From positions 7,762 to 71,761 of the forward strand of contig CAJATL010000226.1 in NCBI GenBank assembly GCA_903944895.1: a stretch of DNA of 64,000 nt. The letters run 5' to 3'. The notes under the pieces were generated by a model. It saw nothing but the letters and a program-made list of their open reading frames with translations, was not told where the DNA came from and did no database searches. The translations under genes were made by a program, and so were the position numbers. Shown here piece by piece: positions 1 through 64,000 of the stretch; within the stretch, counting starts at the first letter, position 1; the number at the start of each line of letters is the position of its first letter. Source of the DNA: an uncultured Bacteroidota bacterium (lineage in GTDB: Bacteria > Bacteroidota > Bacteroidia > Bacteroidales > 4484-276).

Positions 1-3000
1 CTTGTTCATCCACCATAAGGCTAATGTAGGAATGGTTACCCCAGATATGGCTTTTAGTAAGTACCTCAACCTTGAATCCATTTTCCTATCAATACCTTGT
101 TGCTGTTTTTTGGACAGCATGTCGATCATTTTGAATGTTCCCTGTAACCTTGGATTAAAGAATGGAACCATCATGTTTAATACCTCCCCATAGGTACCAG
201 CTTTTTTGAAGTTAAGCGTAACCTCGTTTGCTGCGTTTGTAGCTTCTATCGCCCGGTCTCTTTTTAGCTTGTAAACCTCTGCCTGATCACCGGCCTGATA
301 AGCTGCTTTTATCCTACCTTCGTATGACCTCATAACGGCGTCGAACTCTGCATACCTTACGCCACTTTCAGTAATTGAAAGGGCTTCTCTGTATGACTTC
401 AATGGGTGTTTAATTATGTGATACCCTACATTTTGAAGTGTGATATCCGCTACTTGCTTCGCGGCTTCCCATGGCGTTGCTGCCCACGTTACTCCCGGGT
501 CCATTTTCTTTTTTAGCATAGCTTCCTGTAATAAGCTATTCATGTTGTCAATATCCTCCCCAAGAAAATTCGACATTTCAACGCCAGACCTTCTGAACTC
601 ATTGATGTATTTTCCGGTGCCAAATGTTTCGGCCCAGATACCCATTAATTGTTTATCAAGCCTGCCACCACCCTTGTATTTGCTTTGAAGTCCTCCGGTT
701 GGAATATCCCTAAGTGGGTTTGTGATCACAGCAAACGATACCTTAAATGCGGTAGCCCCTAACTTAAGCATCATGTTTGGTTTAACTAATAATGTAGTCA
801 TAATCCAATTAAGATGCGTTGGGCGCATACCTTTTGTTATGGCCTCATAGAATAATGGGTGTACTTGGTAGAATACCTTCTTTCCTGTCTCTGGGTCTGG
901 AATCCATACAATGTTTTCGTTTTTCATGGATTGGGTGTAGCCGGCATTTACCCACACATCAAGCAAAGATTCCATGTCAGCGTCAGTAAGGTCTGCGCCA
1001 ATTTTTTCAAGCTGATCCTCTATTTGCCTAATACCAAACTGAACTTTCTTTTTGTCAGAAGATATTTTTTCAAACCAGTTACCAAGTCCGTATTTATGGG
1101 ATTGCTTGTCGGCCATAAAATCAATAAATGCCCTGGCTACCCTTATTGAGTTTGCTGCATTGACTATTGATTCTACCTCCCGGATCATCATCTTTATTGG
1201 CATCCGGATATTTTTATCGCTTCCGCCATGCGTGAATGATTTAATCGGGCTTCCAACGTTGAATATCTTATTACCTCCACCACCAGAAAACGTACCCTTA
1301 TCCAGTACTTTTTTAAGCATGATGTATGATGGGTTTTGTTGTAATATCCTATCTTTGGCTTTTTGGGATAACCCACCGGCCTCAACAAGATAATCCATTA
1401 CCATACTCATAAATTGAGTTAATTCTTCTGTAAATTTTTGTCTTTCAGGTGTGTATAATGTATCTACCAGATGAACTGCTTCATCCAGTGGCATACCAGT
1501 ATTTATCGGGGTTGAATTATTATCCTTATCAACCCTGTTATGGAGATCAATAGCCCTTAATGCCCATGCGTAAAGTATTGCATCTTCAAAATCTTTTTTG
1601 GTTTTAGTAACCGGGCTCATCACTTCTTTTAAGCTCTTGCCGGTTTTTTCAAAGGCATTATTATAAGTTCCACCCAACACAAACCTGTTTGTGGTTAACG
1701 CTGCTGTCTTTTGACGGGAAGCTGCAATTTGCCCGGCGTGTTCAGATGGCCTTACAAAATCAACGCCTGATTGCTGCATCATTCTATTAAATACCCAATC
1801 AATCACAGATAACTTATCTTTCCATTGTGATGCTACTTTTAATGATACCTCCGTGCGCTTATCCTTTGATGTTAAAAACTCTTTGGTATTTTTATAGGCT
1901 CTCGTAAGTTTACCCTCATCCATCATATCAATAGAGTTTAGCGCCCGAAGTCTGGCCCCTTGCATTCTCCATTGAGTTACTTGTTCACGGTACCAGTCAA
2001 TATTTTCCGCCACTTCTTTGTTGGCCGGTTTCCATGTGCCCTCAAACCAAGCCATAAATTTTGGAGCAGCCAATCGTATCGAATCATCCGCACCACTGGC
2101 ATACAACCTCATGTATTCTGCAAAACCTTCCAGTGGGCGTTTTTGTGAAGGATCATAATCAAGGTCAGCAAGCTCTTGTTTCATTTCCGGGGTAAGTTTA
2201 CTTGCCCTACCCTTGGTAATGAAAAATTTATAATCAAGGTCGTGAGCAATTTCGTGAGCAAGCACATCAAGCATTTTGTGTTGTTTGGTGCGAATTACCC
2301 TTGCCCAAGGTTTAAATATCCCAAGCGTTCTACTTCCGGCGTGCATCCGGCCTTTTCTGATCTTCAAATCAAATCTCTTTTCGGCTTCCTTGGTGATCTG
2401 CATTGCATCCACAGGCTTCTTTCCACCAGTTTGATCATCCAGTTCCATATTCATATCCCGCACTTGGGTTTTACCTCCTGCAGCCATAGCATTTACACCA
2501 CCCTCCGGACTACCCTCGTTGAAATCATCAATAATGGCTTGAGCTTCTTCTTGTTTTGTTTTTGGGAGCATCCACCCCTTTTGACTTCCGATCCATTTGG
2601 CTCCAATGCTTTTAAGGGCATCCTTAATGTCAAATGATTCTTTTACGATGATACCATTCGTGCCAAAATCTTCGATAACCGGTTTTTTCTTTTCTGCTGG
2701 TTGCTTTGGTACTCTTACCGGGCCACCGTCAATTTCATCAATTACCCCTTCATCCTCCTTGGTATTTCCTTCCAGCCTGGCTTTATCTAAATCCTCTGTT
2801 CCAGCAACAATAGCCCTGATAACTTTTCTTTTTTCATCAGACCTCTTTTTCCGATTGTTGTCGGATGTGTTTGGGAAGTAAACCATCGTTACTTTGGCCG
2901 GTGATTTTGTGTTTCTCCGACTTACCCTGCCCAATACCTGCTCGAGAACGTCACCAGAATATTCACCTGTTGCGATTATCATTTCCCTGGGGGAATTGCC

Positions 3001-6000
3001 AACAACATCATCGAGATTGATTCCGGTGCCACCGCTTTTCGATGTCATTAACAACACCTTTGCTTTCCCTGATTGAAACTTATCCTGTTCCCGGGAATAT
3101 GCCTTGTTTTTGTTTCCACCGAATATTTTAGCGACCCCAATACCTTCTTTTGCAAGGGCTTGTTCTACCCTATAAATCAACGTTTCTTCTGTTGGTATTT
3201 CTCTCTCGTAAAATCCATATTTAGAACCGGCTGATCCTGCTTTTACTTTTACCTTGTTTACATAGCTGGCCACAACAACCACCTGTTTACCGGCAGCAAG
3301 TGCCTTCTTTACTTTATTATAAACTACATCGAATTTACCGACTTCATTGATTTTATCAATGTTAGCAAGCATCGTGAAACGTTCCTGTTTTTTAAATTCT
3401 TCGATTTTGCTGTGCAACACCCAATAGTTCTGGCTTAAGCTCTTGGATTCGTACTCCTTTTTGAGTTTGGCGTACATATCCTTCTCGGATAATCCTTGAA
3501 TACTCGAAGTATTTAACCCTGTGAATTTATTCATCACAACGTCTTTGACTGTCCTGGCAATTACTATACTCATAGCATTGTCAATCCTGTCGTTATGAAT
3601 TTCTTCGATTTTAGCAACCGTTTGTGGGTTTGAGTACGGGTGCTTATCATTCATCTCATGTTTCTCGTCACCTATATCTCCAAAGAAAGGATATTCCCTT
3701 CTTACCATAGCGCCCTTGGTAATAGCTTCTTTTCTTAGCTCGAGCAATTTTACAATATACTCTTTAACGCCGCCCGGGATTCTGACTATCGGAAATGTTT
3801 CGCCGTTTTTCGTCTTCCATTCGATTTCAACACCTAATCGTTTTTGAATTTCTTTCTGTGGTATGTCTGTGATCTCTGAAAGGAAATATACCGCATGTTC
3901 CGGTTTGTCCATCGGGGTTGCGCTCACAAACATATTGTGCTTGGAGTTTACCTTTGATTGGGCTATTGCTTTTCCGGAAAGCGGGTTTTTAAGGTTCTGG
4001 CTTTCATCGTAAATAGCCAAAGCATATTCGCCTTGTCCAATTTTACCATTTCTCAAATCATCATAGGTCCCGATCTCAAATTTATTGAGATCAATCCCCA
4101 GCGCTTTTGCGTCCTTTACAAAACTATCTTCGATTACATTCCCAAGGGAAACGATAAGCACTTTTCCTTCTCCGCTCATTTCGTTGGCGATCACTTCAAT
4201 CATTCTTGTCTTTCCTACGCCGGCACCATCGGCCAGCAGGAATGATTTTCCTTTCGCTACTTTGAATCTGTCAATTGCGAGGTTTGATGCGAATCTTTGG
4301 TTTTCATCAATGTCGTATTTGCCATCTACAATATGTTCTTTTGAAGGACTTGGTAAACTTCCTTCATCTGCGATTCGTATTGGGGGTCGAACTGCGCCCG
4401 TTGTTCCAGTTGGTCCATTATTGACTGATCCCCCCGCCACGTTTCCTCCGGCTTCCACCCCTTCCTCGTTGGGTTTTCCTGGTACGAATCTTCTGTAATC
4501 GAATCCGCTGATTTCTTTTCCATTTGATAAGCTATTTTTTACTTCTAATGATAAATCTGATTCATCTCTGAATATCTGGTATGCTTCCTGTAGTTTGGGA
4601 AGCCAATCGTTATATCCTTTTTCGGCAAGGTACTTTGCTACGTCCTCAATTTTATAGTAACCAACTTGTACCAGCTTTCCAATAACGCCTACAAATGGTT
4701 GTAATTTTGACAAACCACCAGTTTCAAATACTGGCTTACCAAGCTCTCCAAGTAACCCGTCGATCTCGCCCATGATCTTCTTGATCTTTTCATCATTACG
4801 GGCGAAGGTTATTTTTTCTTTTGGCTTTACGTCTGGTTGGACGTCTGGTTTAGCCCCAAAATTACCGGCATTAAACGGAGTGTGCTGTTTGGCGTCAATA
4901 TGGTACAGCAGGAAACTTCCATTTTCTTCCCGGGTCTGGCCTTTATTGTATTTCAAAGTAGCTGTTACATCATCCTCACCAAAGGTAGTCATTTTTTCGA
5001 TGGTGTAAAAATCACCATACCTATTATCCCAATATTTCTCACCAACCTTGATTTCTAATCCCTTGTACCGTGTTTTGGCACCGTAACTCTTTACTTCCTT
5101 AATTTCATCTTCCGGTTCTTCTTCGATTGCTTTACGCTCGGTAAGTAACCGGTCAAAGATTTTTTTAACCTCTGGGGTTAATGATTTTTCTATTGGGCTA
5201 CCCACTAAGGATTGATAAATGTCAGTAAGCCATGTTTTGAATTTATCAAACAATGACTGCATTTCCGGATCGGGGGCATTGCCATCGCGGAGGTACCTTT
5301 CAAATCCCCGGGCAAAGGCTTCGCTGCCACCAATTCTTTTTACTACGCCCCTTTCAATGTAGTTTAGGTCTCCTTCAAATACGTGAGCAATCTCATGTAC
5401 CATTGTGGAGAAGTCGGGGGATTCAAGTGCGTGAATCACGTACTTGCCATCCTTTAAGGTTTCAAGTGCGCCTTTTTTAATCCCTTCGCCTTCTTGGAAT
5501 TTGAAGTCCGGGTGTATTTCGGATTCTTCACCCCTCATTGGGTATGTAGTTTCCCGGACATCGAATATCTCTGATATGAAATAATGATTGTTGCGCTTTT
5601 GGCTGTAACCCAAAACAGAATCATATCCGGCCTTTCGTACTGCATGGGCAACAATGTTTTCAAGAATGGCGTATTTTAGGGTATTTCCCTGCTTACTTAC
5701 CCTTACCATGTCATAAGCAATGTCGTAATTATCAGAATAATAACTGCCTTCGTTGTACCTGGTAAGTAGGTTTGCAACATCCTCCGGAATGTCTTTTCTA
5801 TTAGACCATTGTCCAAATGGAGATGATAAAGTAGCGTCGTGTACTTTTGCAACCATATCATTATAAGCGCCCTTTCCCTTTATTTGATCATAAGCCGCTT
5901 GTGGTGCTTTACCACCAGTTGCTCCCCGCACAAATATTGGTTTCTTGATTAGGATTTCTCCCTCATGCTTTTCTTTACCGCCATACCCAATCTTGCCATT

Positions 6001-9000
6001 TCTGTAATGCCTTACGTCTGTGGATTTGTATGGAAGGTAAAATACACCAGTTCTTACGCTGTTGGACCCGGATTGATCAGGTTTCTGGTAACGTATGGCT
6101 CTTATGATAAGACCTTCGTCCGTTACTCTTGCTCCTTCTGTAGTTTCAACTGCATCCCTGAAAATGTGATCGGTTGGAAGTTCTGATTTATATTTTAACC
6201 TACCGGCTTGCTCCGGGTTTATCTGGAATTTGGGTAGGCCTTTTTCTACTTCGGCTCTTAGTTCTGGGGTGATATCAATAGAGTGCTGGGTTTGTTTTAC
6301 TTTTCCCAACTTATTTCTTGCCTCAACCGCTTTTTCGTATGTATCGAATAGTTTTGGTTCTTCGCCTGGTTCGCCTATCATCAATTCCCATTTTTTACCA
6401 TTCCTTTCGATTCCTATTTGATCTGGACTTGTTAAGTCTTTGGTTTCAATATCGGTAGTACTTACCTTTTGCTTAAACAGTTTCTCCGCTACTTCTCCAA
6501 TAATGCCAAGTTTACCTTCGGTTGGTGATCCATAGAAACCTTTCATTCCCTTCCCGCCTACCTTTAAACCCTCACCTTCAATTCTTCCTGATTTTTTATC
6601 TGTCAATACTCTTTCAGATAGTTCTTTGCCAATAACGTCTTCCAGGTTTTTACCAACCGATCCTATGCGTTGGTTTTTTTCCTCGGTTATTTTTCCTGTT
6701 TTACTGTCAACATACAGGGTAGTTATTCCGTCTTTATGTGAAATATCAACATACCTATTCCCACCAAACCCGTCTTCATATTGAATATAATCCACTTGTT
6801 TTTCTAAACTCCACCTATCATTCTGCTGCTCACCGGTAGTCCAGGCAATTTTATCAACACCTTGCTTTACTGCTTCTTTTAAAGCTACCTTAAGGCCAAG
6901 TTTTGTCCATGATGCTGTTTCAGTTACGAATGGTGCAGATTGAATGCTTTTTTTCCCAATATTATTTTGATTGTGGTCAAAAAGCTCCTTTTCAATGGCC
7001 TTTTCTTCCGTGTAAGCAACTTGTATGCTTTTTAGCTTGGTTCTTTTATTAAATATTGTAAATATTTTAGTGTTGCCAAGGTGCGGTAAAAATGGATTGT
7101 TCCTTCCAGAATCTTTAGATTCTATTATTTCAAGATCATCTGATTTTAATCCACCACCAATAAAGCCTTCTTTCTTCCCTTTCTGACCCCAATCACTCTG
7201 AACTTCTTCGAGAAATAATACCTTTTTGCCATCGGCACCAACACGGGTGTTCATGCGGAGGTGTACAGCAATGTTTGGTTCGCTGTAATGTGTATCGTTT
7301 ACAAACTGTACATCAGTTTTTGCGCCAGCATTTGCTTTGAGTAAGTCAATGACGTAATCTCTCGATTCGCCGGCCTCAAATGGATTGTAGCCTATGTTTT
7401 TTTCATAAATTTCGGCAAGCTGCTTGTCGGATAATGTTTCGTAATCTACGCCCTTGCCTTGTTTTGGAAGCGTTACCAGTATTTCTTTGTAGTTTTCTTT
7501 TTGGCCTTCGAGTTGGTATTGGGAATGTTTGGTATTGTCAAAGCCATCTTCATTTTGTTCATCAAGAACAATTTTTTTAGCCTCGTTTACTGTTTTTGCC
7601 TCTGACTTATCAACCGTTCTGAATAAAACACTAAGACCATTTTCTTGTCCATAAACGCTCCAATTTCCCGACGCTGTTTTCTGAACCGTTAAATCATTAA
7701 TACCTATTTTATCGTTTGTTCCTTTCACTACCTCCACGATCTCAATCCTGTTATCTTTCAGGAAATTTTGAATGTCGGCTTTGGTTACGCTTCCTGGCTG
7801 TGACTGCAGCCAATCGGTTAATCCAGTCCACTTAGCTTCTTCACCTTTTAATTGACTAAATTTTTCAACCCATTGTTTTGCCGGTAATTTATCATATTTT
7901 GCGTCAATAATTACCTTTTCCAGTGGGGAATAAAACCCATTGACTATCTCCGGAGAAACAGACTTACCATTCACGGTCCGGCCATCAGGTAGCTGGTAAA
8001 GCTTTGTGGTGCCATCCATAAATTCTCCACCACCGACATCGGCGATCCTATCATACCATTCATCGGGGGTTCGGTTTAATATGTCTTCACTTGCCCAGCT
8101 TTTTGCTCTTGCCTCCATTATGGCAATGGCGGCATCTATTTGTTGACCGGGGATGCCTTTTTTACTGAACTCTGCCCTGAATCTTTCGTGGACGTATTGT
8201 TTGTGTTCAGCGGAACTTCGTTTGATCGGCTGTTGAGGGTTTGGAGCATCTGGTTTAACCTGCCCTTTTCCATCTTGTCCAAACTTTGTAATATTGCTTT
8301 TAACTTTTTCATAATTATCAAGACTTTGTTTAAGTACTTCGTCAATAATATCTGCCTTTGTTCTTTCCTTACTTACCCCTGTTTCAAAATCAGTTTCAAG
8401 CTGACCAACGTGAGCGTTATAGTTTTTGATAAACTCTTTGAATTTTCCTTCAAGTTTTATCGCTACGGCGAGGTCGGCTGCATCAAAATTCTTTACCTCA
8501 AACATATTAACCTGCGAGGCCCATCCTTCCAGAGATTGCCCCGTTTTCTTTGCTTCATTGATAATCCCGATGGCGGTTTCTACATTCTTCTGTAAGGAAC
8601 TTTTGCCCAGCGCGGAGTTTTTGATTAAAGGAATAATTGAATCGAGAATCTTGTTGCGGATATCGCCCATTTGGGCTGCATCCAGTGTACGAATTGTTCC
8701 TTCGCTTAATGAAGACCCGAGTAGTATGTTGTTAACTAACGCAACGCCCTCTGCGGTTGATGTTATTGCTTTTTTATCAAAATACCTCGGCATTTCATTT
8801 GGCAATAAAATACCCTCCTCCTCGAACAACTTGATTAACTCTTTAACCTTTTTTGGGTTTGAGGTAACGTCGCTCATTCTGTCGGCAGTCTCGTAAATAC
8901 CATACAATAACCTTCTTGCCCGGTCAGTGATGATCTTGCCGATTTCTATTGCTTTTTCAATTGGAGATTGTGTTTTTTTATCATCCTTGTTAAACTTAGC

Positions 9001-12000
9001 CCAATTTTCTACCGTATAGGGCATTTCCTCTTTAAGTTCAAAAACAAACATCGGATTTTTAATCTTATCAATTTCATTTGGATTAATGCCATACATTTCA
9101 GCATTTTCCTTTAATATTGCTGTAAATTTTTTATCCGTACCCCTTATTGCAGCAAGCTGTCTTCCTGCCGTTCTGTTTGTTCCGCTAAATACAATTCCGC
9201 GTTTGTCAACTATTGGTAATTGGAATACCATTCTATCATCTGGGTTTAATGATACCCTTTCAATTTCACCCTGCTTTGCCACGCTATTCTCATAATCACT
9301 ACTATTAACAGTAGTTCCGTCTGGATTTGTTGGAAAATTTGGATTCTTTGCAAATGTTTCTGGGTTGTGTGAGGGAACAACATCATCACTTGACACGCAT
9401 TTAACTACACCAACAATTCTTTCCCCATTTGCGATTGTCTGCGTCATTGTTCTTCCTACAAGTTGATTCTTACCCTCTTTGTAGTTTTTGTTTCCGATTT
9501 CCGGGGATTGTTCTGGCTTTATGCCTTTCGCTGTATTGTAGTTTTTTAATATCTCCGTGGCAGCATCGAATCCGATTTTGAATTTACGTTGGATTTCACC
9601 AAGCGTTACTTCCCCGTGGATTAATTCTTCAACGTCTTTGAGTGTGATAACCTCACCGTTTTTGCGGGTGTGGAGGATTTTTTCTTCACCGGTTACCGGT
9701 TTAAACCCAGGCATTTTTTTGATGCCAAGTTTATCCAGTACCCGGGATTCGTAAAATTCCTTTTCCTTGCCTTCCGGCATTAACCCATCACGATTTAGCT
9801 GTTCCCAAGCAAGTTCCTTGGCTTGCTCTAATCCAATTCTCATTAATGGAACGCCCTGCCTTTTTGCGTAAAAATTATTCCGGCTATCTTTGAATACTTC
9901 GGCTGAATCCCTTTCTGATGTATTGAATAACCTTTCTATTCTTCCTTTTTGGTCTTTATACAGGTACTCGAGTTCTGAATCAGTCATATCCCACGGCTCT
10001 TTATCAACTTCACCGGCTGGCCTTTCATCTATTGGCATCCCAATTTTTAACTTTTCTCTATTTACCTGGGCCTGAATGGCACTTAATTGATCGGGGGATA
10101 ACTTCTTGCCGTTTGATTTACCTGATTTTAAAATCAACTCACCTTCGGCAATGCTGTTCTTGATTTTTTGAACTTCTGCCGGGTCGGTAACTTCTGGTTT
10201 TTCCTGTGCCGGTTTTTCAGAATGTTTTTTAATCAGTTCTTTGATCTCTGTTTCGTACTGATTTTTAACTTCATCAATGTAGGCTTCCTTGATTTCGAGT
10301 TCATTTTTACCCCTTTGGGTTGCCTTGAATTTTTTTAATGCTGCGTCCTCGATGGAAATTTCTTGTATTTTACCTCTTGCGGTGTTTTCTACTTCATACA
10401 GCTTGTTTTCTTTTTTGTTGTAGCGGATAGTGTTTGTTGACCCGTGATTTGTGGCGTAATGATCGAAAAGATTAACGTATTCTTTTTCTTTGGCCTTTTT
10501 TTCTTCCTCTGCCTCTAAAATTGAAACAATTTCATTTTCTTTTTTAGTTAGTTCATCAACCCGGCCCCGAAGTTCTTGTATTTTACCTGCATTTCCTTTT
10601 TCGTCTTCTTTTTCAAGGTCAATAATCTGATTATTCAAATCAAATATTTCGTTCCTAACTACAGATAAATCATTTCTGGTAACGGGCTTAATTTCTGGAT
10701 TTGGTGGAGGTACTGGTTTTTTTTGTTCAACCGGCTTTTCAACCTTTTTCTGTTCCTTCGGTGTAAATTCACCAACCAACACTTCTTCCCGGGTTTTGTC
10801 AATAATTACTTGGCGCTCGGCCTCAAGTTTCTCGAGTTCTGGTTGTAGTTTATCAATTTCCTCGGAAGCCTGTGCCATTTCCTCGTCGGACTTCGGGTTG
10901 CCTATTTTTTCATCAATGGCCTTAATTTTGATGCTTAACTTATCAATTTTAGCATTTATCTCTTTGGTGTTTTTCTCAACCTCCGAATCAGCAATTGATA
11001 AAATATCAACTTCCTGCTGTTTCAATAGTTCAATCTGGGCATCAATTTCTGACATCTTTGCTAATGTCTCATTTGTTACCACACCATTTGCTAAAATGTC
11101 TTCGTTTTGAATCTTTTCAGTTTCGGAAGTTAGTTCGGTAATCTTGTTTCTTACCGAGGATAATGCGTCGCGATTTGTAAGTTTTACCTCTGTGGGTGCG
11201 GGCTGTGGCTTCTTTTTTTCTTCCTCTAATTTCTTTACTTCTTCTGCTTTGGCTTTTTCTTCCGCAAGCACGTCAATAGTCCTGTCAATTTCGGCGTACA
11301 GGTCTTCAACAACCTTTTGTTCATTTGGAAGCCTTTCGCTGGGCATCATGGCTATATATGGCTCAATGCCATTAAGAAGACCTTCTTCTTTAAGTTTGGC
11401 CATAGTTACTTCGCCAATTCTTTTACGTTGTTCATCGGGGAGCGCCCAAAGTTTGTTCAGGTATTTGTTGTTTAATGAAAGGTGATTGTACTTATCAACC
11501 GATTGCTGTGCATCAGCCGGATTATCATAAAACTCTGATACCAATAAATTACCTCTACGATCTCTTATGTCAACATACGCACCATATTCTGTTGTGCGAA
11601 GGGTAACATCATCTGCAGGAATATCGTTCATTGGAGCCATTCCCTTGGAGCCAAAAAGTATTTTTCTCTTTACGCTCTCTGGAATGTTTTTATTAATGAT
11701 AAGTTCGTGTAATCCATACTCACTTAATGGTCTTACCATATCAATATCGGCCATCCTTTTCTTTTTCCCAAATTCATCACGAACGGACATTCTTTTTTCC
11801 CATGGCAATAGAAAATCATATTTATCTAAAGCATGAAGTTCTCCAGCTGTGAATTTTATCTCTTTCCTTAATTTAGCCTTTGCTCTTTCGTTCTTAAATG
11901 CACTTATCTCATGGGCTATTCCTTTTGCCTTCATAAATCCGAGCATAGCAACGCTCTCCATAAAGTCTTCGGAGGTTACTTCTGATAACCGGCCTTCAAG

Positions 12001-13878
12001 TGCAGCGCCACCATAAACAAAAAGCGCGTTTTCCACACCAAATGATGTAGCCCCCAAGCTAAATCTTGCTCCTTTTTTTAATGCTGGATTGTTTATGGTC
12101 TTGTTTATGGTGTTCATTCCCATTGAAGACACGGCAGAAAGAACGCCAAGCCCTGATCCTATAATAGTACCTTTACCGGCAGCAGTTAATGTTTCAAGAA
12201 CGTGATAATCTTTTAATGATAATTCCGGGTTAGCGGATATTTCAGTTCCCTGTCTTAAAATATCTTGTATTGCGTCATATCCACCAAGCATAGATGCAGA
12301 TGGCAGCGCTGCCTTAATCACCCCTTGGGTTAATGGTTTTGTTAAAAATGATTTTGATCCGCGTAACATGGCTTTTTCAGCCATCCTTACGGCTAATTGT
12401 TTTGATGCTCCTGCAGTAACAAACCTTTTCGCTACGTTCTCTGTAATCTTTGCTAACGCTACTTTGGCGGCGTACTTTCCTGGGGCGGCCAAAAGACCGA
12501 ATAGCGGTGCGTCAAATGAAATACTTACGGCCCCGGCAGCACCCCTTTCAATCCAATTTGAAGGATATTTATCTTCATGTATTCTTCCCTCAATCATTTG
12601 AGTTACAACACCCGGAATACTTCCATAAGCTCCCTGCGTAAGAATAAATTCAGCAGATGATTTTGATGCTGTTTGCTTTAAATATTCATCATTGGCAGCA
12701 AGCATGTACTCATTATATGTTTTTACTACCTCTTTATTTACATATTCTTCGAGGGCTGGGCCAACATCTCCATCAACTTTGTTTGTGTAAATTTCAGAAA
12801 ATATTTTTTTGTACTCATCTTCTGATTGTGGATTTCTGGATAATGCTTCTTCGTGAGAAGCCCTCTCAATTTCTGATAAACGCTCCTGTACCTGTGGCTT
12901 TTCGGTAAATTCTTTGATTTTTTTATCTTGGATTGCTCCGGTTAACTCCAATGCAATATCTTGTTGAATTTGCATTGGATTATAATCAGTATCTTCTAAT
13001 TGTTTTAACCTTGCAAATGCTGTTTTAGCGACTGAAAGCACAGCGCTTCCACCAACAACATAATCAGTAATAGTTTTTAGTACGGATTTATCTTGGCCTT
13101 TTACCTCATTTATTTTATCAACAACCCTTTGTTTTCTTTTTTCAATTTCTGAAAATACCTTACTGCCAATTTCTTCTTTTTTACCTTCAATAGTTTCAGC
13201 CCATATTCTTTTGTTGTCTTGGGTTACGATTTCATTGTAAATTTTATCGTCAGCCTGTTTTCCAGATAAATCAAATGCCTTTTCGTTTTTAGGGTCAATA
13301 ACGTAAACCGAACCGTTGAGGGCTGCTTTAAATGCCTTATCGTTCATTGATGTTTCTTTCATCATCACTGGAACGTCGGACATACTAAACTCTCCCGTTT
13401 TCATTGGAGATATATTAGTTTGCTTTCCGGAAGAATCAGGCGTTTCTTGGGCTTGTTTTTGTGGTATGGTGTCACCGACAACTACCGGTTGCTCTGGTTG
13501 AATTATTTGTTCATCTTCTTCTGGCGAAGGGCTTGGAGATTTTGGACCACGCGAGTAAAACCATTTCGACAAGCCTCCCTGAACAGCATCCTGAAAAGTA
13601 GGAATTGGTTCCGAATTGTCTTTTTTTTTTACTTCACTGGCTTCCGGGTGTTTGTTTAAAAATCCAGATACTTTATCTTCTGGGATATCATACAACGAGC
13701 CATTAAGATCATATCGCACTACTTTTTGCTTTGCAACTGGTGTGCTTGTAGCTGCCGGAGGCGGTGTACTTTGTGATTGTTCTTTAGCTTCCGGATATTT
13801 AGCAAGAAATCCATCAATTTTATCGCTTGGGATTGCGTACATTTTTTCACCTACAACGAAATTCTTTACATCTGGCAT
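1..13878 (-). CDS. giant multidomain polyvalent-type virion/ejection protein, partial (>4626 codons; C-terminus lies left of window)
   Basis: Own translation of the minus strand. ATG at 13878 gives MPDVKNFVVGEKMYAIPSDK... The frame stays open and protein-like: checked codon by codon over 13878-11400 and 9420-1, read through elsewhere. It ends at base 1 in ...ISGVTIPTLALWWMNK. No stop lies inside the window, so the supplied track omitted it; the + strand here carries only short shadow ORFs. Confidence 0.85.
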   Translation of the reverse strand, partial: MPDVKNFVVGEKMYAIPSDKIDGFLAKYPEAKEQSQSTPPPAATSTPVAKQKVVRYDLNGSLYDIPEDKVSGFLNKHPEASEVKKKDNSEPIPTFQDAVQGGLSKWFYSRGPKSPSPSPEEDEQIIQPEQPVVVGDTIPQKQAQETPDSSGKQTNISPMKTGEFSMSDVPVMMKETSMNDKAFKAALNGSVYVIDPKNEKAFDLSGKQADDKIYNEIVTQDNKRIWAETIEGKKEEIGSKVFSEIEKRKQRVVDKINEVKGQDKSVLKTITDYVVGGSAVLSVAKTAFARLKQLEDTDYNPMQIQQDIALELTGAIQDKKIKEFTEKPQVQERLSEIERASHEEALSRNPQSEDEYKKIFSEIYTNKVDGDVGPALEEYVNKEVVKTYNEYMLAANDEYLKQTASKSSAEFILTQGAYGSIPGVVTQMIEGRIHEDKYPSNWIERGAAGAVSISFDAPLFGLLAAPGKYAAKVALAKITENVAKRFVTAGASKQLAVRMAEKAMLRGSKSFLTKPLTQGVIKAALPSASMLGGYDAIQDILRQGTEISANPELSLKDYHVLETLTAAGKGTIIGSGLGVLSAVSSMGMNTINKTINNPALKKGARFSLGATSFGVENALFVYGGAALEGRLSEVTSEDFMESVAMLGFMKAKGIAHEISAFKNERAKAKLRKEIKFTAGELHALDKYDFLLPWEKRMSVRDEFGKKKRMADIDMVRPLSEYGLHELIINKNIPESVKRKILFGSKGMAPMNDIPADDVTLRTTEYGAYVDIRDRRGNLLVSEFYDNPADAQQSVDKYNHLSLNNKYLNKLWALPDEQRKRIGEVTMAKLKEEGLLNGIEPYIAMMPSERLPNEQKVVEDLYAEIDRTIDVLAEEKAKAEEVKKLEEEKKKPQPAPTEVKLTNRDALSSVRNKITELTSETEKIQNEDILANGVVTNETLAKMSEIDAQIELLKQQEVDILSIADSEVEKNTKEINAKIDKLSIKIKAIDEKIGNPKSDEEMAQASEEIDKLQPELEKLEAERQVIIDKTREEVLVGEFTPKEQKKVEKPVEQKKPVPPPNPEIKPVTRNDLSVVRNEIFDLNNQIIDLEKEDEKGNAGKIQELRGRVDELTKKENEIVSILEAEEEKKAKEKEYVNLFDHYATNHGSTNTIRYNKKENKLYEVENTARGKIQEISIEDAALKKFKATQRGKNELEIKEAYIDEVKNQYETEIKELIKKHSEKPAQEKPEVTDPAEVQKIKNSIAEGELILKSGKSNGKKLSPDQLSAIQAQVNREKLKIGMPIDERPAGEVDKEPWDMTDSELEYLYKDQKGRIERLFNTSERDSAEVFKDSRNNFYAKRQGVPLMRIGLEQAKELAWEQLNRDGLMPEGKEKEFYESRVLDKLGIKKMPGFKPVTGEEKILHTRKNGEVITLKDVEELIHGEVTLGEIQRKFKIGFDAATEILKNYNTAKGIKPEQSPEIGNKNYKEGKNQLVGRTMTQTIANGERIVGVVKCVSSDDVVPSHNPETFAKNPNFPTNPDGTTVNSSDYENSVAKQGEIERVSLNPDDRMVFQLPIVDKRGIVFSGTNRTAGRQLAAIRGTDKKFTAILKENAEMYGINPNEIDKIKNPMFVFELKEEMPYTVENWAKFNKDDKKTQSPIEKAIEIGKIITDRARRLLYGIYETADRMSDVTSNPKKVKELIKLFEEEGILLPNEMPRYFDKKAITSTAEGVALVNNILLGSSLSEGTIRTLDAAQMGDIRNKILDSIIPLIKNSALGKSSLQKNVETAIGIINEAKKTGQSLEGWASQVNMFEVKNFDAADLAVAIKLEGKFKEFIKNYNAHVGQLETDFETGVSKERTKADIIDEVLKQSLDNYEKVKSNITKFGQDGKGQVKPDAPNPQQPIKRSSAEHKQYVHERFRAEFSKKGIPGQQIDAAIAIMEARAKSWASEDILNRTPDEWYDRIADVGGGEFMDGTTKLYQLPDGRTVNGKSVSPEIVNGFYSPLEKVIIDAKYDKLPAKQWVEKFSQLKGEEAKWTGLTDWLQSQPGSVTKADIQNFLKDNRIEIVEVVKGTNDKIGINDLTVQKTASGNWSVYGQENGLSVLFRTVDKSEAKTVNEAKKIVLDEQNEDGFDNTKHSQYQLEGQKENYKEILVTLPKQGKGVDYETLSDKQLAEIYEKNIGYNPFEAGESRDYVIDLLKANAGAKTDVQFVNDTHYSEPNIAVHLRMNTRVGADGKKVLFLEEVQSDWGQKGKKEGFIGGGLKSDDLEIIESKDSGRNNPFLPHLGNTKIFTIFNKRTKLKSIQVAYTEEKAIEKELFDHNQNNIGKKSIQSAPFVTETASWTKLGLKVALKEAVKQGVDKIAWTTGEQQNDRWSLEKQVDYIQYEDGFGGNRYVDISHKDGITTLYVDSKTGKITEEKNQRIGSVGKNLEDVIGKELSERVLTDKKSGRIEGEGLKVGGKGMKGFYGSPTEGKLGIIGEVAEKLFKQKVSTTDIETKDLTSPDQIGIERNGKKWELMIGEPGEEPKLFDTYEKAVEARNKLGKVKQTQHSIDITPELRAEVEKGLPKFQINPEQAGRLKYKSELPTDHIFRDAVETTEGARVTDEGLIIRAIRYQKPDQSGSNSVRTGVFYLPYKSTDVRHYRNGKIGYGGKEKHEGEILIKKPIFVRGATGGKAPQAAYDQIKGKGAYNDMVAKVHDATLSSPFGQWSNRKDIPEDVANLLTRYNEGSYYSDNYDIAYDMVRVSKQGNTLKYAILENIVAHAVRKAGYDSVLGYSQKRNNHYFISEIFDVRETTYPMRGEESEIHPDFKFQEGEGIKKGALETLKDGKYVIHALESPDFSTMVHEIAHVFEGDLNYIERGVVKRIGGSEAFARGFERYLRDGNAPDPEMQSLFDKFKTWLTDIYQSLVGSPIEKSLTPEVKKIFDRLLTERKAIEEEPEDEIKEVKSYGAKTRYKGLEIKVGEKYWDNRYGDFYTIEKMTTFGEDDVTATLKYNKGQTREENGSFLLYHIDAKQHTPFNAGNFGAKPDVQPDVKPKEKITFARNDEKIKKIMGEIDGLLGELGKPVFETGGLSKLQPFVGVIGKLVQVGYYKIEDVAKYLAEKGYNDWLPKLQEAYQIFRDESDLSLEVKNSLSNGKEISGFDYRRFVPGKPNEEGVEAGGNVAGGSVNNGPTGTTGAVRPPIRIADEGSLPSPSKEHIVDGKYDIDENQRFASNLAIDRFKVAKGKSFLLADGAGVGKTRMIEVIANEMSGEGKVLIVSLGNVIEDSFVKDAKALGIDLNKFEIGTYDDLRNGKIGQGEYALAIYDESQNLKNPLSGKAIAQSKVNSKHNMFVSATPMDKPEHAVYFLSEITDIPQKEIQKRLGVEIEWKTKNGETFPIVRIPGGVKEYIVKLLELRKEAITKGAMVRREYPFFGDIGDEKHEMNDKHPYSNPQTVAKIEEIHNDRIDNAMSIVIARTVKDVVMNKFTGLNTSSIQGLSEKDMYAKLKKEYESKSLSQNYWVLHSKIEEFKKQERFTMLANIDKINEVGKFDVVYNKVKKALAAGKQVVVVASYVNKVKVKAGSAGSKYGFYEREIPTEETLIYRVEQALAKEGIGVAKIFGGNKNKAYSREQDKFQSGKAKVLLMTSKSGGTGINLDDVVGNSPREMIIATGEYSGDVLEQVLGRVSRRNTKSPAKVTMVYFPNTSDNNRKKRSDEKRKVIRAIVAGTEDLDKARLEGNTKEDEGVIDEIDGGPVRVPKQPAEKKKPVIEDFGTNGIIVKESFDIKDALKSIGAKWIGSQKGWMLPKTKQEEAQAIIDDFNEGSPEGGVNAMAAGGKTQVRDMNMELDDQTGGKKPVDAMQITKEAEKRFDLKIRKGRMHAGSRTLGIFKPWARVIRTKQHKMLDVLAHEIAHDLDYKFFITKGRASKLTPEMKQELADLDYDPSQKRPLEGFAEYMRLYASGADDSIRLAAPKFMAWFEGTWKPANKEVAENIDWYREQVTQWRMQGARLRALNSIDMMDEGKLTRAYKNTKEFLTSKDKRTEVSLKVASQWKDKLSVIDWVFNRMMQQSGVDFVRPSEHAGQIAASRQKTAALTTNRFVLGGTYNNAFEKTGKSLKEVMSPVTKTKKDFEDAILYAWALRAIDLHNRVDKDNNSTPINTGMPLDEAVHLVDTLYTPERQKFTEELTQFMSMVMDYLVEAGGLSQKAKDRILQQNPSYIMLKKVLDKGTFSGGGGNKIFNVGSPIKSFTHGGSDKNIRMPIKMMIREVESIVNAANSIRVARAFIDFMADKQSHKYGLGNWFEKISSDKKKVQFGIRQIEDQLEKIGADLTDADMESLLDVWVNAGYTQSMKNENIVWIPDPETGKKVFYQVHPLFYEAITKGMRPTHLNWIMTTLLVKPNMMLKLGATAFKVSFAVITNPLRDIPTGGLQSKYKGGGRLDKQLMGIWAETFGTGKYINEFRRSGVEMSNFLGEDIDNMNSLLQEAMLKKKMDPGVTWAATPWEAAKQVADITLQNVGYHIIKHPLKSYREALSITESGVRYAEFDAVMRSYEGRIKAAYQAGDQAEVYKLKRDRAIEATNAANEVTLNFKKAGTYGEVLNMMVPFFNPRLQGTFKMIDMLSKKQQQGIDRKMDSRLRYLLKAISGVTIPTLALWWMNK
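2150..2330 (-). other. zincin-like HExxH motif 2 within giant ORF
   Basis: LDVLAHEIAHDLDYKF; codons at 2239-2256. Confidence 0.5.
2900..4260 (-). other. SNF2-family helicase domain within giant ORF
   Basis: Motif I LLADGAGVGKT (4207-4227). Motif II IYDESQNLKN (3994-4008). Motif III SATP. Motif V LLMTSKSGGTGINLDD (3008-3046). Motif VI LGRVSRRN. Confidence 0.8.
5250..5480 (-). other. zincin-like HExxH motif 1 within giant ORF
   Basis: FSTMVHEIAHVFEGDL; the HEIAH codons lie at 5383-5397. Confidence 0.5.
6850..8000 (-). other. conserved uncharacterised module within giant ORF
   Basis: FYSPLEKVI..LPAKQWVEKF..KGEEAKWTGLTDWL ... HLRMNTRVGADGKKVLFLEEVQSDWGQKGKKEGF ... DKIAWTTGEQQNDRW. I recall similar strings in plasmid and phage polyvalent proteins but cannot name the family. 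Confidence 0.3.
9150..9420 (-). other. ParB/Srx-like (DdrB-ParB type) region within giant ORF
   Basis: SSDDVVPSHNPETF ... QLPIVDKRGIVFSGTNRTAGRQLA. The SH(D/N)P plus G(T/N)NR pattern is typical of ParB-like domains in polyvalent proteins, recalled from memory. Confidence 0.4.
9540..9640 (-). other. FtsK-gamma-like winged-helix motif within giant ORF
   Basis: VTLGEIQRKFKIGFDAATEIL resembles the FtsK gamma signature (s.lQRr.riGynRAarii), recalled from memory. Confidence 0.35.
10200..11350 (-). other. Lys/Glu-rich coiled-coil region with internal repeat, within giant ORF
   Basis: Heptad-like K/E-rich sequence. A repeated block occurs twice: TNRDALSSVRNKITELTSE and TRNDLSVVRNEIFDLNNQ. Confidence 0.5.
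12000..12550 (-). other. Gly/Ala-rich hydrophobic, membrane-insertion-like segments within giant ORF
   Basis: Translated segments: GAAGAVSISFDAPLFGLLAAPG, GKGTIIGSGLGVLSAVSSMG, LGATSFGVENALFVYGGAAL. Confidence 0.4.
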
Positions 13879-13890
13879 GATCAATGGTTT

Positions 13891-15102
13891 TTATTTTACC
13901 GGTAAAGGTACTTCAAATTTAGCATATTCATCTGGCTCATATTCTACAACGATTTTATTCTGTTTTGCGTATCGCTCAACATCATCCCATGGCACATAAA
14001 AACGGGTCTCTACAACCTTAGATATTCCTGGAGCCGTAACAGTTCCTCCAATTGCTCCTAACGATCCACCAATGCTTGATGTCTGCTGTTCTTCTTTTGG
14101 TTTAGTGAGTATTGCCCATTTTTTATCGCCAACATATCTCGCCCCAACTACCTTTGACCCAGCAAGTGATTCTGATGGATCTTTGTCATTTACAGCCTTG
14201 CTTTGCCCGTTTGGCGCATCCCAATATTTTGTAATTCCAGATACCGGAAATTCATCGAACAATATCTCGTCACCTTCTTTAGTAAGTGGATACACCTTTA
14301 ATTCTTTGTCGGTACCGTCACCAGTTTTTTGCTTACCAATAAGGGTTGATTTACCTGCTATTTTTGGACTTACGGCCATTCCTTTTGCCATATAGTCTTC
14401 TTTATTTTTAAACCACCCATCATTAAGATAATCTTGGCCTCTTACTTGCCAGTTAGCTTCAAGTGCATTTTTCCAATTTTCGACATTAAGTACCTTCCCC
14501 CCTTGTTCAACATTATATTTTTGAGTTCCGGCGTCTTTATCGCCTACTGTTACCGGTGCGGCATCATAAAAATTCTTTGCCATCTTGTCGAACATATCAA
14601 CTGGTGGAGGTGTAGTTTTTACTGACAACCACGCACCGGACTGTACGGCTTGTAATCTTTGGTCAAGGGGTAATTTTGCAATTTCATCAAGCGCCTTTAG
14701 TGATTCTTCCCTGTTTATTTTACCGCTTTTATCGAAAGTAACACCCTTCACGGCATCATACATTGATTGCTTTGCTTCGACATAATTACTCACATAAGAT
14801 TCAAGCCCTTTTACGTTTTCATTAACCTTCATGTAATCCCTGGGGGAAAGTTTAGCCCCACTATTTTTGTAGATTTTAGCTGTTTCTTCGAGCAACTTGT
14901 CCTGCAAGGCAAGATACCCCTCCCTGTCCTGTCCATAAACCGGATAAAATGACTTATCAACTATCTTTTGAAATTCATCAATCTTTTGACTTTTTTCCTG
15001 ATAGTCTTGCTGTAAAATGTTCATGTTCATTTGAGCAACCCCTTGAAGGGCTTGATCCATTTTACCAGAATCCGGTAGTATTGTTACTCCACTTTGAAAC
15101 AT
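13891..15102 (-). CDS. hypothetical virion/internal protein (403 aa)
   Basis: Track ORF. Stop lies 12 nt before the giant ORF start. Co-oriented in the late operon. Confidence 0.7.
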   Translation of the reverse strand: MFQSGVTILPDSGKMDQALQGVAQMNMNILQQDYQEKSQKIDEFQKIVDKSFYPVYGQDREGYLALQDKLLEETAKIYKNSGAKLSPRDYMKVNENVKGLESYVSNYVEAKQSMYDAVKGVTFDKSGKINREESLKALDEIAKLPLDQRLQAVQSGAWLSVKTTPPPVDMFDKMAKNFYDAAPVTVGDKDAGTQKYNVEQGGKVLNVENWKNALEANWQVRGQDYLNDGWFKNKEDYMAKGMAVSPKIAGKSTLIGKQKTGDGTDKELKVYPLTKEGDEILFDEFPVSGITKYWDAPNGQSKAVNDKDPSESLAGSKVVGARYVGDKKWAILTKPKEEQQTSSIGGSLGAIGGTVTAPGISKVVETRFYVPWDDVERYAKQNKIVVEYEPDEYAKFEVPLPVK

Positions 15103-15114
15103 ATCAAATTTATA

Positions 15115-15894
15115 TTATTTGATTCCTGAAAGATACTTTTTTAACATCATCTCAAACGACTCCGGCGTTGATTGCTTGTTTTTTTGTTCAGTCAAATACT
15201 TACCATATCCAACATCAAATGATTCTTGGCTTATAGTTGGCGTAGAAATCGTTTGTTTAAAAATATCTGAAACTGGTTCTGTGGTACCGCCATCCTTACC
15301 AATATTATCAAAGTGCTCATCCAATAGGTCGTTCTTTCCCTTCATGTACTTTTGCATGTTCCCATAACCAACTCCGGTCATTGCGCTGGACAATCCACTG
15401 GACAATCCATTCAATAATTCTTTATATCCGGCCATTTCCTCGGACTTGGCAGCAATATCTTTCTGCATGTTAAACTGATTAACATTTAGTTCGGTTGGTG
15501 CCTTTACGCTTGATAAGAAGTTTGCAAGCATGGCTTCGTTTTGCATTTGCGCCGAAGCATCCTGTACGCCTAACTGCCTTAAATTTGCCGTAGCACCTTC
15601 GGAGGACTTTGCGAGAAGGTCAAGTAACGCGGAAGGATTATCAACAACCTCCTTACCCAAGCCCATTGTCCTGGCCATTTGTGATTGAATGTCGGCTTCA
15701 ATGGTATCTTTACCCGGAAGCCCTTTGCTTGCCATATCCCGGTAAATGTTTTCTGCAGAATACACGCTATCCGGAACCTGTAAGTTCATAGACCTCAAAT
15801 AATCAGCATATTCATCATGCTTGATTTTTGAAAATATCCCACCACCAGCGCTTAATACCCCTGATGCTAATCCTAATGCAACTACTGGTAACAT
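15115..15894 (-). CDS. hypothetical internal/ejection-type protein with N-terminal hydrophobic Gly-rich segment (259 aa)
   Basis: Track ORF. N-terminus reads MLPVVALGLASGVLSAGGGIF. Its ATG sits 1 nt downstream of the upstream gene's stop (TAG 15898-15900). Confidence 0.65.
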   Translation of the reverse strand: MLPVVALGLASGVLSAGGGIFSKIKHDEYADYLRSMNLQVPDSVYSAENIYRDMASKGLPGKDTIEADIQSQMARTMGLGKEVVDNPSALLDLLAKSSEGATANLRQLGVQDASAQMQNEAMLANFLSSVKAPTELNVNQFNMQKDIAAKSEEMAGYKELLNGLSSGLSSAMTGVGYGNMQKYMKGKNDLLDEHFDNIGKDGGTTEPVSDIFKQTISTPTISQESFDVGYGKYLTEQKNKQSTPESFEMMLKKYLSGIK

Positions 15895-15897
15895 ATC

Positions 15898-18800
15898 CTA
15901 ACTTTTTTCATTAACAATACTGTTTACAACAAGGTACGAAATTACTCCACCAGAACTATTTTTCAATTTTAATTTCATCCATCTCCCCTTTAACCTGTTT
16001 CCATTAACCAGTTCGATTGGCGTTGTGCCGTTCCTTCTAAAATTAGCCCAAAGCATATCGTTCTTATTAACAAAATCACTTTCATAAATTACGCTTTCCG
16101 CTACTTTATTCATTAAATCATCATAAATAGCTACCTCCGCGCTCCAACCAGTCGTTCCTTTAATTTGAATGTTCTGGAATATCTTACTTTTTAATGGCTC
16201 AATATTGATCGGGATTTCCACCTCACAATCAAAATCGTTACCATAAATTTTAGTTGATCCTTCTTGGTTGTGCTTCCATAACTTTTCATCATAATACGAC
16301 AACATTCTATCACCAAGCCAGGCGTAACCCATAGGCGTGTAAACTGGCGAGTGAGACCAAAGGTTTTCGTCTTCGTGAAATGTAATAGTTTCGCTAACTC
16401 CATTGATTGTAAAAGTAACATTTAATTCGTTATACAAGCCATCCCATCCACAACTAACTTCTGACTGACCCAGATTGGATAATATTTCTTTTGATTTTTG
16501 CTTGAAGTACCCATTAAGTCCGTATTTGGATATTGGGAATGGGCCATTGGAAGATTCCCGGACCATAACCCCATTAAACACATCGAAAAAATATTGAGCA
16601 TTGTTTACGGTAGCCACTGACTTTGGGAATATGGTACCAAAATCCAAAGTACTTGGAACAATTGTCCCGAGCAGCTTGTCGGTGTACCCAACATAACCAG
16701 TGGTGCCGTCGGCCTGATCAATAACCGTCCGGCCAATATAGATACTCGTAACCTTTGTGTCTTGGATTACCTTCAAAATATAACCAACAACGTCCATGTC
16801 ACGAATTTCGCCATATTTTTCGTCAAGAAGTATCTCGCTTGCATCGAAGTTTGAAAGCCCATTAAAAGCTCCTTTAATGTATTGACGGCTATGTTTTATG
16901 GCAACGGTATTCCATTTTGGGTCGGCGTGTTCAATAACTACATTCGGACGACCTTTGTTCCAGAAATTACTTTCGTAAATGTCAGAAAAATGGGTGTCCT
17001 CACACATGAAATAATACTCTCCACTTTTTACCCGGGGCTTTACATACGAATCACCCTGAATAGTGACCTCTAAAAATCCTCCCGGACCATGAAGCCTATT
17101 TGGCGTGTGTGCGCCCTGAATAGTATAAAGTCCAGGTAATTCATTAAACAAATTGTTTTCATCATCAATTAACTCCGGGGAATACACTTCGATCAATACA
17201 TTGTAATTATCCCAATGCTCACTCTCAAAATCAAAATTCTTTACTACCAGGTATTGTGAAGATTCCTTTTTTACCTTGTTTCCGTTTTCATCAACGATAA
17301 ATGATTTATTGTCTCCATCTGCATCATCTGTTTTGTAAGTTGAGTTTGCTTTATCAGCGCCAACTTCATCTACATCATACTTCGCATCAATAATTTCCAT
17401 GTCATACAAATCGGACGACAGAACAATGTCTCCGGGGGTGTTTACCCGGCCAATTATCCTTACCCGATCTCTTTTCTGAAAATCATAATAACCATAGGTT
17501 ACTTTGCTGTTATTTAATAGCGCCTCCTGAATAGAATCATTAAGCCTGATTTTTACCATGTTTGCAGCAACATCTCTTTCGAGCGGCTCTACAAGAAACT
17601 GGAAATACCTTCTTTGTTTTGGGGATACGGCAAGTTGAAAATATTTTGCTTCTGCCGGTGGGATTCCGTCAATTTTTATTTTTAAATCGGTTGTAGCCAT
17701 TGTTGGCTTCATCCAATGAATACCCGGGTAACTTTCCGTCACAAAAGGTATTTTAACCGTTTGTGCTGCCTGAACACCGCCACACCTTCCGTAATCATCA
17801 TAATAGATTACTCCAACCTCCACGCTTGACCCGGACTTGAATGTTCTTTGAGTACTAAAAGACGATGAATAAGTTACAGTGTAACCATCAACAGCGTAAA
17901 CGCGACCATTATCATCCCAGCTTTCATCAACAGTAAGAACATTTGGGGTGATGTTTGTAACTGACGCAATCCCGCTAAATATTGATTCATTAAACCAAGT
18001 TGCGATTGCTTCAATAACATCTTGCATTGATTCATTCTCTTGGGCGGTATAAAAATAATTTCTTTCGTAATCAGCGTTATCATCATGGTACTTAAATGAC
18101 ACCGAAAATAATGCACCATCACCAGTAACAATAAAATTACCAAAATATAAAACATACCAAGTTCCAAATAATGCGGCTTCAATAGATTGAAATTCATAAC
18201 TAACAAGTCCACGAACCTGTGTTATTGTTAAATCGGTTTCTTGAGTATTCCTATAACCAGTGAGATAGTTTCCGTAAAGTATGTTCTTTCCATCAATGAA
18301 CTTTTGAACCTTTGCCGAAATAGGAACATCAAAAAACAACCTGCCAACCTCTATATCGTCCAATGGGTAGCTAATTTCATTCCCAAAGAAACTTACCCGG
18401 CCAACGGCACCAGCCCAAGTATCGTCTTCATTCCATTTATGGATTGTTTTAAATTGCCTCCAATGTCCATTGTTGCCTTCTCGGTAGGCTACATTTACCG
18501 ATTCAACCTGATCTGGACCCAATTCAAATGTAACAACAATTTCGTTGTTCGTGTTTTCCGGGTTTCCGTAAATCCCAATCGGATTACTTTCACCTATTGG
18601 GGTAGGAAGATTAGATATTTCAGACCAAGCGCCTTGCTCCTTATCATCCCAAACGTACTGAACCCTAAACTGAAATAGTTTTTCGCGGAGGTAATTTTGG
18701 TTTAATGAAAGATTGTTTGTGTAAGCAGCACTTACTTTGGCCATGTTATTTTTGGCAACATTTGTAATTTGCGGAATATTTACATTTGTAAATGTAGGAT

Positions 18801-19284
18801 ATCTGTCTCTTAACGAAACATTTATGTTGTCAATGTTTATAGCCTTATCAATATTTATCTTTCTGGGTTGATTAAAATCAGAGTTTTCAAACTTATTAAA
18901 ATATCCATCCGTCCAGTAAATCATATCACCAACAACATCGGCACTTATCCAATGGGTTGGCCGGAAGTTTAGTTTAGCGGAAACAATCTGCTGAACGGTA
19001 TCGTTTTCCAGAAAATATCTGACAATTTTACTGTTATTACTCAAGTCATTTGGGGCCAGAAAAATTAAAACAGCCTTATTTTTAACATCTTTACACCAAC
19101 CATTAATTGAATGCCCCGGATATTGAGCCAGAAGAAAAGTGCCATCAATGGGTACGTTTATCCCAATAAATCCGGGCTTGTATGATCTCATGTTTTTTTT
19201 CGAGGTCGCACCATTGGCATCAAGAAATTTAGGGTCAACATCCTGATCAATTTTACGCAAATATTTGATGTCTGGTATCTGCAT
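15898..19284 (-). CDS. large tail/baseplate-type structural protein (1128 aa)
   Basis: Track ORF. Called from its size and position in the structural operon. Uses TAG as its stop. Confidence 0.7.
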   Translation of the reverse strand: MQIPDIKYLRKIDQDVDPKFLDANGATSKKNMRSYKPGFIGINVPIDGTFLLAQYPGHSINGWCKDVKNKAVLIFLAPNDLSNNSKIVRYFLENDTVQQIVSAKLNFRPTHWISADVVGDMIYWTDGYFNKFENSDFNQPRKINIDKAINIDNINVSLRDRYPTFTNVNIPQITNVAKNNMAKVSAAYTNNLSLNQNYLREKLFQFRVQYVWDDKEQGAWSEISNLPTPIGESNPIGIYGNPENTNNEIVVTFELGPDQVESVNVAYREGNNGHWRQFKTIHKWNEDDTWAGAVGRVSFFGNEISYPLDDIEVGRLFFDVPISAKVQKFIDGKNILYGNYLTGYRNTQETDLTITQVRGLVSYEFQSIEAALFGTWYVLYFGNFIVTGDGALFSVSFKYHDDNADYERNYFYTAQENESMQDVIEAIATWFNESIFSGIASVTNITPNVLTVDESWDDNGRVYAVDGYTVTYSSSFSTQRTFKSGSSVEVGVIYYDDYGRCGGVQAAQTVKIPFVTESYPGIHWMKPTMATTDLKIKIDGIPPAEAKYFQLAVSPKQRRYFQFLVEPLERDVAANMVKIRLNDSIQEALLNNSKVTYGYYDFQKRDRVRIIGRVNTPGDIVLSSDLYDMEIIDAKYDVDEVGADKANSTYKTDDADGDNKSFIVDENGNKVKKESSQYLVVKNFDFESEHWDNYNVLIEVYSPELIDDENNLFNELPGLYTIQGAHTPNRLHGPGGFLEVTIQGDSYVKPRVKSGEYYFMCEDTHFSDIYESNFWNKGRPNVVIEHADPKWNTVAIKHSRQYIKGAFNGLSNFDASEILLDEKYGEIRDMDVVGYILKVIQDTKVTSIYIGRTVIDQADGTTGYVGYTDKLLGTIVPSTLDFGTIFPKSVATVNNAQYFFDVFNGVMVRESSNGPFPISKYGLNGYFKQKSKEILSNLGQSEVSCGWDGLYNELNVTFTINGVSETITFHEDENLWSHSPVYTPMGYAWLGDRMLSYYDEKLWKHNQEGSTKIYGNDFDCEVEIPINIEPLKSKIFQNIQIKGTTGWSAEVAIYDDLMNKVAESVIYESDFVNKNDMLWANFRRNGTTPIELVNGNRLKGRWMKLKLKNSSGGVISYLVVNSIVNEKS

Positions 19285-19285
19285 G

Positions 19286-19996
19286 CTATTTTACCCCCTG
19301 CGATTTTCCCCGGTTAATAGCATCAAGAAGCTCTCTCATTGAGAAGCTATTCTTGGTAAGTATGTACCTCTTTTTGGCGTTCACATAATTCCTGTGAGCC
19401 ATCTGCACCCTTCCAAGGTTTGAATCAAGATTTCTTTTGAGCAACACCCATTCAAGGTATTCTTTTAGTGCCGGAATAATAGTTACTGGTATGTAAGATT
19501 CTCCTTCAAGTGAAATTCCGGAGCTTCTATATTCCAATGCCATAATCTGACCAGCAAGGTTTCCACGAAACCGGATAACCCGATTCCTCATATCGACACG
19601 ATACTCACCAATATCATAACCACCACCCTTCGCGTAATTAAATCCCTGTGGAGGTGTAAGCCCCCTTAACAGGTCTGAATTTACCACCTCAACACCACAA
19701 ACAAGCCCGTCTGGCATTGCAAGGTTGTCGTTTTTTACAAAGGTATGAATCTGGCCATTTGATATTATTCCAGCCCTGGAAATATTAATGCAGTCAGATG
19801 GTATGAAAAAGTTGTTCACGGCATCAACTGTACCGTAATACACCTTTACGCCCTCTCCGTTCTTTACCGAAAACTCTTGGGTAAACCCCTCAATAACGAT
19901 CTGCTTGTATCGTAAAAAGTTCTCAAGTCCTTCGTCTTTCTCATTCAAAAACGAATAAACCACATTATCAATTTTTACCAGCGCTGACGTGTCCAT
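19286..19996 (-). CDS. hypothetical structural protein (236 aa)
   Basis: Track ORF, abutting its neighbours in the late operon. Confidence 0.65.
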   Translation of the reverse strand: MDTSALVKIDNVVYSFLNEKDEGLENFLRYKQIVIEGFTQEFSVKNGEGVKVYYGTVDAVNNFFIPSDCINISRAGIISNGQIHTFVKNDNLAMPDGLVCGVEVVNSDLLRGLTPPQGFNYAKGGGYDIGEYRVDMRNRVIRFRGNLAGQIMALEYRSSGISLEGESYIPVTIIPALKEYLEWVLLKRNLDSNLGRVQMAHRNYVNAKKRYILTKNSFSMRELLDAINRGKSQGVK

Positions 19997-20574
19997 TATG
20001 TTGTTTTTTGATTGCTGTCAATAACTTTATCTTCAACCGGTGACTGCCTTAAAAATTGCCACACAATATCCCTAATTGACATCTGACTGTGAGGCGCAAA
20101 GTAAATTTCATCTGATGGCAAATATGAATCATATCTGATTACTAACCTAAGATTGACTTTACTGAATCCATAAATTTTATTAAGCAACTGAATACGATCC
20201 TGTGTAACAAGATACCATATTTGCCCGGGCATTAATCCTACTTCAAGTTCCTTCAATATTTTGGTTTGGTTTAATGTGACGGGTAGGAATCTTGCACTAA
20301 TCTCACCCACCGGCTCAACACTTACCCCACCACCGGCAATGGGTAAATCAATAATGGCTGCAGGTAACATAATGTATCTTTCGCTGCCGGTACCAAGAAT
20401 GTCTTGCTCCGGGAATAGCTTTGAATAGAAGTCAATATTTTGTGTCCTCTTGTTCTGCCAGTGATTTACTACATAGAGATCGTAGGCCATCGAAATATAC
20501 TTTTCGACCAATGCCGGGTTTACGTCAACAACTAAGGACTTCCGTATGAGTTCTGTAAATTCCCTTTTCTTCAT
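19996..20574 (-). CDS. hypothetical structural protein (192 aa)
   Basis: Track ORF with 1-nt overlaps at both ends. Confidence 0.65.
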   Translation of the reverse strand: MKKREFTELIRKSLVVDVNPALVEKYISMAYDLYVVNHWQNKRTQNIDFYSKLFPEQDILGTGSERYIMLPAAIIDLPIAGGGVSVEPVGEISARFLPVTLNQTKILKELEVGLMPGQIWYLVTQDRIQLLNKIYGFSKVNLRLVIRYDSYLPSDEIYFAPHSQMSIRDIVWQFLRQSPVEDKVIDSNQKTT

Positions 20575-21335
20575 TATCCCTCCGATTTCTTCATTTGAGC
20601 AAAGTCAATAGGTAATCTTTCCCGTATCTCAACACCCATTTTCTCGAACACCAGGTTTACTATTTCTGTGTAAGCCGAATCTCCATACGAAAACTCCACT
20701 GATTTTGATTGGTAGTCTGGGATGAATGGATATGTAATTTGTCTTACAACGGTAACATTTGATGAATCAACAATGTAATACTCTCCCTGCCCCTGTTTAA
20801 CTGTCCAACCTGGCTTCAAATACTTTTGGTTGTGCCCTGAATCAATGTAGTAATCATAATATGGCCTTGCTGGTAATGCAAGGTAATGGTATGTAAATTC
20901 GGTGCCATTGGCTGACAGGTAAACATACTTGTTTACCAGGTACCCATAAACAGAATCTACATTATCAACCAATCCATTTGCAAGCTCATTGAATTTTGTT
21001 TCAGGTACGATATTAACCTTCCTGCCAATACCACCAATTACTATCCTTGATGATAACATCATGTCGTAATCATCTTCCAGTTTAATGGGACTTACCGCTT
21101 CACCATTAATCACCTTCTTTAACTCGTTGAGGTAGCTATCCCTTAAGAGTTCGATGAAGTTCATTTGCTTGGAAATAGAAAGCTCTGTGATGCGCCTTTT
21201 TTCCCGGTGAAATACTTCAATGTTCACAACTGGAATGATCGAATTGTATTCAACCGGACTAACCGGATCAGATACCTGGTCTTTATTGATCAGGTAGTTA
21301 CAGTAGTTTAATATGTCCTCATGTGTTAATGTCAT
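20574..21335 (-). CDS. hypothetical structural protein (253 aa)
   Basis: Track ORF, overlap-coupled to its neighbours. Confidence 0.65.
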   Translation of the reverse strand: MTLTHEDILNYCNYLINKDQVSDPVSPVEYNSIIPVVNIEVFHREKRRITELSISKQMNFIELLRDSYLNELKKVINGEAVSPIKLEDDYDMMLSSRIVIGGIGRKVNIVPETKFNELANGLVDNVDSVYGYLVNKYVYLSANGTEFTYHYLALPARPYYDYYIDSGHNQKYLKPGWTVKQGQGEYYIVDSSNVTVVRQITYPFIPDYQSKSVEFSYGDSAYTEIVNLVFEKMGVEIRERLPIDFAQMKKSEG

Positions 21336-22066
21336 ATTCCTTGTTGTTTATGCTTTTCAGCAATTTGAAACACATCTTGTCTTTGCATGGTAATCCCCAG
21401 ATCAGACAACAGCACATACATAATATCAACCTGATTAACCTCGTCCCAATCATCTCCCGAAATTCCCCACGAACTACCGGCTGGATTGTACTGGTTTACT
21501 CCATTTGGAGATATAGTTACACTGTAAACTGGCTTGGATGGCTGCCTTAAATAAACCATTCCAACGCGGATAATAGTTTCCGGGGCCACCCGAATAAATG
21601 TCGCTTGAGAATTGGCTATTGGGTATTCATCATTTGGCCGGTCAACCCAATTTCCCTGCATTTCATCCCAGCGTTTATCAGTAACAATTTCAATGACCTT
21701 AGACCTTGTTCCCTCTCCCGGGTATTCAATAAAAGCGACCAGTGAAGATGGGTAGTAATAACCGGCTGGGTAATTAAACCTACCCCCAACAACAGGAATA
21801 GCTGACGGCCCATCCTTTATTACCTTGAATCGTCTTAAGTCTTCGGTTATCTTTTGGGTAATATCAAAAGCCTGTCTTGGTAATGGCATCCCGGGCTGAT
21901 ACTCCTCCGGCAAACCCAACTTCCTTTTGTAATGTTTTAACTGTGCTATGTGCAACAGATCACAAAACTTTGCTGGGGTCAATGATGGAATATCCGGCAA
22001 CCGATCACCGATGATAAAATTGACAATATTTGATATTTGTAAAAGGTTCATTAATGAATCTCCCAA
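21332..22066 (-). CDS. hypothetical structural protein (244 aa)
   Basis: Track ORF, overlap-coupled to its neighbours. Confidence 0.65.
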   Translation of the reverse strand: MGDSLMNLLQISNIVNFIIGDRLPDIPSLTPAKFCDLLHIAQLKHYKRKLGLPEEYQPGMPLPRQAFDITQKITEDLRRFKVIKDGPSAIPVVGGRFNYPAGYYYPSSLVAFIEYPGEGTRSKVIEIVTDKRWDEMQGNWVDRPNDEYPIANSQATFIRVAPETIIRVGMVYLRQPSKPVYSVTISPNGVNQYNPAGSSWGISGDDWDEVNQVDIMYVLLSDLGITMQRQDVFQIAEKHKQQGI

Positions 22067-23487
22067 TTATTATTTCTTAGTACGACATGAATGGAATCGC
22101 CCTGTGTTTTAAATGCGTAACTGTCTTGGTTATTAATTTTCGGGCTTCCGGGATACATAGATGGACTTGCTGGACTATATGGAATAACTGTAACGTCCCT
22201 TATAAGGATAGCTGCCTTAATTTCAAATTCCCTGCCTTGTAGTGATGGTCCAGGGGTAGGAAGATTAAGTATCACATTTACTGAAACAGCCTCGGCGTAA
22301 ATAATATCGTCTGGTGTTGTAATTAACGAACTTACGGTAACTGTACGAATCGTTCTATTCCCTACTACCGCCAGTTTCATAATAAATTGCCAATTCCCGC
22401 CAACCTTTTTATAAACACTTCCATCGGTTGTTTTAAGATAAAAATCATCATTATCACCTTCTGACGCCAATGGGTTTCCAGCACCAGAAAGCCATGTAGC
22501 TCCGTCGTCACCATCTACCCCATTCGTTCCACTTAATACAGTTGCAGGAATCCTTACTGGATTCTTAGACGGGGTAATATCAACATTACACTCTGAACGT
22601 AATATTGATTTAATCTGTTCGCACGGCCATGAAGCATCCAGGTCGGCACTCTTGTACATCAAATACAGATCATAGTAAAACGAAATATCATAAATCATTC
22701 TTTCGTAATACTCCGCGTCTCTTGGGCTTCTGGACCTTGCCAAAATCAATCTTTCACTTAACTGCCTGATACAATTAATACAGGAAGTGATGCACGATTC
22801 TTCATAGTCAATATTGAAGTTATCGTTGTACTCTGCTTCGGTGATGTAAATAACCCACCAGTCATTATCTGTCCATGTAGCCAGCCTGTAAGTAAGGGAA
22901 GATACAATTTTCAGGTCATAGTTATTGGTGTAAAGATCGGGGCCTACCGTAACTACATCTTCCGCGACATCATCATAAGCAAGCCCAGCGTCGGCGGGAA
23001 TACCAAGCGGAGGTCTTAATGTCAGGTGTCTTGAAATTAAAAACGGCTCAAACGATCCAGAATTTATGGCGTATGTTGAGTTATCCGTTATGGTAAGTTT
23101 TGACAGATAATAATCAACAGACCTTGTTACTGTAATTGTCGGCGCTTCTGACTGAAAATCATAACTGGCTGTGGTAATAAAATCTTCTGTGACACCACCG
23201 ATAACTGCAACGATCCTGTAATTTACTTCATAAACACCCTTCAAAATTGTGTATTCTTTTTCGAGAAAGGTAACAGGTATTGCCGCGAAAATATTAGTGT
23301 CTGGCTCGGATATGATTGTGTCAAAGCCCGGGTTTTTGTAAACACTCACACCATTCCTTGAAATAGAAATAGCTCCAATAACCGAAGCATATCCGGCGTA
23401 CACCGTATCCGAAATATCCTCAAACAACAACTTCCCAGTTATCTCATTGAGTGTTATCCTGAATTTAATTTGGCCTTGCAGTGACAT
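22051..23487 (-). CDS. tail fibre/spike-like protein (478 aa)
   Basis: Track ORF. Contains a short collagen-like or Gly-rich stretch, GTNGVDGDDGATWLSGAGNP. Located in the tail gene block. Confidence 0.55.
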   Translation of the reverse strand: MSLQGQIKFRITLNEITGKLLFEDISDTVYAGYASVIGAISISRNGVSVYKNPGFDTIISEPDTNIFAAIPVTFLEKEYTILKGVYEVNYRIVAVIGGVTEDFITTASYDFQSEAPTITVTRSVDYYLSKLTITDNSTYAINSGSFEPFLISRHLTLRPPLGIPADAGLAYDDVAEDVVTVGPDLYTNNYDLKIVSSLTYRLATWTDNDWWVIYITEAEYNDNFNIDYEESCITSCINCIRQLSERLILARSRSPRDAEYYERMIYDISFYYDLYLMYKSADLDASWPCEQIKSILRSECNVDITPSKNPVRIPATVLSGTNGVDGDDGATWLSGAGNPLASEGDNDDFYLKTTDGSVYKKVGGNWQFIMKLAVVGNRTIRTVTVSSLITTPDDIIYAEAVSVNVILNLPTPGPSLQGREFEIKAAILIRDVTVIPYSPASPSMYPGSPKINNQDSYAFKTQGDSIHVVLRNNNWEIH

Positions 23488-23512
23488 GGTATTATAATTT
23501 TAAAGTTATGAA

Positions 23513-23537
23513 GGGCTGCCGAAATTAACGGCAGCCC
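23513..23537 (-). terminator. GC-rich hairpin between genes
   Basis: GGGCTGCCG-ttaattt-CGGCAGCCC, with a weak U-tract. Confidence 0.4.
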
Positions 23538-23546
23538 AAATTTTAT

Positions 23547-24584
23547 TTATTTCTTTCTGTTACGTCGAATTACCGGATCACCGAGAAATTCATATTCATC
23601 GTCAACGGGTACTGTAACATCAACTGGTGAGTTTACCCTGTCTGAAATGATTTGTTTGACATCGTTGTATTGATTTTCGTTTTGATTGAAGAATACTTCC
23701 AACGATTTTTCGGCACCGTAATAATTATTGATCCTACAAAGCATTGTTGCCGGCTCCCCATTATCAGATGCGATAGCCCACTGCATTTCATTTCCAGAAC
23801 CAATTTCCTTAACAACCTTGAAAGCAATTGCTTTCTTTACCACAACCTTTACTTCGGTTACGTGAGGCACGTCGCAATCATCAATGAATGTTTGCAGCTT
23901 TTTGTAATCATATTCACCATGCTCTTTATGCAGTACATAGTTTCGTAAAAGTTTACGGGCAATAAACTCGTCTCCCTTAACCTTCGGGTCCATAAGGCCA
24001 TACGCAATACAAATGTCAATGACTTTGTTTGCGGGTAATCCGATGTCCTGGCTTACAATCATAGCGTCAGCTTTTGAAGCAAGACTGGCATCAATAATTT
24101 CTTTACGAGCATCTCCTTGTTCATCCCACACGACAAATTGTGGTGTTCCTGCTCTTTTGTCGTTTTGCAGCTTGCCAATTTCCCCATTCATCGCTCCACA
24201 CAAAGGCGAAACGAAAATCATAAAAAAGGCAAAATCCGGATCGGTGTCAAGACTTATGGCTATTTTATCAGCGAAGTGTATGTACGCTGGCTCATACCCC
24301 TTACGTCCGGTACGAAGCATTTTTTCATTACGGAAATACCTGATATTCCATTGGTTTTGGTTGTTGTTGTAGATGGTTACTGATTTAAACAATACCCCCT
24401 GTGAGTGTTCAATAATGCTTTTGTTTTTATCGGTTTTAACAACACGATAATTATCTTTTGGAAAGTCAAGTACAACATGCCTTCCAAATCTTTCTTTCAA
24501 TAAACGAACTGCTTTGTCGTAAATCTCAAAAATTTTTACGTCCGGACTATTGGACGAAATCTTTACATCATTTGCTTCTAACAT
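23547..24584 (-). CDS. hypothetical virion protein (345 aa)
   Basis: Track ORF, the first gene after the capsid terminator. Confidence 0.65.
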   Translation of the reverse strand: MLEANDVKISSNSPDVKIFEIYDKAVRLLKERFGRHVVLDFPKDNYRVVKTDKNKSIIEHSQGVLFKSVTIYNNNQNQWNIRYFRNEKMLRTGRKGYEPAYIHFADKIAISLDTDPDFAFFMIFVSPLCGAMNGEIGKLQNDKRAGTPQFVVWDEQGDARKEIIDASLASKADAMIVSQDIGLPANKVIDICIAYGLMDPKVKGDEFIARKLLRNYVLHKEHGEYDYKKLQTFIDDCDVPHVTEVKVVVKKAIAFKVVKEIGSGNEMQWAIASDNGEPATMLCRINNYYGAEKSLEVFFNQNENQYNDVKQIISDRVNSPVDVTVPVDDEYEFLGDPVIRRNRKK

Positions 24585-24600
24585 ATACTTTTTTATTTTT

Positions 24601-24634
24601 AAATTGTGAAAAAGTGGAGGGCGGACCCTCCACT
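24601..24634 (-). terminator. intrinsic terminator after capsid gene
   Basis: AGTGGAGGG-tccg-CCCTCCACT followed by TTTTTC on the minus strand. Confidence 0.7.
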
Positions 24635-24657
24635 TAAATTATTTTACTTCAATCATC

Positions 24658-26085
24658 TTAACTCTGTGGTAGTCTTCCACCACCGTAAGCTAAGTTAGGA
24701 TCAAATAACACCGCCTGATTTGCTTTCGAGAAAGTCAACATCTGGTGTGTACGCAAATAGAAGTCAGCGCGGTCAACGCTCTTTACATAAAGTCCACCAC
24801 CGGCTCCCTTAAGAGACCAGGTTTCAAACCTTCGTGAGTAGTCACCCATTGCACGATATTTAATACCAATGTTAGGAATTTGAACCTGTGTCTTGGCATC
24901 TTTAATTGTCGATAATGGGAACAGCATAGCACCTTTTTCCATATTATAACCAGCGGCTCCATAAGTTTTAGGATTCGACCAGTTACCGTGAGGACGTACA
25001 GCGATTGTGATACCAGACCTTGTGATTGTTTTAATATTCAAAGACATCGACAACTCGCGATTTCCTTTAAACAGTGTGCTTTCAACTTTAGTAAGTCCGT
25101 CAATACCTCCACCAGCGCCGGCAGCGAAGTCATAAACTTCATTGTCAATCTGATTAGCAAAGATATTACCACATAACAGCATAGCCATGTCAGAATCAAT
25201 ACCCTGACGTTTCATGTACAGTGCAACTTCTTCGAGCATGTCCAAATCAAATCCACCTTCGGTACCTACACTAAGGCCAAGATCACGAATCCATGGCGCA
25301 ATACCCCTGGTAGTTTTAATTTGCTCACCGGTAACAGGATCAATCAAATCTTCGTGGTTGTGTTCGCCATAGCTAAACGCTCCGTCTATTTTAAGACCCA
25401 GAAGATATTCTGCTCTCGAAATACCAGTGGTGTACCATCCAGGAAGACTTCTTCCGTCGTCGATAACTTTAAACCATTTCTGGTTAACAAATTGTGTACC
25501 GGTAAGTCCAGTAGATTCTTTGAAAATCTGTGCCTGGAAATACCTGGGGGTCTGCCCAACAATAGTGCCTTCCGGCTGGTCACTACCTTCGGAGAAGGCC
25601 CCATTCGTAATGATAAGAGTATCACCTGCTGTAATTGTTCCAATTGCAAAATCAGAAACAGGTTTAATTGTAATTGTGTATGTTCCGGTATTTTTTGCGG
25701 TAACAATTACTTGCCTTTCCTTGTAGCCAGGCAAAGTAATAATGTCGCCAACCCGGGCATAAACGTAATCTGCATCAAGAGCTACTTCGAGGGCTGCTTT
25801 TGCAACAGCCTGTGTAACCGTAGATTTTACGGTAAGCGTATCGTGTATCCAGTTTTCCTCCCACTGTGTGTGTTCATCATTTGCAATGGCTTCCTCGCGG
25901 CCCATTGATCGGAACAGCATCATAAGGTTGTCAAACTGTTTTCCATATCTGGAAATGAGTTTTGCATACACGGACGGCTCAACGGCGTCCATGAGAGATA
26001 CCATTTGACTGGTATAAATACCAGTTTGAGGGTAAGTACCTGATTTAAATTCTAACGCATTAGCAGCGTTTTGTTCGTTTGTCAT
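24658..26085 (-). CDS. putative major capsid protein (475 aa)
   Basis: Canonical portal-scaffold-capsid order, consistent size, and a strong terminator directly downstream. No motif-level proof. Confidence 0.65.
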   Translation of the reverse strand: MTNEQNAANALEFKSGTYPQTGIYTSQMVSLMDAVEPSVYAKLISRYGKQFDNLMMLFRSMGREEAIANDEHTQWEENWIHDTLTVKSTVTQAVAKAALEVALDADYVYARVGDIITLPGYKERQVIVTAKNTGTYTITIKPVSDFAIGTITAGDTLIITNGAFSEGSDQPEGTIVGQTPRYFQAQIFKESTGLTGTQFVNQKWFKVIDDGRSLPGWYTTGISRAEYLLGLKIDGAFSYGEHNHEDLIDPVTGEQIKTTRGIAPWIRDLGLSVGTEGGFDLDMLEEVALYMKRQGIDSDMAMLLCGNIFANQIDNEVYDFAAGAGGGIDGLTKVESTLFKGNRELSMSLNIKTITRSGITIAVRPHGNWSNPKTYGAAGYNMEKGAMLFPLSTIKDAKTQVQIPNIGIKYRAMGDYSRRFETWSLKGAGGGLYVKSVDRADFYLRTHQMLTFSKANQAVLFDPNLAYGGGRLPQS

Positions 26086-26134
26086 TGTCTTAAACGTATT
26101 TAATGAATAAATTTATTTAAGACTGCTTGCTGAT

Positions 26135-27247
26135 TTACATGAGTACTGATGGCAATGAATCAATGAAGTCTTCGGCGTTACTAACACCTTGTCCCCCACC
26201 AGCCGACCCCTGGTTGAATTTACCCGGATTATGGATAAATTGTCGCAGTTCCTTGTCAGACATTTTTGATTTCTGTTGGATAATGGCCGCGTTATACTTT
26301 TCAAGGTTGTTCCCGATCCATAATGCGTTGACATATTTTTTCAATGTACTAACGTTTTTTGGCTCGTTCTGCAAACCATTGTCAAGTATGTAATGAAGTG
26401 CCGCCTTCAAATACACGTCCTTCTCCTGTGCCGGTATTTCTATATCCATGAAATGTTCTGATGAACCTTCTTTCCCGGGTAGCGAAACATTCACTACTGT
26501 AAGATCGGAGGTTTTAAAATCAAACCCTTTCCATGTGTTAAATACTTTTTCAATTCGTTCTTTTTTCTGCTCTGCCGATTCGATTGCCGGAATTTCTACT
26601 TTTGAAAAGTATTCATTCAGTTTTCTTTCGGCGGCAGCTTCCGCTCTTTTCATTTTCAGGGTCTCCCTTTCGTATTCCGGGGTGCCTTCTTCGAGGTCAT
26701 TGTCAAAGAAAATGGGGTACTTATCCTCCATTTCGATGCTCAACATCCTTTCGTTTTCTGCCAGGAATGGCTCTTCGAGTTTTAATGCAGCTTCAATTTT
26801 TTTCTGGGCTGACATTTTACTGGAAATAAATTCCCGGTAAACATCGGCTGCAACTGGATTATCCTTTTCCAATTTTTGTAGCCTTACATATTTTGGGTCA
26901 ACACCGGATTCAAGCCCTTTCATGGCTCTCTGCATCTTTTCGAGGTCTGCCTTTGTTTGCTCGTATTCGGTCTTGATTTTAGTGTGTTCTTCTGATACCT
27001 CTTTGTACTTAGTCCTGGATTGTTTAACTTCATCCCAAGACGTTGCATCCGGAAAGTGTGTTTTCAAAAAATCAACTTCCGGGTCTGGTTTTTGTTTACC
27101 TACAGCCGGTCCACTTACTTTTAATTCCTCTGGATGTTGCGCCGGAGGAGGTGCTGCCGCATGATCCATAAACTGCGATCCATCCTGTGCCATCATTTCT
27201 TCGATTAATGAGGTGTCTGTAATACCACCTTCTTCTTTTTCTGCCAT
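26135..27247 (-). CDS. putative scaffolding protein (370 aa)
   Basis: Acidic, Lys/Glu-rich and helical sequence, located between portal and capsid. Confidence 0.6.
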   Translation of the reverse strand: MAEKEEGGITDTSLIEEMMAQDGSQFMDHAAAPPPAQHPEELKVSGPAVGKQKPDPEVDFLKTHFPDATSWDEVKQSRTKYKEVSEEHTKIKTEYEQTKADLEKMQRAMKGLESGVDPKYVRLQKLEKDNPVAADVYREFISSKMSAQKKIEAALKLEEPFLAENERMLSIEMEDKYPIFFDNDLEEGTPEYERETLKMKRAEAAAERKLNEYFSKVEIPAIESAEQKKERIEKVFNTWKGFDFKTSDLTVVNVSLPGKEGSSEHFMDIEIPAQEKDVYLKAALHYILDNGLQNEPKNVSTLKKYVNALWIGNNLEKYNAAIIQQKSKMSDKELRQFIHNPGKFNQGSAGGGQGVSNAEDFIDSLPSVLM

Positions 27248-27253
27248 AATGTA

Positions 27254-29626
27254 CTAATTTGAAGTTACTAATTTATTCTCGTTCTGCTTATCTAATTCTT
27301 TTAATCTGTAATCGTACTCGAACTTTCTTTGCATTTTTTCGAGGTCTGCTTGTTTTTGTGCCTCGATGATTGCAAGTTCTTTTTGGGTTTCATCTTCTCG
27401 CTTTTGTATTTCATCTTGTGCCTTTAATTTGTTTTGCTGAATAGTATTATCGCTCATTTGTTGTTGGGTGGCTGCCGCGCTTTGTTTAGCCGCCTGATCC
27501 GCCTCAACTTCTTTTTTTGCAATGTAAATCCTCGCATAACTTATCCCTGCAAAGGTATTAATTAATTGTTCGATAAGATAAAGATACTCACTGTACATAA
27601 GTGCTGGAACACCATTCTTGCCGCCAGCCAATGCGTTCATAGCAGCGTTCCTTATTTCTGATTTAAGGGCATCATCCGGAGCGGCGACCATATGTATTCC
27701 GAAAGCAATAGGTGGGTCAAAGCCAGCCGACTTCAATGCGATTACGGCAGCATCCCCGATGATTCTTTTATATGGTGTATCATCATAAGACAAAACAGCG
27801 GCCTGTACCCTTAAAGTAATTGATTTTGCCATCTGTTCTTTCATAGAAAGATACCCGGCATACACACTTCTTAGAGTATTATTTGTGGCAGATACGGCTA
27901 CTTGAGTAACAAATTTTCCCTGCTCACCGGAAGGAGATTGTGAGTTTGAGCTTAACCGGTCTATTCCAGTGATCTCCATTAACTGCTGATATGCTAACTC
28001 GAAACTCATGGCAGCATCGTTGACAACGGTACCAAGTCCTCCTTTTAATTGCTCAATTGGCTTGTGATTAGTAGGGGGAAATTCTACACCTTCCGGGGTA
28101 GCGTTCCAGATGATATGTCCTTTTTGAGAGTACAGCCTTAAGCTGTCCATCGGCTTCCACTTTTCATCGTCCTCCATGGTCATACCCATCAACGACCCAT
28201 ATTCAATAGCCAGACCAGGAGGGGGTGAGTTGGCGATACCATTCTGCAGCCGGTAAAATGTAAGAGCAATCTGATCAAGCATTGGCTTACAGTTTTCCAC
28301 TGGTGGCTTCTCGTCGATCTTGTAAACCTGAATAGGGGTAACCGGTTTTCTTCCGGAATAATCGAAAGCTACATCATGGGTCCTTCCAAAGTCATAAATG
28401 ACATCTGAACCCAAAATCCACTTGGCACCATAAAGAACTTGGGTAGTCTCCTTGGTGGTTAGCTTCTTGTCGTTATTAAAAACCCGGGGTTTTCTTGATG
28501 TACCATTACTTCTTTTTCTGTATGGCTCCGGGAACTCCTCCTCCATGCCATCATCGAGTTTTCTTGTAGTGAAGTACTTGCTGTCATTGCTTAACCAGTA
28601 AGCCACAAGAACCGGAATCCGGCATTTGTAAAAATCATAAAAACCAAGTTCATCAACAGTCTTATCGTAACTCGAGCGATTGCCGTAAACACCCACATAA
28701 TTACCGGCCAGTCCATACAGATCATCATCTGTCATTTCTGTTTCATGCTTAAGGTCAGCAACGGTAATGTATTCGATAATACCCCAATAACTCACGTCAC
28801 TAAAATCTTCTTCACGCGAGCTTTCGATAATCAGGTTGTTTACGTCAAGGTGCCTTGTTCTTACTTCCCCCAGCGCATAATCAAAGGTGTCCATTGTGGC
28901 GGTAATTCCATAGGTAAGAATATCCTTAATGATGGCCCGTTTAATTTTTTTGTCGTTGGAGGCTTTTAGTGTATGCTCCAATGCTCTTTGAAGCCCGATC
29001 TCATAAGTAAGTTTAAACTCACCCATCTGCTCGAACATTCCTAATTCATCAACGCTTGCCGGATAAATCACCTGATCTTCGCCGGTCTCTATCTCCATGG
29101 CCTTCATAAAGGCATCGAGTTTTGATTTTAGCGCCCCCTGTGCGAATCTTTTGAATTTTATGTCTTCACGTAGGTCTCCGGATTTTTCGTCAATAGCATT
29201 GATATTAACCATGTGTTCCTGCCCTTCCATGATACCAATTATGGTGTTCATATATTTAGGCATCGGGGACATGGTATCGTGGAAGTTAATGTTTACAAAT
29301 CCATCTCTGGAAGATTTATTTTTTGGTGGGTTTTTGGTGTCACCTCCATCTTGATATTGTGGTGAGGTTGTGTCTGACTGAAATTCATCAAGGATAAGGT
29401 CTTTGTACAGATTGGTGTCCTGGCGACCCCGGGCATAAGAAAGGTTAATAGCAAACCTGGCAACATCATCTGGTGTTATCGCGCAATTACCCTTACAATA
29501 ATTTGAATAAATGTGTTCTACGAATGATTTACTCCATTGAGAGGAATTTTGCTTGTAATCCGGGTCAACATCATCTGATGGCCTTTCAAAAAACCCTCTT
29601 TTATAGTTATTGCTAATGTCAGCCAT
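27254..29626 (-). CDS. putative portal protein (790 aa)
   Basis: Size, position upstream of scaffold and capsid, and a coiled-coil C-terminal tail. Confidence 0.6.
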   Translation of the reverse strand: MADISNNYKRGFFERPSDDVDPDYKQNSSQWSKSFVEHIYSNYCKGNCAITPDDVARFAINLSYARGRQDTNLYKDLILDEFQSDTTSPQYQDGGDTKNPPKNKSSRDGFVNINFHDTMSPMPKYMNTIIGIMEGQEHMVNINAIDEKSGDLREDIKFKRFAQGALKSKLDAFMKAMEIETGEDQVIYPASVDELGMFEQMGEFKLTYEIGLQRALEHTLKASNDKKIKRAIIKDILTYGITATMDTFDYALGEVRTRHLDVNNLIIESSREEDFSDVSYWGIIEYITVADLKHETEMTDDDLYGLAGNYVGVYGNRSSYDKTVDELGFYDFYKCRIPVLVAYWLSNDSKYFTTRKLDDGMEEEFPEPYRKRSNGTSRKPRVFNNDKKLTTKETTQVLYGAKWILGSDVIYDFGRTHDVAFDYSGRKPVTPIQVYKIDEKPPVENCKPMLDQIALTFYRLQNGIANSPPPGLAIEYGSLMGMTMEDDEKWKPMDSLRLYSQKGHIIWNATPEGVEFPPTNHKPIEQLKGGLGTVVNDAAMSFELAYQQLMEITGIDRLSSNSQSPSGEQGKFVTQVAVSATNNTLRSVYAGYLSMKEQMAKSITLRVQAAVLSYDDTPYKRIIGDAAVIALKSAGFDPPIAFGIHMVAAPDDALKSEIRNAAMNALAGGKNGVPALMYSEYLYLIEQLINTFAGISYARIYIAKKEVEADQAAKQSAAATQQQMSDNTIQQNKLKAQDEIQKREDETQKELAIIEAQKQADLEKMQRKFEYDYRLKELDKQNENKLVTSN

Positions 29627-29773
29627 TCCTTATTTACAGTTTGGGGCAAATTTACTGTAAAACATAATAACTTGTTTTTTTATTTAAAGAACAGCTTAAT
29701 CACCCCCATTAAGAAATTTATTTTCAGCCTTTTCTGATTCTGAAAAAAACCCAGATTCATCGTCCTTGTAAAA

Positions 29774-30154
29774 TTACTTACCGCTACCATCGTGCTTACA
29801 GGAACCTTCCGGGCATTTTGCGGCAAAAATCTTTTGTTCATACGGAGAAGCCCATACGCCATCAATACAAGTGTCATTCATCGACAAATTTGGGATATCC
29901 CGGACACAGCCCTTACACCAATCCTTTAAATCAACTTTAATTTTCGGGGTAATGCTTTCAACCTGAACGCCAAGTTCCACCATCAAATCATCGTGCATTT
30001 GACACAATTTATCAATGATATTGTAAGGATCATCACCACGTTCAAGCATTTTAATGACACTATGAAAAAGTGGAGACTTGTAATACCTTTCGCGGCCATT
30101 TTTGAACCGATCAAAAATTTGACTTGATTCGACTTTAATTTTTATGCTTTCCAT
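29774..30154 (-). CDS. hypothetical Cys-rich protein (126 aa)
   Basis: Track ORF, preceded by the leader motif GTAAAACTAAACTATAAA. Confidence 0.55.
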   Translation of the reverse strand: MESIKIKVESSQIFDRFKNGRERYYKSPLFHSVIKMLERGDDPYNIIDKLCQMHDDLMVELGVQVESITPKIKVDLKDWCKGCVRDIPNLSMNDTCIDGVWASPYEQKIFAAKCPEGSCKHDGSGK

Positions 30155-30172
30155 TTTATAGTTTAGTTTTAC
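30155..30172 (-). promoter_or_regulatory. leader motif copy (GTAAAACTAAACTATAAA-ATG)
   Basis: Reverse complement of + strand TTTATAGTTTAGTTTTAC, directly upstream of the ATG at 30154. Confidence 0.45.
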
Positions 30173-30606
30173 GATTTAATAAAATTTGTCTCAACTCCAA
30201 GCATACCAGATTTTGGAATAATCACTTCCTTTACCGGCTTGATTGTTTTAAACTTTTTCTTTTTTTTCTTTTTCTGCTTCTTCTTTTTTTTATAAAAATC
30301 AAAATCAGAACGTTTCATTTTAAAAGCCCCATGAACTTTTACATGGCAATTTTTACACAAAGTAATAAGATCGCTTAGGTTGTTGTGTTCATTTTTGTAA
30401 TGTTCGTATGTAATATGATGAACATGAAGGCTATCCTTACTCCCACACATAACGCAATTATTACCATCTCTTGATAGCACAACCTTCCTAATTTCCTTCC
30501 AGTAGTCAGATAATAGATAATCATGGTAATTTAGCTCTACACACCTTGATTGAAGTATTTTAAATACTTTATCAGTCATTCTTTTAATGTTTTTGCCAAA
30601 TATCAA
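30169..30606 (-). CDS. HNH endonuclease with poly-Lys tail (145 aa)
   Basis: CVMCGSKDSLHVHHITYEHYKNEHNNLSDLITLCKNCHVKVH: paired Cys motifs plus H-N-H. Confidence 0.8.
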   Translation of the reverse strand: MIFGKNIKRMTDKVFKILQSRCVELNYHDYLLSDYWKEIRKVVLSRDGNNCVMCGSKDSLHVHHITYEHYKNEHNNLSDLITLCKNCHVKVHGAFKMKRSDFDFYKKKKKQKKKKKKKFKTIKPVKEVIIPKSGMLGVETNFIKS

Positions 30607-30621
30607 ATTTAACTCAAACTA

Positions 30622-31341
30622 TTAGTACCATCTAACTCTCTTAATGGTAATCCCTTTGTGCTGGTAAACCAACCCATTAAAGACAAAGAAATAGCCGTCT
30701 AACTTTTTATAATTAGAAATTGCCTTAAATTCAGCTACACTCATTTCAGACTTTTCAATTATCTCTTTTACTTTAATGTATCCGTTTTTTACCAAACTTT
30801 TTAAAATGTTTCTTGCTTTTGATTGTGAACACCTAAAAACTTTAGCCAAACTCCTGGTTGATAATAGCACATTCTCACAATACTTCTCACCTACCCTAAA
30901 GTACTTATTGAATTTCTTGTACTTTTTTGGGTCAAATCCTTTTACTAATTTCTGCTTGCGATGATAATAGCTTTTTATGCTTCTGCACCAACCCTGTTTT
31001 TTTTGATTACATTCGATCAGCTTAGTATAAACCCTTCGCATGAACGCACCAAATGAAGTCCATGGGCGAATATCTAACTTTTCATATTCACCAACATTAA
31101 ATTCTTGTTTTTTAAATTTTAAATTTTTACCGTCCCGGATCAGGTATTTTATTTTTACCAGATGCCCTACATATTTTCGTACTGTGTTAACTGAAAATCC
31201 GGTTAAAACAGCAACCTTTTCTGGCGTGTAATCAAGTATGATAGGGTACAGGTATTTAGACCTAAGAAAGTAGTAAAAAGCAAACTCGTTGCTTTTAACA
31301 GCTTCATTTACATCTACTTTTATTGATTCCCTTACTTGCAT
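30622..31341 (-). CDS. winged-helix DNA-binding-like protein (239 aa from ATG 31341; track start 31407 less likely)
   Basis: SVNTVRKYVGHLVKIKYLIRDGKNLKF and SKARNILKSLVKNGYIKV are HTH-like. The 31342-31407 extension contains a terminator hairpin. Confidence 0.55.
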   Translation of the reverse strand: MQVRESIKVDVNEAVKSNEFAFYYFLRSKYLYPIILDYTPEKVAVLTGFSVNTVRKYVGHLVKIKYLIRDGKNLKFKKQEFNVGEYEKLDIRPWTSFGAFMRRVYTKLIECNQKKQGWCRSIKSYYHRKQKLVKGFDPKKYKKFNKYFRVGEKYCENVLLSTRSLAKVFRCSQSKARNILKSLVKNGYIKVKEIIEKSEMSVAEFKAISNYKKLDGYFFVFNGLVYQHKGITIKRVRWY

Positions 31342-31345
31342 GGCG

Positions 31346-31383
31346 TTAAAAATAAAAAAGCCCAACCACAGGTGTGATTGAGC
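31346..31383 (-). terminator. intrinsic terminator-like hairpin
   Basis: GCTCAA-tcacacctgtgg-TTGGGC followed by TTTTTTATTTTT on the minus strand. Confidence 0.5.
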
Positions 31384-31523
31384 TTTGTATGAGATGCTTA
31401 GCGCCATTGTTTAAATAACCGGTGACGAGCCGATCCAATGAAGAACTATTTTCAATATTTTTAACCAAGCATGTCATATTCTGTATTTTAATGTTGGGCC
31501 GTCAAAACCAACAATTGTTTCCT

Positions 31524-31596
31524 AAAAAAAGCCCCGGAGAGTTACCGTAACCGAGGCTAACTAAACTCTTAAACCCTAAAAAAAGACAAATTTTAC
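31524..31596 (-). ncRNA. candidate small RNA 2 (promoter box, seed AGUUUAGUUAGCC, terminator)
   Basis: Downstream of the TATCTTTG box (31603-31610). Contains GAGTTTAGTTAGCC, then the hairpin AGCCTCGG..CCGGGGCT and T7. No ORF. Confidence 0.4.
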
Positions 31597-31602
31597 GAGC
31601 AA

Positions 31603-31610
31603 CAAAGATA
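31603..31610 (-). promoter_or_regulatory. Bacteroidota-type -7 box TATCTTTG
   Basis: Part of the exact 12-mer TATCTTTGTTGC, which is shared with the box at 31716-31723. Confidence 0.4.
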
Positions 31611-31641
31611 GTCAGAATTTTTCAAAAAGCAAGAAAAAAAT

Positions 31642-31708
31642 AAAAAAACCGGAAATATTTTTCAGGTATCTCCGGCCAACTAAACTAAATGTGTGATATG
31701 GAAGTAAA
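31642..31708 (-). ncRNA. candidate small RNA 1 (promoter box, seed AUUUAGUUUAGUUGG, terminator)
   Basis: Downstream of the TATCTTTG box. Contains ATTTAGTTTAGTTGG, then the hairpin CCGGAGATA..TATTTCCGG and T7. No ORF. Confidence 0.4.
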
Positions 31709-31715
31709 AGCGCAA

Positions 31716-31723
31716 CAAAGATA
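31716..31723 (-). promoter_or_regulatory. Bacteroidota-type -7 box TATCTTTG
   Basis: TATCTTTGTTGC, 5 nt after the TerL stop. Confidence 0.4.
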
Positions 31724-31728
31724 ACAAA

Positions 31729-33948
31729 TTATCTAATATTTTTCCTTGAAAAAAAATCATTCATTGAAACAGTTTTCTTTTTATCCGGATTAGTCCGATC
31801 CATAACAACGTCTTTACTTCCCAGGTACGACCCTCCAACCGCTACAAACAAGTCAAAGTCAGTAAGCTCATCAACACCCTTAATGGTTTTGGCTTGCTGT
31901 AAGATTTCGATATGCTTCTCCCGGAACCAGTGATCGGATAAATATTTTTCATGGGCATAGAAAATATCCTGTTGCACCGGACCCCGGGTATAGAAACCTG
32001 GTGTAAGATTTTGTTTGCCGTCTGGCTTCCGGCCGTACTTCAAATATCCTAAGTACCCTCTTTTCCTAAAGTGCGACCAGATCAAAGGAACGTTAATTTC
32101 CGGAAACATCATAGCGCCATAGTACACACACATCATTAACATATCTTCCGCGTAATCATCCGGGTCATGCGGCCTGAACAGGTAGGTGCAAACATTACGG
32201 TAAGTCTGCCAGTCCTCCAATGGCGTATCATCATCATCAATGGAGGTATCACGGTTAAAGAACACATTACCTCCACCGTATGACTTTCTGGTTTCGTTGG
32301 TCTTTAAAAACGAATATGGGTCAGCGCTGGCAGTAAAGCGATTTCCATCTTTAGGCTTGTAGGTCTTAACCATTTTGGTAGTGTCCCAGATAGAAACGCT
32401 GTACTTCCTGTTCGATTCATCTGCCGGCAGTAGTAATGAAGTCCTGAATCTACCATCTTTGTTCTTGACAAACTCAACGGTACCATCCTTAACTTTCCCC
32501 CTCCATCTGAAATTTCCCTGCTGTACGCCAATTTCTTCATCAGTCATAAACTGCAGCTTCTTGATCTGCATCATAATTTTGTGAATAGGAAGACCCGATC
32601 CGGAGCCAGAAGAAATAAAACATTCATCGAAGCTCATTGGAGCCAGACGCACCTCCTCGTCAAAATTCTTCCGGGCATCAACGCTGTCTTCATCAAGATA
32701 AGCAGCCTTCACATTTTCCAGGTAACGTTTTGCTCCTATGACCTTTCCGGTTGCGTCATAGGTAAGCATAGGAATACGCCAGTAATCCTCTTGTACCGGA
32801 TCATCAACAATAGCATTACCGAAAATATCAATAAACCCATCCAGACAAACGTATGAAGGAATAAACAGGTTGTACAGCCCGGTTACGGTTTCGCCGTTGG
32901 CGTTTCTCTCTTTGTACATCGAAGCCCTACAAAGATTGTAAAAATTCTTTCCGCCCTGGTTAGTCATTTCCCCAACCGTGGAGGTCTTTATTGTCAGTCC
33001 GTGGATAATTCTACCATTAGCTTGAGATAAAGCTTTCTTTACAACCATGTGCCTGGCATACACATCTTCCTCTTTTGTCTTCCCGGTCTCGTCATCGTGA
33101 TAGAAGATAAGTTTATCACCATCATACCAACCCCTGTTAGCAGAATCGGCAAAAGTGATTTTAGATTGAAGGCCGGTTTCCACATTGGCAACCCCACCCT
33201 TACCCCCGATGTTCACGGTAGGCGCATCGAAGTTCATTCCCGATACCTGGGCTGTGGTGCCGGTGAAATTCGGTTTAAAGAAGAATGGTAATTTCTTCCA
33301 GGGATCACGGCACTTTTCCAGATATGCTTTCTTGGCTGACGGACCATCCATGGACTGAATACCACCATGGACGTTAAATGTTCTGGAAACAATTTCATAG
33401 AGAATAGATTCTGCTTTGTATGTAGCACCTTCCCTTCTATGTTTTGGATAGTTAAACCCATAACACAACCTCCGGCCAAGGTCGGTGCCATCTGGTAGCT
33501 TGGTGTCCAGAAAACAAAATCTCGCAAAGTGAAAAAACAGGTAATCCCGGTAACGATATTGTGGAAGTCCGGAATCCAAATGCCAGAACCCGCAATAGAA
33601 ATAATGCCACCCATCCATGTAAGTGGCCTTGCCGTTCACGAAAAACCAGTAACCATTAAGCCGGCGTTCCCATTGAAGTTTTATCCAGGCAATCTCCGGG
33701 GCATATTCCTTGGAGTTTTTTTTGAGCTTGTTGTAAATATCCTGTAAGGTCTCCGAGGACTTTTGAAGTTTCAATAACCTGATGGGCATCTGTGGAGGTT
33801 TCCACATCTGTTTTTTCGGGTCTTCTCCGTAACCATCAATTTCTTTTTCCGGTGGAGGTTTAGGAAGGTAATAAGTGATCGGGGTAAGAACCGGGTCACC
33901 TTCATTGAAAACTATAAATTCATCTGCTTTTTGATATTTATGAGCCAT
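31729..33948 (-). CDS. terL: putative terminase large subunit (739 aa)
   Basis: Size, position next to the portal region, an ATPase-like KHRREGATYK segment with an acidic IFYHDDETGK Walker-B-like stretch, and a C-terminal Asp-rich nuclease-like half. Confidence 0.65.
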   Translation of the reverse strand: MAHKYQKADEFIVFNEGDPVLTPITYYLPKPPPEKEIDGYGEDPKKQMWKPPQMPIRLLKLQKSSETLQDIYNKLKKNSKEYAPEIAWIKLQWERRLNGYWFFVNGKATYMDGWHYFYCGFWHLDSGLPQYRYRDYLFFHFARFCFLDTKLPDGTDLGRRLCYGFNYPKHRREGATYKAESILYEIVSRTFNVHGGIQSMDGPSAKKAYLEKCRDPWKKLPFFFKPNFTGTTAQVSGMNFDAPTVNIGGKGGVANVETGLQSKITFADSANRGWYDGDKLIFYHDDETGKTKEEDVYARHMVVKKALSQANGRIIHGLTIKTSTVGEMTNQGGKNFYNLCRASMYKERNANGETVTGLYNLFIPSYVCLDGFIDIFGNAIVDDPVQEDYWRIPMLTYDATGKVIGAKRYLENVKAAYLDEDSVDARKNFDEEVRLAPMSFDECFISSGSGSGLPIHKIMMQIKKLQFMTDEEIGVQQGNFRWRGKVKDGTVEFVKNKDGRFRTSLLLPADESNRKYSVSIWDTTKMVKTYKPKDGNRFTASADPYSFLKTNETRKSYGGGNVFFNRDTSIDDDDTPLEDWQTYRNVCTYLFRPHDPDDYAEDMLMMCVYYGAMMFPEINVPLIWSHFRKRGYLGYLKYGRKPDGKQNLTPGFYTRGPVQQDIFYAHEKYLSDHWFREKHIEILQQAKTIKGVDELTDFDLFVAVGGSYLGSKDVVMDRTNPDKKKTVSMNDFFSRKNIR

Positions 33949-34609
33949 GCTTAGTTTTCTTTATGACCGGCTCCTCAATATTAAATGAGTAAAGTATAGC
34001 TACTTCCTCTGGCGTTATCCCCAAGACATAGCTCTCCACAAAATCATACAACGCCCTGTTTAGCTTATCATCATCCTTGGTACCCAGCAAGTCTTCCTTA
34101 AGGTCTTTTACCTCTTGTTTCAGTTTGTTGATATTGGCGATAAGCTCTCTACTTTTCTCGTTTTCATCGTCGCCAGCGAACAATCTTTCCTGTTGCTTGC
34201 GGAGCGCTTCCGTAAAAGTGATGTATGTAGAGAAGTCCTCGTTACTGATCATAGAGACATACCTGATGATCATCCTGTTTATTTCCGGCACACCACAAAG
34301 CACCATATTCTCCACCGGCAACTCGAACTTGTTGTACTTATTAAGTCCAAACCCGGCGATAATAGCAGCTTTGTGTCTTTGTTCATTGATGTCTTTGTAT
34401 GCAGACCTAAGTGGGGAGTGGAGGTCGAAGGCCAAAACAATGTACCTAATCATTTTATTGAAAGGCACCTCAACATAAGCCTGGAACTCACTATGTTTTT
34501 TCAGGATAGGAAATTCAAGCATAAGGTCAGCTTCATCCGGAAACTTGTGGATCGGAAAGAACATCTTCCCAAAATCGAAATCATTAAACCCAAAACTTTT
34601 GTAGTCCAT
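33938..34609 (-). CDS. hypothetical; positional candidate for small terminase subunit (223 aa)
   Basis: Overlaps the TerL start by 11 nt and has a coiled-coil C-terminal half. The call rests on position only. Confidence 0.4.
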   Translation of the reverse strand: MDYKSFGFNDFDFGKMFFPIHKFPDEADLMLEFPILKKHSEFQAYVEVPFNKMIRYIVLAFDLHSPLRSAYKDINEQRHKAAIIAGFGLNKYNKFELPVENMVLCGVPEINRMIIRYVSMISNEDFSTYITFTEALRKQQERLFAGDDENEKSRELIANINKLKQEVKDLKEDLLGTKDDDKLNRALYDFVESYVLGITPEEVAILYSFNIEEPVIKKTKHGS

Positions 34610-34610
34610 A

Positions 34611-35729
34611 TTAAATGAGGTGCCTGGTGTTTCTTATATTCTGACCAAACCGATAAAGGTGAAAAACATACAAACCTTGCATGATGTAAATCTTGTGGCC
34701 AGCATTAAGAACCCTCTGGGAGAAATCCCAATCCACCCCAATCATACCATCCCTGAATTTAATGTCATTCCACACCTTCTTAGAGATAACAGAAACAAGC
34801 ATGCTCGTTCTTTTTTTCGCTGCCAATACGTCCAGTTCCCTGGTCTTTTTGAGGTTGTCAGCAATCTTTTTATGGTAGTCAATGTATGGGTTACTGCTGA
34901 TCTTAACCCGCCACTGCTGCTCCGGGTTTCCGATCCTATTGGTAAGGCATGTGTAAATCGCTCCTCCGGGTCTTTTCTTTATTGTTTTGGCGATCTGGTG
35001 GCCGAAGTCATTATTGAGAAACATAGTATCACCATCCATAATGCACACATAGTCATGGTCTGGAATATCTTTAAAACATTCATTGTAAACTTTGCCGATA
35101 TTCTTATCATAAGCATACGGAGTAAAGTAATGAATTTTCGGAAGGTCGATAAGATCAACCGGGTTTCCAAGGTTTGTCTGTAAGACGTTGGCGATTATTT
35201 TATCCACAAACACCGGTGTCTTTTCTTTGATCAGCTTGTTAATGAAAAAGAAATCACCGGCTTTTTCAGCTTCAAATTTCAGTTCAGTGTGCTTTGGATG
35301 AAAGACAAAATTCGGCATCCCGATATCACCCCGAGTAAATGGCGTTTTTCCCCACGTCTTTACAGTAGGAAGCCTTTGTCCCATGTACCTTATCCTGAAT
35401 ATGTACACACAGTCTTCGGACTTCTCCAATTCATCAATTTCCTCCACAGCACCATCAACAAGCATATCATCATCATCAAGTATCATGGACCAGTCATTGC
35501 TTTGAGCCATAAGGTCGTTGAGGTATAGATTATAAAACCCCATGGTTAACTTGGGGTAATCAACACATACTATAGTGTACCTGAATCCACTGTTTTTACA
35601 GATGGTATTGGCGTAGTGTGCAGATTCATCGTTATCAACCGAGATGATAAGATTCGGATCACCGGTTATTGATTCGATACACCTCTTGAAGTAGTTCCTT
35701 CTGTTTGATGTTCTGATTAGAATGTTCAT
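34611..35729 (-). CDS. glycosyltransferase with two GT-A-like halves (372 aa)
   Basis: MNILIRTSNRRNYFKRCIESI (GT2-like N-terminus). DXD-like ILDDDDML and a second CIMDGDTMF. Confidence 0.6.
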   Translation of the reverse strand: MNILIRTSNRRNYFKRCIESITGDPNLIISVDNDESAHYANTICKNSGFRYTIVCVDYPKLTMGFYNLYLNDLMAQSNDWSMILDDDDMLVDGAVEEIDELEKSEDCVYIFRIRYMGQRLPTVKTWGKTPFTRGDIGMPNFVFHPKHTELKFEAEKAGDFFFINKLIKEKTPVFVDKIIANVLQTNLGNPVDLIDLPKIHYFTPYAYDKNIGKVYNECFKDIPDHDYVCIMDGDTMFLNNDFGHQIAKTIKKRPGGAIYTCLTNRIGNPEQQWRVKISSNPYIDYHKKIADNLKKTRELDVLAAKKRTSMLVSVISKKVWNDIKFRDGMIGVDWDFSQRVLNAGHKIYIMQGLYVFHLYRFGQNIRNTRHLI

Positions 35730-35905
35730 TTTTTCTTCCCCCCCATTATTCCAAACTCACCTTTTATTCTCTTGGTTGCGAAATACAAATCCCGCAAAAT
35801 AAGATTTTCAGCCTGTGGACTTCTGATCTGGTGCTTTCCGGTCTCCATTAACTCGAGCATGTATTTAAGGTCAGAAATAATCCTTGCGTTTTGATTAGAC
35901 GACAT
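35726..35905 (-). CDS. small hypothetical protein (59 aa, below track cutoff)
   Basis: Own translation: MSSNQNARIISDLKYMLELMETGKHQIRSPQAENLILRDLYFATKRIKGEFGIMGGKKK. ATGA overlap with the glycosyltransferase start. Confidence 0.5.
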   Translation of the reverse strand: MSSNQNARIISDLKYMLELMETGKHQIRSPQAENLILRDLYFATKRIKGEFGIMGGKKK

Positions 35906-36632
35906 ATTCTTCTTGTGCTAAAATGTAACGACGTTGTATGACATACAAATTCTTGTTGTGTGTAGCATGGCTATCATATTCGAGCTTACGGTGCATCCCA
36001 CCAGCCCTTTTTCTGAAATAACACTTTTCCCCTGGTGCCATCCCATCAACATCAAACAGCCAGCCTTGACCCTTAAAGTTACGTGTTTTAATGTACTCAA
36101 CATTACAGTTCCCAACATACTTTATAACACCTTGGCCTGGATCGAAAGTTTCCTTGGTATATTCGCCAAAGGTCATTTTATTACTCACCCCTTCAAAAAT
36201 CACATACCCATTGAGCGGAACCAGATCATCTCCATCAATCTTAGCATACATGCTATGGTAGTTGATAAACACAAAATATTCACCTTCCCATTCCAAAAAC
36301 ATCTCCACCGGATGCCCGATGAACCTGTTCACTTTAGTACCAAAGTTAATCATGCACTCATGGTAATCGATAATAACCTTATCCCCGGGCTTTACATCAC
36401 AGGTAGGCTTCCACTCAATTCCTTTTTGAGCAGTGGATTCGGTTGGTGTAGAAAATTTCTGTGGGATTTGGATTACTTCTGCGATTACGTTGGCATGGTC
36501 AGCGGAGTTAAAAGTGGTGTCTATCAGCAGTTCCCCGCCATTACTAAAAACAATCTTGTCGTTGACCGGTTTCATCTTAAGCAAAACCTTGTCATACGGA
36601 ATCTTGATGTTGTACGGATTTATTCCAATCAT
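35895..36632 (-). CDS. hypothetical protein, first gene of the minus-strand late operon (245 aa)
   Basis: Track ORF adjacent to the divergent promoter region. Confidence 0.65.
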   Translation of the reverse strand: MIGINPYNIKIPYDKVLLKMKPVNDKIVFSNGGELLIDTTFNSADHANVIAEVIQIPQKFSTPTESTAQKGIEWKPTCDVKPGDKVIIDYHECMINFGTKVNRFIGHPVEMFLEWEGEYFVFINYHSMYAKIDGDDLVPLNGYVIFEGVSNKMTFGEYTKETFDPGQGVIKYVGNCNVEYIKTRNFKGQGWLFDVDGMAPGEKCYFRKRAGGMHRKLEYDSHATHNKNLYVIQRRYILAQEEYVV

Positions 36633-36651
36633 AAATTTATTTTTAAAGTTC

Positions 36652-36683
36652 TTGCAAAAGTAAGAATATTATTGCTATATTTG
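36652..36683 (+). promoter_or_regulatory. putative Bacteroidota sigma-A type promoter (TTG ... TATATTTG)
   Basis: TTG at 36652-36654, a 21 nt spacer, then TATATTTG at 36676-36683. Located at the head of the + strand early operon. Confidence 0.5.
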
Positions 36684-36818
36684 CAACGCAAACGATAGAT
36701 AAATGAACGCGCAAAATAAAAATACTTTAAGCTGTCCGGTCCAAACGCCAAAACTCGATGTCGTTTGCAACACACCTTTGCGTTCAGGCGTTACCGGCAG
36801 CTTTAATTTTTTACAGGC

Positions 36819-37145
36819 ATGAAAAGTAACGAATTGAGGATTGGGAATTTTGCCACATTGAGGGGTGTCATTAAAACAGTAAATGGGGCATTGATAAAGG
36901 ATCAACAACAATCAGAGATGATTGAAGGTGAGGTTTATTTAGAATCAATTCTATTAACCGAAGAATGGTTGGTGAGGCTTGGGTTTAAAAGGTTTATGTA
37001 TGACTGGTAAAAAAAAGGAATTGTAATTCATACAAGGAAACGGGGATTTGTATTAAGGGCATCAGTTCCAATTATTCAATACGTGCATCAATTACAGAAT
37101 TTATTTTTCGCATTAACCGGAAAAGAATTGGAGGTAAAATTATGA
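36819..37145 (+). CDS. conserved small phage protein interrupted by one in-frame TAA (37008-37010)
   Basis: MKSNELRIGN...LTEEWLVRLGFKRFMYDW-TAA-KKGIVIHTRKRGFVLRASVPIIQYVHQLQNLFFALTGKELEVKL. Both halves are in the same frame, and the final TGA overlaps the next ATG (ATGA). Confidence 0.5.
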
Positions 37146-37273
37146 AACCAAGAAGAGCATGGATAATAATTCCACTATTAATTATTTCTATTGCTGACGA
37201 CGGCACAAGAGAAATAACAATAGGTTGGTGGACACAATTATATACAATCACATGGAATCAGAAAAACAAGTAA
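37142..37273 (+). CDS. small membrane protein (43 aa)
   Basis: Own translation: MKPRRAWIIIPLLIISIADDGTREITIGWWTQLYTITWNQKNK. ATGA and TAATG coupling at the two ends. Confidence 0.45.
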   Translation: MKPRRAWIIIPLLIISIADDGTREITIGWWTQLYTITWNQKNK

Positions 37274-37620
37274 TGGATAGAATCATATCCGAAAGACCCC
37301 CGGTGAGCTTTGTAAGTGGGCAGAATCTCTCTACCTACCTCAACTGCTATTTAAGGTACAACTGCTGCGCCCATGTAATCCCAAAGGCCGGGCATATCAG
37401 ACTGCCGTTCCCAACAAAAGATGCCAGGAACAAACACCTTCGATTGAACGAGGACAACATAGTTCTGGTAACCCCACATGAACACCATCTTATCGACCAC
37501 GGCACCGAAGACCAGAGAGCCAGATACGAAAAGGAAAACAATTGCGGATTTGGGGGATTCTTTGCCAAAAAGGAAAAGTTAATTTTTGATTTACAACAAG
37601 TAATAAGATCAGCAAAATGA
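37273..37620 (+). CDS. hypothetical, possible His-Me finger/HNH-like (115 aa from ATG 37273; track start 37225 is TTG)
   Basis: CAHVIPK ... VTPHEHHLIDHG. The nuclease call is weak. Confidence 0.5.
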   Translation: MDRIISERPPVSFVSGQNLSTYLNCYLRYNCCAHVIPKAGHIRLPFPTKDARNKHLRLNEDNIVLVTPHEHHLIDHGTEDQRARYEKENNCGFGGFFAKKEKLIFDLQQVIRSAK

Positions 37621-37709
37621 TACTCGCTGGATTGGTAATTTTTGTTGGTTGGTATCTTTACAAATGTTACAGAATTGATCAAAACCATAAAAAGGAGATA
37701 GACAAATGA
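37617..37709 (+). CDS. small membrane peptide (30 aa)
   Basis: Own translation: MILAGLVIFVGWYLYKCYRIDQNHKKEIDK. ATGA overlaps at both ends. Confidence 0.4.
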   Translation: MILAGLVIFVGWYLYKCYRIDQNHKKEIDK

Positions 37710-37918
37710 AAATCAAAGCAAAAGAACTTATTAAAAGATTTGGTACAATTGAAGGAATGGATTATGAAATGGGCAAACAATGTGCTAAAATTGCGATAGG
37801 GTATTACACGCAAATTTTAGAAGCACAAAACAAAAAAGCGTCAGACGAATATTGTTCTATTGATGAAATGAAAGCAAAACCAGTTAATTACGCAACAAAA
37901 GATGGGGTAATCTTATGA
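37706..37918 (+). CDS. hypothetical protein (70 aa)
   Basis: Track ORF with an AAGGAG Shine-Dalgarno upstream. Confidence 0.6.
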   Translation: MKIKAKELIKRFGTIEGMDYEMGKQCAKIAIGYYTQILEAQNKKASDEYCSIDEMKAKPVNYATKDGVIL

Positions 37919-38247
37919 AAAAGTTAATATTTCTTACCATGTTCCTGATGTCAGGAATATGGTCACAGGCCCAGACAATATACCAGAATGATTACGTGAA
38001 ATTCGTGTACGGGAACTTCCAGGGCGCACCAGGACTTTTCGTCCAAACAACCCAGGCAGGAGTCTATAAAATAAATTGGGAGTGCGGAACACAATCCGGT
38101 ACAGTCCCAACAATGGGAGGATTAACACGGGTGACATGGGGAGAGATTCATGGTACATTTATCTTTAAGCTATCAAAATTCTTCCCGCCAAACAGCACAT
38201 CAAACACCCAATGGAAAGTTATCGGATGGTATTACTTTTATATTTAG
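37915..38247 (+). CDS. secreted small protein (110 aa)
   Basis: Signal peptide MKKLIFLTMFLMSGIWSQAQ. Confidence 0.6.
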   Translation: MKKLIFLTMFLMSGIWSQAQTIYQNDYVKFVYGNFQGAPGLFVQTTQAGVYKINWECGTQSGTVPTMGGLTRVTWGEIHGTFIFKLSKFFPPNSTSNTQWKVIGWYYFYI

Positions 38248-38251
38248 TGTA

Positions 38252-38461
38252 ATGAAAAGAAAACTTGACAACGAAGAACGCCGGAGCATGTCTGGCAGGG
38301 TGAATGAAATCAAATCACTTCACAAAAAGGCGCTTGATCAAAACATCGAAGCCTACAACTATGACTGGCAGGAGTTAAACATAGCCATCAACGAGGTGCT
38401 TGTAAAATACAAAGTAATAATCTTCAAAGATGAACTTGAACAAAGCGTGGAGGTAAAATGA
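38252..38461 (+). CDS. hypothetical protein (69 aa from ATG 38252)
   Basis: Track ORF 38150..38461, trimmed to the first ATG after the upstream stop. Confidence 0.5.
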   Translation: MKRKLDNEERRSMSGRVNEIKSLHKKALDQNIEAYNYDWQELNIAINEVLVKYKVIIFKDELEQSVEVK

Positions 38462-38898
38462 AAGAAATCCCAATACTATGCGGTGCCGATGAAACAAAAG
38501 AAATTCTGCTCGGAAAAAAAACTTTACGCCGGCGGATAAAAGGATTGCCGGAGGGTGTTGCCGAAATTACCTATATCAACAACGAATGGATGCTGGATAA
38601 TGGTTGGATATTCCCCATCAAATGCCCATACGGTAAAAAAGGCGACATTCTTTGGGCCCGGGAGCCATTCAAATACGAAAACTACTTCCAGCTTACCGAT
38701 CAGATACACTTTCGGTTTATGGCCGGTGGATCGAAAATTGTTACCGGAATGGAAAAGTATATCCCCGCAAGGAAGCTTGGCAAAGAAATCCCGGCAACTC
38801 ACATGCCCAGACAAGCATCACGTATCAGTCTTACTGTACAAGAAATCAACGTAGAACAAATTAAAGATGAATTTTATTGGATCATAACAACTATCTAA
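38458..38898 (+). CDS. ASCH/PUA-like domain protein (146 aa)
   Basis: LLGKKTLRRR, CPYGKKGDILWAREPF and HMPRQASRISLTV..INVEQI match the phage ASCH-like pattern as I recall it. Confidence 0.5.
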   Translation: MKEIPILCGADETKEILLGKKTLRRRIKGLPEGVAEITYINNEWMLDNGWIFPIKCPYGKKGDILWAREPFKYENYFQLTDQIHFRFMAGGSKIVTGMEKYIPARKLGKEIPATHMPRQASRISLTVQEINVEQIKDEFYWIITTI

Positions 38899-38901
38899 AT
38901 T

Positions 38902-39840
38902 ATGGAAAAATCATTAGCAGTAGTAATCAAAGATTCCGGCGTCAACGACCAGTCCGGAGTAGTAATTCAGTCCTCATTTGACGTGTTTCTCAAACAAGCA
39001 GATACATGGAAATCAGTGGTTGAATCAATAGTGGTAACAAGCTCCTCCCAGAAAAAGGAAATGAAGCTCGCCAGAACAACCAGGCTTGCCCTCAAAGATA
39101 TCCGGGTAGCAGCAAAAAAACGTACCACAGAACTTAAAGCAGAAGCCTTGAAGTACAACAAAGCAGTGCAGGATGCGTACAACTTCATTGAGGAGACGAT
39201 CACCCCATTGGAGGAACAACTGTTCGCCCAGGAGAAGTTCGCAGAAATAGAGGCCGCTGCGCTTAAAATTAAGCTGCGTGAGGAAAGAAATGCTGAAATG
39301 GTGCAGTACGGGTCATTCGCACCTCATGGGATTGATTACGCCTCTTTATCGGAGGAGGAGTATATCACCATGAAAGAAGGTATCGAGGTGTCCATGGCCG
39401 AAAAGGCAGAGGCCGATAGGATCGCGGAGGAGGAGAGACTTGAAAGGTTACGCTTGGAAGAAATTGCCCGGGTGGAGGCAGAAAGAGTAAAAGCTGAACA
39501 GGCACGTATTGAGGCCGAAAATTACGCAAAGTTACGGGCTGAAAACGAAAGGCTTCGTTTGGAGAAAAAAGAAATAGCCGAAAAGGTAAAGAAAGACCTG
39601 GCAGAAGAAAAGGCCCGGGTGGCGGCTACAATAGATGATGTTAAACAGGTACCAGAATCAAGCTTTAAAATTGACGATACTAACAGCGCTTATCTTGGCT
39701 CTGGTATTTATGTGGTTTTCAATGGAACTGCCTATGAGCTGAAACATGGTTCTACTTCCAGTCATGCCGTTATCATTATGCCTGATACTGCAATCATTAA
39801 GTTGGCAGAATTTAGCATGAGGATTATCGCAAATGGATAA
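38902..39840 (+). CDS. coiled-coil protein (312 aa)
   Basis: Long charged helix: RIAEEERLERLRLEEIARVEAERVKAEQARIEAENYAKLRAENERLRLEKKE. Confidence 0.65.
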   Translation: MEKSLAVVIKDSGVNDQSGVVIQSSFDVFLKQADTWKSVVESIVVTSSSQKKEMKLARTTRLALKDIRVAAKKRTTELKAEALKYNKAVQDAYNFIEETITPLEEQLFAQEKFAEIEAAALKIKLREERNAEMVQYGSFAPHGIDYASLSEEEYITMKEGIEVSMAEKAEADRIAEEERLERLRLEEIARVEAERVKAEQARIEAENYAKLRAENERLRLEKKEIAEKVKKDLAEEKARVAATIDDVKQVPESSFKIDDTNSAYLGSGIYVVFNGTAYELKHGSTSSHAVIIMPDTAIIKLAEFSMRIIANG

Positions 39841-40084
39841 CAAGAACGTTGAGATAATGTCAGGGGCGCTTATTTTTTTAATGAGCGAATGTAACTCGAT
39901 GGGATATGTAAACCCCAAGCTCGAACTAACTGCAGTGAGTACGCTTGATGGATCACGGTACAGGTTAACATTCGAGAGACTTGATCTTAATGATGAATTG
40001 AGTGAATTAACAAAAGAAATATTCGGAAATGAAAGAGATAATCCTGGAAAAGATTCTGGTGAACACGAAAAGACAGGCCGGTAA
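39833..40084 (+). CDS. hypothetical protein (83 aa)
   Basis: Track ORF. Confidence 0.5.
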   Translation: MDNKNVEIMSGALIFLMSECNSMGYVNPKLELTAVSTLDGSRYRLTFERLDLNDELSELTKEIFGNERDNPGKDSGEHEKTGR

Positions 40085-40253
40085 AGCTAACGAAGATTTA
40101 ACTGAAAATGAGTTAACTTTACGGGCAATGGAAAACGCTTGCAGACTTACTGTGGAGGCGTGTATTGACGCCGTTCACGATTCTGATATCACACATTACA
40201 ATTATCTTGCAGTTAAACATTCACTACTTAAAGTACACGGGAGGATAAAATGA
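40029..40253 (+). CDS. hypothetical protein (74 aa)
   Basis: Track ORF. It overlaps the previous gene by 56 nt, so the start is uncertain. Confidence 0.45.
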   Translation: MKEIILEKILVNTKRQAGKANEDLTENELTLRAMENACRLTVEACIDAVHDSDITHYNYLAVKHSLLKVHGRIK

Positions 40254-40366
40254 GAAAGTTCTTGTGGGAGTACCGGTTCGATTTGATCTTGGTTGCGATG
40301 CTTGTTGTTATCGGTGGGATTATTGAGTTCCTGGTTAAGTGGGTTGAGTTCCTGGTTAAATTTTAG
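40250..40366 (+). CDS. small membrane peptide (38 aa) containing a 16-bp direct repeat
   Basis: Own translation: MRKFLWEYRFDLILVAMLVVIGGIIEFLVKWVEFLVKF. ATGA overlap upstream. TTGAGTTCCTGGTTAA occurs at 40323 and 40344. Confidence 0.4.
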   Translation: MRKFLWEYRFDLILVAMLVVIGGIIEFLVKWVEFLVKF

Positions 40367-40370
40367 TAAG

Positions 40371-40763
40371 ATGAATAAAGTTACATACGAAAATTGCTTG
40401 GGGGTGTTAACCGCATTTGGTGAAGACGGAGACTACTTTAGGTTTAAAGATTCAGTACAAACACAGGACACCATAACCTATTACGATATTGATGGAAATA
40501 TCGTTGGAAACATACACCTTCCACCGGCAACGCATCACATAACAAGGTGTAGGCTTGCTAAAGAAAATGGCATAGAAAACTGGCATCATTATTCCATGAG
40601 AGATTTATTATTTGGAATGGCAAAAGATGATGACATGCACTATTTCGACATTGACCCGGAGACCGGGAAGATTAACGAAAGTACTATTGTAAATATCTTT
40701 ACTCATAAACCAGATGGTGACGAAAGCCCTTTTAAACAATTTTATGTAAGAATTGAACCATGA
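40371..40763 (+). CDS. hypothetical protein (130 aa from ATG 40371)
   Basis: Track ORF 40293..40763, trimmed to MNKVTYEN. Confidence 0.55.
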   Translation: MNKVTYENCLGVLTAFGEDGDYFRFKDSVQTQDTITYYDIDGNIVGNIHLPPATHHITRCRLAKENGIENWHHYSMRDLLFGMAKDDDMHYFDIDPETGKINESTIVNIFTHKPDGDESPFKQFYVRIEP

Positions 40764-40966
40764 AAGAGTACACAGAAGAAGAAGTGCAAAAGGCATTAAA
40801 GGAAATAGAATCCATGGATCACTATACTATGTGTAAGCTGTGGAGGTTTGGGGGTGATCCTATTTACTTCCATTCCGACCTACCAACAGGAAAGGCTTAC
40901 AATGATAGGTTGTTCGGTCATTTTGGAGGGTTTACGCCGGAAATATCTAAATCTCTTGGATGGTGA
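40760..40966 (+). CDS. hypothetical protein (68 aa)
   Basis: Track ORF with a 4-nt overlap. Confidence 0.55.
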   Translation: MKEYTEEEVQKALKEIESMDHYTMCKLWRFGGDPIYFHSDLPTGKAYNDRLFGHFGGFTPEISKSLGW

Positions 40967-41055
40967 AAATAGTTTTGTTTTCCCCATAGAGGAATAGCAT
41001 TTTTTCCTTTATTCATAAGGGTTTTAATTTTTAGTAAAAATTTAATATTTAGATT

Positions 41056-41310
41056 ATGGACGAAGAAGTAATGACATTAAATCTTGCGTTTAGCAAATTA
41101 ATGAACTGCGTTAACATGGCAGCGGAGGTGGAAAAACTTACCAACAACGCTTTGGTTAAATTAATGCCAAACCAAGTAGGTATAGAAGCCAAACCAAGGC
41201 CTATTGGCGATGGGATTCTTGCTGGGCTATTTGTAGCTATTGATGCCCTGGAAGACAAATTGAATCAGATTGGCTCCAATGCAGACAAGATTAATAAAAT
41301 AATTGGGTGA
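41056..41310 (+). CDS. hypothetical protein (84 aa)
   Basis: Track ORF. Confidence 0.55.
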   Translation: MDEEVMTLNLAFSKLMNCVNMAAEVEKLTNNALVKLMPNQVGIEAKPRPIGDGILAGLFVAIDALEDKLNQIGSNADKINKIIG

Positions 41311-41501
41311 TTCCCATTGGTTACGACCAGAAATAAAACCAGAAAGGCGATCCAAATAATTACCAAAACAGAGAGGATGGTAAGCATTTTAGGGAGTGAA
41401 CCCTGACAAGATAAACTCGGAGCCGGAAGTAATGCACCCGGCAGCCTTTTTCTAACATAAGAAATTCGTTATTATAGTTTTTGGCTTAAAAGTAAAATAA
41501 G

Positions 41502-41813
41502 ATGGACGATAAATGGAAAATGTTCAAGAACTACATGCACAACGAGCTTGGTATCACCAAATACGATATTAAGCAGTGGATAGAAGATGCGGTAGAAAGA
41601 CAGGCAGAAGCCTTGGTGAAGCATCAGTTCGATAACTTTGATGTAGCTTCGGTAGTGCAGAAAATCATCACAGATGATAATTACTTTGGACAGGAGCGAT
41701 TAAAACATGAAATTGCCACAGAACTATCCAGACAAATATTAAGTCGCTTAGAGTTCACTAAAAACGATAATGAAGAACCCAAATTTTACCCACCAACAAT
41801 AACGCTTCCATAA
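41502..41813 (+). CDS. hypothetical protein (103 aa)
   Basis: Track ORF. Confidence 0.55.
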   Translation: MDDKWKMFKNYMHNELGITKYDIKQWIEDAVERQAEALVKHQFDNFDVASVVQKIITDDNYFGQERLKHEIATELSRQILSRLEFTKNDNEEPKFYPPTITLP

Positions 41814-42130
41814 TGGCACTTTCAATAATCAAAGACCTCAAAAAAAGATACTACGCAATCTGTAAAGAGTACGTGTTTTATTTCTCCCAGAAGCATGAAT
41901 ACGTGTTTTCGTATTGGGTTGCCGGTGAAAAGGGCGGGATCGCTTGCTTTATCGACCAGTATTTCTTTAGTACAGAAAACATCATTTTTGATGTTAACAC
42001 CAATCAACCTAAAAATCAGATATTTGAGTGGATGGATTACTGTGTTGAGCGGGAACTTCCTGGGTTAAGCTACCAGGAGTACATTGCGAACCTTAAAAAA
42101 AACAATATTCCGGAAAGTGATGGTAAGTAG
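41813..42130 (+). CDS. hypothetical protein (105 aa)
   Basis: Track ORF with a 1-nt overlap. Confidence 0.55.
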   Translation: MALSIIKDLKKRYYAICKEYVFYFSQKHEYVFSYWVAGEKGGIACFIDQYFFSTENIIFDVNTNQPKNQIFEWMDYCVERELPGLSYQEYIANLKKNNIPESDGK

Positions 42131-42264
42131 CGCGACATTTTACCAGAAATAGTTGTCTCCGTCCCGTGGAGAAAGTTGACTAAGCCCACTAAAATCAATG
42201 GTTTCATTTTTTATCTCAAAAAAATATTTCTGGACAAGAACATTGACTTAATAGATATAATGAC

Positions 42265-42311
42265 GGGGGCCTGGCACGCCACCCGAAACGTTTTTTGCGG
42301 ATGCCACCCCC
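42265..42311 (+). other. long imperfect GC-rich hairpin
   Basis: GGGGG-cc-TGGCA-CGC ... GCG-ga-TGCCA-CCCCC. The loop contains the palindrome AAACGTTT. Confidence 0.4.
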
Positions 42312-42720
42312 TCCATTAATAGGCGATCACACAGCCAGCAATTTCACTTAGTCCAAAGCAGACTGTTAATTTCCTGAATATCAATGTTTTATGATTTATT
42401 ATTGTAAATCTGGGAGTTTGATCACATCTAACTGCCTGATAATCAGATAGTTAACGTATTTTGCCGTATTGCACCAAAAACCACTAAAAAACATCGGGAC
42501 CGTTAACCATTCCCATTCTGGGAATTATGTCCGTTAATATGACTTCATTCTATTTATTGGAATGTGATCCCATTTAAGTAATCGAGTTCATAAATGATCT
42601 TACCGATATGTTTATAAATTCATATCGCTTTTCTTCCCTCCACTGGTTAAAATACTGATCAATTTATTGCACCCTGGTAGCAATATTACTTAATCAGTGT
42701 TAACCAATCATCTATATCAA

Positions 42721-42760
42721 TCTTAACGTTCTTTAACATTCATTAAAGTTCATTAACAGT
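42721..42760 (+). repeat. four tandem 10-bp iterons (consensus CnTTAACnTT)
   Basis: tcttaacgtt / ctttaacatt / cattaaagtt / cattaacagt. Further TTAAC copies at 42451, 42502, 42533, 42647 and 42700. Confidence 0.6.
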
Positions 42761-42787
42761 TTGTAGCATTATTACAATATATCTTTG
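42760..42787 (+). promoter_or_regulatory. putative promoter (TTTG ... TATCTTTG)
   Basis: TTTG at 42760-42763 and TATCTTTG at 42780-42787. The spacer is shorter than the consensus I recall. Confidence 0.4.
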
Positions 42788-42848
42788 CATCGTTGTTTAG
42801 TTCATTGAATGTCTGTAAAGAAACCGAGTTTTAGAAAGGCTTTGGGAG

Positions 42849-42895
42849 GTGTTATAGCTTAGTAGGGGTAACGTTAGCATCCTGAATCATAACAC
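42849..42895 (+). ncRNA. 47-nt structured element closed by a perfect 7-bp stem
   Basis: GTGTTAT ... ATAACAC. The interior has a D-loop-like TAGGGGTAACGTTAGC. Confidence 0.3.
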
Positions 42896-42931
42896 ACAGA
42901 GAGCGCAATAGATAAAGCGGGCACAGAAAAT

Positions 42932-43001
42932 AATACGACATGCGGGGCAGTAAATTAGCTTTAATTAGCTGGTTTAGGGAGTTCGATTCTCCATCGTATT
43001 A
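42932..43001 (+). ncRNA. non-canonical tRNA-like element
   Basis: Perfect 7-bp acceptor-like stem AATACGA/TCGTATT. T-arm GGAG-TTCGATT-CTCC. 8-9 bp central hairpin AAATTAGC-TTTAATTA-GCTGGTTT. No normal D-arm and no 7-nt anticodon loop. Confidence 0.4.
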
Positions 43002-43038
43002 CAATTTAATTTTAACTAAACTAACAGGAGGTAACACA

Positions 43039-43239
43039 ATGCCAAAACAAAACAAATTCACCTACTATAAGGTGATACAAGAAAATTGGGGTAACGGCTG
43101 GGATGATGTGGATTTTGAGGAAGTCAATACAGTGGAAGCGCGGAAGCTGTTTAAAGAGAATTTAAAAGCATACCGCGACAATTCACCGGCACTAATCAGG
43201 GTAATTAACCGCAGGGTATTAAAGGAGGCAACAGCATGA
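43039..43239 (+). CDS. hypothetical protein (66 aa from ATG 43039)
   Basis: Shine-Dalgarno AGGAGG 8 nt upstream. The track start at 42940 would read through the tRNA-like element. Confidence 0.6.
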   Translation: MPKQNKFTYYKVIQENWGNGWDDVDFEEVNTVEARKLFKENLKAYRDNSPALIRVINRRVLKEATA

Positions 43240-43466
43240 AAAGAACAAAACTACAAAGGCTTTTAAAGTCTTACGAAGTTGAAACAATTGGCGGCTATTT
43301 CTGGGTAATCGTTGAGAGCGTAATAAATGGGAACAGGGAACAAGCCCGAGAGCAATTTAAAGAGATGCAACAAGAACAAAGGAAAGAGTTTTTAATTTTC
43401 CTTTGCGTCGGCAATTACACAACATTAAGCGACAGAGATAAAGAAATGTTTATAAAAATTATTTAG
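43236..43466 (+). CDS. hypothetical protein (76 aa)
   Basis: Track ORF with a 4-nt overlap. Confidence 0.55.
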   Translation: MKRTKLQRLLKSYEVETIGGYFWVIVESVINGNREQAREQFKEMQQEQRKEFLIFLCVGNYTTLSDRDKEMFIKII

Positions 43467-43484
43467 CTGTTACAAGTCAGCAAA

Positions 43485-43510
43485 GCGGAGCCGGATTTAT
43501 TCGGCTCCGC
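43485..43510 (+). terminator. hairpin of intergenic cassette
   Basis: GCGGAGCCG-gatttatt-CGGCTCCGC. Confidence 0.5.
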
Positions 43511-43533
43511 TCAATAGTGAGGGCCGCAAAGGT

Positions 43534-43548
43534 GTAAACTAACTAAAT
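43534..43548 (+). promoter_or_regulatory. leader motif GTAAACTAACTAAAT
   Basis: Ends 10 nt before the ATG at 43559. Confidence 0.5.
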
Positions 43549-43558
43549 ATTTTTAATC

Positions 43559-44032
43559 ATGCAAACATTTCAAATTGATCTATTTACCGCGAATATTGCG
43601 GAAGTAGAAATTTCTTACAAGAACAAAGTAAGACCAGCAGACCGGCCAAAACTCGATAACTCAAACGATTGTGCGGATATTTTTAGGCGCATATGGACAG
43701 ATACGCTCGAGCATCACGAGAGCTTTTATTCCTTGATGTTAGACAGGGCAAACAAGGTTTTAGGGGTTTATAGAGTATCAGAAGGGGGAACGACTGGAAC
43801 GATAGCTGACCCCAAAATGATTTTTCAGGCAGCCCTAAAATGTAACGCTGCAGCCCTTATTTTGGCGCACAATCACCCATCAGGGAATTTGATCCCGTCG
43901 GTTTCCGATGTTAAACTAACTGAAAAAATGAAGGCTGCGGGGGTGCTTTTAGATATTCCCGTGCTTGATCATGTAATCTTAGGCATTGATGATAAGTACT
44001 ATAGTTTTGCTGATAATGGTAATGTATTTTAA
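43559..44032 (+). CDS. radC: RadC-like JAB/MPN domain protein (157 aa)
   Basis: LILAHNHPSGNLIPSVSDVKLT: the JAMM motif HxHPSG..S..D. Confidence 0.8.
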   Translation: MQTFQIDLFTANIAEVEISYKNKVRPADRPKLDNSNDCADIFRRIWTDTLEHHESFYSLMLDRANKVLGVYRVSEGGTTGTIADPKMIFQAALKCNAAALILAHNHPSGNLIPSVSDVKLTEKMKAAGVLLDIPVLDHVILGIDDKYYSFADNGNVF

Positions 44033-44082
44033 GCGGTGGCCAGTCCGTTAAATTGTGAGCCGGTCAGTCTTCATAACTGACT

Positions 44083-44097
44083 GTAAACAAACTAAAT
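44083..44097 (+). promoter_or_regulatory. leader motif GTAAACAAACTAAAT
   Basis: Preceded by the hairpin CAGTC-ttcataa-GACTG and followed by the ATG at 44107. Confidence 0.5.
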
Positions 44098-44106
44098 TTT
44101 TAGAGT

Positions 44107-44742
44107 ATGTCAAAAAGCAAATTAACACTTAAGGAAGCGTTGAGTATTGAGTTTTCAAACGAATGCCACAACAAAAGTATAAAGGCTGTGGAAGCCTTTG
44201 TAAATCAGATTAAAGAATTTTATCCTGTTCTTGATGTTGAAATCAATACAGAAGGCGAAGGGCAATATTTATCCTTCACTGATTCGGAAATAATTTTGCA
44301 GGTGGAACCGGTTAAAATCATCATCAAGCAGATGGGATCAATCTACAAAAATGAAATTTACCTGTTTTACAGGAAGGAGTTTAAAAACCTCCGCCATTCT
44401 GCAGAACACACGATTAAAAACACGTTCAAGGCACCAAACGCCATTTACAAGCCAACAACAAAAAAAATTCAGGCTTGGATTGATTATCTCAACTTGGTTT
44501 ACACCGAGTGCGAGAGACAGAACAACGAGAGACAAACCGAAATAGATCGGTTTTACGCATCCATCAAAAACGAGCCGGTAAGGTATTGGCGTGACAGAAC
44601 AGAAGGGGAGATAAGAAAAGGTGGGCTGATATTCACCTTTAAAATCGAATATGGATTTGTTTACAAAAGGATTCAGGTTGATAGCGTTGATTCTACCATT
44701 GAGAATTTTAATCTGATGGCAGACAACAAACTAAAAGTTTAA
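44107..44742 (+). CDS. hypothetical protein (211 aa)
   Basis: Track ORF. Confidence 0.65.
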   Translation: MSKSKLTLKEALSIEFSNECHNKSIKAVEAFVNQIKEFYPVLDVEINTEGEGQYLSFTDSEIILQVEPVKIIIKQMGSIYKNEIYLFYRKEFKNLRHSAEHTIKNTFKAPNAIYKPTTKKIQAWIDYLNLVYTECERQNNERQTEIDRFYASIKNEPVRYWRDRTEGEIRKGGLIFTFKIEYGFVYKRIQVDSVDSTIENFNLMADNKLKV

Positions 44743-44746
44743 AGCC

Positions 44747-44992
44747 ATGAAAACTATTTTCCTATTTTCGTTCATGTTCCTTTCACTTATTTTAAGCGCA
44801 CAGGACAGTTTTAAAGTTGATTCGGCAGGTAAGGTCGTACAAATCAAAATAACGCAGCCCAAGCAGCCGGATAAAGTAATTCAAGTAATAGACACTGTAA
44901 AATATTATCAGGGTGCAAAGGGTGGAGTTTATTACCTCCGCAAATCGAAGAAGACCGGCAAAACATATAAATGTTACCTGAAAAAAGATTGA
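44747..44992 (+). CDS. secreted small basic protein with PBCV-type basic adaptor-like motif (81 aa)
   Basis: Signal peptide MKTIFLFSFMFLSLILSAQ, followed by GAKGGVYYLRKSKKTGKTYKCYL. Confidence 0.5.
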   Translation: MKTIFLFSFMFLSLILSAQDSFKVDSAGKVVQIKITQPKQPDKVIQVIDTVKYYQGAKGGVYYLRKSKKTGKTYKCYLKKD

Positions 44993-45094
44993 TTTACTCT
45001 CTCGGTTAATAGTACTGAAAAGAAGTGCTAAAGCCTTGTAAGCTGAACCGAGACCAAATTTTTTAAACAAAGTATTAATCCGGCCAGCAATGGT

Positions 45095-45110
45095 CACAAA
45101 CTAAACTACA
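45095..45110 (+). promoter_or_regulatory. leader motif CACAAACTAAACTACA
   Basis: Immediately 5' of the ATG at 45111. Preceded by the hairpin TCTCGGTT..AACCGAGA plus T6. Confidence 0.45.
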
Positions 45111-45398
45111 ATGATAAATTTAAAAAAGAAAGTAACTCTCAAACGTAAGGTTACGCTAAAAAACAAGGAGGAACAGAAACTTGCTTACCTCAACATTTTA
45201 AACAGGCAAATTTTAAGGCTTGCCCGAATCTACCAAAGCCGAAAGGTTACAGTACAAAGCTCGGCATGGCACCAGCGGGTTTGTTCAATGCAATGCGATG
45301 TAATTCTTGAAAAGCATAGGATATTACGTCAGCCCAATTCAGTGACGGTGCAAGAGTTGGTATTTCGTGGAATGATAAACACAAACAGCCATGAATAA
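45111..45398 (+). CDS. hypothetical basic protein (95 aa)
   Basis: Track ORF. Confidence 0.5.
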   Translation: MINLKKKVTLKRKVTLKNKEEQKLAYLNILNRQILRLARIYQSRKVTVQSSAWHQRVCSMQCDVILEKHRILRQPNSVTVQELVFRGMINTNSHE

Positions 45399-45537
45399 AA
45401 ATTGGTTTTGTTATTACATGAATAACGACGGCAGAAGGGAAATAGTTGAGGAAGGGCTTACATACAGTGCAGCCGTGAAACTTTCTCAACAGTGGGTTAC
45501 AAAGTATCAAATCTATTTAGAAGTTGAATCGAAATGA
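45391..45537 (+). CDS. small hypothetical protein (48 aa)
   Basis: Own translation: MNKNWFCYYMNNDGRREIVEEGLTYSAAVKLSQQWVTKYQIYLEVESK. ATGA overlap with the gene starting at 45534. Confidence 0.45.
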   Translation: MNKNWFCYYMNNDGRREIVEEGLTYSAAVKLSQQWVTKYQIYLEVESK

Positions 45538-45755
45538 CCAACAAGCAGAAATCAAGAATCCTCAACAGTATGCTTGAGGATTCTTACAGTGAGGAAAGTT
45601 TCATCGAAAACTTTATTTACCTGACAAACAAGAACAGGGGAGATCACACAACAGAACGCGCGATGCGTAACGCTTACAGAAACGGCAAAGCCGGTGATAT
45701 GTTAATGAAGTATGATTCTATTGCAGCAAATCAAATGTTAAGTGATCGTGATTGA
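45534..45755 (+). CDS. hypothetical protein (73 aa)
   Basis: Track ORF. Confidence 0.55.
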   Translation: MTNKQKSRILNSMLEDSYSEESFIENFIYLTNKNRGDHTTERAMRNAYRNGKAGDMLMKYDSIAANQMLSDRD

Positions 45756-45865
45756 TAAGCTATACAGATTGATAACCTCCGCGCGGGTTGATCAATTAAC
45801 TACCTCAACCTTGATCGTTGGGGTTTTATGGGTGATTATGGTATTTATTGTAAAACATTTATAGT

Positions 45866-46360
45866 ATGAAAAAAGAATTAAAGAAGGTCAAACAGTTTAA
45901 AGGCCGGCAAATGGATGGCTTTAGTGCCGTTCTGTACCTCAACGATGTTAAAGTTTGTGATGTTATTAATCACGGCGATGGGTCAGCTTTTTATTATGGC
46001 CCATTGCTTACCGGCCAGCAAAAAGAATTATTGAGTGAATTTCAGATGATCGTAAGTAGTTTACCTCCCATCAAAGTAGATGATAACCTTTCCTTTGAGC
46101 CTGATATGGATTACTACCTTTCAGAATTATTGGAAACACAACAGGTGCAGGTAAAACTCGAGAAGCTGTACAAGAATCACATTGTTTTCGGGATTCCTGG
46201 AAATTGGTTTGAATTAAAAAAACTCAAAACACACCTACCTATATCGGAGCTATCCGATAAACACCTTCAAATCTATGTTAATGAAATTAAGTTAAAGCTA
46301 AAGCCAAACGAACAGATTTTAAACACAAATTTAAGGCCGTTACAAGTCGGCAATGAATAG
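45866..46360 (+). CDS. hypothetical protein (164 aa)
   Basis: Track ORF. Confidence 0.6.
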   Translation: MKKELKKVKQFKGRQMDGFSAVLYLNDVKVCDVINHGDGSAFYYGPLLTGQQKELLSEFQMIVSSLPPIKVDDNLSFEPDMDYYLSELLETQQVQVKLEKLYKNHIVFGIPGNWFELKKLKTHLPISELSDKHLQIYVNEIKLKLKPNEQILNTNLRPLQVGNE

Positions 46361-46385
46361 TGAGGGGTCGCCAGCGATGGCGGCT

Positions 46386-46401
46386 GTAAACTAACCTAAA
46401 T
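46386..46401 (+). promoter_or_regulatory. leader motif GTAAACTAACCTAAAT
   Basis: Part of a cassette shared with 43466-43558: GTTACAAGTCRGCAA .. AATAGTGAGGG .. TGTAAACTAAC. Confidence 0.5.
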
Positions 46402-46411
46402 TTTAATTATA

Positions 46412-46702
46412 ATGCGAATAGACAAATCGAAATTAAGAACAATGATCGTAGGGATTAATGATCACGTTGCCCAGCAATATTCTCAATCCTTGCTTGATCA
46501 GAAACTTGCTAACGGAAAACATAAATACCGGAGACTGGAAACGTTTACCGGCTTTGATATTGTTTTGCCGGTGTACACAGAAAGCTCGGCCAGTTATAAG
46601 GTAGTGTTTTCTTATCAATCAGAACCCGCTCAAATTTGGTGGGATGCTTCAATAGTTAATATTCATACTGTAAGAGAACAACAAGTAAGTATGTTTGCTT
46701 AG
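46412..46702 (+). CDS. hypothetical protein (96 aa)
   Basis: Track ORF. Confidence 0.55.
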   Translation: MRIDKSKLRTMIVGINDHVAQQYSQSLLDQKLANGKHKYRRLETFTGFDIVLPVYTESSASYKVVFSYQSEPAQIWWDASIVNIHTVREQQVSMFA

Positions 46703-46769
46703 TTCTTTTTTATGCGAATAGTAGCCATATATGTAATAATCTAAATATGTACAATGTAATAATACAACT

Positions 46770-47156
46770 ATGAATGATTTATTTGGAGAAGTAATTTACG
46801 CTTACACACGTAAGCAAGCCGTCGAGGATGGCTTTCAGGTATTGGCACCTGATACAGAGTGCAAAGCAGCCGGCATTAAATATCCGGTTTTTATCAATCG
46901 TACTGTTTGGGACAAGTATGTAGTTGTCCCGAAAATTATGGATGGATGGCAGGATGAATCGGGCCGGCTATGGGATATTCTTTTTATGTTCACACTGGCA
47001 GCAAAAAGGATTCAGGGTAATACCCTACTGTTTAAGTTGTTCGTGCAAAATACAAAGGCCAAGCCCCGCGAAATAACACTAAAAGCGGTGATCGGGCCGA
47101 ATGACATTGATAATCCTCAACCGGCAATAACAATTATGTTACCGGATGAAGATTAG
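46770..47156 (+). CDS. DUF6573-like protein, a family I recall from plasmid/ICE leading regions (128 aa)
   Basis: FGEVIYAYTRKQAVEDGFQV ... GRLWDILFMF ... LKAVIGPNDIDNPQPAITIMLPDED matches the remembered family pattern. Confidence 0.5.
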   Translation: MNDLFGEVIYAYTRKQAVEDGFQVLAPDTECKAAGIKYPVFINRTVWDKYVVVPKIMDGWQDESGRLWDILFMFTLAAKRIQGNTLLFKLFVQNTKAKPREITLKAVIGPNDIDNPQPAITIMLPDED

Positions 47157-47200
47157 GTTTAGTTTAGTTTAGGCGGCACCCCAAGGGGTGCTGCTTTTTT
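47156..47200 (+). terminator. intrinsic terminator preceded by the antisense version of the leader motif (possible 3'UTR-derived sRNA)
   Basis: GGTTTAGTTTAGTTTAGG, then GCGGCACCCC-aa-GGGGTGCTGC, then T6. Confidence 0.6.
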
Positions 47201-47280
47201 AAAAGTATTGATTCTATTGATAAAAATGCCATTCCCTCACGGGGTGGAGACAAAAATATTTTAATAAAAAAGGAGACAAA

Positions 47281-47460
47281 ATGAATATTACAAAAAGGCA
47301 CACTAAATGGCAAATTACCGGCGCAAAAGTCGATGGAGTTACTCAACAATTTACTTGTTTTGGTTCACGGGACAGAGATAGGATATTACATATTCTTACG
47401 CAAGACCCGACATTCACAGTAATCATATTAATCAATCAAGGAAAGGTAACAGGACTATGA
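47281..47460 (+). CDS. small hypothetical protein (59 aa)
   Basis: Own translation: MNITKRHTKWQITGAKVDGVTQQFTCFGSRDRDRILHILTQDPTFTVIILINQGKVTGL. Shine-Dalgarno AAGGAG upstream; ATGA overlap downstream. Confidence 0.5.
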   Translation: MNITKRHTKWQITGAKVDGVTQQFTCFGSRDRDRILHILTQDPTFTVIILINQGKVTGL

Positions 47461-47756
47461 GACATTCAAAAAAACCATGGCGTTACTGCGAAGAAAAACG
47501 CACCGTTTACAGTTCCTATGGAGACATAATTGCTCGAATAGTTGTTGGGGAATTGGAACGTAAAGGAGGGGAAAAAGACACAACAGCACATGCAAACGCT
47601 TTGCTTATGGCTGCCGCCCCTGAAATGCACGAAGCGCTTGTATTGATCAAGCAAATACTTACTGACTGGAATATTGAAGGCAGGTACATTAACGAAATCG
47701 AGTACATAAAAACAATCTTAAACAAAACACATGAAAACAATTCTTGCGTGGGTTAA
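47457..47756 (+). CDS. hypothetical protein (99 aa)
   Basis: Track ORF. Confidence 0.55.
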   Translation: MRHSKKPWRYCEEKRTVYSSYGDIIARIVVGELERKGGEKDTTAHANALLMAAAPEMHEALVLIKQILTDWNIEGRYINEIEYIKTILNKTHENNSCVG

Positions 47757-47874
47757 AAAAGTTCACTGGCCATCTTTGGCTATCGCCACTTATGTAGTGG
47801 TTGCCTGTGTTGCGCTTTTCTATTGGCTGTTAACTGCATTGATTGACCTTTTCAATGCGATAAATTTCTGGTAA
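47731..47874 (+). CDS. small membrane protein (47 aa)
   Basis: Own translation: MKTILAWVKKVHWPSLAIATYVVVACVALFYWLLTALIDLFNAINFW. Confidence 0.4.
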   Translation: MKTILAWVKKVHWPSLAIATYVVVACVALFYWLLTALIDLFNAINFW

Positions 47875-47949
47875 CAGAAACCCTCCCCGATGATGGCCTG
47901 AAAAGAAGGTCAATGTTTTGGAGACTGATCGGGGAACAAGTTTTTTTTA

Positions 47950-47963
47950 TTAACTAACTAAAT
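47950..47963 (+). promoter_or_regulatory. leader motif TTAACTAACTAAAT
   Basis: Preceded by the hairpin TCCCCGAT..ATCGGGGA plus T8. The ATG is at 47973. Confidence 0.5.
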
Positions 47964-47972
47964 ATTATTTTT

Positions 47973-48200
47973 ATGGACAAATTAAATAAACAGCATGTAC
48001 AAAATGCGCTGGATTCATTCAAAAAAGAGAATCCAGAATTACAGGATTTTACCCTACAATGGGCCGACAAACGGTTAGGGAAGAAAGTTGCTCTTGTAAA
48101 TAAACTCGGTCACATTCAAACCGATTTTATGACACTCACTGAAATGAATCAGTTTTTGCGTGGATATTATTTTAAATCGACTAACAAATTTGTGAAATGA
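47973..48200 (+). CDS. hypothetical protein (75 aa)
   Basis: Track ORF. Confidence 0.55.
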   Translation: MDKLNKQHVQNALDSFKKENPELQDFTLQWADKRLGKKVALVNKLGHIQTDFMTLTEMNQFLRGYYFKSTNKFVK

Positions 48201-48376
48201 AAACATTTTGCTCACAACAGGAACATGAACGCAAGACACCATACATTGCGGTTGACCGGATCACGAATGAAATACACAATTCATTCTCTACTCGTAAAGT
48301 AGCTAAAAATTGGGTACTTAAAACCAATCCAACATCAAACATTGAGATCACAACACGTAAAAAATTCAAGCCATGA
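48197..48376 (+). CDS. small hypothetical protein (59 aa)
   Basis: Own translation: MKTFCSQQEHERKTPYIAVDRITNEIHNSFSTRKVAKNWVLKTNPTSNIEITTRKKFKP. ATGA overlaps at both ends. Confidence 0.45.
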   Translation: MKTFCSQQEHERKTPYIAVDRITNEIHNSFSTRKVAKNWVLKTNPTSNIEITTRKKFKP

Positions 48377-48525
48377 AAAAAGTAAAATGTAAATTAATCC
48401 TTCACGGATCGTGCAAACAGCTTGATTGGGGGATATTTGAAAGTATCACAGCAGCAAAGAAATATGTTCGTGAGTGCTGGGATCGGCCCTACACGATTGT
48501 TAAACTCAAAAATCAATCAACATGA
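48373..48525 (+). CDS. small hypothetical protein (50 aa)
   Basis: Own translation: MKKVKCKLILHGSCKQLDWGIFESITAAKKYVRECWDRPYTIVKLKNQST. ATGA overlaps at both ends. Confidence 0.45.
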   Translation: MKKVKCKLILHGSCKQLDWGIFESITAAKKYVRECWDRPYTIVKLKNQST

Positions 48526-48716
48526 AAACATACTTTGTGCGCGACAAATCCGGTAGGTGTGGTACCAACACCCTGACCGATGAAGCTATTAACATCTTTG
48601 ATGATGATGAAGATTTAAGCTGGGATGGTGAACGTTTAAATGAATGGACACCGGAAGCTGGTGTTGGTGATGTATGGGAAAACAATTCACTCGAAATAAC
48701 CTGTATTGCCGTATGA
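48522..48716 (+). CDS. hypothetical acidic protein (64 aa)
   Basis: Track ORF. Confidence 0.5.
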   Translation: MKTYFVRDKSGRCGTNTLTDEAINIFDDDEDLSWDGERLNEWTPEAGVGDVWENNSLEITCIAV

Positions 48717-48859
48717 AAACACTTTACTATTTTATGGAAAGGCTGGTATGGTCTAAAAGGGTTGATGTGATATTAAACGCCATCTTGATCCTATTAACCA
48801 TGTGCGTAACGGCTTGGGTTATTATTGCCATCATTTACTTTAAGGAGGAGGTTTTATGA
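48713..48859 (+). CDS. small membrane protein (48 aa from ATG 48713)
   Basis: Track ORF 48674..48859, trimmed to the ATGA-coupled start. TM segment ILNAILILLTMCVTAWVIIAIIYF. Confidence 0.45.
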   Translation: MKTLYYFMERLVWSKRVDVILNAILILLTMCVTAWVIIAIIYFKEEVL

Positions 48860-48963
48860 ATAACGGATTGATCTACATTATTGTCTGTGTTGTGTTCTTC
48901 GCTATTTTTATGGTGAAGGTATTCAGTCAGGACAAGGATGATGATGCTGGGAATTTAGCTTAA
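48856..48963 (+). CDS. small membrane peptide (35 aa)
   Basis: Own translation: MNNGLIYIIVCVVFFAIFMVKVFSQDKDDDAGNLA. ATGA overlap upstream. Confidence 0.4.
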   Translation: MNNGLIYIIVCVVFFAIFMVKVFSQDKDDDAGNLA

Positions 48964-48991
48964 TTAAATTTTAATTTTTAATAAATAATTT

Positions 48992-49726
48992 ATGACAACG
49001 AAAGAAGAAGTATTACAAAATTGTACAGTAGAAGGCAATGTAATTAAACTACCAACCGAGCAACTGGATAGAAAACTTTATCAAGATGTGGCAAAATCAC
49101 TGGAATTAATTGGCGGTAAGTGGAAAGGAGGAAAGATATTTGGGTTTGTTTTTGCAACAGACCCAACCGATTTGCTTGATCAAATTGCCAATGGAGAAAA
49201 GCGAAATCTTAAAAAAGAGTTTCAATTTTTTGCAACCCCAGATAAACTGGCTGATAAGCTGGTTTATTTAGCTGACCTAAAACAACACGACACTATTTTA
49301 GAGCCAAGTGCGGGGCAAGGGGCTATTATTAAAGCGATAAATAAGGTTTGTGATGTTGCGCCTGATTGCTTTGAATTAATGGACGTAAATGCCATTATTT
49401 TAAATAAAAGCGGCCTTCGGTTTAATTTGATTGGTGATGATTTCCTGAAACACAACGGTAAAACATACACCAAGATAATTGCCAATCCTCCTTTTACAAA
49501 AAACCAAGACATTGATCATTTAAAAGAAATGTATGGGTGTCTTTCCCGTGGGGGTAGATTGGTTTGCATTACTTCTGAAAGCTGGGAAAATGGAAGTCAG
49601 AAAAAGCAGGTTGACTTCAAAAGCTGGCTCAAGGAAGTTAATGCAGAAGTAATTGACATTGAAAAGGGAGTATTTAAAGAAAGTGGAACTGTTGTTGGTG
49701 GCAAAATTGTAGTCATTAACAAGTAG
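48992..49726 (+). CDS. SAM-dependent DNA methyltransferase, N6-adenine type (NPPF) (244 aa)
   Basis: Motif I ILEPSAGQGAII. Motif IV IIANPPFTKNQD. Confidence 0.75.
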   Translation: MTTKEEVLQNCTVEGNVIKLPTEQLDRKLYQDVAKSLELIGGKWKGGKIFGFVFATDPTDLLDQIANGEKRNLKKEFQFFATPDKLADKLVYLADLKQHDTILEPSAGQGAIIKAINKVCDVAPDCFELMDVNAIILNKSGLRFNLIGDDFLKHNGKTYTKIIANPPFTKNQDIDHLKEMYGCLSRGGRLVCITSESWENGSQKKQVDFKSWLKEVNAEVIDIEKGVFKESGTVVGGKIVVINK

Positions 49727-49760
49727 CTACAATAAACGCATTTAACTTATCAGGTAAATC

Positions 49761-49800
49761 AAAAAAGGCGACCTCGTTAATTCGGGGCCGCCTTTTTTTT
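49761..49800. terminator. bidirectional terminator between convergent operons
   Basis: A6-GGCGACCTCG-ttaatt-CGGGGCCGCC-T8. Confidence 0.75.
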
Positions 49801-49802
49801 GT

Positions 49803-49952
49803 TTAGAGCAGTATCAATATCATAAAATCTTTCAATGCACGGATTATTCCGCGATCCTTGGCAGCCTCCCTTGCTGCGGTTGGCGAGAATCCTTTTCTGA
49901 TCAGAAGGTTGTACCTCCGCTGTTCAGACTTATTAAGCATAACTTCTTTCAT
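49803..49952 (-). CDS. small hypothetical protein (49 aa)
   Basis: Own translation: MKEVMLNKSEQRRYNLLIRKGFSPTAAREAAKDRGIIRALKDFMILILL. The stop abuts the terminator. Confidence 0.4.
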   Translation of the reverse strand: MKEVMLNKSEQRRYNLLIRKGFSPTAAREAAKDRGIIRALKDFMILILL

Positions 49953-49985
49953 TTTGCAAAGATACTACATATTTGTTAAAATCAG

Positions 49986-50534
49986 TTATTTAATTACAAC
50001 GATCCACACCCCCGGGTTATTACGATCAAGCTTCCATGTTTTGAATACTGGTATCAGGTGACGTGAATCATCGTTCTCAATCCATCCGGATTTTACCATC
50101 ATGTCCTGAACAAGCTGGGACATATTGGTATAATCGAATATCCCTTCCGTCCTTCGGTGGAAGATAAACTCAATTTTTAATGGGAAGGGAAGCCCATCGG
50201 TAAGCTCGATGAATCTTTCTGTATGCTGCCGGTACACTGCCAGTTTTTGTTTTTTGTATTCGGTGACCGATTTGCTGGAACTTATGAACGGGATCATCCT
50301 TACCCCGCCATAGCTCCATTTACTCGATTCTCCATACTTCGGCTTACGCATGTGTATTGTATGGCTATTTTTTGAGCTGTACACTTCACCTGGAATGAAG
50401 ATTGAGTTTTTTACTTCGATATGAGCAACGTATTCAGGGAGTAATTCGGGCATCACTAATCGTTTCCCTGATACCTTGATTACCCCCTGACACATCAACT
50501 TTTTAAACTCACTCGCCGTTAGTTTGTCTTGCAT
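49986..50534 (-). CDS. rusA: RusA-like Holliday junction resolvase (start uncertain: ATG 50534 or 50495; track start 50642 is TTG)
   Basis: C-terminal FDYTNMSQLVQDMMVKSGWIENDDSRHLIPV fits the RusA D..N..K...D....G...DD pattern as recalled, with Q in place of the K. Confidence 0.5.
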   Translation of the reverse strand: MQDKLTASEFKKLMCQGVIKVSGKRLVMPELLPEYVAHIEVKNSIFIPGEVYSSKNSHTIHMRKPKYGESSKWSYGGVRMIPFISSSKSVTEYKKQKLAVYRQHTERFIELTDGLPFPLKIEFIFHRRTEGIFDYTNMSQLVQDMMVKSGWIENDDSRHLIPVFKTWKLDRNNPGVWIVVIK

Positions 50535-51237
50535 CTTTTGGCGGGTGGGGTCCAACAACTTTACGATGATCCTTTTCTGATTCGGGATAAGTGCGCGGGG
50601 TTTTATTGTTCGGCGACCCCTCCCTTCTTTTTTTAGGCTCAATCACGTGCATCGTACCTTGTCCCGGATCAACTTTTGCCGGCGGGGTTGCTTCTTCAAA
50701 ACTTGCCGGCTGCTGTTCTTTGGATAGGTCGGCTTGTTTTGCGCGTTGCTCCTCGATCTTCTTCTGTAAAATGGCCTGTTCTTCCATTATCATCCGATTG
50801 TAGCGCTCAAAGGCTGCATTTGATGCCTCGATGGAATTGCGAAGCACATAAGCTCCTTTATGAAGTGTGTAACGCGGTACATCTGCTGTTTTGCCAAAGA
50901 TTGTGTACCTCCACCCCATCACTGCCTTTTGATATTCCTTCCATTGGACTACCGCCTTTGTCTCTCCGAGGGTTACATACTCTCCCGATGTATTGGGAAT
51001 AAGGTCGGCGTGATGAATCATTTCCTCCACAACCGGAGTAGTTGTTAGGGCTGTAAAGATTTGCATGTAGGTTTCCCTGATCATTACTTTACGCTCTGTT
51101 TCAACATGATTTTGAATGAACATAGCTGCTTGCTGATTCATCACCCTGACGAGTTCTTGTTCAAGGTCTCTGTCTTTTAACTGTCCGGCTTTGTGGGCGT
51201 GGATCAGTGTTCTAATAATTTCTTGTCCTGTCTGCAT
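50509..51237 (-). CDS. hypothetical protein (242 aa)
   Basis: Track ORF. Confidence 0.6.
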   Translation of the reverse strand: MQTGQEIIRTLIHAHKAGQLKDRDLEQELVRVMNQQAAMFIQNHVETERKVMIRETYMQIFTALTTTPVVEEMIHHADLIPNTSGEYVTLGETKAVVQWKEYQKAVMGWRYTIFGKTADVPRYTLHKGAYVLRNSIEASNAAFERYNRMIMEEQAILQKKIEEQRAKQADLSKEQQPASFEEATPPAKVDPGQGTMHVIEPKKRREGSPNNKTPRTYPESEKDHRKVVGPHPPKDARQTNGE

Positions 51238-51280
51238 AACTTATTAATTTTTGATAAAAGAATTATAAAAACATTAATTT

Positions 51281-51508
51281 TTAATGTGCACTTGTCCATA
51301 AAATAGCCTTACCAACACGAATCGGCGCGTGAACGGTAATATTGCCTTTCTTATCTGACTTTGTTATAAAACAAAGGCAACCTGCCTGTTGCAAAATATT
51401 TCCAACCTCCAATATTTCATCTGATTTCGTAACAAGCTCGAATGTTCTCCGGCCAACCTTCCTCACTTCTAAAATATCAACCTTTTTTAGTTCCGAAATT
51501 TCGTTCAT
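51281..51508 (-). CDS. hypothetical protein (75 aa)
   Basis: Track ORF. Confidence 0.5.
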   Translation of the reverse strand: MNEISELKKVDILEVRKVGRRTFELVTKSDEILEVGNILQQAGCLCFITKSDKKGNITVHAPIRVGKAILWTSAH

Positions 51509-51522
51509 GGTGACTGGCTAAT

Positions 51523-52452
51523 TTATAACTTACTTAAAAGATATTCCTCAAATTTACGGGCCACTATATCATAATCAAACTCTTTTGCTTTTTCCTGGGC
51601 TTGTTCTGATAAGTATTCCCGCAGTTTATCATTATTCATTAAAAGGTTGATGGCGTCAACAAAGTCTCTCACGCTGTTGTCGGATAGCACAAAAGCTGTT
51701 TTGTTGTTAATAGCGAAGTCTTTCACTGCTGGTATGTCGTTACATATTACAGCGCATCCACAGGCCATTGCTTCCAGAACAGGGTTACACCATCCGGCCC
51801 GAAGGTGGTTGTCCACAAAAATCTTGGTGCGGTTCAGAAATTCTACTATAAATTTCTGGTCTCCTTTGGCCCAATAGTAGTCATGCTTCCATGTTATTCT
51901 TTCCAGCGCTGAAAGTATGGTACCCGTTCCTTTACGTGGCCGGCGATCTCCTGAATAACCTACGTCAATATTCCTTTTGGAATTGGTGTTGTTAAACTGC
52001 TGTATGTTGATGCCCCCAATTGGTACGCCTGTACATATCCCAAGTTCCTTGAAGTAGTCAAGCTGCCACTGGCCATCTGCACACACTTCATAGTTCATCA
52101 GGATTTCTTTTAGGTTGCGATCTACCGCATTGCCTTTTAAGTCTTCCAAGGAAAACCTTTCGTGGTCGAAGCCCATCATCACAAATGTTTTGAATTTTGA
52201 ATCACAGTTTCTAAATTCCGTCATGTGATAGTCGAATGGTGAATCCATCAGGATAAGTGCATCCATCTTAGGTAAATTATCGTTCAACGACAATTTAGCG
52301 TTTATTGGCATCCAGTGACGTACTGGGAAATTTACTTGATCAAAATAGATGGTTACATCGTGATGCCATGCAACCAGTCTATTTGATATTTCAAGTAATT
52401 CCCTTATACTGCCGAATAACCCAAGGTGAGTTGTTAAGAATCCTATTTTCAT
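51523..52452 (-). CDS. GT-B (GT1/GT4-like) glycosyltransferase (309 aa)
   Basis: MKIGFLTTHLGLFGS N-terminus. C-terminal GWCNPVLEAMACGCAVICNDIP. Confidence 0.7.
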   Translation of the reverse strand: MKIGFLTTHLGLFGSIRELLEISNRLVAWHHDVTIYFDQVNFPVRHWMPINAKLSLNDNLPKMDALILMDSPFDYHMTEFRNCDSKFKTFVMMGFDHERFSLEDLKGNAVDRNLKEILMNYEVCADGQWQLDYFKELGICTGVPIGGINIQQFNNTNSKRNIDVGYSGDRRPRKGTGTILSALERITWKHDYYWAKGDQKFIVEFLNRTKIFVDNHLRAGWCNPVLEAMACGCAVICNDIPAVKDFAINNKTAFVLSDNSVRDFVDAINLLMNNDKLREYLSEQAQEKAKEFDYDIVARKFEEYLLSKL

Positions 52453-52715
52453 AGTTTTTCGATTTCTGTTTTTACTTCATTCCAAAACTCTAAATGGTTC
52501 GTGGTTTTTAAATACAAATCATTTGGATACTTACTACCTCCCAATAAACATTCGAGTTTTAATATTTCGTCAACTGCGATGGTTGCGCATCGTTTGGCTT
52601 GTTTAATAATTTGCTCTGGATATTCTGTGTTTGTAAGCATCGAGCTTCCTACATATCCATGAACATAATCCTTAAACTTTTCGGTTAACTCATTTGCTTT
52701 TTCTTGCGGTGTCAT
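52449..52715 (-). CDS. hypothetical protein (88 aa)
   Basis: Track ORF with a 4-nt overlap. Confidence 0.55.
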   Translation of the reverse strand: MTPQEKANELTEKFKDYVHGYVGSSMLTNTEYPEQIIKQAKRCATIAVDEILKLECLLGGSKYPNDLYLKTTNHLEFWNEVKTEIEKL

Positions 52716-52736
52716 AACTTAAAATTATGTTTTATT

Positions 52737-53516
52737 TTAGAACGGTAAATCATCTGTTGGTTCTGGCGGGATTTCGTCCATCGGTGGAGGTGGCGCATTC
52801 ATATCATCACCATCGTAATAAGAATTTTCTTTTTTCGCTGACCGCGATGTTTCCTGTTTTTGTGGGCGATCACCCTGACCAACATTCACACCCTTTTCGT
52901 TAATGCGCTCATTCCATACCTCGAAATAGGCTTTCAGGTATTCCTGCAGTTCCTTGTCAAGTACTAAGGATTTTTGTTCTGTCTCTGTGGTGGCTGTTGT
53001 TATTTTGAAGACAGGGTACATATACCCTTCATCGTCGGGTTGTGTTGCGCCTTCACACAATACCGCGCCATCCCATACCTTTGATTCAATGCTTCCCCAT
53101 GCGCTGATTGCTTTACCATGAAGCTCAAGTTTGGCAATCTCCATGCCTGTTTTCGTCTCTTTACTTGGGATCATGGCAAAGATTACTTTAGTCCATCTTC
53201 CACCATAGCCCCGCAGTGGTTCTTTAAGAGTTTCCCAGAATCCGCTTCGGGGGAATCCGTTTACTCCTTTTACGTTCACCACGAAATACTGTGGCTCGAA
53301 CTGCCTCACCATGTTACTGGTCACCTGTGTTTTGTCTGCTTTGTAGTAACCGGTTACCTGACTCAACATATCCAATACCAAAAACCTGAACGGAAATTTA
53401 ATTTCCTGTGGTTCCATCTCTTTGGCTCTAACCATAAACTTACCAGTTTTGGCGTTCCAACTAATGTACTTTGTGACCGGGCTAAGTACCGAAGCCGCTC
53501 TGTTTGATCTGCTCAT
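52737..53516 (-). CDS. ssb: single-stranded DNA-binding protein-like (acidic C-terminal tail ending DDLPF) (259 aa)
   Basis: C-terminus PPPPMDEIPPEPTDDLPF resembles the SSB / T7 gp2.5-type acidic tail with a terminal Phe. Confidence 0.55.
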   Translation of the reverse strand: MSRSNRAASVLSPVTKYISWNAKTGKFMVRAKEMEPQEIKFPFRFLVLDMLSQVTGYYKADKTQVTSNMVRQFEPQYFVVNVKGVNGFPRSGFWETLKEPLRGYGGRWTKVIFAMIPSKETKTGMEIAKLELHGKAISAWGSIESKVWDGAVLCEGATQPDDEGYMYPVFKITTATTETEQKSLVLDKELQEYLKAYFEVWNERINEKGVNVGQGDRPQKQETSRSAKKENSYYDGDDMNAPPPPMDEIPPEPTDDLPF

Positions 53517-53537
53517 TTTACTTGTTATTTTAAATTA

Positions 53538-54224
53538 TTAATAAATAGACCATTGCATAGCCATTGCGTTTGCAACGCCTTCATAGGTTTTACTTCTTAT
53601 CTTTGCTCTGTCGGGTGATGGCCTGAGTTTGTTTTGTCCTGATGGTGTTTGGTTTTCCCATATTGGTTTTGCCGGCGATTTACAGCAGCCATAAACCCCA
53701 AGTTGGGCATCAAAAACGCTACCGCATTTTGTACATCTATACCTTTTTACCTCCGCGATTTCACCAGTAGGTACCAGCTTGGGAAGATTCTTTAACCACA
53801 GGCATGTCTTCTTACTTTCTGGGTGTCCGTACTCGTATGGCTGTATGATCTGATCCGGCTTCCGGTATCTGGTGTTCATTACCCCGATGGGGTTCTCTAT
53901 TGCGATCCGTTCAGCGGGGGCGCTGACAAATTCCATAAAAAACGCTTGGGCTTTTGCTTGGTGTTCCCGGGCTTCTTGTATGGTGTACTTACTGCAACCC
54001 CTGTTCAGGTAGGTGTTGGCTACCGTTAAAAATGTGTAGGGAGGATGGGCTATTACCAAATCCCAATACGACCATTTTAAGTATTCCAGCACATCTCCTT
54101 GGAAGTGCCATTCCGGGTGTCCTCCTGATGGTGCTTCGAGGTCACATGAATAGGCTTCATGTCCGGCCAGTCTAAATGCTTTTGTCACTATCTGCGATTC
54201 TTCACATGCTACCAGTACTTTCAT
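53538..54224 (-). CDS. phage C5-cytosine-methyltransferase-like protein with PPY in place of the expected PPC (228 aa)
   Basis: MKVLVACEESQIVTKAFRLAGHEAYSCDL, VIAHPPYTF, IAIENP and GVANAMAMQW resemble a phage methylase-like family as I recall it. Confidence 0.4.
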   Translation of the reverse strand: MKVLVACEESQIVTKAFRLAGHEAYSCDLEAPSGGHPEWHFQGDVLEYLKWSYWDLVIAHPPYTFLTVANTYLNRGCSKYTIQEAREHQAKAQAFFMEFVSAPAERIAIENPIGVMNTRYRKPDQIIQPYEYGHPESKKTCLWLKNLPKLVPTGEIAEVKRYRCTKCGSVFDAQLGVYGCCKSPAKPIWENQTPSGQNKLRPSPDRAKIRSKTYEGVANAMAMQWSIY

Positions 54225-54245
54225 TCGTTTAGTTTTTGAAATATG

Positions 54246-54485
54246 TTATTTTAAAATGTAAACCTTTCGATAAACCTTTCCATTAACTTTCACCTCCTCT
54301 TGTTTATGTCTTCCCATTGATAAAAGTTCCGTTTTATTGCAAATATTTTCTATTCGCTTTTGTTCGTAATATGTCTCTGCAAATTCAATTAATTGATTTG
54401 CCGTAAACATTTCTTCATCCATATCATCAACCCCAACCACTGTGTTTTTGAAAAATTCTTCTGCTGTCATTCTTTTAACCTCCAT
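54246..54485 (-). CDS. hypothetical protein (79 aa)
   Basis: Track ORF. Confidence 0.5.
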   Translation of the reverse strand: MEVKRMTAEEFFKNTVVGVDDMDEEMFTANQLIEFAETYYEQKRIENICNKTELLSMGRHKQEEVKVNGKVYRKVYILK

Positions 54486-54694
54486 AATATTGCTTCTTTA
54501 CCATAGCGCTCCATCTTTTTGCCGCCCCTAATCACCTTCCGAACTCCGGGTGATGATAATACACTTAATGAATGGCTGATCCTGTTTATTTGCGTTGAGG
54601 GGTATTTCATGTTGTAAATATCCCTGATCTCGAGTGCGGTTAATGGCTTTGCCTTTAACTTCATTATGTCCAGTACTTTTTCTTCTATCGTCAT
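54467..54694 (-). CDS. small winged-helix-like protein (75 aa)
   Basis: Track ORF. LTALEIRDIY...QINRISHSLSVLSSPG is HTH-like. Confidence 0.45.
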   Translation of the reverse strand: MTIEEKVLDIMKLKAKPLTALEIRDIYNMKYPSTQINRISHSLSVLSSPGVRKVIRGGKKMERYGKEAILWRLKE

Positions 54695-55047
54695 ACTGAT
54701 CTCCTTCTTTCTCTTTTTCTATCTGATTTGTCCGTTTTTACTTGAAGTGTTTCTTCTGTTTCAATGAATCTTCTTAATGTCAGGTTTTCAATTATTGCTG
54801 CCAGGAAATATCTGTTTGTTACTTCGGTGTAACAGTCCATGGTGCCGGTCATGTCTTTTACCGTTACCTTACCCCCAAGCATCTCAACTGAAAGCCCGTA
54901 AATGCAATACCTGATCTTTGTGTTGTCATTTACAAATACCGGTCTTTTTTGATCGGGATCACCGATTGATACCGGTGGGTGTTCGTCAACAAGTAGGTCA
55001 AAGATCATCTGTTTTAGTACAGTGGCCTTTAGTTCTATTAGTTTCAT
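54691..55047 (-). CDS. hypothetical protein (118 aa)
   Basis: Track ORF, overlap-coupled. Confidence 0.55.
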   Translation of the reverse strand: MKLIELKATVLKQMIFDLLVDEHPPVSIGDPDQKRPVFVNDNTKIRYCIYGLSVEMLGGKVTVKDMTGTMDCYTEVTNRYFLAAIIENLTLRRFIETEETLQVKTDKSDRKRERRRSV

Positions 55048-55286
55048 TCAAACTGTTTTGTTACTGTGTTTAAATCCTCACTAAATGATACGTGAATCAA
55101 ATGTTCCTGATACAAGTTCATAATTGTTTCCCGCACCGCTTCCTGATACTTTGGCTTGCCAATGCCAATCCATGTGATCATTATTGTTTGCCCTACTTCC
55201 ATATCGGTAAACAGCGTTAAAATGTTATCCTTTAGCTCGTCTCTACTTTTAGCTTCAAAAATAGCCTTTTTAAACGAATCTATCAT
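55044..55286 (-). CDS. hypothetical protein (80 aa)
   Basis: Track ORF, overlap-coupled. Confidence 0.55.
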   Translation of the reverse strand: MIDSFKKAIFEAKSRDELKDNILTLFTDMEVGQTIMITWIGIGKPKYQEAVRETIMNLYQEHLIHVSFSEDLNTVTKQFE

Positions 55287-55290
55287 ATTA

Positions 55291-55500
55291 TCATGCTAAA
55301 ATTGTCACTTTCGTAATTCTTTCTGCAGGAGCGTCCGGAAAGTCACCGATGTTGAAAGCTGCGATTCTTTCTGTTGTAATCTTGCGTTTATAATAGACTG
55401 CGGAAGCGGTCATTTGCTTGTCGTCCTTCTGGGTGTAAAATACGTCCCCGGGAACGCCGTTTTTCATCCACCATGTTTCTGATAATTCTGTTTTTGACAT
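55291..55500 (-). CDS. hypothetical protein (69 aa)
   Basis: Track ORF. Confidence 0.5.
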   Translation of the reverse strand: MSKTELSETWWMKNGVPGDVFYTQKDDKQMTASAVYYKRKITTERIAAFNIGDFPDAPAERITKVTILA

Positions 55501-55516
55501 AATTTATAATTTTAAG

Positions 55517-55720
55517 TTAAACAATCCATCCATGTTCTTTAGCGCAAATTTTAGCGTTTTTCTTTACCTTAAACCATCCATCGACGATATTTTCCAAGTC
55601 CGGACATTTTGGCCATAGTAAGTAGAATCCAATTCCGGCCATGTGCTTAATTTCAAGCTTAGTGCCTTTTGGTGGGTTATCAAGCCCAAGTGATTCCCGA
55701 TAAGTCTTTTTGTCTCTCAT
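55517..55720 (-). CDS. hypothetical protein (67 aa)
   Basis: Track ORF. Confidence 0.5.
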   Translation of the reverse strand: MRDKKTYRESLGLDNPPKGTKLEIKHMAGIGFYLLWPKCPDLENIVDGWFKVKKNAKICAKEHGWIV

Positions 55721-55939
55721 TCATTGTTCTGGTATTATTTCCACATTCCAGTTAATATCTCCAATTATAGCTACCTTGATTAGCGTCTCACCAGCGAAAT
55801 CAAACCATCCGTCAGTCAATACGTCGCTATCAGGTTTTTTCGCAGTTATTTTCCAGATCATATCCCCAGCGCCTCCGAAGAATATCACCACTGGCTACAA
55901 CCACTGATCATTATTTCCATCCCAAATTTTTACTTTCAT
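55721..55939 (-). CDS. small protein interrupted by one in-frame TAG (55895-55897); alternatively a 56-aa GTG-start gene
   Basis: Own codon-by-codon translation: MKVKIWDGNNDQWL-TAG-PVVIFFGGAGDMIWKITAKKPDSDVLTDGWFDFAGETLIKVAIIGDINWNVEIIPEQ. ATGA overlap upstream; TGAATG junction downstream. Confidence 0.45.
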
Positions 55940-56151
55940 TCTGCATCCCTCCTTACAACTTGATTATCATCGTCGTCGTGTTCCCAGCAATTTGAGCAAT
56001 AATGGCTGTGATCTATTTCAGCCCAGCCCATTTCCTCTGCACATTCCCACGCATACTCTTTATCGTTCCAACCAACGTTATCCTCTTCATCACTCGATTC
56101 TTTCTTACACTTATCGCAGATGTAACTGTAAACCTTTGTTTCTTTAAGCAT
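55936..56151 (-). CDS. zinc-ribbon-like small protein (71 aa)
   Basis: CDKCKK ... CSNCW. Confidence 0.55.
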   Translation of the reverse strand: MLKETKVYSYICDKCKKESSDEEDNVGWNDKEYAWECAEEMGWAEIDHSHYCSNCWEHDDDDNQVVRRDAE

Positions 56152-56368
56152 TTTTCGTTAAATTTTTATTTGGTTCGTAATATGGACAATCTTCATCCTG
56201 CATATTTTTTGCAGCTTCACCGTAAAACCATGTTCGGCGGCATTTCACCGGCGCGTTTCTATCGGGACTTTTACAGTAAACAGCATGACCGCTTACCAGC
56301 TTCCCAAATTTACACTTCTGGTTAAATTCTCCGCCTTCGCATAGTTCGTTTAATGTTAGTTCTTCCAT
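56144..56368 (-). CDS. hypothetical Cys-containing protein (74 aa)
   Basis: Track ORF. Confidence 0.5.
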   Translation of the reverse strand: MEELTLNELCEGGEFNQKCKFGKLVSGHAVYCKSPDRNAPVKCRRTWFYGEAAKNMQDEDCPYYEPNKNLTKNA

Positions 56369-56372
56369 TTAT

Positions 56373-56678
56373 TTAAAATTCAAGTGGTGAGCTAATTTCG
56401 GTTATAGTGTAATGAATTTCAGGCTCCGCGCCTACGCGAAAGTACTTTACAACACCATCCTTTTCAATATTAATGTTAATGGTGTCATTCATTAAATCAC
56501 ATTCACTTCCGTTATACCACTTTCCATATTCCAGTGCCGCGTCTTCGTGGCTTGATCCCCTAACTGCTTTCGGATCCTCTCCTAAATAATCTTCGTGGTA
56601 CGCAAAATAAATGGGCCTACATTCTGATTCAGTCCAATGCCAATCAAGGCATTTTTCACATCTTCCAAATTTGTTCAT
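56373..56678 (-). CDS. hypothetical protein (101 aa from ATG 56678)
   Basis: Track ORF 56373..56726, trimmed. AAGGAGG Shine-Dalgarno 7 nt upstream of 56678. Confidence 0.55.
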   Translation of the reverse strand: MNKFGRCEKCLDWHWTESECRPIYFAYHEDYLGEDPKAVRGSSHEDAALEYGKWYNGSECDLMNDTININIEKDGVVKYFRVGAEPEIHYTITEISSPLEF

Positions 56679-56691
56679 AGTTTTACCTCCT

Positions 56692-58131
56692 TTAAAATGG
56701 CATGTCCCCCACTGGAACATCTTCAATTGACATTTGTGTTTGATTTTCTGCTCCGGGTTCCCGGAAATTATAAAAGTGTGATATCGCTAAATTGGTTCTC
56801 ATGGCAATTCGACCAATGGCTCCGTTACGGTGCTTGTCGATTTTTCCGATACAGATATTCTTTGATGAAATATTTGTACCCTCGTAATCAATTTCGTCAA
56901 TATTGTATGCTTCTGGCCTGTACAAGAACAGTACGATATCAGCATCCTGCTCGATGGCTCCGCTCTCACGTAAATCAAAGAGTTTTGGTTCTGGTGGGCT
57001 GCGCTTCTCACAATCCCTGTTAAGTTGTGATAAGGCGATTATCGGAATATCAAGCTCCTTGGCCAGTTGTTTTAATCCTCTGGACATCTCACTTACCTCC
57101 GCTTCCCTGTTTGAGTACTTTCCTCCGGTGCTGCCGATCAATTGAATGTAATCAACGATGATAAGCTTTACATCATCCGAACTTTTCCATTCGATTGCTT
57201 TGGCTCTTATGGTGGAAATTGAAATTGCTGCCCTGTAGTCAATGCGAATAGGAGCCTCTCTGATGATTTCTGTGGCTTCGATAAGCCTTGATATCTCATA
57301 GTCTGAAATATTGCCTCTCTGTGCGCGTGATCCACTCACACCGGATATCATTGATTTAAGCCTTACTTCTAATTGTGGTGCGCTCATTTCAAGTGAGAAC
57401 ATTCCTACTGGTAGCTTCTGGTCGATGGCCAGGTTTTTCATTACAGTCAGGGCAAATGCAGTCTTCCCCATCCCGGGCCTTGCCGCCACTACAATTAGGT
57501 CTGGCGCGATCAACCCATTTATTACATTGTCGAGGTCGATAAGCATTGTTGAGGTACCGAATCGCTGTATCTCGCCGGACTTGATTTTGATGATCAGTTC
57601 CATGTTGTCGTCAGCAATTGTTTTGATGGAAACTTCCTGTGCAAATCCCCTGTTAAGCTGGATGATGGCCACTGATAATTTTTCGATCAACCCATTGATG
57701 TCTTCTGTGTCATTATACGCCTGTGATCCGGTTTCGTGGCAAAGCTCTATGGTTTTTCTCCTGATGTATTTGCTTAGTACGATATTGATATGTTCTTCCA
57801 GATTGGATATGGCGAATCCCCCCACCTTTCTGGTAACTTGTGCTACCTCAAACGGTCCACCGGCTATTTCCAGTGTGTTTGATTCTTTGAGTTTGTGAAC
57901 GATGGTAAGCATGTCAACCGGCTTGCTGGCGTTAAACAAATCAACACACGCCTGAAACAATGCCTTGTGGGCTTCGGTGTAAAAGTGTTTTGCTTCGAGG
58001 ATTGGAATAACCGCCCTCATTGCCCTTTCATCTAAAATGATGGCACCAAGTATAGCTTCCTCCACGTCAGTTGCCTGTGGGGGTATTTTCCCATACTCAA
58101 AACTCAAATCTATTCCGTCCCTTTTAACCAT
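56692..58131 (-). CDS. dnaB: replicative DNA helicase, DnaB family (479 aa)
   Basis: Walker A AARPGMGKTAFAL. Walker B LIIVDYIQL. An N-terminal DnaB-like helical domain. Confidence 0.85.
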   Translation of the reverse strand: MVKRDGIDLSFEYGKIPPQATDVEEAILGAIILDERAMRAVIPILEAKHFYTEAHKALFQACVDLFNASKPVDMLTIVHKLKESNTLEIAGGPFEVAQVTRKVGGFAISNLEEHINIVLSKYIRRKTIELCHETGSQAYNDTEDINGLIEKLSVAIIQLNRGFAQEVSIKTIADDNMELIIKIKSGEIQRFGTSTMLIDLDNVINGLIAPDLIVVAARPGMGKTAFALTVMKNLAIDQKLPVGMFSLEMSAPQLEVRLKSMISGVSGSRAQRGNISDYEISRLIEATEIIREAPIRIDYRAAISISTIRAKAIEWKSSDDVKLIIVDYIQLIGSTGGKYSNREAEVSEMSRGLKQLAKELDIPIIALSQLNRDCEKRSPPEPKLFDLRESGAIEQDADIVLFLYRPEAYNIDEIDYEGTNISSKNICIGKIDKHRNGAIGRIAMRTNLAISHFYNFREPGAENQTQMSIEDVPVGDMPF

Positions 58132-58544
58132 GTTTCTTTTTTTACCTCGTTCTTTACTTCTTTCTCGGCTTCCTTAAACACTTCATCGTAAAACTTCTTG
58201 CGAAGCAGGTACTTTCTTGGGCTGCACAAGTACTGCTTGTCGGGCCACTGCGTCAACCACTTCGGGATGTGGGCTATTGCGATCTCCCTTTCTTCGTCGG
58301 TGAGGTTAAACCAAAGTCTTTTTGATTCCTCCCTGTCCACCTTTTTTCCATAAGCAAACCAGAATGTGTCGAATCCGATATTTACCTCTTTGATGTTTTT
58401 CTTGATTTTGTAATCAAGGTTTTTGAGAACATAAAGAATGTCTTTATCCCTGACATCAACAACATTCTGGTGCTTTTCCCGAAACTCTATCCGGGCTGTC
58501 TGGAAGTCTATCAACTCCTGTAATCTTTTTACTGATAAGTTCAT
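58110..58544 (-). CDS. hypothetical protein upstream of DnaB (144 aa)
   Basis: Track ORF. By position only, a possible initiator or loader. Confidence 0.5.
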   Translation of the reverse strand: MNLSVKRLQELIDFQTARIEFREKHQNVVDVRDKDILYVLKNLDYKIKKNIKEVNIGFDTFWFAYGKKVDREESKRLWFNLTDEEREIAIAHIPKWLTQWPDKQYLCSPRKYLLRKKFYDEVFKEAEKEVKNEVKKETWLKGTE

Positions 58545-59512
58545 TGTGTTGTGTGTTGAAACATTCCAAGTTCTGTACTTAATCGCTTGTTTGCGATACT
58601 GATGTAGTCAGGGTTTAATTCAAAACCCACGTAATTCCTGTTTAACTTCCTACTTACCAAGGCCGTGGTACCGGCACCCATAAATGGGTCAAGGACTAAT
58701 CCAGCTTCCGGGCAACCTGCTTTTATCATATCAACAATCAATTCTTCTGGAAAAGTAGCGAAGTGCGCTCCTCTGAATGATTTGGTGTTTACCGTCCATA
58801 CTGAACGTTTGTTGCGAATCATTTCACCGGCATCGTTCTTATTCCATCTTTCATGTGCGCCAGAAGCTACTGTTTGTGATGTTCCATTTGGCATGATATG
58901 ATTTTTGTATTTCTCCGATCCTTTCATTACAGTATCTTTACGTCCATCGTAGTTGGCCAGTTCTTGTATGGCTACATTATCGAAGTAATACTGTTTGCTT
59001 TTACTCAACAGGAAAATGTACTCATGTGATTTTGTACACCTGTCGGTTACACTTTCGGGCATTGGGTTTGGTTTGTGCCAGATAATATCTTGGCGTAAAT
59101 ACCAACCATCGGCACGAAGGGCAAAGGCTACCATCCAAGGAATACCGATAAGGTCTTTTGGTTTACACTCTGTTATTATTTTAATGCCAGAAATATTTGT
59201 GCCGTTATTTGTCTTTTGTTTTGATCCGGGGTTGTTGTTATTATTTCTCCACCCCGCACCGGCGTAACTATCCCCCAAATTCAACCACAACGTACCATCA
59301 TCCTTCAATACCCGCTTTACTTCCCTGAATACCTCAACCAGTTTAGCAACAAAAGCCTCCGGTGTTTCTTCAAGCCCTATCTGTGCATCATTTCCATAAT
59401 CACGCAATCCGTAATACGGAGGCGATGTTACGCAACAGTTTACTGATTTACCCGGGATGCCAGCTAAACCAATTAAACAGTCAGTATTTATGATTTGGTT
59501 TATCATAATCAA
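58541..59512 (-). CDS. DNA methyltransferase, N4-C/N6-A beta class (SPPY) (323 aa)
   Basis: Motif IV CCVTSPPYYGLRDYG. Motif I VLDPFMGAGTTALV at the C-terminus. Confidence 0.8.
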   Translation of the reverse strand: MIMINQIINTDCLIGLAGIPGKSVNCCVTSPPYYGLRDYGNDAQIGLEETPEAFVAKLVEVFREVKRVLKDDGTLWLNLGDSYAGAGWRNNNNNPGSKQKTNNGTNISGIKIITECKPKDLIGIPWMVAFALRADGWYLRQDIIWHKPNPMPESVTDRCTKSHEYIFLLSKSKQYYFDNVAIQELANYDGRKDTVMKGSEKYKNHIMPNGTSQTVASGAHERWNKNDAGEMIRNKRSVWTVNTKSFRGAHFATFPEELIVDMIKAGCPEAGLVLDPFMGAGTTALVSRKLNRNYVGFELNPDYISIANKRLSTELGMFQHTTQ

Positions 59513-59871
59513 TTAAATCCGTCTTTCTGGTAATTCTCAACGTGAGGTTCCGGAGCCTCCTTAAGGCCTTCTAATGATTTAATGATCTTCTTTGCGATCA
59601 TCTCATTTACTGCAGTATCTATATCATCACTGGTAATGTTAACCTTAAGGTCTTCGTCAACCGTAACAATAAACTTCCTTTCGTTGACGTGATCGGTATG
59701 AATCCGATCTGTTTTTGAATAATTTGGTACAAACCAATCCTTCCTGCACTCTGCCGGGTATTCCAAGATGTCTTTACCGGTTGCCTCGATCAATTCTTCT
59801 TCACTGATCACACTTCCTGCTGCTGCCTCGAACATAGGGGTGATCAAAGTTCTTTTCAATTTAATTTTCAT
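59509..59871 (-). CDS. hypothetical protein (120 aa)
   Basis: Track ORF with a 4-nt overlap. Confidence 0.55.
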   Translation of the reverse strand: MKIKLKRTLITPMFEAAAGSVISEEELIEATGKDILEYPAECRKDWFVPNYSKTDRIHTDHVNERKFIVTVDEDLKVNITSDDIDTAVNEMIAKKIIKSLEGLKEAPEPHVENYQKDGFN

Positions 59872-59883
59872 CGCTTTTAATTT

Positions 59884-60981
59884 TTAAGTTATCATATTCA
59901 TATCAACATATCCTTGTGCTGTTGCGGTGCTTGTAATGCCACCGGCCTTCATTACTGACCAAACATTACCGGTTTCTCTGGCTGTTTTAGTCAGGAAGGT
60001 GTGCCTTGAAACGTGAAACGTCAAAGGGCTTTCTAATTCCAGATTAGCATACTTTTCTATACTTTTCAATAAGATGTTTACCTCAACATTGCTTACCTTT
60101 TTGAATAGTCCAGGAAAATTATATTCAATCAGGTCTGATACAACATACCACCTATCCACCTCACACTTTATCCCACGATTCGCAATTTTCTTCATCTCTC
60201 CTATTATGATGAACATCTTTCCGTCGATGTACTTGATATTACTTTCGTTCAACGTCGAAACGTCACTGTACCTTAGTCCGGTTGCACAGGAAATTAGAAA
60301 CATATCTCTGGCCTTGGATTGTGGCAATTCTCTGATAGCCGCTACCTGTTCATCGGTCAACGCGAACTTGTTTTTAGTGATTCTTTTTACCTTGTATTTG
60401 AAGTAAGGATTCTTTTGAAGATATCCGGCAGCAATAGCTTGGTTAATGAAAGCCTTGAAGTGCTTGTTGAACTTCCAGATGGTATTCACGGCAAACCCTT
60501 TTTTATTGATGAAATCATTAAAGCGATCCAGCGTGAAGGTATCAAGGTCGCTCATGTAAACAGTGCCGAATTTTTCCAGTATTCTTACAAACCCCATACG
60601 ATCAACATAGGTAGACGCCCTGATACCTCCTTTTATTGATGCCTTACGGCAGAAATCATTAAAGGTGAGTTTTTTATCAATGGCGTATCTGATTGAATTT
60701 GGATTGAAGACCTTGCCGGTTAACCTGTGTTCCTCCTTCATGTTTTCATAAACAGAAAGGGCTTTACGGATCAGTTCATTGGCCTTCATGTAGTCCCTCT
60801 CTCGAGAAGTAACAAACCCCTCTCCCCAATCTGGCTTCCGGCACCAAGCTCCTGTTGCACGGTAAACCGTTTTTTGTTGATCGGGGAAATAAACCCTTAC
60901 ATACACTTGGATTTTATGGTACTCATCCTCCTCCCCGAAAAGAACGGGAGTTATTTTAGCTTCTAAGATACGTGCTGGCAT
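59884..60981 (-). CDS. int: tyrosine recombinase/integrase (365 aa)
   Basis: ATGLRYSDV (Arg), HVSRHTF (H..R.H) and TAQGYVD (Tyr). Confidence 0.8.
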   Translation of the reverse strand: MPARILEAKITPVLFGEEDEYHKIQVYVRVYFPDQQKTVYRATGAWCRKPDWGEGFVTSRERDYMKANELIRKALSVYENMKEEHRLTGKVFNPNSIRYAIDKKLTFNDFCRKASIKGGIRASTYVDRMGFVRILEKFGTVYMSDLDTFTLDRFNDFINKKGFAVNTIWKFNKHFKAFINQAIAAGYLQKNPYFKYKVKRITKNKFALTDEQVAAIRELPQSKARDMFLISCATGLRYSDVSTLNESNIKYIDGKMFIIIGEMKKIANRGIKCEVDRWYVVSDLIEYNFPGLFKKVSNVEVNILLKSIEKYANLELESPLTFHVSRHTFLTKTARETGNVWSVMKAGGITSTATAQGYVDMNMIT

Positions 60982-61081
60982 GTTTTTTTTGTCGTTTGCA
61001 TTAACGCTACAAAATTAATCAATACACAATACCAAGGCTGTTAAAATTCGTTAATGTTTATTAATGGGATTTGGTTAAATG

Positions 61082-61110
61082 AAAAAACCCCAGCCATTGA
61101 AGGGTGGGGC
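61082..61110 (-). terminator. intrinsic terminator
   Basis: Minus strand: CCCCACCC-ttcaatgg-CTGGGG followed by T6. Confidence 0.6.
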
Positions 61111-61202
61111 CTTAACAAGTACATGATGCGGCAAGATCAGAATAGCAGTCCGAGCCACAAAAGTATTACCTGCTACAATGTTTTGTTTTTTTATTTGAAT
61201 AA

Positions 61203-61673
61203 TTATGGTAAGAGCCTTCGTCCCAGGTAAACAATATATCCTCCCACCAATAACCCGGCAAGAAATGGGATGTACCAAACATAAGTTCTTTTTTTTGTAA
61301 TGATTGTATCGTTAGTGGACTTGGTTAAATTGTATTTTGCAGTAAGCCGCTCCTCCGCCTGCCGGATGATGGCTGAACTGTCAACACTTACCAGTATCTC
61401 AATGGTGTTGTTTTTAAATACAGTGCTTATCTTCATCTTGCCCTTTTCCTCGTCAAGCTGCCTGATAAGAACATTACCCAGGCTGTCGCACTCGAAGTAA
61501 GCCTTAATTGATGTACTGTCTGCCGGGGTAACAATGGTATCATATTTCGTGATTAACTTCTCGCTGTACACCACACTGTCAACCTTGACATACTGCGTTG
61601 ATACCGTTTGCTTGGTCTTACACCCAAACATCATCACGACACTCATTAAAACAAATAGCTTAAGTATTCTCAT
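61203..61673 (-). CDS. lipoprotein with C-terminal TM segment, u-spanin-like architecture (156 aa from ATG 61673)
   Basis: MRILKLFVLMSVVMMFGC lipobox. C-terminal WYIPFLAGLLVGGYIVYLGRRLLP. Confidence 0.5.
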   Translation of the reverse strand: MRILKLFVLMSVVMMFGCKTKQTVSTQYVKVDSVVYSEKLITKYDTIVTPADSTSIKAYFECDSLGNVLIRQLDEEKGKMKISTVFKNNTIEILVSVDSSAIIRQAEERLTAKYNLTKSTNDTIITKKRTYVWYIPFLAGLLVGGYIVYLGRRLLP

Positions 61674-61854
61674 TGCATTTTTTCCCGAATTGATTACCAT
61701 AATTTTGCCCCACAATCATTACACCAGCAATACCTACACCAGTAACAAAGTACACACTGTCTTTAAGCAAGTAGCTTAGTATTGAAGAAATAATCATCAA
61801 CACAAAGCCACTTGCTTTTGTGAATGTAATTGTTAACCTGAAAACTTTACTCAT
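61660..61854 (-). CDS. two-TM small protein, holin-like (64 aa)
   Basis: TM1 ASGFVLMIISSILSYLL. TM2 VYFVTGVGIAGVMIVG. Charged C-terminus. Confidence 0.45.
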   Translation of the reverse strand: MSKVFRLTITFTKASGFVLMIISSILSYLLKDSVYFVTGVGIAGVMIVGQNYGNQFGKKCNENT

Positions 61855-62590
61855 TTAACCAGTAAATTTTATATTTTTTGCTCTTGTAATTAGACCCACT
61901 GTTCTTTAATGGCTCGGCATTTATTGTAAGGTAGAAGTACCCCTTTGCAACGTCTTGCTTACTAAACCGGACGGTACAGGCATTTAAAAAGATAATACCG
62001 TTCTTTCCTTTTGATATTGTAAGTTTCGCGGTAGTTTCAGAAAGTTCTGGTGTAAAGGAGCCGGTGGTCCATTGCGGGGTTAATTTGGAATACCCAGGAA
62101 GGAATTGATAAAATTTAAGTGCCTTTGAGGTGGTTGGTTTATCAATTAAAAATTCCGTGACCTCCGGCCAGATGGGTTTCATCGAGTAGTATAGATTATC
62201 TTTTACGGTAATAACACCAAGGGGAACAAAGGTAGCGTACTCCCCGGAAAATGATATTGTTTTTAGCTGCGTTATCACACCTCCACGGCACCGGCCCCAA
62301 TAAATACTGTCCGACCCTAAAAATCCATTTTTCAATAGAACGTCACTGTCGTTTGCAAAGGCCATCGCAAACCCGACACTTGACTTACTCCACTTAACTG
62401 CATTAGCGTAATACACATCACTAATTTTGTAGATTGAATAAATGCTGTCACCGGACTGATACCAATCATTATCAACCGGGTTAATCTTGTACAGCTTAAT
62501 TGGAAAACTGCCGTTATTCCACGCTAACGGATTCTGCGCTACTGCAAATACTGATACAATCATCAGTATCATTAAAACTACATTTTTCAT
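61847..62590 (-). CDS. secreted protein of unknown function (247 aa)
   Basis: Signal peptide MKNVVLMILMIVSVFAVAQ. Confidence 0.6.
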   Translation of the reverse strand: MKNVVLMILMIVSVFAVAQNPLAWNNGSFPIKLYKINPVDNDWYQSGDSIYSIYKISDVYYANAVKWSKSSVGFAMAFANDSDVLLKNGFLGSDSIYWGRCRGGVITQLKTISFSGEYATFVPLGVITVKDNLYYSMKPIWPEVTEFLIDKPTTSKALKFYQFLPGYSKLTPQWTTGSFTPELSETTAKLTISKGKNGIIFLNACTVRFSKQDVAKGYFYLTINAEPLKNSGSNYKSKKYKIYWLNE

Positions 62591-62614
62591 ACTTGTTAAA
62601 TTTTGATTTATAAT

Positions 62615-63052
62615 TTATTTTGAAACAACTTCAAATTCTTCTGTTCTTGATGTCATTACTATTTCCCTTAGTGGATTAACCCGGTATGTCCATGTAATAA
62701 CTATGTAATATTTTCCAGGGCTTACAAATTGTGGTATCGCAATGTCGTGATTCCATACCTCATAATCTCCTTTTGGAAGGAATGAAGCTATGTCAGAGAA
62801 ATTAATCTGAACATGGTTTACAAGCGTATGGTTGGCTCTTGCCGGGACGTTCATTAGTTTGTGGTACTCTACATAATACTTTACAACCTCACCCTGCTTT
62901 ATCACTTTCTTTTCAACCGGAAATGGGTTGTCTCCAAAATTTGCAGGTTCAAATGGGTAGAATAATAGATACCCGATGTACCCAAACAAACACAAAGTAA
63001 ATACAATCACAATCATTGCCAGGTGATTTAACACCTTTTCTCTTTTTGTCAT
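62615..63052 (-). CDS. N-terminally anchored membrane protein (145 aa)
   Basis: TM segment LAMIVIVFTLCLFGYIGYLLF. Confidence 0.6.
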   Translation of the reverse strand: MTKREKVLNHLAMIVIVFTLCLFGYIGYLLFYPFEPANFGDNPFPVEKKVIKQGEVVKYYVEYHKLMNVPARANHTLVNHVQINFSDIASFLPKGDYEVWNHDIAIPQFVSPGKYYIVITWTYRVNPLREIVMTSRTEEFEVVSK

Positions 63053-63321
63053 TATTGGTTGAATATTAATTTCATTATTGCATAACCTGCACCCATCAAA
63101 ACTACTCCAACCAAACCAAATACAATGTTTCGGATCGGGAGAATTTTTTCGTCGAATAATTTACATGAAGATTCAAATTCACTCTTGGTGACAAAATCAC
63201 CCTTTAAGTCTCTCTTGATATCCTTGACATCAACCTCCATTACCTTCAACTTCTCATCCATTCTTGCCAGAATAGTTTCAACAGATTCTTGTTCTTTCAT
63301 ATTTTCTAAATCTTCGGCCAT
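63052..63321 (-). CDS. C-terminally anchored coiled-coil membrane protein (89 aa)
   Basis: TM segment VFGLVGVVLMGAGYAIMKLIF. Confidence 0.55.
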   Translation of the reverse strand: MAEDLENMKEQESVETILARMDEKLKVMEVDVKDIKRDLKGDFVTKSEFESSCKLFDEKILPIRNIVFGLVGVVLMGAGYAIMKLIFNQ

Positions 63322-63355
63322 TATTGTAGTTTAAAAAAAAGTTCATCATTCCTTT

Positions 63356-63799
63356 TTAAAGTTCCTGATCCGGGCGGTCTTCTTTCACCATTTTGCCGGC
63401 TGTTATCAAAGCATTAAATATTTCCTGATGCTGCGGGAGAATCTGATTAAAATAGATGATGCGCTGATTTCCTTTTTTCACAATCGGAAATTCTTCATCG
63501 GTAAAATACACATAAAAAGCAGGATATTCGAGTATCAGGCTTTTGTCGCATAAAATTCGGATGGCAAAATCAGGATGTTCCCAAAGCTCCAGCGGTGTCT
63601 TCTCCCTCACAGTGTAACCGATTACCCACTTACCTTCAACCAATTCTTCATGCCTTTCAGAAACCTGGTTATCTGTAATTGAAGGATATTCTTCTTCAAC
63701 TACTTCAACCCATTGTCCTTTGTTTGCTGAAATTACTGGTGCTACTTCAAAATCATGGTATTGAAGTAACTGATTATCTTTTATTAATGCGTGTTTCAT
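63356..63799 (-). CDS. hypothetical protein (147 aa)
   Basis: Track ORF. Confidence 0.6.
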   Translation of the reverse strand: MKHALIKDNQLLQYHDFEVAPVISANKGQWVEVVEEEYPSITDNQVSERHEELVEGKWVIGYTVREKTPLELWEHPDFAIRILCDKSLILEYPAFYVYFTDEEFPIVKKGNQRIIYFNQILPQHQEIFNALITAGKMVKEDRPDQEL

Positions 63800-63811
63800 T
63801 TGATTTAATTT

Positions 63812-64000
63812 TTAAAATTGCCGAATTGCACGAACATAAAAATTATTTTCCTTTGAATAATTACTTTGCGTTCCATTTACTAAATATTGCAGGTTTGCAC
63901 TAGTAGAATCTATTTGTGTCGAACTCCAATAATATCCTGCTGTAAAATTACCAATTCCATTTACTTTAAGTATTGTGTACATTAAGTTAAGTTCATCCTT
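63812..64000 (-). CDS. C-terminal fragment of a DUF1566 (Lcl C-terminal)-like protein; N-terminus lies right of window
   Basis: Own translation: KDELNLMYTILKVNGIGNFTAGYYWSSTQIDSTSANLQYLVNGTQSNYSKENNFYVRAIRQF. The frame is open to the window edge. Confidence 0.55.
   Translation of the reverse strand, partial: KDELNLMYTILKVNGIGNFTAGYYWSSTQIDSTSANLQYLVNGTQSNYSKENNFYVRAIRQF

What the first reader, a model, noticed from the sequence alone, without database searches (positions are those of the whole stretch)
1..13878. A >13.8 kb uninterrupted minus-strand ORF that the supplied ORF track does not show
The track lists only short + strand ORFs across the first 13.9 kb. Translating the minus strand from ATG 13878 gives continuous, protein-like sequence with no TAA, TAG or TGA down to base 1. 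Codons occupy positions 3k+1..3k+3. I checked codon by codon over 13878-11400 and 9420-1 and read through the rest. The ORF leaves the window without a stop, which explains why an ATG-to-stop caller dropped it. If any in-frame stop existed, the upstream piece would have appeared in the track, and none does. At more than 4626 codons it would be among the largest phage-encoded proteins.
Basis: seen in the sequence. Interest (0 to 1): 0.9.

Follow-up and report, generated by a model that had tools for sequence, protein, structure and literature searches.

The report
Giant phage virion "polyvalent" ejection protein
The stop-free minus-strand frame is a real 14.9 kb phage gene for a 4,973-residue multi-enzyme protein, probably packed in the capsid and injected with the DNA; this type of protein is already known, and this one is large but not a record.

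Summary
The minus-strand frame from ATG 13878 to base 1 has 4,626 codons and no stop (chance about 1e-145). Its codon usage matches the neighbouring late genes.

A near-identical JGI metagenome contig (1 mismatch in 9,840 nt) carries the frame 347 codons further to a TAA. The complete protein is therefore 4,973 aa, about 558 kDa.

The gene is the last one of a podovirus-type virion gene block (terminase, portal, capsid, muzzle-like protein, two small ORFs, then the giant).

The domain order is:
- an orphan N-terminal region of about 1,440 aa
- a DdrB-type ParB module
- an uncharacterised conserved module
- a zincin peptidase
- an SF2/SNF2-like helicase
- a second zincin
- an LPD38 C-terminal module

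This is the architecture of phage "polyvalent proteins" (Iyer et al. 2017). Experimentally virion-associated examples are Burkholderia phage JC1 gp69 (4,515 aa) and phi24B gp47.

No RNA polymerase signature was found.

Among the 150 best family relatives, 17 are longer, up to 7,283 aa. So it is a new, large member of a known kind. Packaging and function are inferred, not shown.

The parts
1..13878 (-). Giant ORF, codons 1-4626 of 4,973. The last 347 codons and the TAA stop lie beyond base 1 of the window and are seen on L063 at 9841-10884.
13876..13878 (-). ATG start codon. It lies 12 nt downstream of the stop (13891-13893) of the preceding gene. A TTG at 13882-13884 is an alternative start.
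9550..13878 (-). N-terminal region, aa 1-1443, with no detectable homologue. It contains two short similar motifs (aa 12-33 and 61-82), Pro-rich linkers and K/E-rich segments that are probably helical.
   Evidence: Not covered by the second contig.
11899..12591 (-). Gly/Ala-rich hydrophobic stretch, aa about 430-660. It is a possible membrane-active or conduit segment (inference). It has a weak match to P0011 aa 293-371.
8230..9519 (-). DdrB-type ParB module, aa 1454-1883. The Pfam ddrB-ParB core is aa about 1494-1612 (nt 9043-9399). This is the most conserved part, about 50% identical to P0009-P0011.
6199..8094 (-). Module X, aa 1929-2560. It is a conserved but unnamed module that recurs in other giant ParB-bearing proteins and in phage proteins encoded next to portal genes.
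5119..5478 (-). Zincin-like metallopeptidase 1, aa 2801-2920. Its HEIAH motif is at aa 2828-2832 (nt 5383-5397), followed by a downstream EAFA motif.
   Evidence: (phrog_9880).
2551..4845 (-). SF2/SNF2-like helicase module, aa 3012-3776. It has motif I GAGVGKT, motif II DESQ and motif VI QVLGRVSRR.
   Evidence: 48% identity to P0021, 46% to P0095.
1999..2448 (-). Zincin-like metallopeptidase 2, aa 3811-3960. Its HEIAH motif is at aa 3875-3879 (nt 2242-2256). HExxH and EGFAE are invariant in the family alignment.
1..1692 (-). First 60% of the conserved C-terminal 'chassis' module, aa 4063-4626, matching positions 4-482 of a 773-column profile. The Pfam LPD38 domain proper (aa 4627-4802) starts just past the window edge.
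13891..15894 (-). Two small ORFs (403 aa and 259 aa) between the muzzle-like gene and the giant. Relatives have the same arrangement. They may be small cargo or ejection proteins (inference).
15898..19284 (-). Muzzle-like or distal-tail structural protein (1,128 aa), shown as context for the position of the giant.
   Evidence: phrog_14478, E 9e-39; crAss_MUZ_C, 22.2 bits, below the cut-off.

Best explanation
The frame is one real late gene, the last in the virion-morphogenesis block of an uncultivated podovirus-type phage. The phage is distantly related to Flavobacteriia podophages and crAss-like phages. The gene encodes a 4,973-aa (about 558 kDa) 'polyvalent' protein. The proposed mechanism is inferred, not shown. 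The conserved C-terminal module (zincin 2 plus the LPD38 region) would act as the chassis that gets the protein packed into the capsid and ejected through the tail ahead of, or with, the DNA, like the large internal virion or ejection proteins of other podoviruses. The fused upstream modules would be delivered effectors that act on the incoming DNA or on host defences in the first minutes of infection, as in the phage P1 Dar anti-restriction system. These modules are the DdrB-type ParB, the unnamed module X and the SF2/SNF2-like translocase. The two zincin peptidase domains would cut the polyprotein into working units. The N-terminal 1,440 aa, with a hydrophobic Gly/Ala-rich stretch and long helical K/E-rich segments, may help form the trans-envelope conduit.
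For: Shown: the gene is real. There are no stops in 4,626 codons. In-frame codon usage correlates at r = 0.90 with 12 neighbouring late genes, against about 0.3 out of frame, and is uniform along the ORF. A second contig is 99.99% identical over 9.84 kb and supplies the stop.

Shown: context. TerL, a portal-sized ORF homologous to the annotated portals of relatives, MCP, muzzle-like protein, two small ORFs and the giant all lie on one strand. A large ORF occupies the same position in relatives. It has 2,352 aa in IMGVR_UViG_3300037234_000386, 2,458 aa in L062, 3,859 aa in MW202828.1 and 1,829 aa in Maribacter phage Panino.

Shown: domains.
- ddrB-ParB scores 28.8 bits against a cut-off of 27.6.
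- Helicase_C scores 25.7 bits against 23.5, and motifs I, II and VI are intact.
- There are two HExxH...E zincin signatures. The second has invariant H, E, H and EGFAE in the alignment.
- LPD38 scores 94.2 bits against a cut-off of 27 on the extension.
- A C-terminal module profile built without the window sequence hits the giant at E = 8e-82. It also hits the C-termini of the syntenic proteins of relatives at E = 1.4e-43 and 3e-14. In every full-length protein that matches the whole module, the module ends the protein.

From the literature:
- Polyvalent proteins combine these same domains, and DdrB-ParB and LPD38 are specific to the phage type (PMC5512222).
- The LPD38-bearing giants JC1 gp69 (4,515 aa) and phi24B gp47 were detected in purified virions by mass spectrometry (PMC9144972; bioRxiv 10.64898/2026.04.10.717836).
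- In Pelagibacter phage Lederberg the homologue lies after tail tubular proteins A and B and an annotated internal virion protein. From my own knowledge of T7 gene order, that is the slot of the T7 gp16 internal core protein.
Against: Packaging, ejection, proteolytic processing and any anti-restriction activity are untested for this protein. The link to the virion-proven examples runs through a shared Pfam domain, not close similarity. The zincin domains did not hit any Pfam peptidase model. The SNF2-specific Pfam models score below their cut-offs. The DarB-type methyltransferase partner is absent from the giant. Structure models were poor (mean pLDDT 55.7 and 48.5) and gave no significant fold match. 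About 45% of the protein has no assignable function: the N-terminal 1,440 aa, module X and the linkers. The N-terminal 4 kb (window 9841-13878) has no independent sequence support.
Confidence: 0.7

Rival explanations
1. It is the crAss-type virion RNA polymerase or 'transcription block' protein. In crAss-like phages these giant cargo proteins sit in the same place after the tail genes.
For: In PhiCrAss001 the muzzle gene is followed by two smaller cargo genes and then the giant RNAP-associated proteins gp47, gp49 and gp50, all carried in the virion (PMC10172136). The window has the same order. crAss RNAPs are extremely divergent (PMC7886860), and 1,440 aa at the N-terminus are unassigned.
Against: There is no match to any solved structure at E <= 1. 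From my own knowledge the PDB includes the phi14:2 gp66 virion RNAP, but I did not check that it is in the copy searched. The only DxDxD in 4,626 aa lies inside zincin 2. All recognisable domains are those of polyvalent proteins. The N-terminal region is low-complexity and helical rather than barrel-like. The Epsilon group of crAss-like phages, which includes Cellulophaga phage phi17:2, lacks the transcription block (PMC7886860), and Cellulophaga phages are among the nearest cultured relatives by TerL.
Confidence: 0.05
2. The single long frame is an assembly artefact. Under this view two or more genes or two phage variants were joined, or stops were lost through consensus errors.
For: The window comes from an unidentified assembly. 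The first 4,038 nt of the gene (9841-13878) have no second source, and no homologue of the N-terminal 1,400 aa was found.
Against: An independent contig agrees over 9,840 nt with 1 mismatch and no indels. Codon usage and GC1/2/3 are uniform in every 500-codon block, including across position 9840. No repeats longer than 33 nt exist that could misjoin contigs. Homologues carry the same modules contiguously in the same order: ParB then X in P0024, and ParB, helicase, zincin, LPD38 in P0043. They also have long N-terminal extensions of 800-1,400 aa before ParB.
Confidence: 0.04
3. It is a real giant multi-enzyme protein but is not packaged. It would work only inside the infected cell, for example in DNA segregation, replication or defence against other elements.
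For: ParB-like and SF2 helicase domains also occur in intracellular replication and partition systems. Packaging has not been shown for this protein.
Against: The gene is co-oriented with, and directly abuts, the virion gene block, 12 nt after the previous stop. The C-terminal module is shared with proteins in internal-virion-protein positions of podoviruses. Its LPD38 domain is found in proteins detected in virions (PMC9144972; bioRxiv 10.64898/2026.04.10.717836). The replication genes (DnaB, methyltransferase) lie elsewhere in the window.
Confidence: 0.15

Closest known systems
Bcep22-like podovirus giant 'DarB-like' virion proteins (Burkholderia phage JC1 gp69, 4,515 aa; Bcep22 gp75)
   Same: It is a single giant gene at the end of the virion-morphogenesis block of a podovirus of about 60 kb and takes up about a fifth of the genome. 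It has an LPD38 domain near the C-terminus and an SNF2/HepA-type helicase. JC1 gp69 was found in purified virions by mass spectrometry (PMC9144972).
   Different: No BLAST-level similarity was seen. No Burkholderia phage appears in the organism tallies printed, although the second tally is truncated ('and 3 more'). JC1 gp69 has an N-terminal lytic transglycosylase and an adenine methylase, which the window protein lacks. The window protein has a DdrB-ParB module, module X and two zincins. The likely host phylum also differs (probably Bacteroidota, against Burkholderia).
Polyvalent proteins of phages and conjugative elements (Iyer, Burroughs, Anand, de Souza, Aravind 2017; PMC5512222)
   Same: The domain vocabulary and logic are the same: zincin MPTase, DdrB-ParB, SWI2/SNF2 ATPase and LPD38 in one polypeptide, encoded next to virion genes of a portal-terminase phage. 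DdrB-ParB and LPD38 are listed there as specific to the phage type.
   Different: This class is defined by architecture, not by a single family. The window protein adds an orphan N-terminus of about 1,440 aa and an unnamed module. The Pfam MPTase models did not match.
Phage P1 Dar anti-restriction system (DarB, DdrB and partners)
   Same: A DdrB-type ParB domain and an SNF2-type helicase are carried in the capsid and protect incoming DNA in cis from type I restriction (PMC5512222; PMC9144972).
   Different: In P1 these are separate proteins of a myovirus, and DarB includes a methyltransferase. Here everything is fused, and the only related methyltransferase-like gene is a separate 244-aa ORF at 48992-49726. 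No activity was tested.
phi24B gp47 (2,811 aa; LPD5, LPD1, LPD38 and a MuF-C metallopeptidase)
   Same: It is an LPD38-bearing giant with a metallopeptidase. It is abundant in virions by proteomics but invisible in the cryo-EM map, and it is proposed to be an ejection protein (bioRxiv 10.64898/2026.04.10.717836).
   Different: It is about half the size and has other accessory domains. It comes from a lambdoid Stx podophage of E. coli.
crAss-like phage cargo and virion RNAP proteins (PhiCrAss001 gp47, gp49, gp50; phi14:2 gp66)
   Same: The genomic position is the same, after the muzzle gene and two smaller cargo genes. They are giant proteins stored in the capsid and ejected (PMC10172136).
   Different: No RNAP motif or similarity was found. 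It is one polypeptide rather than three.
T7-like large internal core or ejection protein (positional analogue: Pelagibacter phage Lederberg gene 8, 1,254 aa)
   Same: The C-terminal module of the giant is homologous to Lederberg_8 (blastp E = 2e-18, and it is part of the module profile). That gene lies after tail tubular proteins A and B and an annotated internal virion protein.
   Different: Lederberg_8 is a quarter of the size and carries no ParB or helicase module. No similarity to T7 gp16 itself was demonstrated.

Membership tests
Phage-type polyvalent protein (Iyer et al. 2017) | Several (2-15) conflict-related domains from the defined set in one large polypeptide | tested here: met
   ddrB-ParB, an SF2/SNF2-like helicase, two zincin signatures and LPD38 occur in one 4,973-aa ORF.
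Phage-type polyvalent protein (Iyer et al. 2017) | Encoded by a portal-terminase phage, in the neighbourhood of virion genes | tested here: met
   TerL, a portal-sized ORF homologous to annotated portals of relatives, MCP and a muzzle-like protein lie upstream on the same strand.
Phage-type polyvalent protein (Iyer et al. 2017) | Zincin-like metallopeptidase (MPTase) domain as hub or processing domain | tested here: inconclusive
   There are two HEIAH...E(A/G)FA signatures. In the family alignment H, E, H and EGFAE of the second are invariant. The first lies in phrog_9880. No Pfam peptidase model matched.
Phage-type polyvalent protein (Iyer et al. 2017) | Protein is transferred into the host together with the DNA (capsid-packaged) | not testable with these tools
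   This is inferred only from gene position and from LPD38-bearing proteins found in virions (PMC9144972; bioRxiv 10.64898/2026.04.10.717836).
LPD38 (Pfam PF18857) | Match above the Pfam gathering score | tested here: met
   The score is 94.2 bits against a cut-off of 27, E = 1.4e-26, covering the full model 1-189, at aa 4627-4802. The domain lies on the L063 extension, just outside the window. The window holds the conserved region preceding it.
DdrB-like ParB (Pfam PF18763) | Match above the Pfam gathering score and conserved ParB-type G-x-x-R motif | tested here: met
   The score is 28.8 bits against a cut-off of 27.6 on a 560-aa piece, and 25.2 bits on the whole protein. Homologues P0009-P0013 carry PF18763. 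H1504, N1525, D1528, Y1529, G1566, R1569 and T1570 match residues that are near-invariant across 152 sequences. Three other near-invariant residues differ: T1567 for N, and S1526-S1527 for D-R.
SWI2/SNF2 (or Strawberry-notch-like) ATPase | SF2 helicase motifs plus a family-specific Pfam match | tested here: inconclusive
   Helicase_C scores 25.7 bits against 23.5 (met). Motifs I (GAGVGKT), II (DESQ) and VI (QVLGRVSRR) are present. SNF2-rel_dom scores 20.2 against 24.9 and AAA_34 scores 23.3 against 27, both below cut-off.
P1 DarB-type methylase-helicase dyad | N6-adenine methyltransferase fused to the SNF2 helicase | tested here: not met
   No methyltransferase hit was found anywhere in the giant in Pfam, PHROGs or NCBIfam. 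A separate 244-aa methyltransferase-like gene exists at 48992-49726.
crAss-type virion RNA polymerase | Two double-psi beta-barrels with a DxDxD catalytic motif, and similarity to known crAss RNAPs | tested here: not met
   No PDB sequence match at E <= 1. The only DxDxD lies in zincin 2. No fold match was found, but the models were poor.
Crassvirales / crAss-like phages (the host genome) | Signature structural genes (crAss MCP, portal, muzzle) and a giant transcription block | tested here: inconclusive
   crAss_MUZ_C scores 22.2 bits against a cut-off of 27, and SU10_MCP scores 24.9 against 24.1. There is no sequence match of the muzzle-like protein or the MCP to any solved crassvirus structure. 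The nearest cultured TerLs, at 28-30% identity, belong to Flavobacterium, Cellulophaga and Maribacter podophages.

The most novel reading that the evidence does not exclude
In this lineage of Bacteroidota-type podophages, related to crAss-like phages, the slot that crAss phages use for their virion RNA polymerase has been taken over by an expanding polyvalent ejection protein. Its about 1,440-aa N-terminus has no detectable homologue in about 5.8 billion proteins. That N-terminus and the conserved but unnamed module X would encode previously undescribed injected activities, for example a new envelope-spanning conduit or a new anti-defence enzyme.
Probability: 0.2. Interest if true: 0.5.

Novelty: new member of a known kind. 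Interest (0 to 1): 0.3.

Why it matters
It corrects the gene map of this phage. About 14.9 kb, roughly a fifth of a genome of more than 65 kb, is one gene that ordinary ORF callers drop at a contig edge. It adds a very large, well-delimited example to the class of injected multi-enzyme phage proteins. Its modular make-up is clear: a ParB module and a C-terminal chassis shared with relatives of 2.3-2.7k aa, plus inserted X, zincin and helicase modules. This illustrates how such proteins grow by module insertion. It also marks two stretches worth experimental attention, the orphan N-terminus and module X. It does not change current understanding of phage biology.

Tried and rejected
- **Exact 40-mer scans.** Scans with window bases 1-40 found nothing in IMG/VR, the JGI metagenome contigs or the GTDB genomes. 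The extension came instead from the protein-representative search.
- **Megablast against phages.** Megablast of 1-13878 and 14000-38000 against 50,697 phage records gave no match.
- **Whole-protein homology search.** It timed out, so pieces were used. The N-terminal 1,400 aa gave no hit, and local jackhmmer against 164 collected relatives gave none either.
- **PDB sequence search of the whole protein.** Nothing at E <= 1.
- **Family libraries.** NCBIfam gave only a weak helicase hit. PHROGs gave only phrog_9880.
- **AlphaFold2 models.** The model of aa 3800-4973 had mean pLDDT 55.7 and the model of aa 1900-2930 had 48.5, both from thin alignments of 9-10 sequences. Foldseek against the PDB gave no hit at E <= 0.001 for either, so no fold-based inference is made.
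- **Pfam on module X relatives.** Only flanking domains were found and no name for X.
- **RNA polymerase reading.** Rejected for lack of any motif or match.
- **Muzzle-protein query for syntenic relatives.** It failed. Walking along one TerL relative worked.
- **MW202828.1 giant.** The 3,859-aa protein at the syntenic position shows no similarity to the window giant or to the C-terminal module profile.
- **crAss relationship.** The muzzle-like protein and the MCP have no sequence match to solved crassvirus structures, so the crAss relationship is left open.
Full report
**Observation**

Translating the reverse complement of window 1-13878 gives 4,626 codons with no stop, starting at ATG 13876-13878.
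- The frame is open up to 13890. The TAA at 13891-13893 ends the preceding gene (13891..15102). A TTG two codons upstream of the ATG is a possible alternative start.
- With the composition of that strand a stop is expected every 14 codons or so, so the chance of 4,626 stop-free codons is about 1e-145. The other five frames hold 130-460 stops.
- The mechanical ORF list shows only short + strand ORFs there. By design it omits ORFs that run off the source, which explains the empty track.

**Is it a gene, and is the assembly sound?**

- Codon usage in frame correlates at r = 0.90 with 12 neighbouring minus-strand late genes, against about 0.3 for the two shifted frames. Each 500-codon block behaves alike, with r between 0.77 and 0.89; only the final 126-codon remnant is lower, at 0.63.
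- No repeat longer than 33 nt is present.
- A HMMER search of 1.84 billion representative proteins with the ParB module returned P0018, a 100% identical 3,607-aa protein. It is encoded on JGI metagenome 3300045650 contig Ga0486090_13010 (L063, 10,999 bp).
- L063 bases 1-9840 equal window 9840-1 with 1 mismatch and no gap. The frame is open from the first base of that contig and continues 347 codons past the window edge to TAA.
- The complete protein therefore has 4,973 aa, about 558 kDa, and the gene is 14,922 nt.
- Before this contig was found, a profile of the C-terminal module had predicted that about 290 residues were missing.
- Only window 9841-13878 (aa 1-1346) lacks a second source.

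**Genomic context**

The giant closes a co-oriented virion block:

| Gene | Coordinates | Evidence |
|---|---|---|
| TerL | 31729-33948 | phrog_6681, E = 4e-65 |
| Portal-sized ORF | 27254-29626 | 790 aa; no family hit of its own; about 30% identical to ORFs next to TerL in 48 related loci, annotated as portal in MW202828.1 and Panino |
| MCP | 24658-26085 | SU10_MCP |
| Muzzle-like protein | 15898-19284 | phrog_14478; crAss_MUZ_C below cut-off |
| Small ORF | 15115-15894 | 259 aa |
| Small ORF | 13891-15102 | 403 aa |
| Giant | 1-13878 | this finding |

- The nearest cultured TerLs, at 28-30% identity, belong to Flavobacterium 'elemo', Cellulophaga and Maribacter podophages. IMG/VR relatives reach 48%.
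- Large ORFs occupy the same slot in relatives:
  - 2,352 aa after a 1,252-aa muzzle homologue and ORFs of 237 and 526 aa in IMGVR_UViG_3300037234_000386
  - 2,458 aa after ORFs of 1,579, 265 and 621 aa in a Logan contig
  - 3,859 aa in MW202828.1 and 1,829 aa in Maribacter phage Panino
- In PhiCrAss001 the same slot holds cargo proteins C1 and C2 followed by the giant RNAP-associated proteins (PMC10172136).
- Relation to Crassvirales proper is left open. The muzzle-like protein and the MCP have no sequence match to solved crassvirus structures.

**Anatomy of the protein**

| Residues | Module | Basis |
|---|---|---|
| 1-1443 | No detectable homologue. Two short similar motifs at the very N-terminus, Pro-rich linkers, a Gly/Ala-rich hydrophobic stretch (about 430-660) and K/E-rich helical segments | |
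| 1454-1883 | DdrB-type ParB module, about 50% identical to proteins of 2.3-2.7k aa. 1,410 detectable relatives. Most near-invariant residues retained | |
| 1929-2560 | Module X, conserved in other giants and in an 847-aa protein encoded two genes after the portal in MW202675.1. Not in Pfam or PHROGs | |
| 2801-2920 | Zincin 1 (HEIAH...EAFA; phrog_9880) | |
| 3012-3776 | SF2/SNF2-like helicase with motifs I, II and VI intact. 46-48% identical to the same module in P0021 and P0095 | |
| 3811-3960 | Zincin 2, with HExxH and EGFAE invariant across the family | |
| 4063-about 4850 | Conserved C-terminal module. Its Pfam LPD38 domain (aa 4627-4802; 94.2 bits against a cut-off of 27) begins one residue past the window edge | |

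Relatives carry subsets of these modules in the same order. P0024 has ParB then X. P0043 has ParB, helicase, zincin and LPD38. P0009 and P0011 have ParB then LPD38. Related IMG/VR giants of 3.5-4.1k aa keep the C-terminal 950 aa but swap their middles. So the window protein looks like the 2.3-2.7k-aa form expanded by inserted modules.

**What it most likely does**

The architecture is that of phage-type polyvalent proteins, for which DdrB-ParB and LPD38 are listed as phage-specific and the zincin is proposed to process the polyprotein (PMC5512222).

The C-terminal module is shared with three kinds of protein:
- Pelagibacter phage Lederberg gene 8. It lies after tail tubular proteins A and B and an annotated internal virion protein, which by T7 gene order (my own knowledge) is the slot of the large internal core protein.
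- Through LPD38, JC1 gp69 (4,515 aa) and phi24B gp47, both detected in virions by mass spectrometry (PMC9144972; bioRxiv 10.64898/2026.04.10.717836).

I therefore infer a capsid-packaged protein that is ejected with the DNA. Its ParB and translocase modules would act on the incoming genome or on host defences, as in the P1 Dar system, and it may be cut by its own zincins. None of these steps is shown for this protein.

**Rivals**

- A crAss-type virion RNAP is unlikely. There is no PDB sequence match, and the only DxDxD lies in zincin 2.
- An assembly artefact is unlikely for the reasons given above.
- A non-packaged intracellular role cannot be excluded without proteomics.

**Size in perspective**

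| Protein | Length | Source |
|---|---|---|
| Window giant | 4,973 aa | |
| JC1 gp69 | 4,515 aa | PMC9144972 |
| N4 vRNAP | about 3,500 aa | PMC13434306 |
| Thermus phage P23-45 tape measure | 5,002 aa | bioRxiv 10.1101/2022.12.01.518664 |

Among the 150 best relatives of the ParB module, 21 exceed 4,626 aa and 17 exceed 4,973 aa. The longest has 7,283 aa, carries PBECR1, helicase and LPD38 domains, and lies on a 191 kb contig among phage-like genes.

**Verdict**

The ORF is real and now has a known end. It is a new, large member of a described class. It is not a new kind of system and not a size record. Interest is modest. The open items are the orphan N-terminus and module X.

Noticed in passing
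window 46328-46402 (+): Rfam type-P3 twister ribozyme (RF03154), 44.6 bits against a gathering score of 39.9, E = 2.8e-6, full-length model match. It overlaps the 3' end of ORF 45866..46360 in the + strand block of small, presumably early, genes.
   Followed up: no
window 48992-49726 (+): Stand-alone 244-aa methyltransferase-like gene. Its best PHROG matches are internal stretches of very long profiles (1,259-3,925 positions), that is, the methylase domain that other phages carry inside their polyvalent giants. Here it is a separate gene, while the giant lacks a methylase.
   Followed up: partly
window 59884-60981 (-): Integrase-like gene (phrog_1, E = 2e-27), next to a DNA methyltransferase (58541-59512) and a DnaB-like helicase (56692-58131). 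This suggests a temperate lifestyle.
   Followed up: no
window 34611-35729 (-) and 51523-52452 (-): Two glycosyltransferase-like genes (phrog_26101, E = 2e-32; phrog_2170, E = 4e-11). One lies directly upstream of the small gene that precedes TerL.
   Followed up: no
window 30001-32000: Low-GC patch (0.334 against about 0.40 elsewhere) between the portal and TerL genes. It holds three small ORFs (29774-31407) and a gap of about 320 nt.
   Followed up: no
window about 36000 and about 50000: GC and AT skew flip sign at about 36 kb and about 50 kb, matching strand switches. A + strand block of small ORFs lies between two minus-strand blocks. No tRNA genes were found in the window.
   Followed up: no
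L001-L006 (IMG/VR contigs of 19-66 kb): These loci carry unrelated-looking giants: 3,516 aa in L001 and L003, at least 3,935 aa (cut by the locus edge) in L002, L005 and L006, and at least 1,641 aa in the truncated L004. Where the parts overlap they share a C-terminal 950 aa at 77-97% identity, but their middle parts are swapped or rearranged, a clear case of module shuffling.
   Followed up: partly
L064 10001-31852 (NCBI GCA_045534785.1, JAZSKJ010000010.1): A 7,283-aa protein with PBECR1, helicase and LPD38 domains on a 191.5 kb contig among small phage-like genes. It is far larger than the window protein.
   Followed up: no
L056 741-12320 (-) (MW202828.1): A 3,859-aa CDS at the syntenic position of a 60.8 kb podovirus genome is annotated 'reticulocyte binding/rhoptry protein', which is evidently a mis-annotation. 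It shows no similarity to the window giant or to the C-terminal module profile.
   Followed up: partly

Follow-up and report, generated by a model that had tools for sequence, protein, structure and literature searches.

Two ORF-less promoter-terminator units behind the terminase gene of a Bacteroidota phage as candidate small RNA genes

The locus studied here raises the question of what is made from a short stretch of phage DNA that carries promoters and intrinsic terminators and very little coding sequence. The stretch lies on the minus strand between the large terminase gene (TerL) and a wHTH gene, in the window, which is the whole 64,000-nucleotide piece of DNA that was analyzed. The initial annotation had described it as three promoter/terminator cassettes without ORFs and read all three as candidate phage sRNA genes. 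The Bacteroidota promoter consensus consists of TAnnTTTG at -7 and TTTG at -33 (PMC7366714), and the two exact copies of TATCTTTGTTGC of this -7 type that had been reported after TerL were found as described; they are the only copies in the window, both are on the minus strand, and the first -7 box lies 5 nt beyond the TerL stop codon at 31729. Units 1 and 2 share one anatomy, in which an exact TATCTTTGTTGC box is followed by an unpaired, ORF-free leader of 34 to 40 nt, then by AGTTTAGTT(G/A)GCC, a hairpin, and a T7 run (Table 1). The absence of ORFs also held up, given that neither unit contains an ATG or an ORF of 12 codons or more, the longest TTG frames being 11 and 8 codons, and a hairpin with a T7 run was seen downstream of each box. 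The seed string said to be common to both units fits unit 1 only as it was written; the sequence found in both is AGTTTAGTT(G/A)GCC. The units repeat with a period of 109 to 124 nt, and the GC content of the locus is 0.33 to 0.35 versus 0.40 to 0.44 in the flanks.

Table 1. Coordinates of the features at the post-TerL locus and of related elements elsewhere in the window
Feature	Position	Strand	Remarks
TerL, large terminase, 739 aa	31729..33948	-	PHROG 6681 'terminase large subunit', E 3.8e-65
P1	31712..31723	-	-7 box TATCTTTG at 31723-31716 plus TTGC; identical to P2; motif match
Predicted sRNA1, about 66-72 nt	31642..31711	-	Transcription start inferred; leader with UUCCAU and UUUAGUUUAGUU, then terminator
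Block AGTTTAGTTGGCC, common to unit 2	31674..31686	-	Reverse complement of start-proximal motif AACTAAA(C)
T1 hairpin, 10 pairs (2 G-U), loop 9	31648..31676	-	Followed by T7-A-T7 (31648-31634)
-33-like CTTG	31630..31633	-	19 nt upstream of P2 -7 box; motif match
P2	31599..31610	-	-7 box TATCTTTG at 31610-31603 plus TTGC; motif match
Predicted sRNA2, about 70-77 nt	31524..31598	-	Leader UUUUUUUAGGG ... AGUUUAGUUAGCC, then terminator
Block AGTTTAGTTAGCC, common to unit 1	31555..31567	-	13-mer shared by the paralogues
T2 hairpin, 8 pairs, loop 13	31530..31558	-	Followed by T7 (31530-31524)
Element 3, leader-like	31346..31523	-	No recognizable promoter; 43-codon ORF 31477-31346; fold z-score -2.67
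T3 hairpin, 13 pairs	31386-31357	-	Followed by T6AT5, ending at 31346
wHTH gene, 239 aa	30622..31341	-	True start ATG 31341; HTH_36, E 3.2e-6
AACUAAACUA, at -14 to -5 of the ATG (30154) of a 126-aa ORF	30159..30168	-	Best bipartite predicted sRNA1 site
Fourth ORF-less box-to-terminator cassette (WIN-4)	61078..61165	-	TACTTTTG, 45 nt, hairpin 61112-61085, T-run
GTTTAGTTTAGTTTAG, then strong terminator (47173-47194, T6)	47157..47200	+	Directly after the stop codon of a DUF6573 gene

In the minimum-energy folds, nucleotides 1 to 34 of predicted sRNA1 are unpaired and its hairpin has an energy of -12.4 kcal/mol, while the 40-nt leader of predicted sRNA2 is largely unpaired. The terminator hairpins lie 39 and 44 nt past the boxes of units 1 and 2, on the same strand, and T1 is predicted to double as the terminator of TerL. 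A scan of the sequence upstream of the P1 box found no YTTG at the distance expected of a -33 element; across the clade, YTTG stands 19 to 20 nt upstream of the box in seven cassettes, six of them in relatives. The minus strand is the functional strand. T1 has a folding energy of -12.4 kcal/mol on this strand versus -9.6 on the plus strand, and T2 of -12.9 versus -9.0; because of their G-U pairs, all three hairpins of the region are 2.8 to 7.5 kcal/mol more stable as minus-strand RNA.

The individual parts differ in how far they exceed chance. TAnnTTTG alone is not enriched (74 observed versus 75 expected in the window), and the 12-mer TATCTTTGTTGC taken alone is weak evidence, given that two or more matches at up to one mismatch occurred in 12 of 100 shuffles. 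The shared string AGTTTAGTT(G/A)GCC has two matches versus 0.11 expected, a count reached in 1 of 100 shuffles. Compared with 40 dinucleotide shuffles, the window holds 13 strong terminators versus 5.6 +/- 2.5 and three box-then-terminator cassettes versus a mean of 0.3 and a maximum of 2, about 10-fold over chance, and two of these three cassettes sit 113 nt apart behind TerL. Related elements occur elsewhere in the window. The WIN-4 cassette precedes a separate promoter, TAATTTTG at 61017, that belongs to the integrase gene, and the segment at 47157-47200 carries the anti-AACTAAA string of units 1 and 2, here in the mRNA 3' end of a protein gene. An intact moron with a TATCTTTG box, a 50-aa ORF, and a terminator is present at 49964-49755.

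The third element is of a different kind. The hairpin and U-tract reported at the end of the region are there, and the status of a cassette is lost, given that the element has no TAnnTTTG box and contains a 43-codon ORF starting with ATG. The start of the wHTH gene is fixed at 31341 by its homologues, found in L057 (7672-8364; 32% identity, E 5e-20) and in L060 (7960 onward; 38% identity, N-termini aligning at residue 1). A further in-frame ATG of this gene lies upstream at 31407, within element 3. No homologue of the 43-aa ORF or of element 3 DNA was found in any related locus fetched. To judge by its sequence, element 3 is a terminator-ended, ORF-containing leader before a conserved wHTH gene and not an sRNA cassette. 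We considered a 6S-like RNA and rejected it: element 3 has a full-length match to Bacteroidales-1 at 19 bits versus a threshold of 60, and this match is noise because the relatives' gaps match unrelated families equally weakly or more strongly, driven by their terminators (e.g., PrrF at 34.6 bits).

The same address is occupied in related phages. In 8 of 8 lineages at 56 to 65% TerL identity (L051/L094, L054, L055, L057, L060, L061, and L095), a noncoding gap of 390 to 1000 nt lies right behind TerL and contains box-leader-helix units, which mostly end in a U-tract; 46 more distant relatives, at 48% TerL identity or less, showed no such units. The number of units and the adjoining cargo vary. 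L054 has five units in tandem with no protein gene before portal, whose gene has its own box, and elsewhere the cargo is a tRNA, HTH, metallophosphatase, or HNH gene or nothing, with a tRNA-Met at this locus in L051, L052, L094, and L061. Promoters, pre-terminator blocks, and stems are conserved across the clade, while the RNA bodies cannot be aligned. Between L051 and L094, the promoter and the first 45 leader nucleotides are about 88% identical versus about 68% for the 3' coding DNA of TerL (alignment read by eye), and their helix has one compensatory pair and a freely varying loop. L057 and L060 both keep the box, the stem, and the U-tract as well as a block, TTTTTGTCTGTTT(T)GGA, immediately 5' of the terminator. 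A protein identical to TerL is present on 13 contigs, the longest of 74,098 nt; variation within the species is uninformative because the five assemblies of this phage (the window and four others) are 100% identical in the region.

The block shared by units 1 and 2 is the reverse complement of AACTAAA/AAACTAA, and AAACTAA is the most start-codon-proximal 7-mer of the phage. When all 7-mers are ranked by how strongly they are enriched in the 35 nt that precede 84 ORF starts, AAACTAA comes first (p 6e-10) and AACTAAA fourth (p 6e-8), and this enrichment was equaled by 4 of 168 same-composition permutations, all of them related words; the link of the blocks to the initiation-region motif was found post hoc. 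The motif AACUAAA(C) is carried by at least 10 phage genes, mostly in the plus-strand block at 43-48 kb, plus the 126-aa ORF at 30154. At the 30154 site, AUGGAA would pair with the UUCCAU of predicted sRNA1, and the predicted duplex spans about -13 to +9 at -14.9 kcal/mol. Tested against 96 phage initiation regions, the duplex energies were no better than those of shuffled seeds (63% and 54% of shuffles did as well). U-rich RNA pairs with any A-rich initiation region. TTTAGTT, the reverse complement of AACTAAA, precedes 3 of the 13 strong terminators. As for a putative seed, the leaders are unpaired in the predicted folds and the 13-mer is common to the paralogues, but the block has no alignable orthologue.

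Motifs of the same sense recur in the leaders of the clade. UUUAG was found in 10 of 19 leaders versus 3.3 expected and the anti-start motif YUYCAU (e.g., UUUCAU) in 7 of 19 versus 1.55 expected (P 0.0005), and their order often mirrors 5'-CUAAA..AUGAAA-3'. In each of the cassettes L057-1, L060-1, and L055-1, a stretch of 9 to 11 nt is perfectly complementary to sequence that spans a start codon of the same locus. In the late-region initiation regions of relatives, the motif is weakly present (7 of 58). Alternatively, AACTAAA could act as a signal at the level of DNA, or could belong to junctions that are rich in stop codons.

We propose that units 1 and 2 encode sRNAs of about 70 and 75 nt that are made by the host polymerase and pair with translation initiation regions, a reading to which we give roughly an even chance of being right. 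The sRNA interpretation of the initial annotation is thus retained for these two units, with support from their anatomy, the same locus in relatives, the strand, and the motif complementarity, and dropped for the third. The units would be autonomous, ORF-less, moron-like genes whose minus strand is transcribed by host primary-sigma RNA polymerase, starting a few nucleotides past each TATCTTTG box and stopping at the hairpin and U7. Each RNA would have an unpaired U-rich 5' part of 34 to 40 nt, and the AGUUUAGUU(G/A)G block 5' of the terminator, preceded by UUCCAU in sRNA1, would pair with AACUAAA(C) 2 to 20 nt upstream of AUG. Such pairing at initiation regions may occlude ribosome entry, and host targets are also possible. 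By the same logic, the cassette blocks of L057 and L060 predict that UCCAAACAGACAAAAA should be the top start-proximal k-mer in their genomes. A wider hypothesis, which we regard as speculative and unlikely, is that an environmental clade of Bacteroidota phages keeps an expandable post-TerL array (1 to 5 copies) of host-transcribed sRNAs directed against initiation regions, with leaders antisense to AACUAAA-spacer-AUGAAA. Acting collectively, these would shut down the marked genes (here, those of the 43-48 kb block), either to time expression or to silence it during lysogeny, and a third member of the system would reside in a 3' UTR, as the (GUUUA)3 tail of the 47.2 kb mRNA.

Besides the Pas sRNAs discussed below, the phage-encoded sRNAs of enterobacteria include DicF, AgvB/AsxR, and lambda OOP, and to our knowledge Bacteroidota lack Hfq and ProQ. 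Our full-text literature search found no paper on regulatory RNAs of Bacteroidota-infecting phages. Canonical intergenic sRNAs of Bacteroides are defined by a TSS plus an intrinsic terminator, and GibS of B. thetaiotaomicron targets translation initiation regions through a seed in its single-stranded 5' part (PMC7366714). Units 1 and 2 resemble GibS-type sRNAs in their TAnnTTTG promoter, intrinsic terminator, low GC, unpaired 5' region proposed for initiation-region pairing, and lack of a known chaperone. They differ in being phage-encoded, about 70 rather than 145 nt long, arranged in tandem at a fixed post-TerL locus, and without sequence similarity to GibS. Prophage Pas sRNAs conserve their 3' end together with a seed that abuts or overlaps the terminator, while the first 40 nt diverge (bioRxiv 10.64898/2026.05.13.724894). 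The products of the two units would likewise be small, terminated, phage-carried RNAs whose paralogues keep the 3' end and a putative terminator-adjacent seed and diverge in the 5' part; however, the Pas and enterobacterial sRNAs are Hfq-dependent and Proteobacterial with mapped host or prophage targets, whereas the targets predicted here are the phage's own initiation-region motif.

Instead of encoding sRNAs, the units could be cis-acting, promoter-proximal attenuators, the chief competing explanation, which we nevertheless judge rather unlikely. The boxes would then drive the wHTH, HNH, and 126-aa genes here and variable cargo in the relatives, T1 to T3 would terminate conditionally and would yield to an antitermination factor of phage or host origin or to translation through the hairpin, and the short RNAs would be by-products. 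Phage lambda offers a precedent in pR', 6S RNA, tR', and Q antitermination, with a promoter, a close strong terminator, and downstream genes without a promoter of their own, and the pyrBI leader is one for translation-coupled attenuation. A terminator between a promoter and a promoterless gene, as at pR'-tR', is found at T3 and the wHTH gene, whose ATG lies 5 nt past the T3 U-tract with no -7 box between T2 and the ATG, and also in L057, L060, and L095; in all four, the next gene begins 5 to 80 nt after the terminator with no box between. In L051, L094, and L061, the homologous promoter and leader lack a U-tract and continue into the tRNA and genes, and these missing U-tracts, together with the boxless downstream genes, fit a cis-acting leader. 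In the window, L060, and L057, ATG ORFs of 43, 39, and 30 codons, respectively, extend across the final terminator (sequences read by eye), which for element 3 is a pyrBI-like feature, and the in-frame upstream ATG (31407 here, 4571 in L095) likewise gives a frame across the terminator. Unlike lambda pR'-tR', however, the units are in tandem, and no antiterminator gene or qut/put-like element was identified; Pfam found no antiterminator or RNA-binding domain in 38 window proteins, most phage proteins here having no match at all. No alternative anti-terminator fold was predicted in the leaders of units 1 and 2. Stacked attenuators feeding nothing would make little sense in L054, where five strong cassettes precede a portal gene with its own box and no dependent gene, and WIN-4 too is followed by a separate promoter. 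Attenuation also leaves unexplained why blocks conserved between paralogues complement the initiation-region motif.

Morons are autonomous promoter-gene-terminator units inside the late operons of phages, and units 1 and 2 are like them in having their own host-type promoter and terminator between late genes, a low GC content, and variability among relatives. Unlike morons, the units have no ORF, so that the product would be the RNA itself. It is distinctly improbable, in our view, that they are operon punctuation or decayed morons without RNA function, with T1 as the TerL terminator and the rest as promoter and terminator shells left behind by small genes that were lost from the interval between TerL and portal, a low-GC hotspot of recombination. 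The variable cargo, the low GC, the unconserved RNA bodies, and the intact moron with the same box described above would fit such decay. Nevertheless, ORF-less cassettes persist in eight lineages, the adjoining coding DNA is less well conserved than their promoters, pre-terminator blocks, and stems, among which the one compensatory change was seen, and two specific motifs are enriched in the leaders.

Very improbable, too, is a role as protein-binding or decoy RNAs that do not act by base pairing, for instance as UAG-repeat sites for a HutP/TRAP-like factor, as RNA polymerase or ribosome decoys, or as anti-defense RNAs. UAG does occur two to four times just 5' of the hairpins in units 1 and 2, at 47157, and in L054-2 and L057-2, and the tandem amplification in L054 suggests a dosage effect. 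A HutP/TRAP-type attenuator, however, calls for regularly spaced (G/U)AG triplets plus the cognate protein; the spacing of the UAGs here is irregular, and Pfam found no HutP, TRAP, or ANTAR-type domain in the 38 window proteins scanned. No similarity to an Rfam family was detected, CRISPR-associated RNAs included. That the plus strand is functional instead, with AACTAAACTAA-ATG at 31678-31692 as the real translation start of a micro-ORF, is scarcely credible: the motif is at once followed by an ATG and an 11-codon ORF (sequence read by eye) and gene callers put opposite-strand ORFs in L053, L094, and L096, but that strand has neither box nor terminator there and weaker hairpins, unit 2 has no plus-strand ATG, and L051 and L094 differ by indels of 24 and 38 nt that disrupt the opposite-strand ORFs so called.

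Searches for known identities gave no gathering-level Rfam match at the locus, no tRNA or tmRNA remnant by ARAGORN in the window, no DNA match by blastn in 50,697 phage records, and nothing in an exact-pattern scan of IMG/VR for the box plus block. An all-against-all blastn-short comparison of the relatives' gaps recovered promoters and T-runs only, and an nhmmer profile built from the relatives' leaders missed unit 2. A replication origin beside the DnaD-like wHTH gene was rejected, given that there is no GC-skew switch at 31.5 kb, that the skew tracks gene orientation, and that L054 has the array without the wHTH gene. CRISPR-repeat or Racr-like mimicry is probably not involved; neither the period of the units nor their having a terminator each is what an array would show. 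We also rejected (TTTAG)3 as a general companion of terminators: its 29 matches in IMG/VR are by our estimate about the chance number and lie mostly upstream of start codons rather than beside terminators, and unrelated phages, too, have (TTTAG)n with no terminator next to it.

If the units are real sRNA genes, they would form a compact, testable pair whose predicted regulon is recognizable by a 7-nt motif, would make the position directly behind TerL a conserved place to look for such genes in metagenomic phages, and would offer natural short promoter and terminator parts for Bacteroidota. If they are attenuators instead, this would suggest that a conserved wHTH gene is controlled by a hitherto undescribed antitermination system. 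The search for a host among genome contigs returned phage-sized contigs only, binned into assorted MAGs, and the cultured phages in which similarity to TerL was detected all infect Flavobacteriia.

Units 1 and 2, the two box-to-terminator cassettes on the minus strand 3' of the large terminase gene (TerL), are plausible sRNA genes, with an anatomy matching that of GibS and other canonical intergenic sRNAs of Bacteroides. The initial annotation had reported two exact copies of TATCTTTGTTGC, and these are indeed present (31723-31712 and 31610-31599, minus strand) and are the sole two in the window. The lack of an ORF was likewise borne out, given that ATG is absent from both units, as was a third hairpin followed by a U-tract (T3, in element 3 before the wHTH gene). 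The minus-strand orientation was upheld in silico: G-U pairs occur in all three hairpins, and the minus-strand RNA is 2.8-7.5 kcal/mol more stable. The string described before each hairpin fits unit 1 only; the block common to both units is AGTTTAGTT(G/A)GCC (2 matches versus 0.11 expected). In predicted folds, the first 34-40 nt of each unit are unpaired. The TAnnTTTG box alone is unremarkable (74 observed versus 75 expected in the window), and so is the 12-mer TATCTTTGTTGC by itself against chance. Strong terminators number 13 versus 5.6 +/- 2.5 in shuffles, and box-to-terminator cassettes number 3 versus 0.3, two of the three sitting 113 nt apart 3' of TerL.

Features of the phage window, with strand and supporting detail
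Feature	Coordinates	Strand	Detail
TerL, large terminase	31729-33948	minus	PHROG 6681, E 3.8e-65
Unit 1 hairpin (T1)	31676-31648	minus	10 pairs, then T7-A-T7
Unit 2 hairpin (T2)	31558-31530	minus	8 pairs, then T7
Element 3 hairpin (T3)	31386-31357	minus	13 pairs, then T6AT5 ending 31346
ATGs preceded by AAACTAA/AACTAAA	13404, 30154, 33948, 54224, 55008	minus	
ATGs preceded by AAACTAA/AACTAAA	43039, 43559, 44107, 44747, 45111, 46412, 47973	plus	
TAG-GTTTAGTTTAGTTTAG (block string 47157-47172), then 9-pair GC hairpin + T6	47157-47200	plus	directly 3' of DUF6573 gene stop
Type-P3 twister ribozyme RF03154	46328-46402	plus	44.6 bits vs gathering score 39.9, E 2.8e-6
Intact moron, TATCTTTG box, 50-aa ORF	49755-49964	minus	10-pair terminator 49795-49764 + T-run
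Fourth ORF-less cassette, box TACTTTTG to terminator	61078-61165	minus	

The window covers most of a phage genome of ~74 kb; contigs encoding an identical TerL protein number 13 and reach 74,098 nt. The host is likely a member of the Bacteroidota, given that Flavobacterium, Cellulophaga, Tenacibaculum and Maribacter are the hosts of the only cultured phages whose TerL is detectably similar (28-30% aa); the promoter consensus of that phylum, TAnnTTTG at -7 and TTTG at -33 (PMC7366714), would thus be applicable. A minus-strand gene run from 36.6 down to 13.9 kb comprises, in order, TerL, the RNA units, a wHTH protein, an HNH endonuclease, a 126-aa ORF and a 790-aa protein. The TerL-portal interval (29000-32000, from the RNA units to the 126-aa ORF) has a GC content of 0.33-0.35 versus 0.40-0.44 around it, and by comparison of gene content it is a plasticity hotspot, since the cargo there differs in each relative. 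Elsewhere, a giant single ORF (1-13404, minus) extends at least 4468 codons from ATG 13404 and runs off the window start, with no recoding, given that in-frame stop codons of every kind are absent. A tyrosine integrase gene at 59884-60981 suggests a temperate lifestyle.

No close DNA relative was found in the phage collection or IMG/VR, and the region is identical in five assemblies of this phage. TerL homologues gave eight lineages with 56-65% TerL identity, and all eight carry a non-coding gap of 390-1000 nt directly 3' of TerL. Each gap holds a TAnnTTTG box, a U-rich leader of 40-60 nt, a GC helix enclosing 3-140 nt and, mostly, a U-tract next; YTTG lies 19-20 nt upstream of the box in seven cassettes of the clade. 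None of 46 IMG/VR relatives with TerL identity of 48% or less has such units. Between L051 and L094 (83% TerL identity), conservation is ~88% over the promoter and the leader's first 45 nt versus ~68% for TerL 3' coding DNA, as read from the alignment by eye; the helix changes from GGCCGGGA/TCCCGGCC to GGCCGGAA/TTCCGGCC with one compensatory pair, and the loop it encloses ranges in length from 32 to 95 nt. L057 and L060 (71% TerL identity) both keep the box and, directly 5' of the terminator, the TTTTTGTCTGTTT(T)GGA block, along with the stem TAGCCC/GGGCTA and the U-tract. Conservation in these two pairs, the closest available, falls on the parts predicted to be functional, a pattern shared with prophage Pas sRNAs, in which the 3' end and terminator-adjacent seed are kept and the 5' part is variable. 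The RNA bodies are otherwise unalignable across relatives and a profile built from the relatives' leaders did not find unit 2, so homology across the clade lies in position and architecture and has no statistical support from the sequences themselves. The units matched no Rfam family, and full-text literature searches gave no account of a regulatory RNA from a phage of Bacteroidota.

The best-supported model, to which we give about even odds, takes units 1 and 2 to be autonomous morons that lack an ORF and encode sRNAs pairing with AACUAAA initiation regions. Host RNA polymerase would transcribe them into sRNAs of ~70 and ~75 nt, the unpaired leaders of sRNA1 and sRNA2 would pair with initiation regions bearing AACUAAA, and T1 would double as the end of the TerL message. 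The reverse complement of the shared block, AACTAAA(C), lies 2-20 nt upstream of start codons in at least 10 phage genes. When all 7-mers are ranked by enrichment in the 35 nt that precede each of 84 ORF starts, AAACTAA comes first (8 of 18 copies, p 6e-10) and AACTAAA fourth (7 of 20, p 6e-8), and only four overlapping words among 168 same-composition permutations of AACTAAAC reach an equal count. TTTAGTT has 5 of its 20 genomic copies just 5' of three of the 13 strong terminators. Of 19 clade leaders, 10 contain UUUAG (against 3.3 expected, P < 0.0005) and 7 contain the anti-start motif YUYCAU (against 1.55, P = 0.0005), often in the order 5'-UUUCAU...UUUAG-3', the antisense image of 5'-CUAAA...AUGAAA-3'. 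A two-part duplex is predicted between sRNA1 and the initiation region of the 126-aa ORF (UAGUUUAGUU with -14 to -5, UUCCAU with AUGGAA; -14.9 kcal/mol), and the first cassettes of L057, L060 and L055 are each perfectly complementary, over 9-11 nt, to a stretch spanning a start codon of the locus they belong to. The link between block and motif was found post hoc, the predicted pairing is no better in duplex energy than that of shuffled U-rich seeds, and the motif is weak at late-gene starts of relatives (7 of 58). AACTAAA could instead act as a signal in the DNA or belong to junctions rich in stop codons, and the start-proximal motif, often embedded in TGTAAACTAA(C)TAAAT, may serve as a translation signal or processing site, or as a promoter specific to this phage.

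The main rival, which we consider unlikely, casts the units as promoter-proximal attenuators that control the wHTH-HNH genes. Genes begin straight after terminators with no intervening box, and in L051, L094 and L061 leaders without a U-tract run into a tRNA and genes, as attenuation would have it. Arguing against it, L054 carries five tandem cassettes (period 109-124 nt) and then, with no protein gene in between, a portal gene served by a box of its own, and no antiterminator domain was detected in the 38 proteins scanned. Weaker alternatives to the sRNA model hold that the units are decayed morons or just punctuate the operon, that their RNAs bind a protein or act as decoys, or that the plus strand encodes micro-ORFs.

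Of the three mini-cassettes proposed as sRNAs in the initial annotation, units 1 and 2 stand as candidates and the third does not. Element 3 has no TAnnTTTG box and contains a 43-codon ORF (31477-31346). The wHTH protein is conserved (32% identity to the L057 gene, E 5e-20; 38% to that of L060), and its true start is ATG 31341, 5 nt downstream of the T3 U-tract, given that its N-terminus and that of the L060 homologue align from residue 1; an in-frame upstream ATG (31407) falls within element 3. A terminator-ended element also precedes the homologue by 80 nt in L057 and 27 nt in L060 with no intervening box, and an ATG ORF of 30-43 codons, read by eye, traverses the pre-wHTH terminator in all three phages. 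On these grounds of layout, element 3 is best described as a putative leader/attenuator or small-ORF cassette of the wHTH gene. Its assignment to Rfam Bacteroidales-1 (suggested 6S RNA) was rejected, as the full-length match of 19 bits against a threshold of 60 equals terminator-driven junk in relatives.

Several other elements were observed. The element 3' of the DUF6573 gene, in which a strong terminator follows the block string, provides stop codons in every frame and shares its anti-AACTAAA string with the sRNA candidates; it may be a 3'-UTR-borne member of their family. The twister ribozyme separates ORF 45866-46360 from ORF 46412-46702, and the start-proximal motif AACTAACCTAAA overlaps its 3' end. 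The fourth cassette sits between ORF 61203-61715 and the integrase promoter TAATTTTG (61017). The intact moron is at a junction of convergent gene blocks, and its mRNA would be nearly leaderless, since ATG 49952 is only 4 nt after the box. Among the relatives, a ~190-nt non-coding stretch (L051 3030-3215, L094 2555-2735), >90% conserved with several hairpins directly upstream of tRNA-Met(CAT), has no Rfam match and may be a new type of structured RNA. In L054, ~300 nt 3' of the five cassettes (6880-7180) are GC-richer, have no called gene and a possible 29-codon ORF, and end in a sixth terminator, which closely precedes the promoter of the portal gene. The TerL of L061 (4210-7536; P0004, 1108 aa) harbours an intein that includes a homing endonuclease (Hom_end, Hom_end_hint, LAGLIDADG_3), and in L055 (1-1323) a Y1 (IS200/IS605-type) transposase fragment, a GIY-YIG/NUMOD endonuclease and a Cas12f1-like TNB-domain ORF adjoin late genes.

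Follow-up and report, generated by a model that had tools for sequence, protein, structure and literature searches.

Non-decoding tRNA shapes that serve as punctuation are well described in eukaryotic and herpesvirus transcripts, including the mascRNA/MEN-beta modules (MALAT1 and NEAT1) and the TMERs of murine gammaherpesvirus 68, which carry RNase P and RNase Z cut sites and yield a small CCA-tailed RNA; mitochondria use real tRNAs. The top half of the tRNA, formed by the acceptor stem and T arm, is the part read by RNase P, RNase Z, and the CCA-adding enzyme. Transcripts in which tRNA and mRNA are joined are exemplified by the E. coli thrU-tyrU-glyT-thrT-tufB operon, the phage T4 tRNA cluster, and mitochondrial transcripts, and the C4 RNA of phages P1/P7 and the CI RNA of phage P4 are antisense RNAs cut from longer transcripts by host RNase P via an acceptor-stem-like helix. 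YrlA RNAs, which have members in phages, contain a tRNA-like module; the M. smegmatis form undergoes RNase P cleavage, for which a 7-bp acceptor-like stem is enough, and receives a CCA tail (PMC4201824). The ends of YrlA form a Ro-binding stem, the RNA further displays GNCGAA(N)G and both a D and a T arm, a loop closes its acceptor-like stem, and it adjoins rsr (Ro60) (PMC4201824).

Here, we analyzed a tRNA-like domain located on the plus strand, at positions 42931 to 43001, of a 64,000-nucleotide stretch of DNA from an uncultured Bacteroidota bacterium (GCA_903944895.1 CAJATL010000226.1:7762-71761; hereafter, the window). With a probability that we put at roughly 85%, this domain is a genuine tRNA-like RNA that does not decode and has been maintained by selection, and it is probably tRNA-derived. 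Like mascRNA, menRNA, and the TMERs, it combines an embedded cloverleaf-like fold and an intact acceptor stem and T arm with a non-decoding and unconserved anticodon loop; those RNAs, however, are eukaryotic or from viruses of eukaryotes and are found at the 3′ end, whereas the present domain belongs to a bacterial host and a 5′ leader, and its cleavage is predicted. The Rfam mascRNA model scored 15.5 bits (gathering threshold 42.5) on the copy of the domain found in a diverged relative and did not match the window copy. As in tRNA punctuation, a tRNA-shaped unit precedes a protein gene within a single transcript (with release by nucleases predicted here), but the units of tRNA punctuation are real decoding tRNAs, whereas the phage domain is without a D stem and a 7-nt anticodon loop. 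By analogy, the domain appears to be functionally most like these two groups (mascRNA/menRNA and the TMERs, and tRNA punctuation), and it is a member of none of them by sequence. With YrlA it shares the properties of a non-coding RNA with a tRNA-like module and (for the M. smegmatis form) a 7-bp acceptor-like stem, but the phage domain ends at its acceptor stem and has no D arm, such that the topology is reversed. No GNCGAA motif was visible in 42793 to 43038, Rfam gave no match, and no TROVE/Ro60-like gene was detected among the ORFs scanned. The C4 and CI RNAs differ in having neither a T arm nor a cloverleaf, and no antisense target was identified for the phage domain. Compared with a canonical tRNA, the acceptor stem, the UUCGAUU T arm, and the overall length are alike, while the domain is distinguished by the absence of a D stem, a central stem of 9 to 10 bp, and a loop of 4 to 8 nt.

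Phage genome and promoter of the early operon

The window was found to represent a phage of a Bacteroidota-type host, with a terminase 28 to 30% identical to the terminases of Flavobacterium, Cellulophaga, and Maribacter phages. The minus strand encodes the structural and replication genes, a giant ORF of at least 4,630 codons runs past the left end of the window, and the plus strand between 36 and 50 kb is filled with small genes. The only diverged relative found was a 30.8-kb Logan contig (L005), which has the same gene order as the window and is about 76% identical to it over 42137 to 45053.

In the first-pass annotation, the domain was placed under its own putative promoter, about 150 nt downstream of a promoter box and just upstream of a gene at 43039, and this arrangement was recovered here. 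A TAnnTTTG scan identified a plausible Bacteroidota-type promoter on the plus strand (42760 to 42787), composed of a −33 TTTG (42760 to 42763), a 16-nt spacer, and the −7 box TATCTTTG (42780 to 42787), with the latter 145 nt upstream of the domain. Together, TATCTTTG and the upstream TTTG fit the Bacteroides −7/−33 promoter consensus, TAnnTTTG/TTTG. This box was the sole intergenic TAnnTTTG box on the plus strand between 41633 and 44002, and L005 has TAATTTTG at the matching position. Transcription would be expected to start near 42792 based on the position of these elements, with a leader of about 245 nt preceding ATG 43039.

The first gene of the operon (43039 to 43239, plus strand) starts at this ATG, 37 nt after the end of the domain, and encodes a 66-aa protein of no known family. 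The A/U-rich spacer between the domain and the start codon (43002 to 43038, plus strand) is well conserved in L005 and includes a Shine-Dalgarno sequence, AGGAGG, at 43026 to 43031; no terminator-like site was found between the domain and gene 43039. Downstream, the order of genes is a 76-aa gene, a RadC-like JAB gene (43559 to 44032), a 211-aa gene, several small genes, and a DUF6573 gene (46770 to 47156). A 99-aa ORF from ATG 42940 that is reported by some gene callers was rejected as not real, with three in-frame stops in L005.

Anatomy and predicted fold of the tRNA-like domain

Based on its sequence, its predicted fold, and comparison with L005, the domain was divided into an acceptor stem, a GG-containing strand in place of the D arm, a central hairpin, and a T arm, all on the plus strand. 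The acceptor-like stem pairs AATACGA (42932 to 42938) with TCGTATT (42994 to 43000) through 7 perfect bp, as originally described, and is extended by an eighth pair, T42931-A43001. The A at 43001 is discriminator-like and is followed by CAA, not CCA. Linking the acceptor stem to the central helix is a 12-nt D-replacement strand (42939 to 42950), in which the GGG proposed to mimic the D-loop guanines was found as GGGG (42944 to 42947). The central hairpin (42951 to 42976) has a 10-bp helix (42951 to 42960 paired with 42967 to 42976), with two G-U pairs included, and a 6-nt loop, TTAATT. The T arm (42977 to 42993) matched its initial description as a TTCGATT T-loop on a 4-bp stem, with GGAG (42978 to 42981) and CTCC (42989 to 42992) pairing around the loop (42982 to 42988) and a non-Watson-Crick layer, G42977/A42993, below the stem.

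A cloverleaf-like fold of −19.5 kcal/mol was returned by RNAfold as both the minimum free energy (MFE) structure and the centroid. Dinucleotide shuffles (n = 200) averaged −11.9 ± 2.4 kcal/mol, giving a z-score of −3.17 for the domain, and none of the 200 was as stable. When the whole leader was folded, for the window phage as well as for L005, the domain stayed a separate unit. A loose descriptor consisting of an acceptor stem, a T arm, and a hairpin of at least 8 bp was satisfied by 13 of 1,000 shuffled windows. This descriptor also matched 30062 to 30145, an evident chance match inside a coding region (z-score +0.24), because of which the motif by itself is weak evidence. As judged from the two sequences compared below, the comparative evidence for the domain is stronger than the motif and chance statistics.

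Conservation of the domain in a diverged phage

The comparative evidence comes from two distinct sequences only, those of the window and of L005, where the copy of the domain is located at 2321 to 2389. Over an alignment of 73 columns, the mean column identity of the domain was 87% within the 76%-identical block. All 21 pairs of the three helices were found to be kept in L005 despite seven substitutions at paired positions, in line with an RNA whose stems are conserved in its sole relative found. From the window to L005, the changes included: (i) A-U to G-U, U-A to C-G, and A-U to U-A in the acceptor stem; and (ii) A-U to G-C in the T stem. Three pairs were thereby altered through compensatory double changes. 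Nine pairs of the central stem were unchanged, and since both G-U pairs are among them, the plus strand is indicated as the folded strand. By a simple simulation, about 1.2 × 10−4 of random substitution sets of equal size left all pairs intact. The shuffle control of the pair-counting tool has no power at n = 2, with 121 of 500 shuffles reaching the observed values.

The T loop UUCGAUU and the G53-C61 pair were invariant between the window and L005, GG was kept in the D-replacement strand, and the U at −1 and the A at the discriminator position were also kept. Elsewhere, L005 displayed a 2-nt deletion and three substitutions in the D-replacement strand and a 2-nt deletion in the hairpin loop, and the short variable region likewise takes indels and uncompensated changes. 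The central hairpin has a loop of 6 nt in the window (8 nt if the closing U-A opens) and of 4 nt (6 nt) in L005. Thus, the acceptor and T arms are conserved and the anticodon-like loop is the least conserved part of the domain. The 3-bp "D" hairpin of the window MFE fold had no counterpart in L005, consistent with the earlier statement that a normal D-arm is absent, and the long central helix capped by a loop of 6 to 8 nt was confirmed as the 10-bp, TTAATT-capped hairpin with its nine conserved pairs.

This pattern of covariation bears on the suggestion that the domain is a tRNA-derived attachment relic, that is, an attP that copies the 3′ portion of a tRNA gene of the host. The phage encodes a tyrosine integrase, a class of enzyme for which tRNA genes are frequent targets, but the integrase gene (59884 to 60981) is 17 kb from the domain, whereas attP normally adjoins int. 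Moreover, the 5′ acceptor strand is present and covaries with the 3′ strand, as do both halves of the cloverleaf, which would not be expected if the domain were a DNA core with the sequence of a host gene, and the G-U pairs point to an RNA fold. An attachment relic is highly improbable on these grounds.

Comparison with tRNA and tmRNA models

ARAGORN at default settings reported zero tRNA and zero tmRNA genes in the window and in L005. When thresholds were lowered to 80%, the domain was drawn with a nonsensical "anticodon" of two or four bases, and the relaxed mitochondrial mode proved unspecific since it called five overlapping "tRNAs" within 280 nt. The relaxed call in L005 was a different and implausible structure of 98 nt. 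The Rfam tRNA model (RF00005) did not match the window copy in a 93-nt search, even at E ≤ 10. The L005 copy scored closer to this model, which aligned with it end to end at 22.5 bits (gathering threshold 29; E-value 0.014, 241-nt search), with the D stem unpaired, one loop position deleted, and UUA at positions 34 to 36. No Rfam family reached threshold on the domain. A tmRNA, in which distant 5′ and 3′ ends form the tRNA-like domain around a tag reading frame and pseudoknots, was rejected, as ARAGORN tmRNA searches were negative in default and relaxed modes, no Rfam match was obtained, and a mere 55 nt separates the two acceptor strands. A covariance model built from both copies (R1) scored 97 and 92 bits on its own sequences and, in unrelated IMG/VR contigs, picked genuine tRNAs at 15 to 27 bits that were confirmed by ARAGORN.

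With regard to the features of a decoding tRNA, the domain has a 7-bp acceptor stem closed by its ends and a T arm in which four pairs and one non-Watson-Crick layer make up the 5-bp stem and the 7-nt loop fits T54-Psi55-C56-R57-A58. Lacking are a D stem of 3 to 4 bp, a 5-bp anticodon stem with a conserved 7-nt loop, and scores above the thresholds of tRNA finders. The parts of the domain that are lost are those that the ribosome and most synthetases read. These results weigh against the speculation that the domain is a suppressor or other decoding tRNA, either one with a UUA anticodon of the ochre type or one whose 8-nt loop reads four bases. UUA does occur in the loop of both copies (at 34 to 36 in the Rfam alignment of L005), and several adjacent minus-strand genes are in one frame and separated by a single TAG or TAA. 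However, the loop is 6 to 8 nt in one phage and 4 to 6 nt in the other, with no common 7-nt anticodon-loop register between them, the central stem is 9 to 10 bp, no D stem is conserved, and ARAGORN calls were obtained only in relaxed modes with their 2- or 4-base anticodons. Each of the in-frame neighbors has its own ATG a few codons on, and the terminase and DnaB-like helicase genes are uninterrupted in the standard code and match PHROG families over most of their length. A decoding role is therefore barely credible.

A related phage contig with a terminase 44% identical to that of the window phage (L303) has a genuine tRNA-Met that immediately follows TATCTTTACATCG and precedes TAGTTCATTGAA, flanks that in the window are only 5 nt apart (42780 to 42808). 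This location of the tRNA-Met between shared flanks suggests that the promoter-proximal leader of this phage group is a place where tRNA genes sit. It also favors a decaying tRNA pseudogene, in which the domain would be a functionless leftover of a phage tRNA gene in the leader, as do the degraded D stem and anticodon loop and the greater proximity of the L005 copy to the tRNA model. A neutral relic would, however, break its stems, whereas all seven substitutions at paired positions keep pairing, with three pairs preserved by double change, and the T loop is invariant. We consider simple decay quite improbable.

Structure of the leader upstream of the domain

The remainder of the leader was found to contain additional conserved parts, all on the plus strand. 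A conserved block consisting of AACCGAGTTTTAGAAAGG and the bases that follow (42822 to 42848) was predicted to pair with 42896 to 42920 by RNAalifold and by single-sequence folds, with two compensatory pairs. The resulting helix would enclose a second element, element 1, and is tentative, with the prediction resting on two sequences. Element 1 (42849 to 42895), which was also noted in the first-pass annotation as closed by a perfect 7-bp stem, pairs GTGTTAT with ATAACAC around a 33-nt loop. Its L005 counterpart, at the same position relative to conserved flanks, has the stem GTAACTG/CGGTTAC; both sides were changed in five of the seven pairs and all pairs were kept, with a simulated chance of about 8 × 10−4. 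The fold of element 1 by itself was not significant (z-score −0.49). The sequence of the loop is conserved in L005 (AGTAGGGG ... TAGCATCCTGAA; also quoted as AGUAGGGG ... UAGCAUCCUGAA and AGUAGGGG / UAGCAUCC), and after element 1 an extra GNRA-capped hairpin is inserted in L005. An invariant 26-mer, AATAGATAAAGCGGGCACAGAAAATA (42907 to 42932), is identical in the window and L005 and overlaps the first two bases of the tRNA-like domain.

Several further interactions and identities were examined and dropped. A kissing pair between GAAUC of element 1 and GAUUC of the T arm was not kept in L005. Occlusion of the Shine-Dalgarno sequence by CUCC of the T stem, through a CUCC:GGAG pairing that is possible in the window, was lost in L005. 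Element 1 was not retained as an RNA anti-CRISPR repeat mimic, with its stem sequence not conserved, and we know of no CRISPR repeat matching it. For a split or intron-containing tRNA formed by element 1 and the T arm, the intron mode of ARAGORN (70% threshold) drew an acceptor stem that contained one mismatch and four G-U pairs.

The number of conserved structured parts (element 1, the possible enclosing helix, and the invariant 26-mer) and the position of the domain in the 5′ UTR, 37 nt before the start codon, would suit a cis-regulatory leader, comprising the 5′ domain and the tRNA-like domain, that binds a tRNA-binding protein or ligand and controls translation or stability of the downstream genes, on the model of the thrS operator, which mimics tRNA. 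Regulation of this kind is decidedly unlikely, given that no conserved alternative pairing with the Shine-Dalgarno region was found and the downstream genes encode no tRNA-binding protein.

Twister ribozymes within the operon

Two ribozyme sequences were identified on the plus strand downstream of the domain. A twister-P3 self-cleaving ribozyme (46328 to 46402) is located between the 164-aa and 96-aa genes and scored 44.6 bits (RF03154, gathering threshold 39.9). A twister-P3-like ribozyme with an inserted hairpin (43459 to 43550), between the 76-aa and RadC genes, scored 28.2 bits (E-value 4 × 10−4, 221-nt search), which is below threshold. The syntenic copies in L005 were both above threshold, at 54.7 bits for the counterpart of 43459 to 43550 and 48.6 bits for that of 46328 to 46402. 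By these matches, the early transcript is predicted to be cut at least twice by self-cleavage, and a tRNA-shaped unit at the head of the transcript fits the same logic.

Distribution of the element

Contigs with identical proteins were found to represent the same phage in many assemblies, and in these the element was always identical. Searches of IMG/VR with exact and degenerate DNA patterns of the element and its flanks gave no match, nor did a 22-mer in JGI metagenomes or a blastn search of 42300 to 43300 against 50,697 phage records. The 16-mer GATAAAGCGGGCACAG had 32 matches in IMG/VR, mostly to one unrelated conserved sequence with the rest scattered, and none of the 32 had the flanks or the T loop of the element. 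The central-hairpin pattern returned at least 120 matches each in metagenomes and in GTDB genomes; no T arm was present among the matches listed, and they appear to be fortuitous or to represent an unrelated sequence that recurs. Of the neighboring proteins, the 66-aa protein had seven relatives, with only that of L005 syntenic; L005 was the only diverged relative for the 105-aa and 211-aa proteins; and the 312-aa protein had no relative in IMG/VR. The motif TAGGGGTA, when located downstream of promoters, was also considered as the mark of a wider family, an idea that was dropped, with only contig L284 fitting. Another contig, L331, looks chimeric. Model R1 had no match in 46 terminase-related IMG/VR loci, and based on the absence of the element from these related contigs, it is not a general requirement of the phage group.

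Predicted processing and alternative trans functions

Among the four roles that had been proposed for the domain (decoy, RNase P processing signal, attachment relic, and suppressor), the RNase P signal fits best with its anatomy and context as read from the sequence, including the intact acceptor/T half, the U at −1, the lack of CCA, and the twister-containing operon. We tentatively favor, at somewhat below even odds, a processing and stability module that would be cleaved by RNase P and RNase Z. RNase P cleavage is the most likely mechanism because the conserved top half is what these enzymes recognize. A trailer without encoded CCA is the context of RNase Z action, and the one Flavobacterium tRNA gene examined has no encoded CCA and is followed by CAAT.

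In the proposed scheme, a tRNA-derived domain would have lost its decoding ability and been built into the ~245-nt leader of the early operon. The tRNA top half, with its acceptor stem on the T arm, its canonical T loop, and a GG strand for a possible elbow, would have been kept, and one long hairpin with a loop free to vary would stand in for the D and anticodon arms. Host RNase P would cut just 5′ of A42932 (or U42931), where the 26-mer AATAGATAAAGCGGGCACAGAAAATA would act as the 5′ leader of the cleavage site, and thereby free the structured 5′ domain of the leader; trimming after A43001, by RNase Z or by exonucleases, would follow. The predicted products are a small stable tRNA-like RNA of about 70 nt and an mRNA with a defined 5′ end and a 37-nt leader, in which 43002 to 43038 would become the mRNA 5′ end should 3′ processing remove the domain. 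If 3′ cleavage were poor, the 5′ end of the mRNA would instead be a tRNA-like cap, base-paired and resistant to nucleases. These cuts, along with those of the two twister ribozymes, would split the polycistronic early transcript into individual units. An effect on mRNA stability or translation is speculative. RNase P might cut less efficiently or at a shifted site because of the extra U−1:A73 pair and the lack of a D arm. The invariance of the central stem and of the 26-mer hints at a partner that recognizes a specific sequence, for which a plain processing signal would have no use.

In an alternative reading, the released tRNA-like RNA, with or without the 5′ leader domain, would serve in trans as a decoy or sponge for a host factor that recognizes tRNAs by their acceptor end or elbow. 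Candidate targets are a tRNA-targeting defense toxin, a modification enzyme, the CCA-adding enzyme, and EF-Tu, with host or phage tRNAs shielded early in infection. Selection has preserved the tRNA top half, the invariant central stem and adjacent 26-mer suggest a specific partner, and the recognizable genes of the operon (the RadC-like JAB gene, the DUF6573 gene, and a weak methylase-like match) are of a sort that occurs in anti-restriction/anti-defense regions. Against this, no target could be identified, the element is absent from the 46 related phage contigs, and with no terminator after it the element is not a stand-alone gene. The anticodon-like loop, at which most known anticodon nucleases aim, is the least conserved part, such that the decoy first suggested for anticodon nucleases is weakened and the version directed at the acceptor end or elbow still stands. 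Overall, we regard a decoy as unlikely. A fuller version would take the whole leader as a phage non-coding RNA, comprising a ~110-nt 5′ domain (element 1) and a 70-nt tRNA mimic, that would be released by RNase P and RNase Z as a trans-acting anti-defense decoy and expressed first in a twister-cut anti-defense operon; in this complete form, the proposal is less likely still.

If the decoy reading is true, the element would represent a new RNA-based counter-defense. If instead the preferred cleavage by RNase P and RNase Z is real, the phage would use a degenerate tRNA shape purely as punctuation, with host tRNA-maturation enzymes and twister ribozymes cutting an anti-defense-type operon. We know of no described case of punctuation by non-decoding tRNA shapes in phage mRNAs, and elements of this kind are probably under-counted because tRNA finders and Rfam miss them. 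The operon would, if this is true, also provide a concrete and testable setting for twister ribozymes, the natural role of which is largely unknown.

Variation at the early promoter and in the leader

In a related phage whose terminase is 44% identical (contig L303), the sequence TATCTTTACATCG was found to be followed directly by a tRNA-Met (CAT) gene and then by TAGTTCATTGAA (L303 2262-2372). The same two flanks occur in the window at 42780-42808, at the Bacteroidota-type promoter, where they are only 5 nt apart. The comparison suggests that a tRNA gene was gained or lost at this promoter. The tRNA-Met of L303 may be of the initiator type, with a C1/A72 mismatch as read from the sequence.

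The leader was also compared with that of another relative, L284, in which it takes a compressed form, TATCTTTGCATAGTAGGGGTATGTTAG...AAAATTAGCTTTAAATAG (4218-4292), without the T arm. This leader has in common with the window the core of element 1, AGTAGGGGTA, together with the 5′ half of the tRNA-like domain's central hairpin; BLAST support for the relationship is weak (E 0.13 and 5.6). In contig L331 (600-1000), identity to the window starts abruptly inside the 66-aa gene (window ~43133) and is preceded by unrelated sequence; this break probably reflects either chimeric assembly of the contig or a junction formed by recombination.

The 650-nt non-coding stretch 5′ of the promoter (window 42131-42780, + strand; 1480-2150 in the diverged relative L005) is largely conserved between the two, with long identical runs (mean column identity of 82% for the whole intergenic alignment). 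Several hairpins are predicted within it, e.g., GGGGGCCTGG...CCACCCCC at about 42265-42311, and no match to this stretch was found in Rfam.

Other features of the phage

The early operon carries twister-P3 self-cleaving ribozymes in two of its intergenic gaps, in the window and L005 alike: one with an inserted hairpin at 43459-43550 (+), below the Rfam threshold, and one at 46328-46402 (+), above it; the syntenic copies in L005 (2827-2898 and 5204-5279) both score above threshold. The minus strand encodes a tyrosine integrase (59884-60981), an N6/N4 DNA methylase (58541-59506), and an HNH endonuclease (30169-30579). Given the integrase, a temperate lifestyle is possible for this phage. The HNH gene is flanked by the terminase gene and a 790-aa minus-strand gene (27254-29626), and the DNA between these two has a low GC content. 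A single minus-strand ORF of at least 4630 codons (1-13890) extends beyond the window's left edge; directly before it come three genes that share its frame (19284-13891), with one TAG or TAA between each.

Candidate tRNA-like elements in unrelated contigs

Elements combining an acceptor stem with a T arm were detected in two unrelated IMG/VR contigs, L038 (1854-1923) and L034 (639-709), at 22-25 bits with model R1, the covariance model derived from the window and L005 copies of the tRNA-like domain; ARAGORN called no tRNA at either element. Viral contigs may hide further non-canonical tRNA-like elements.
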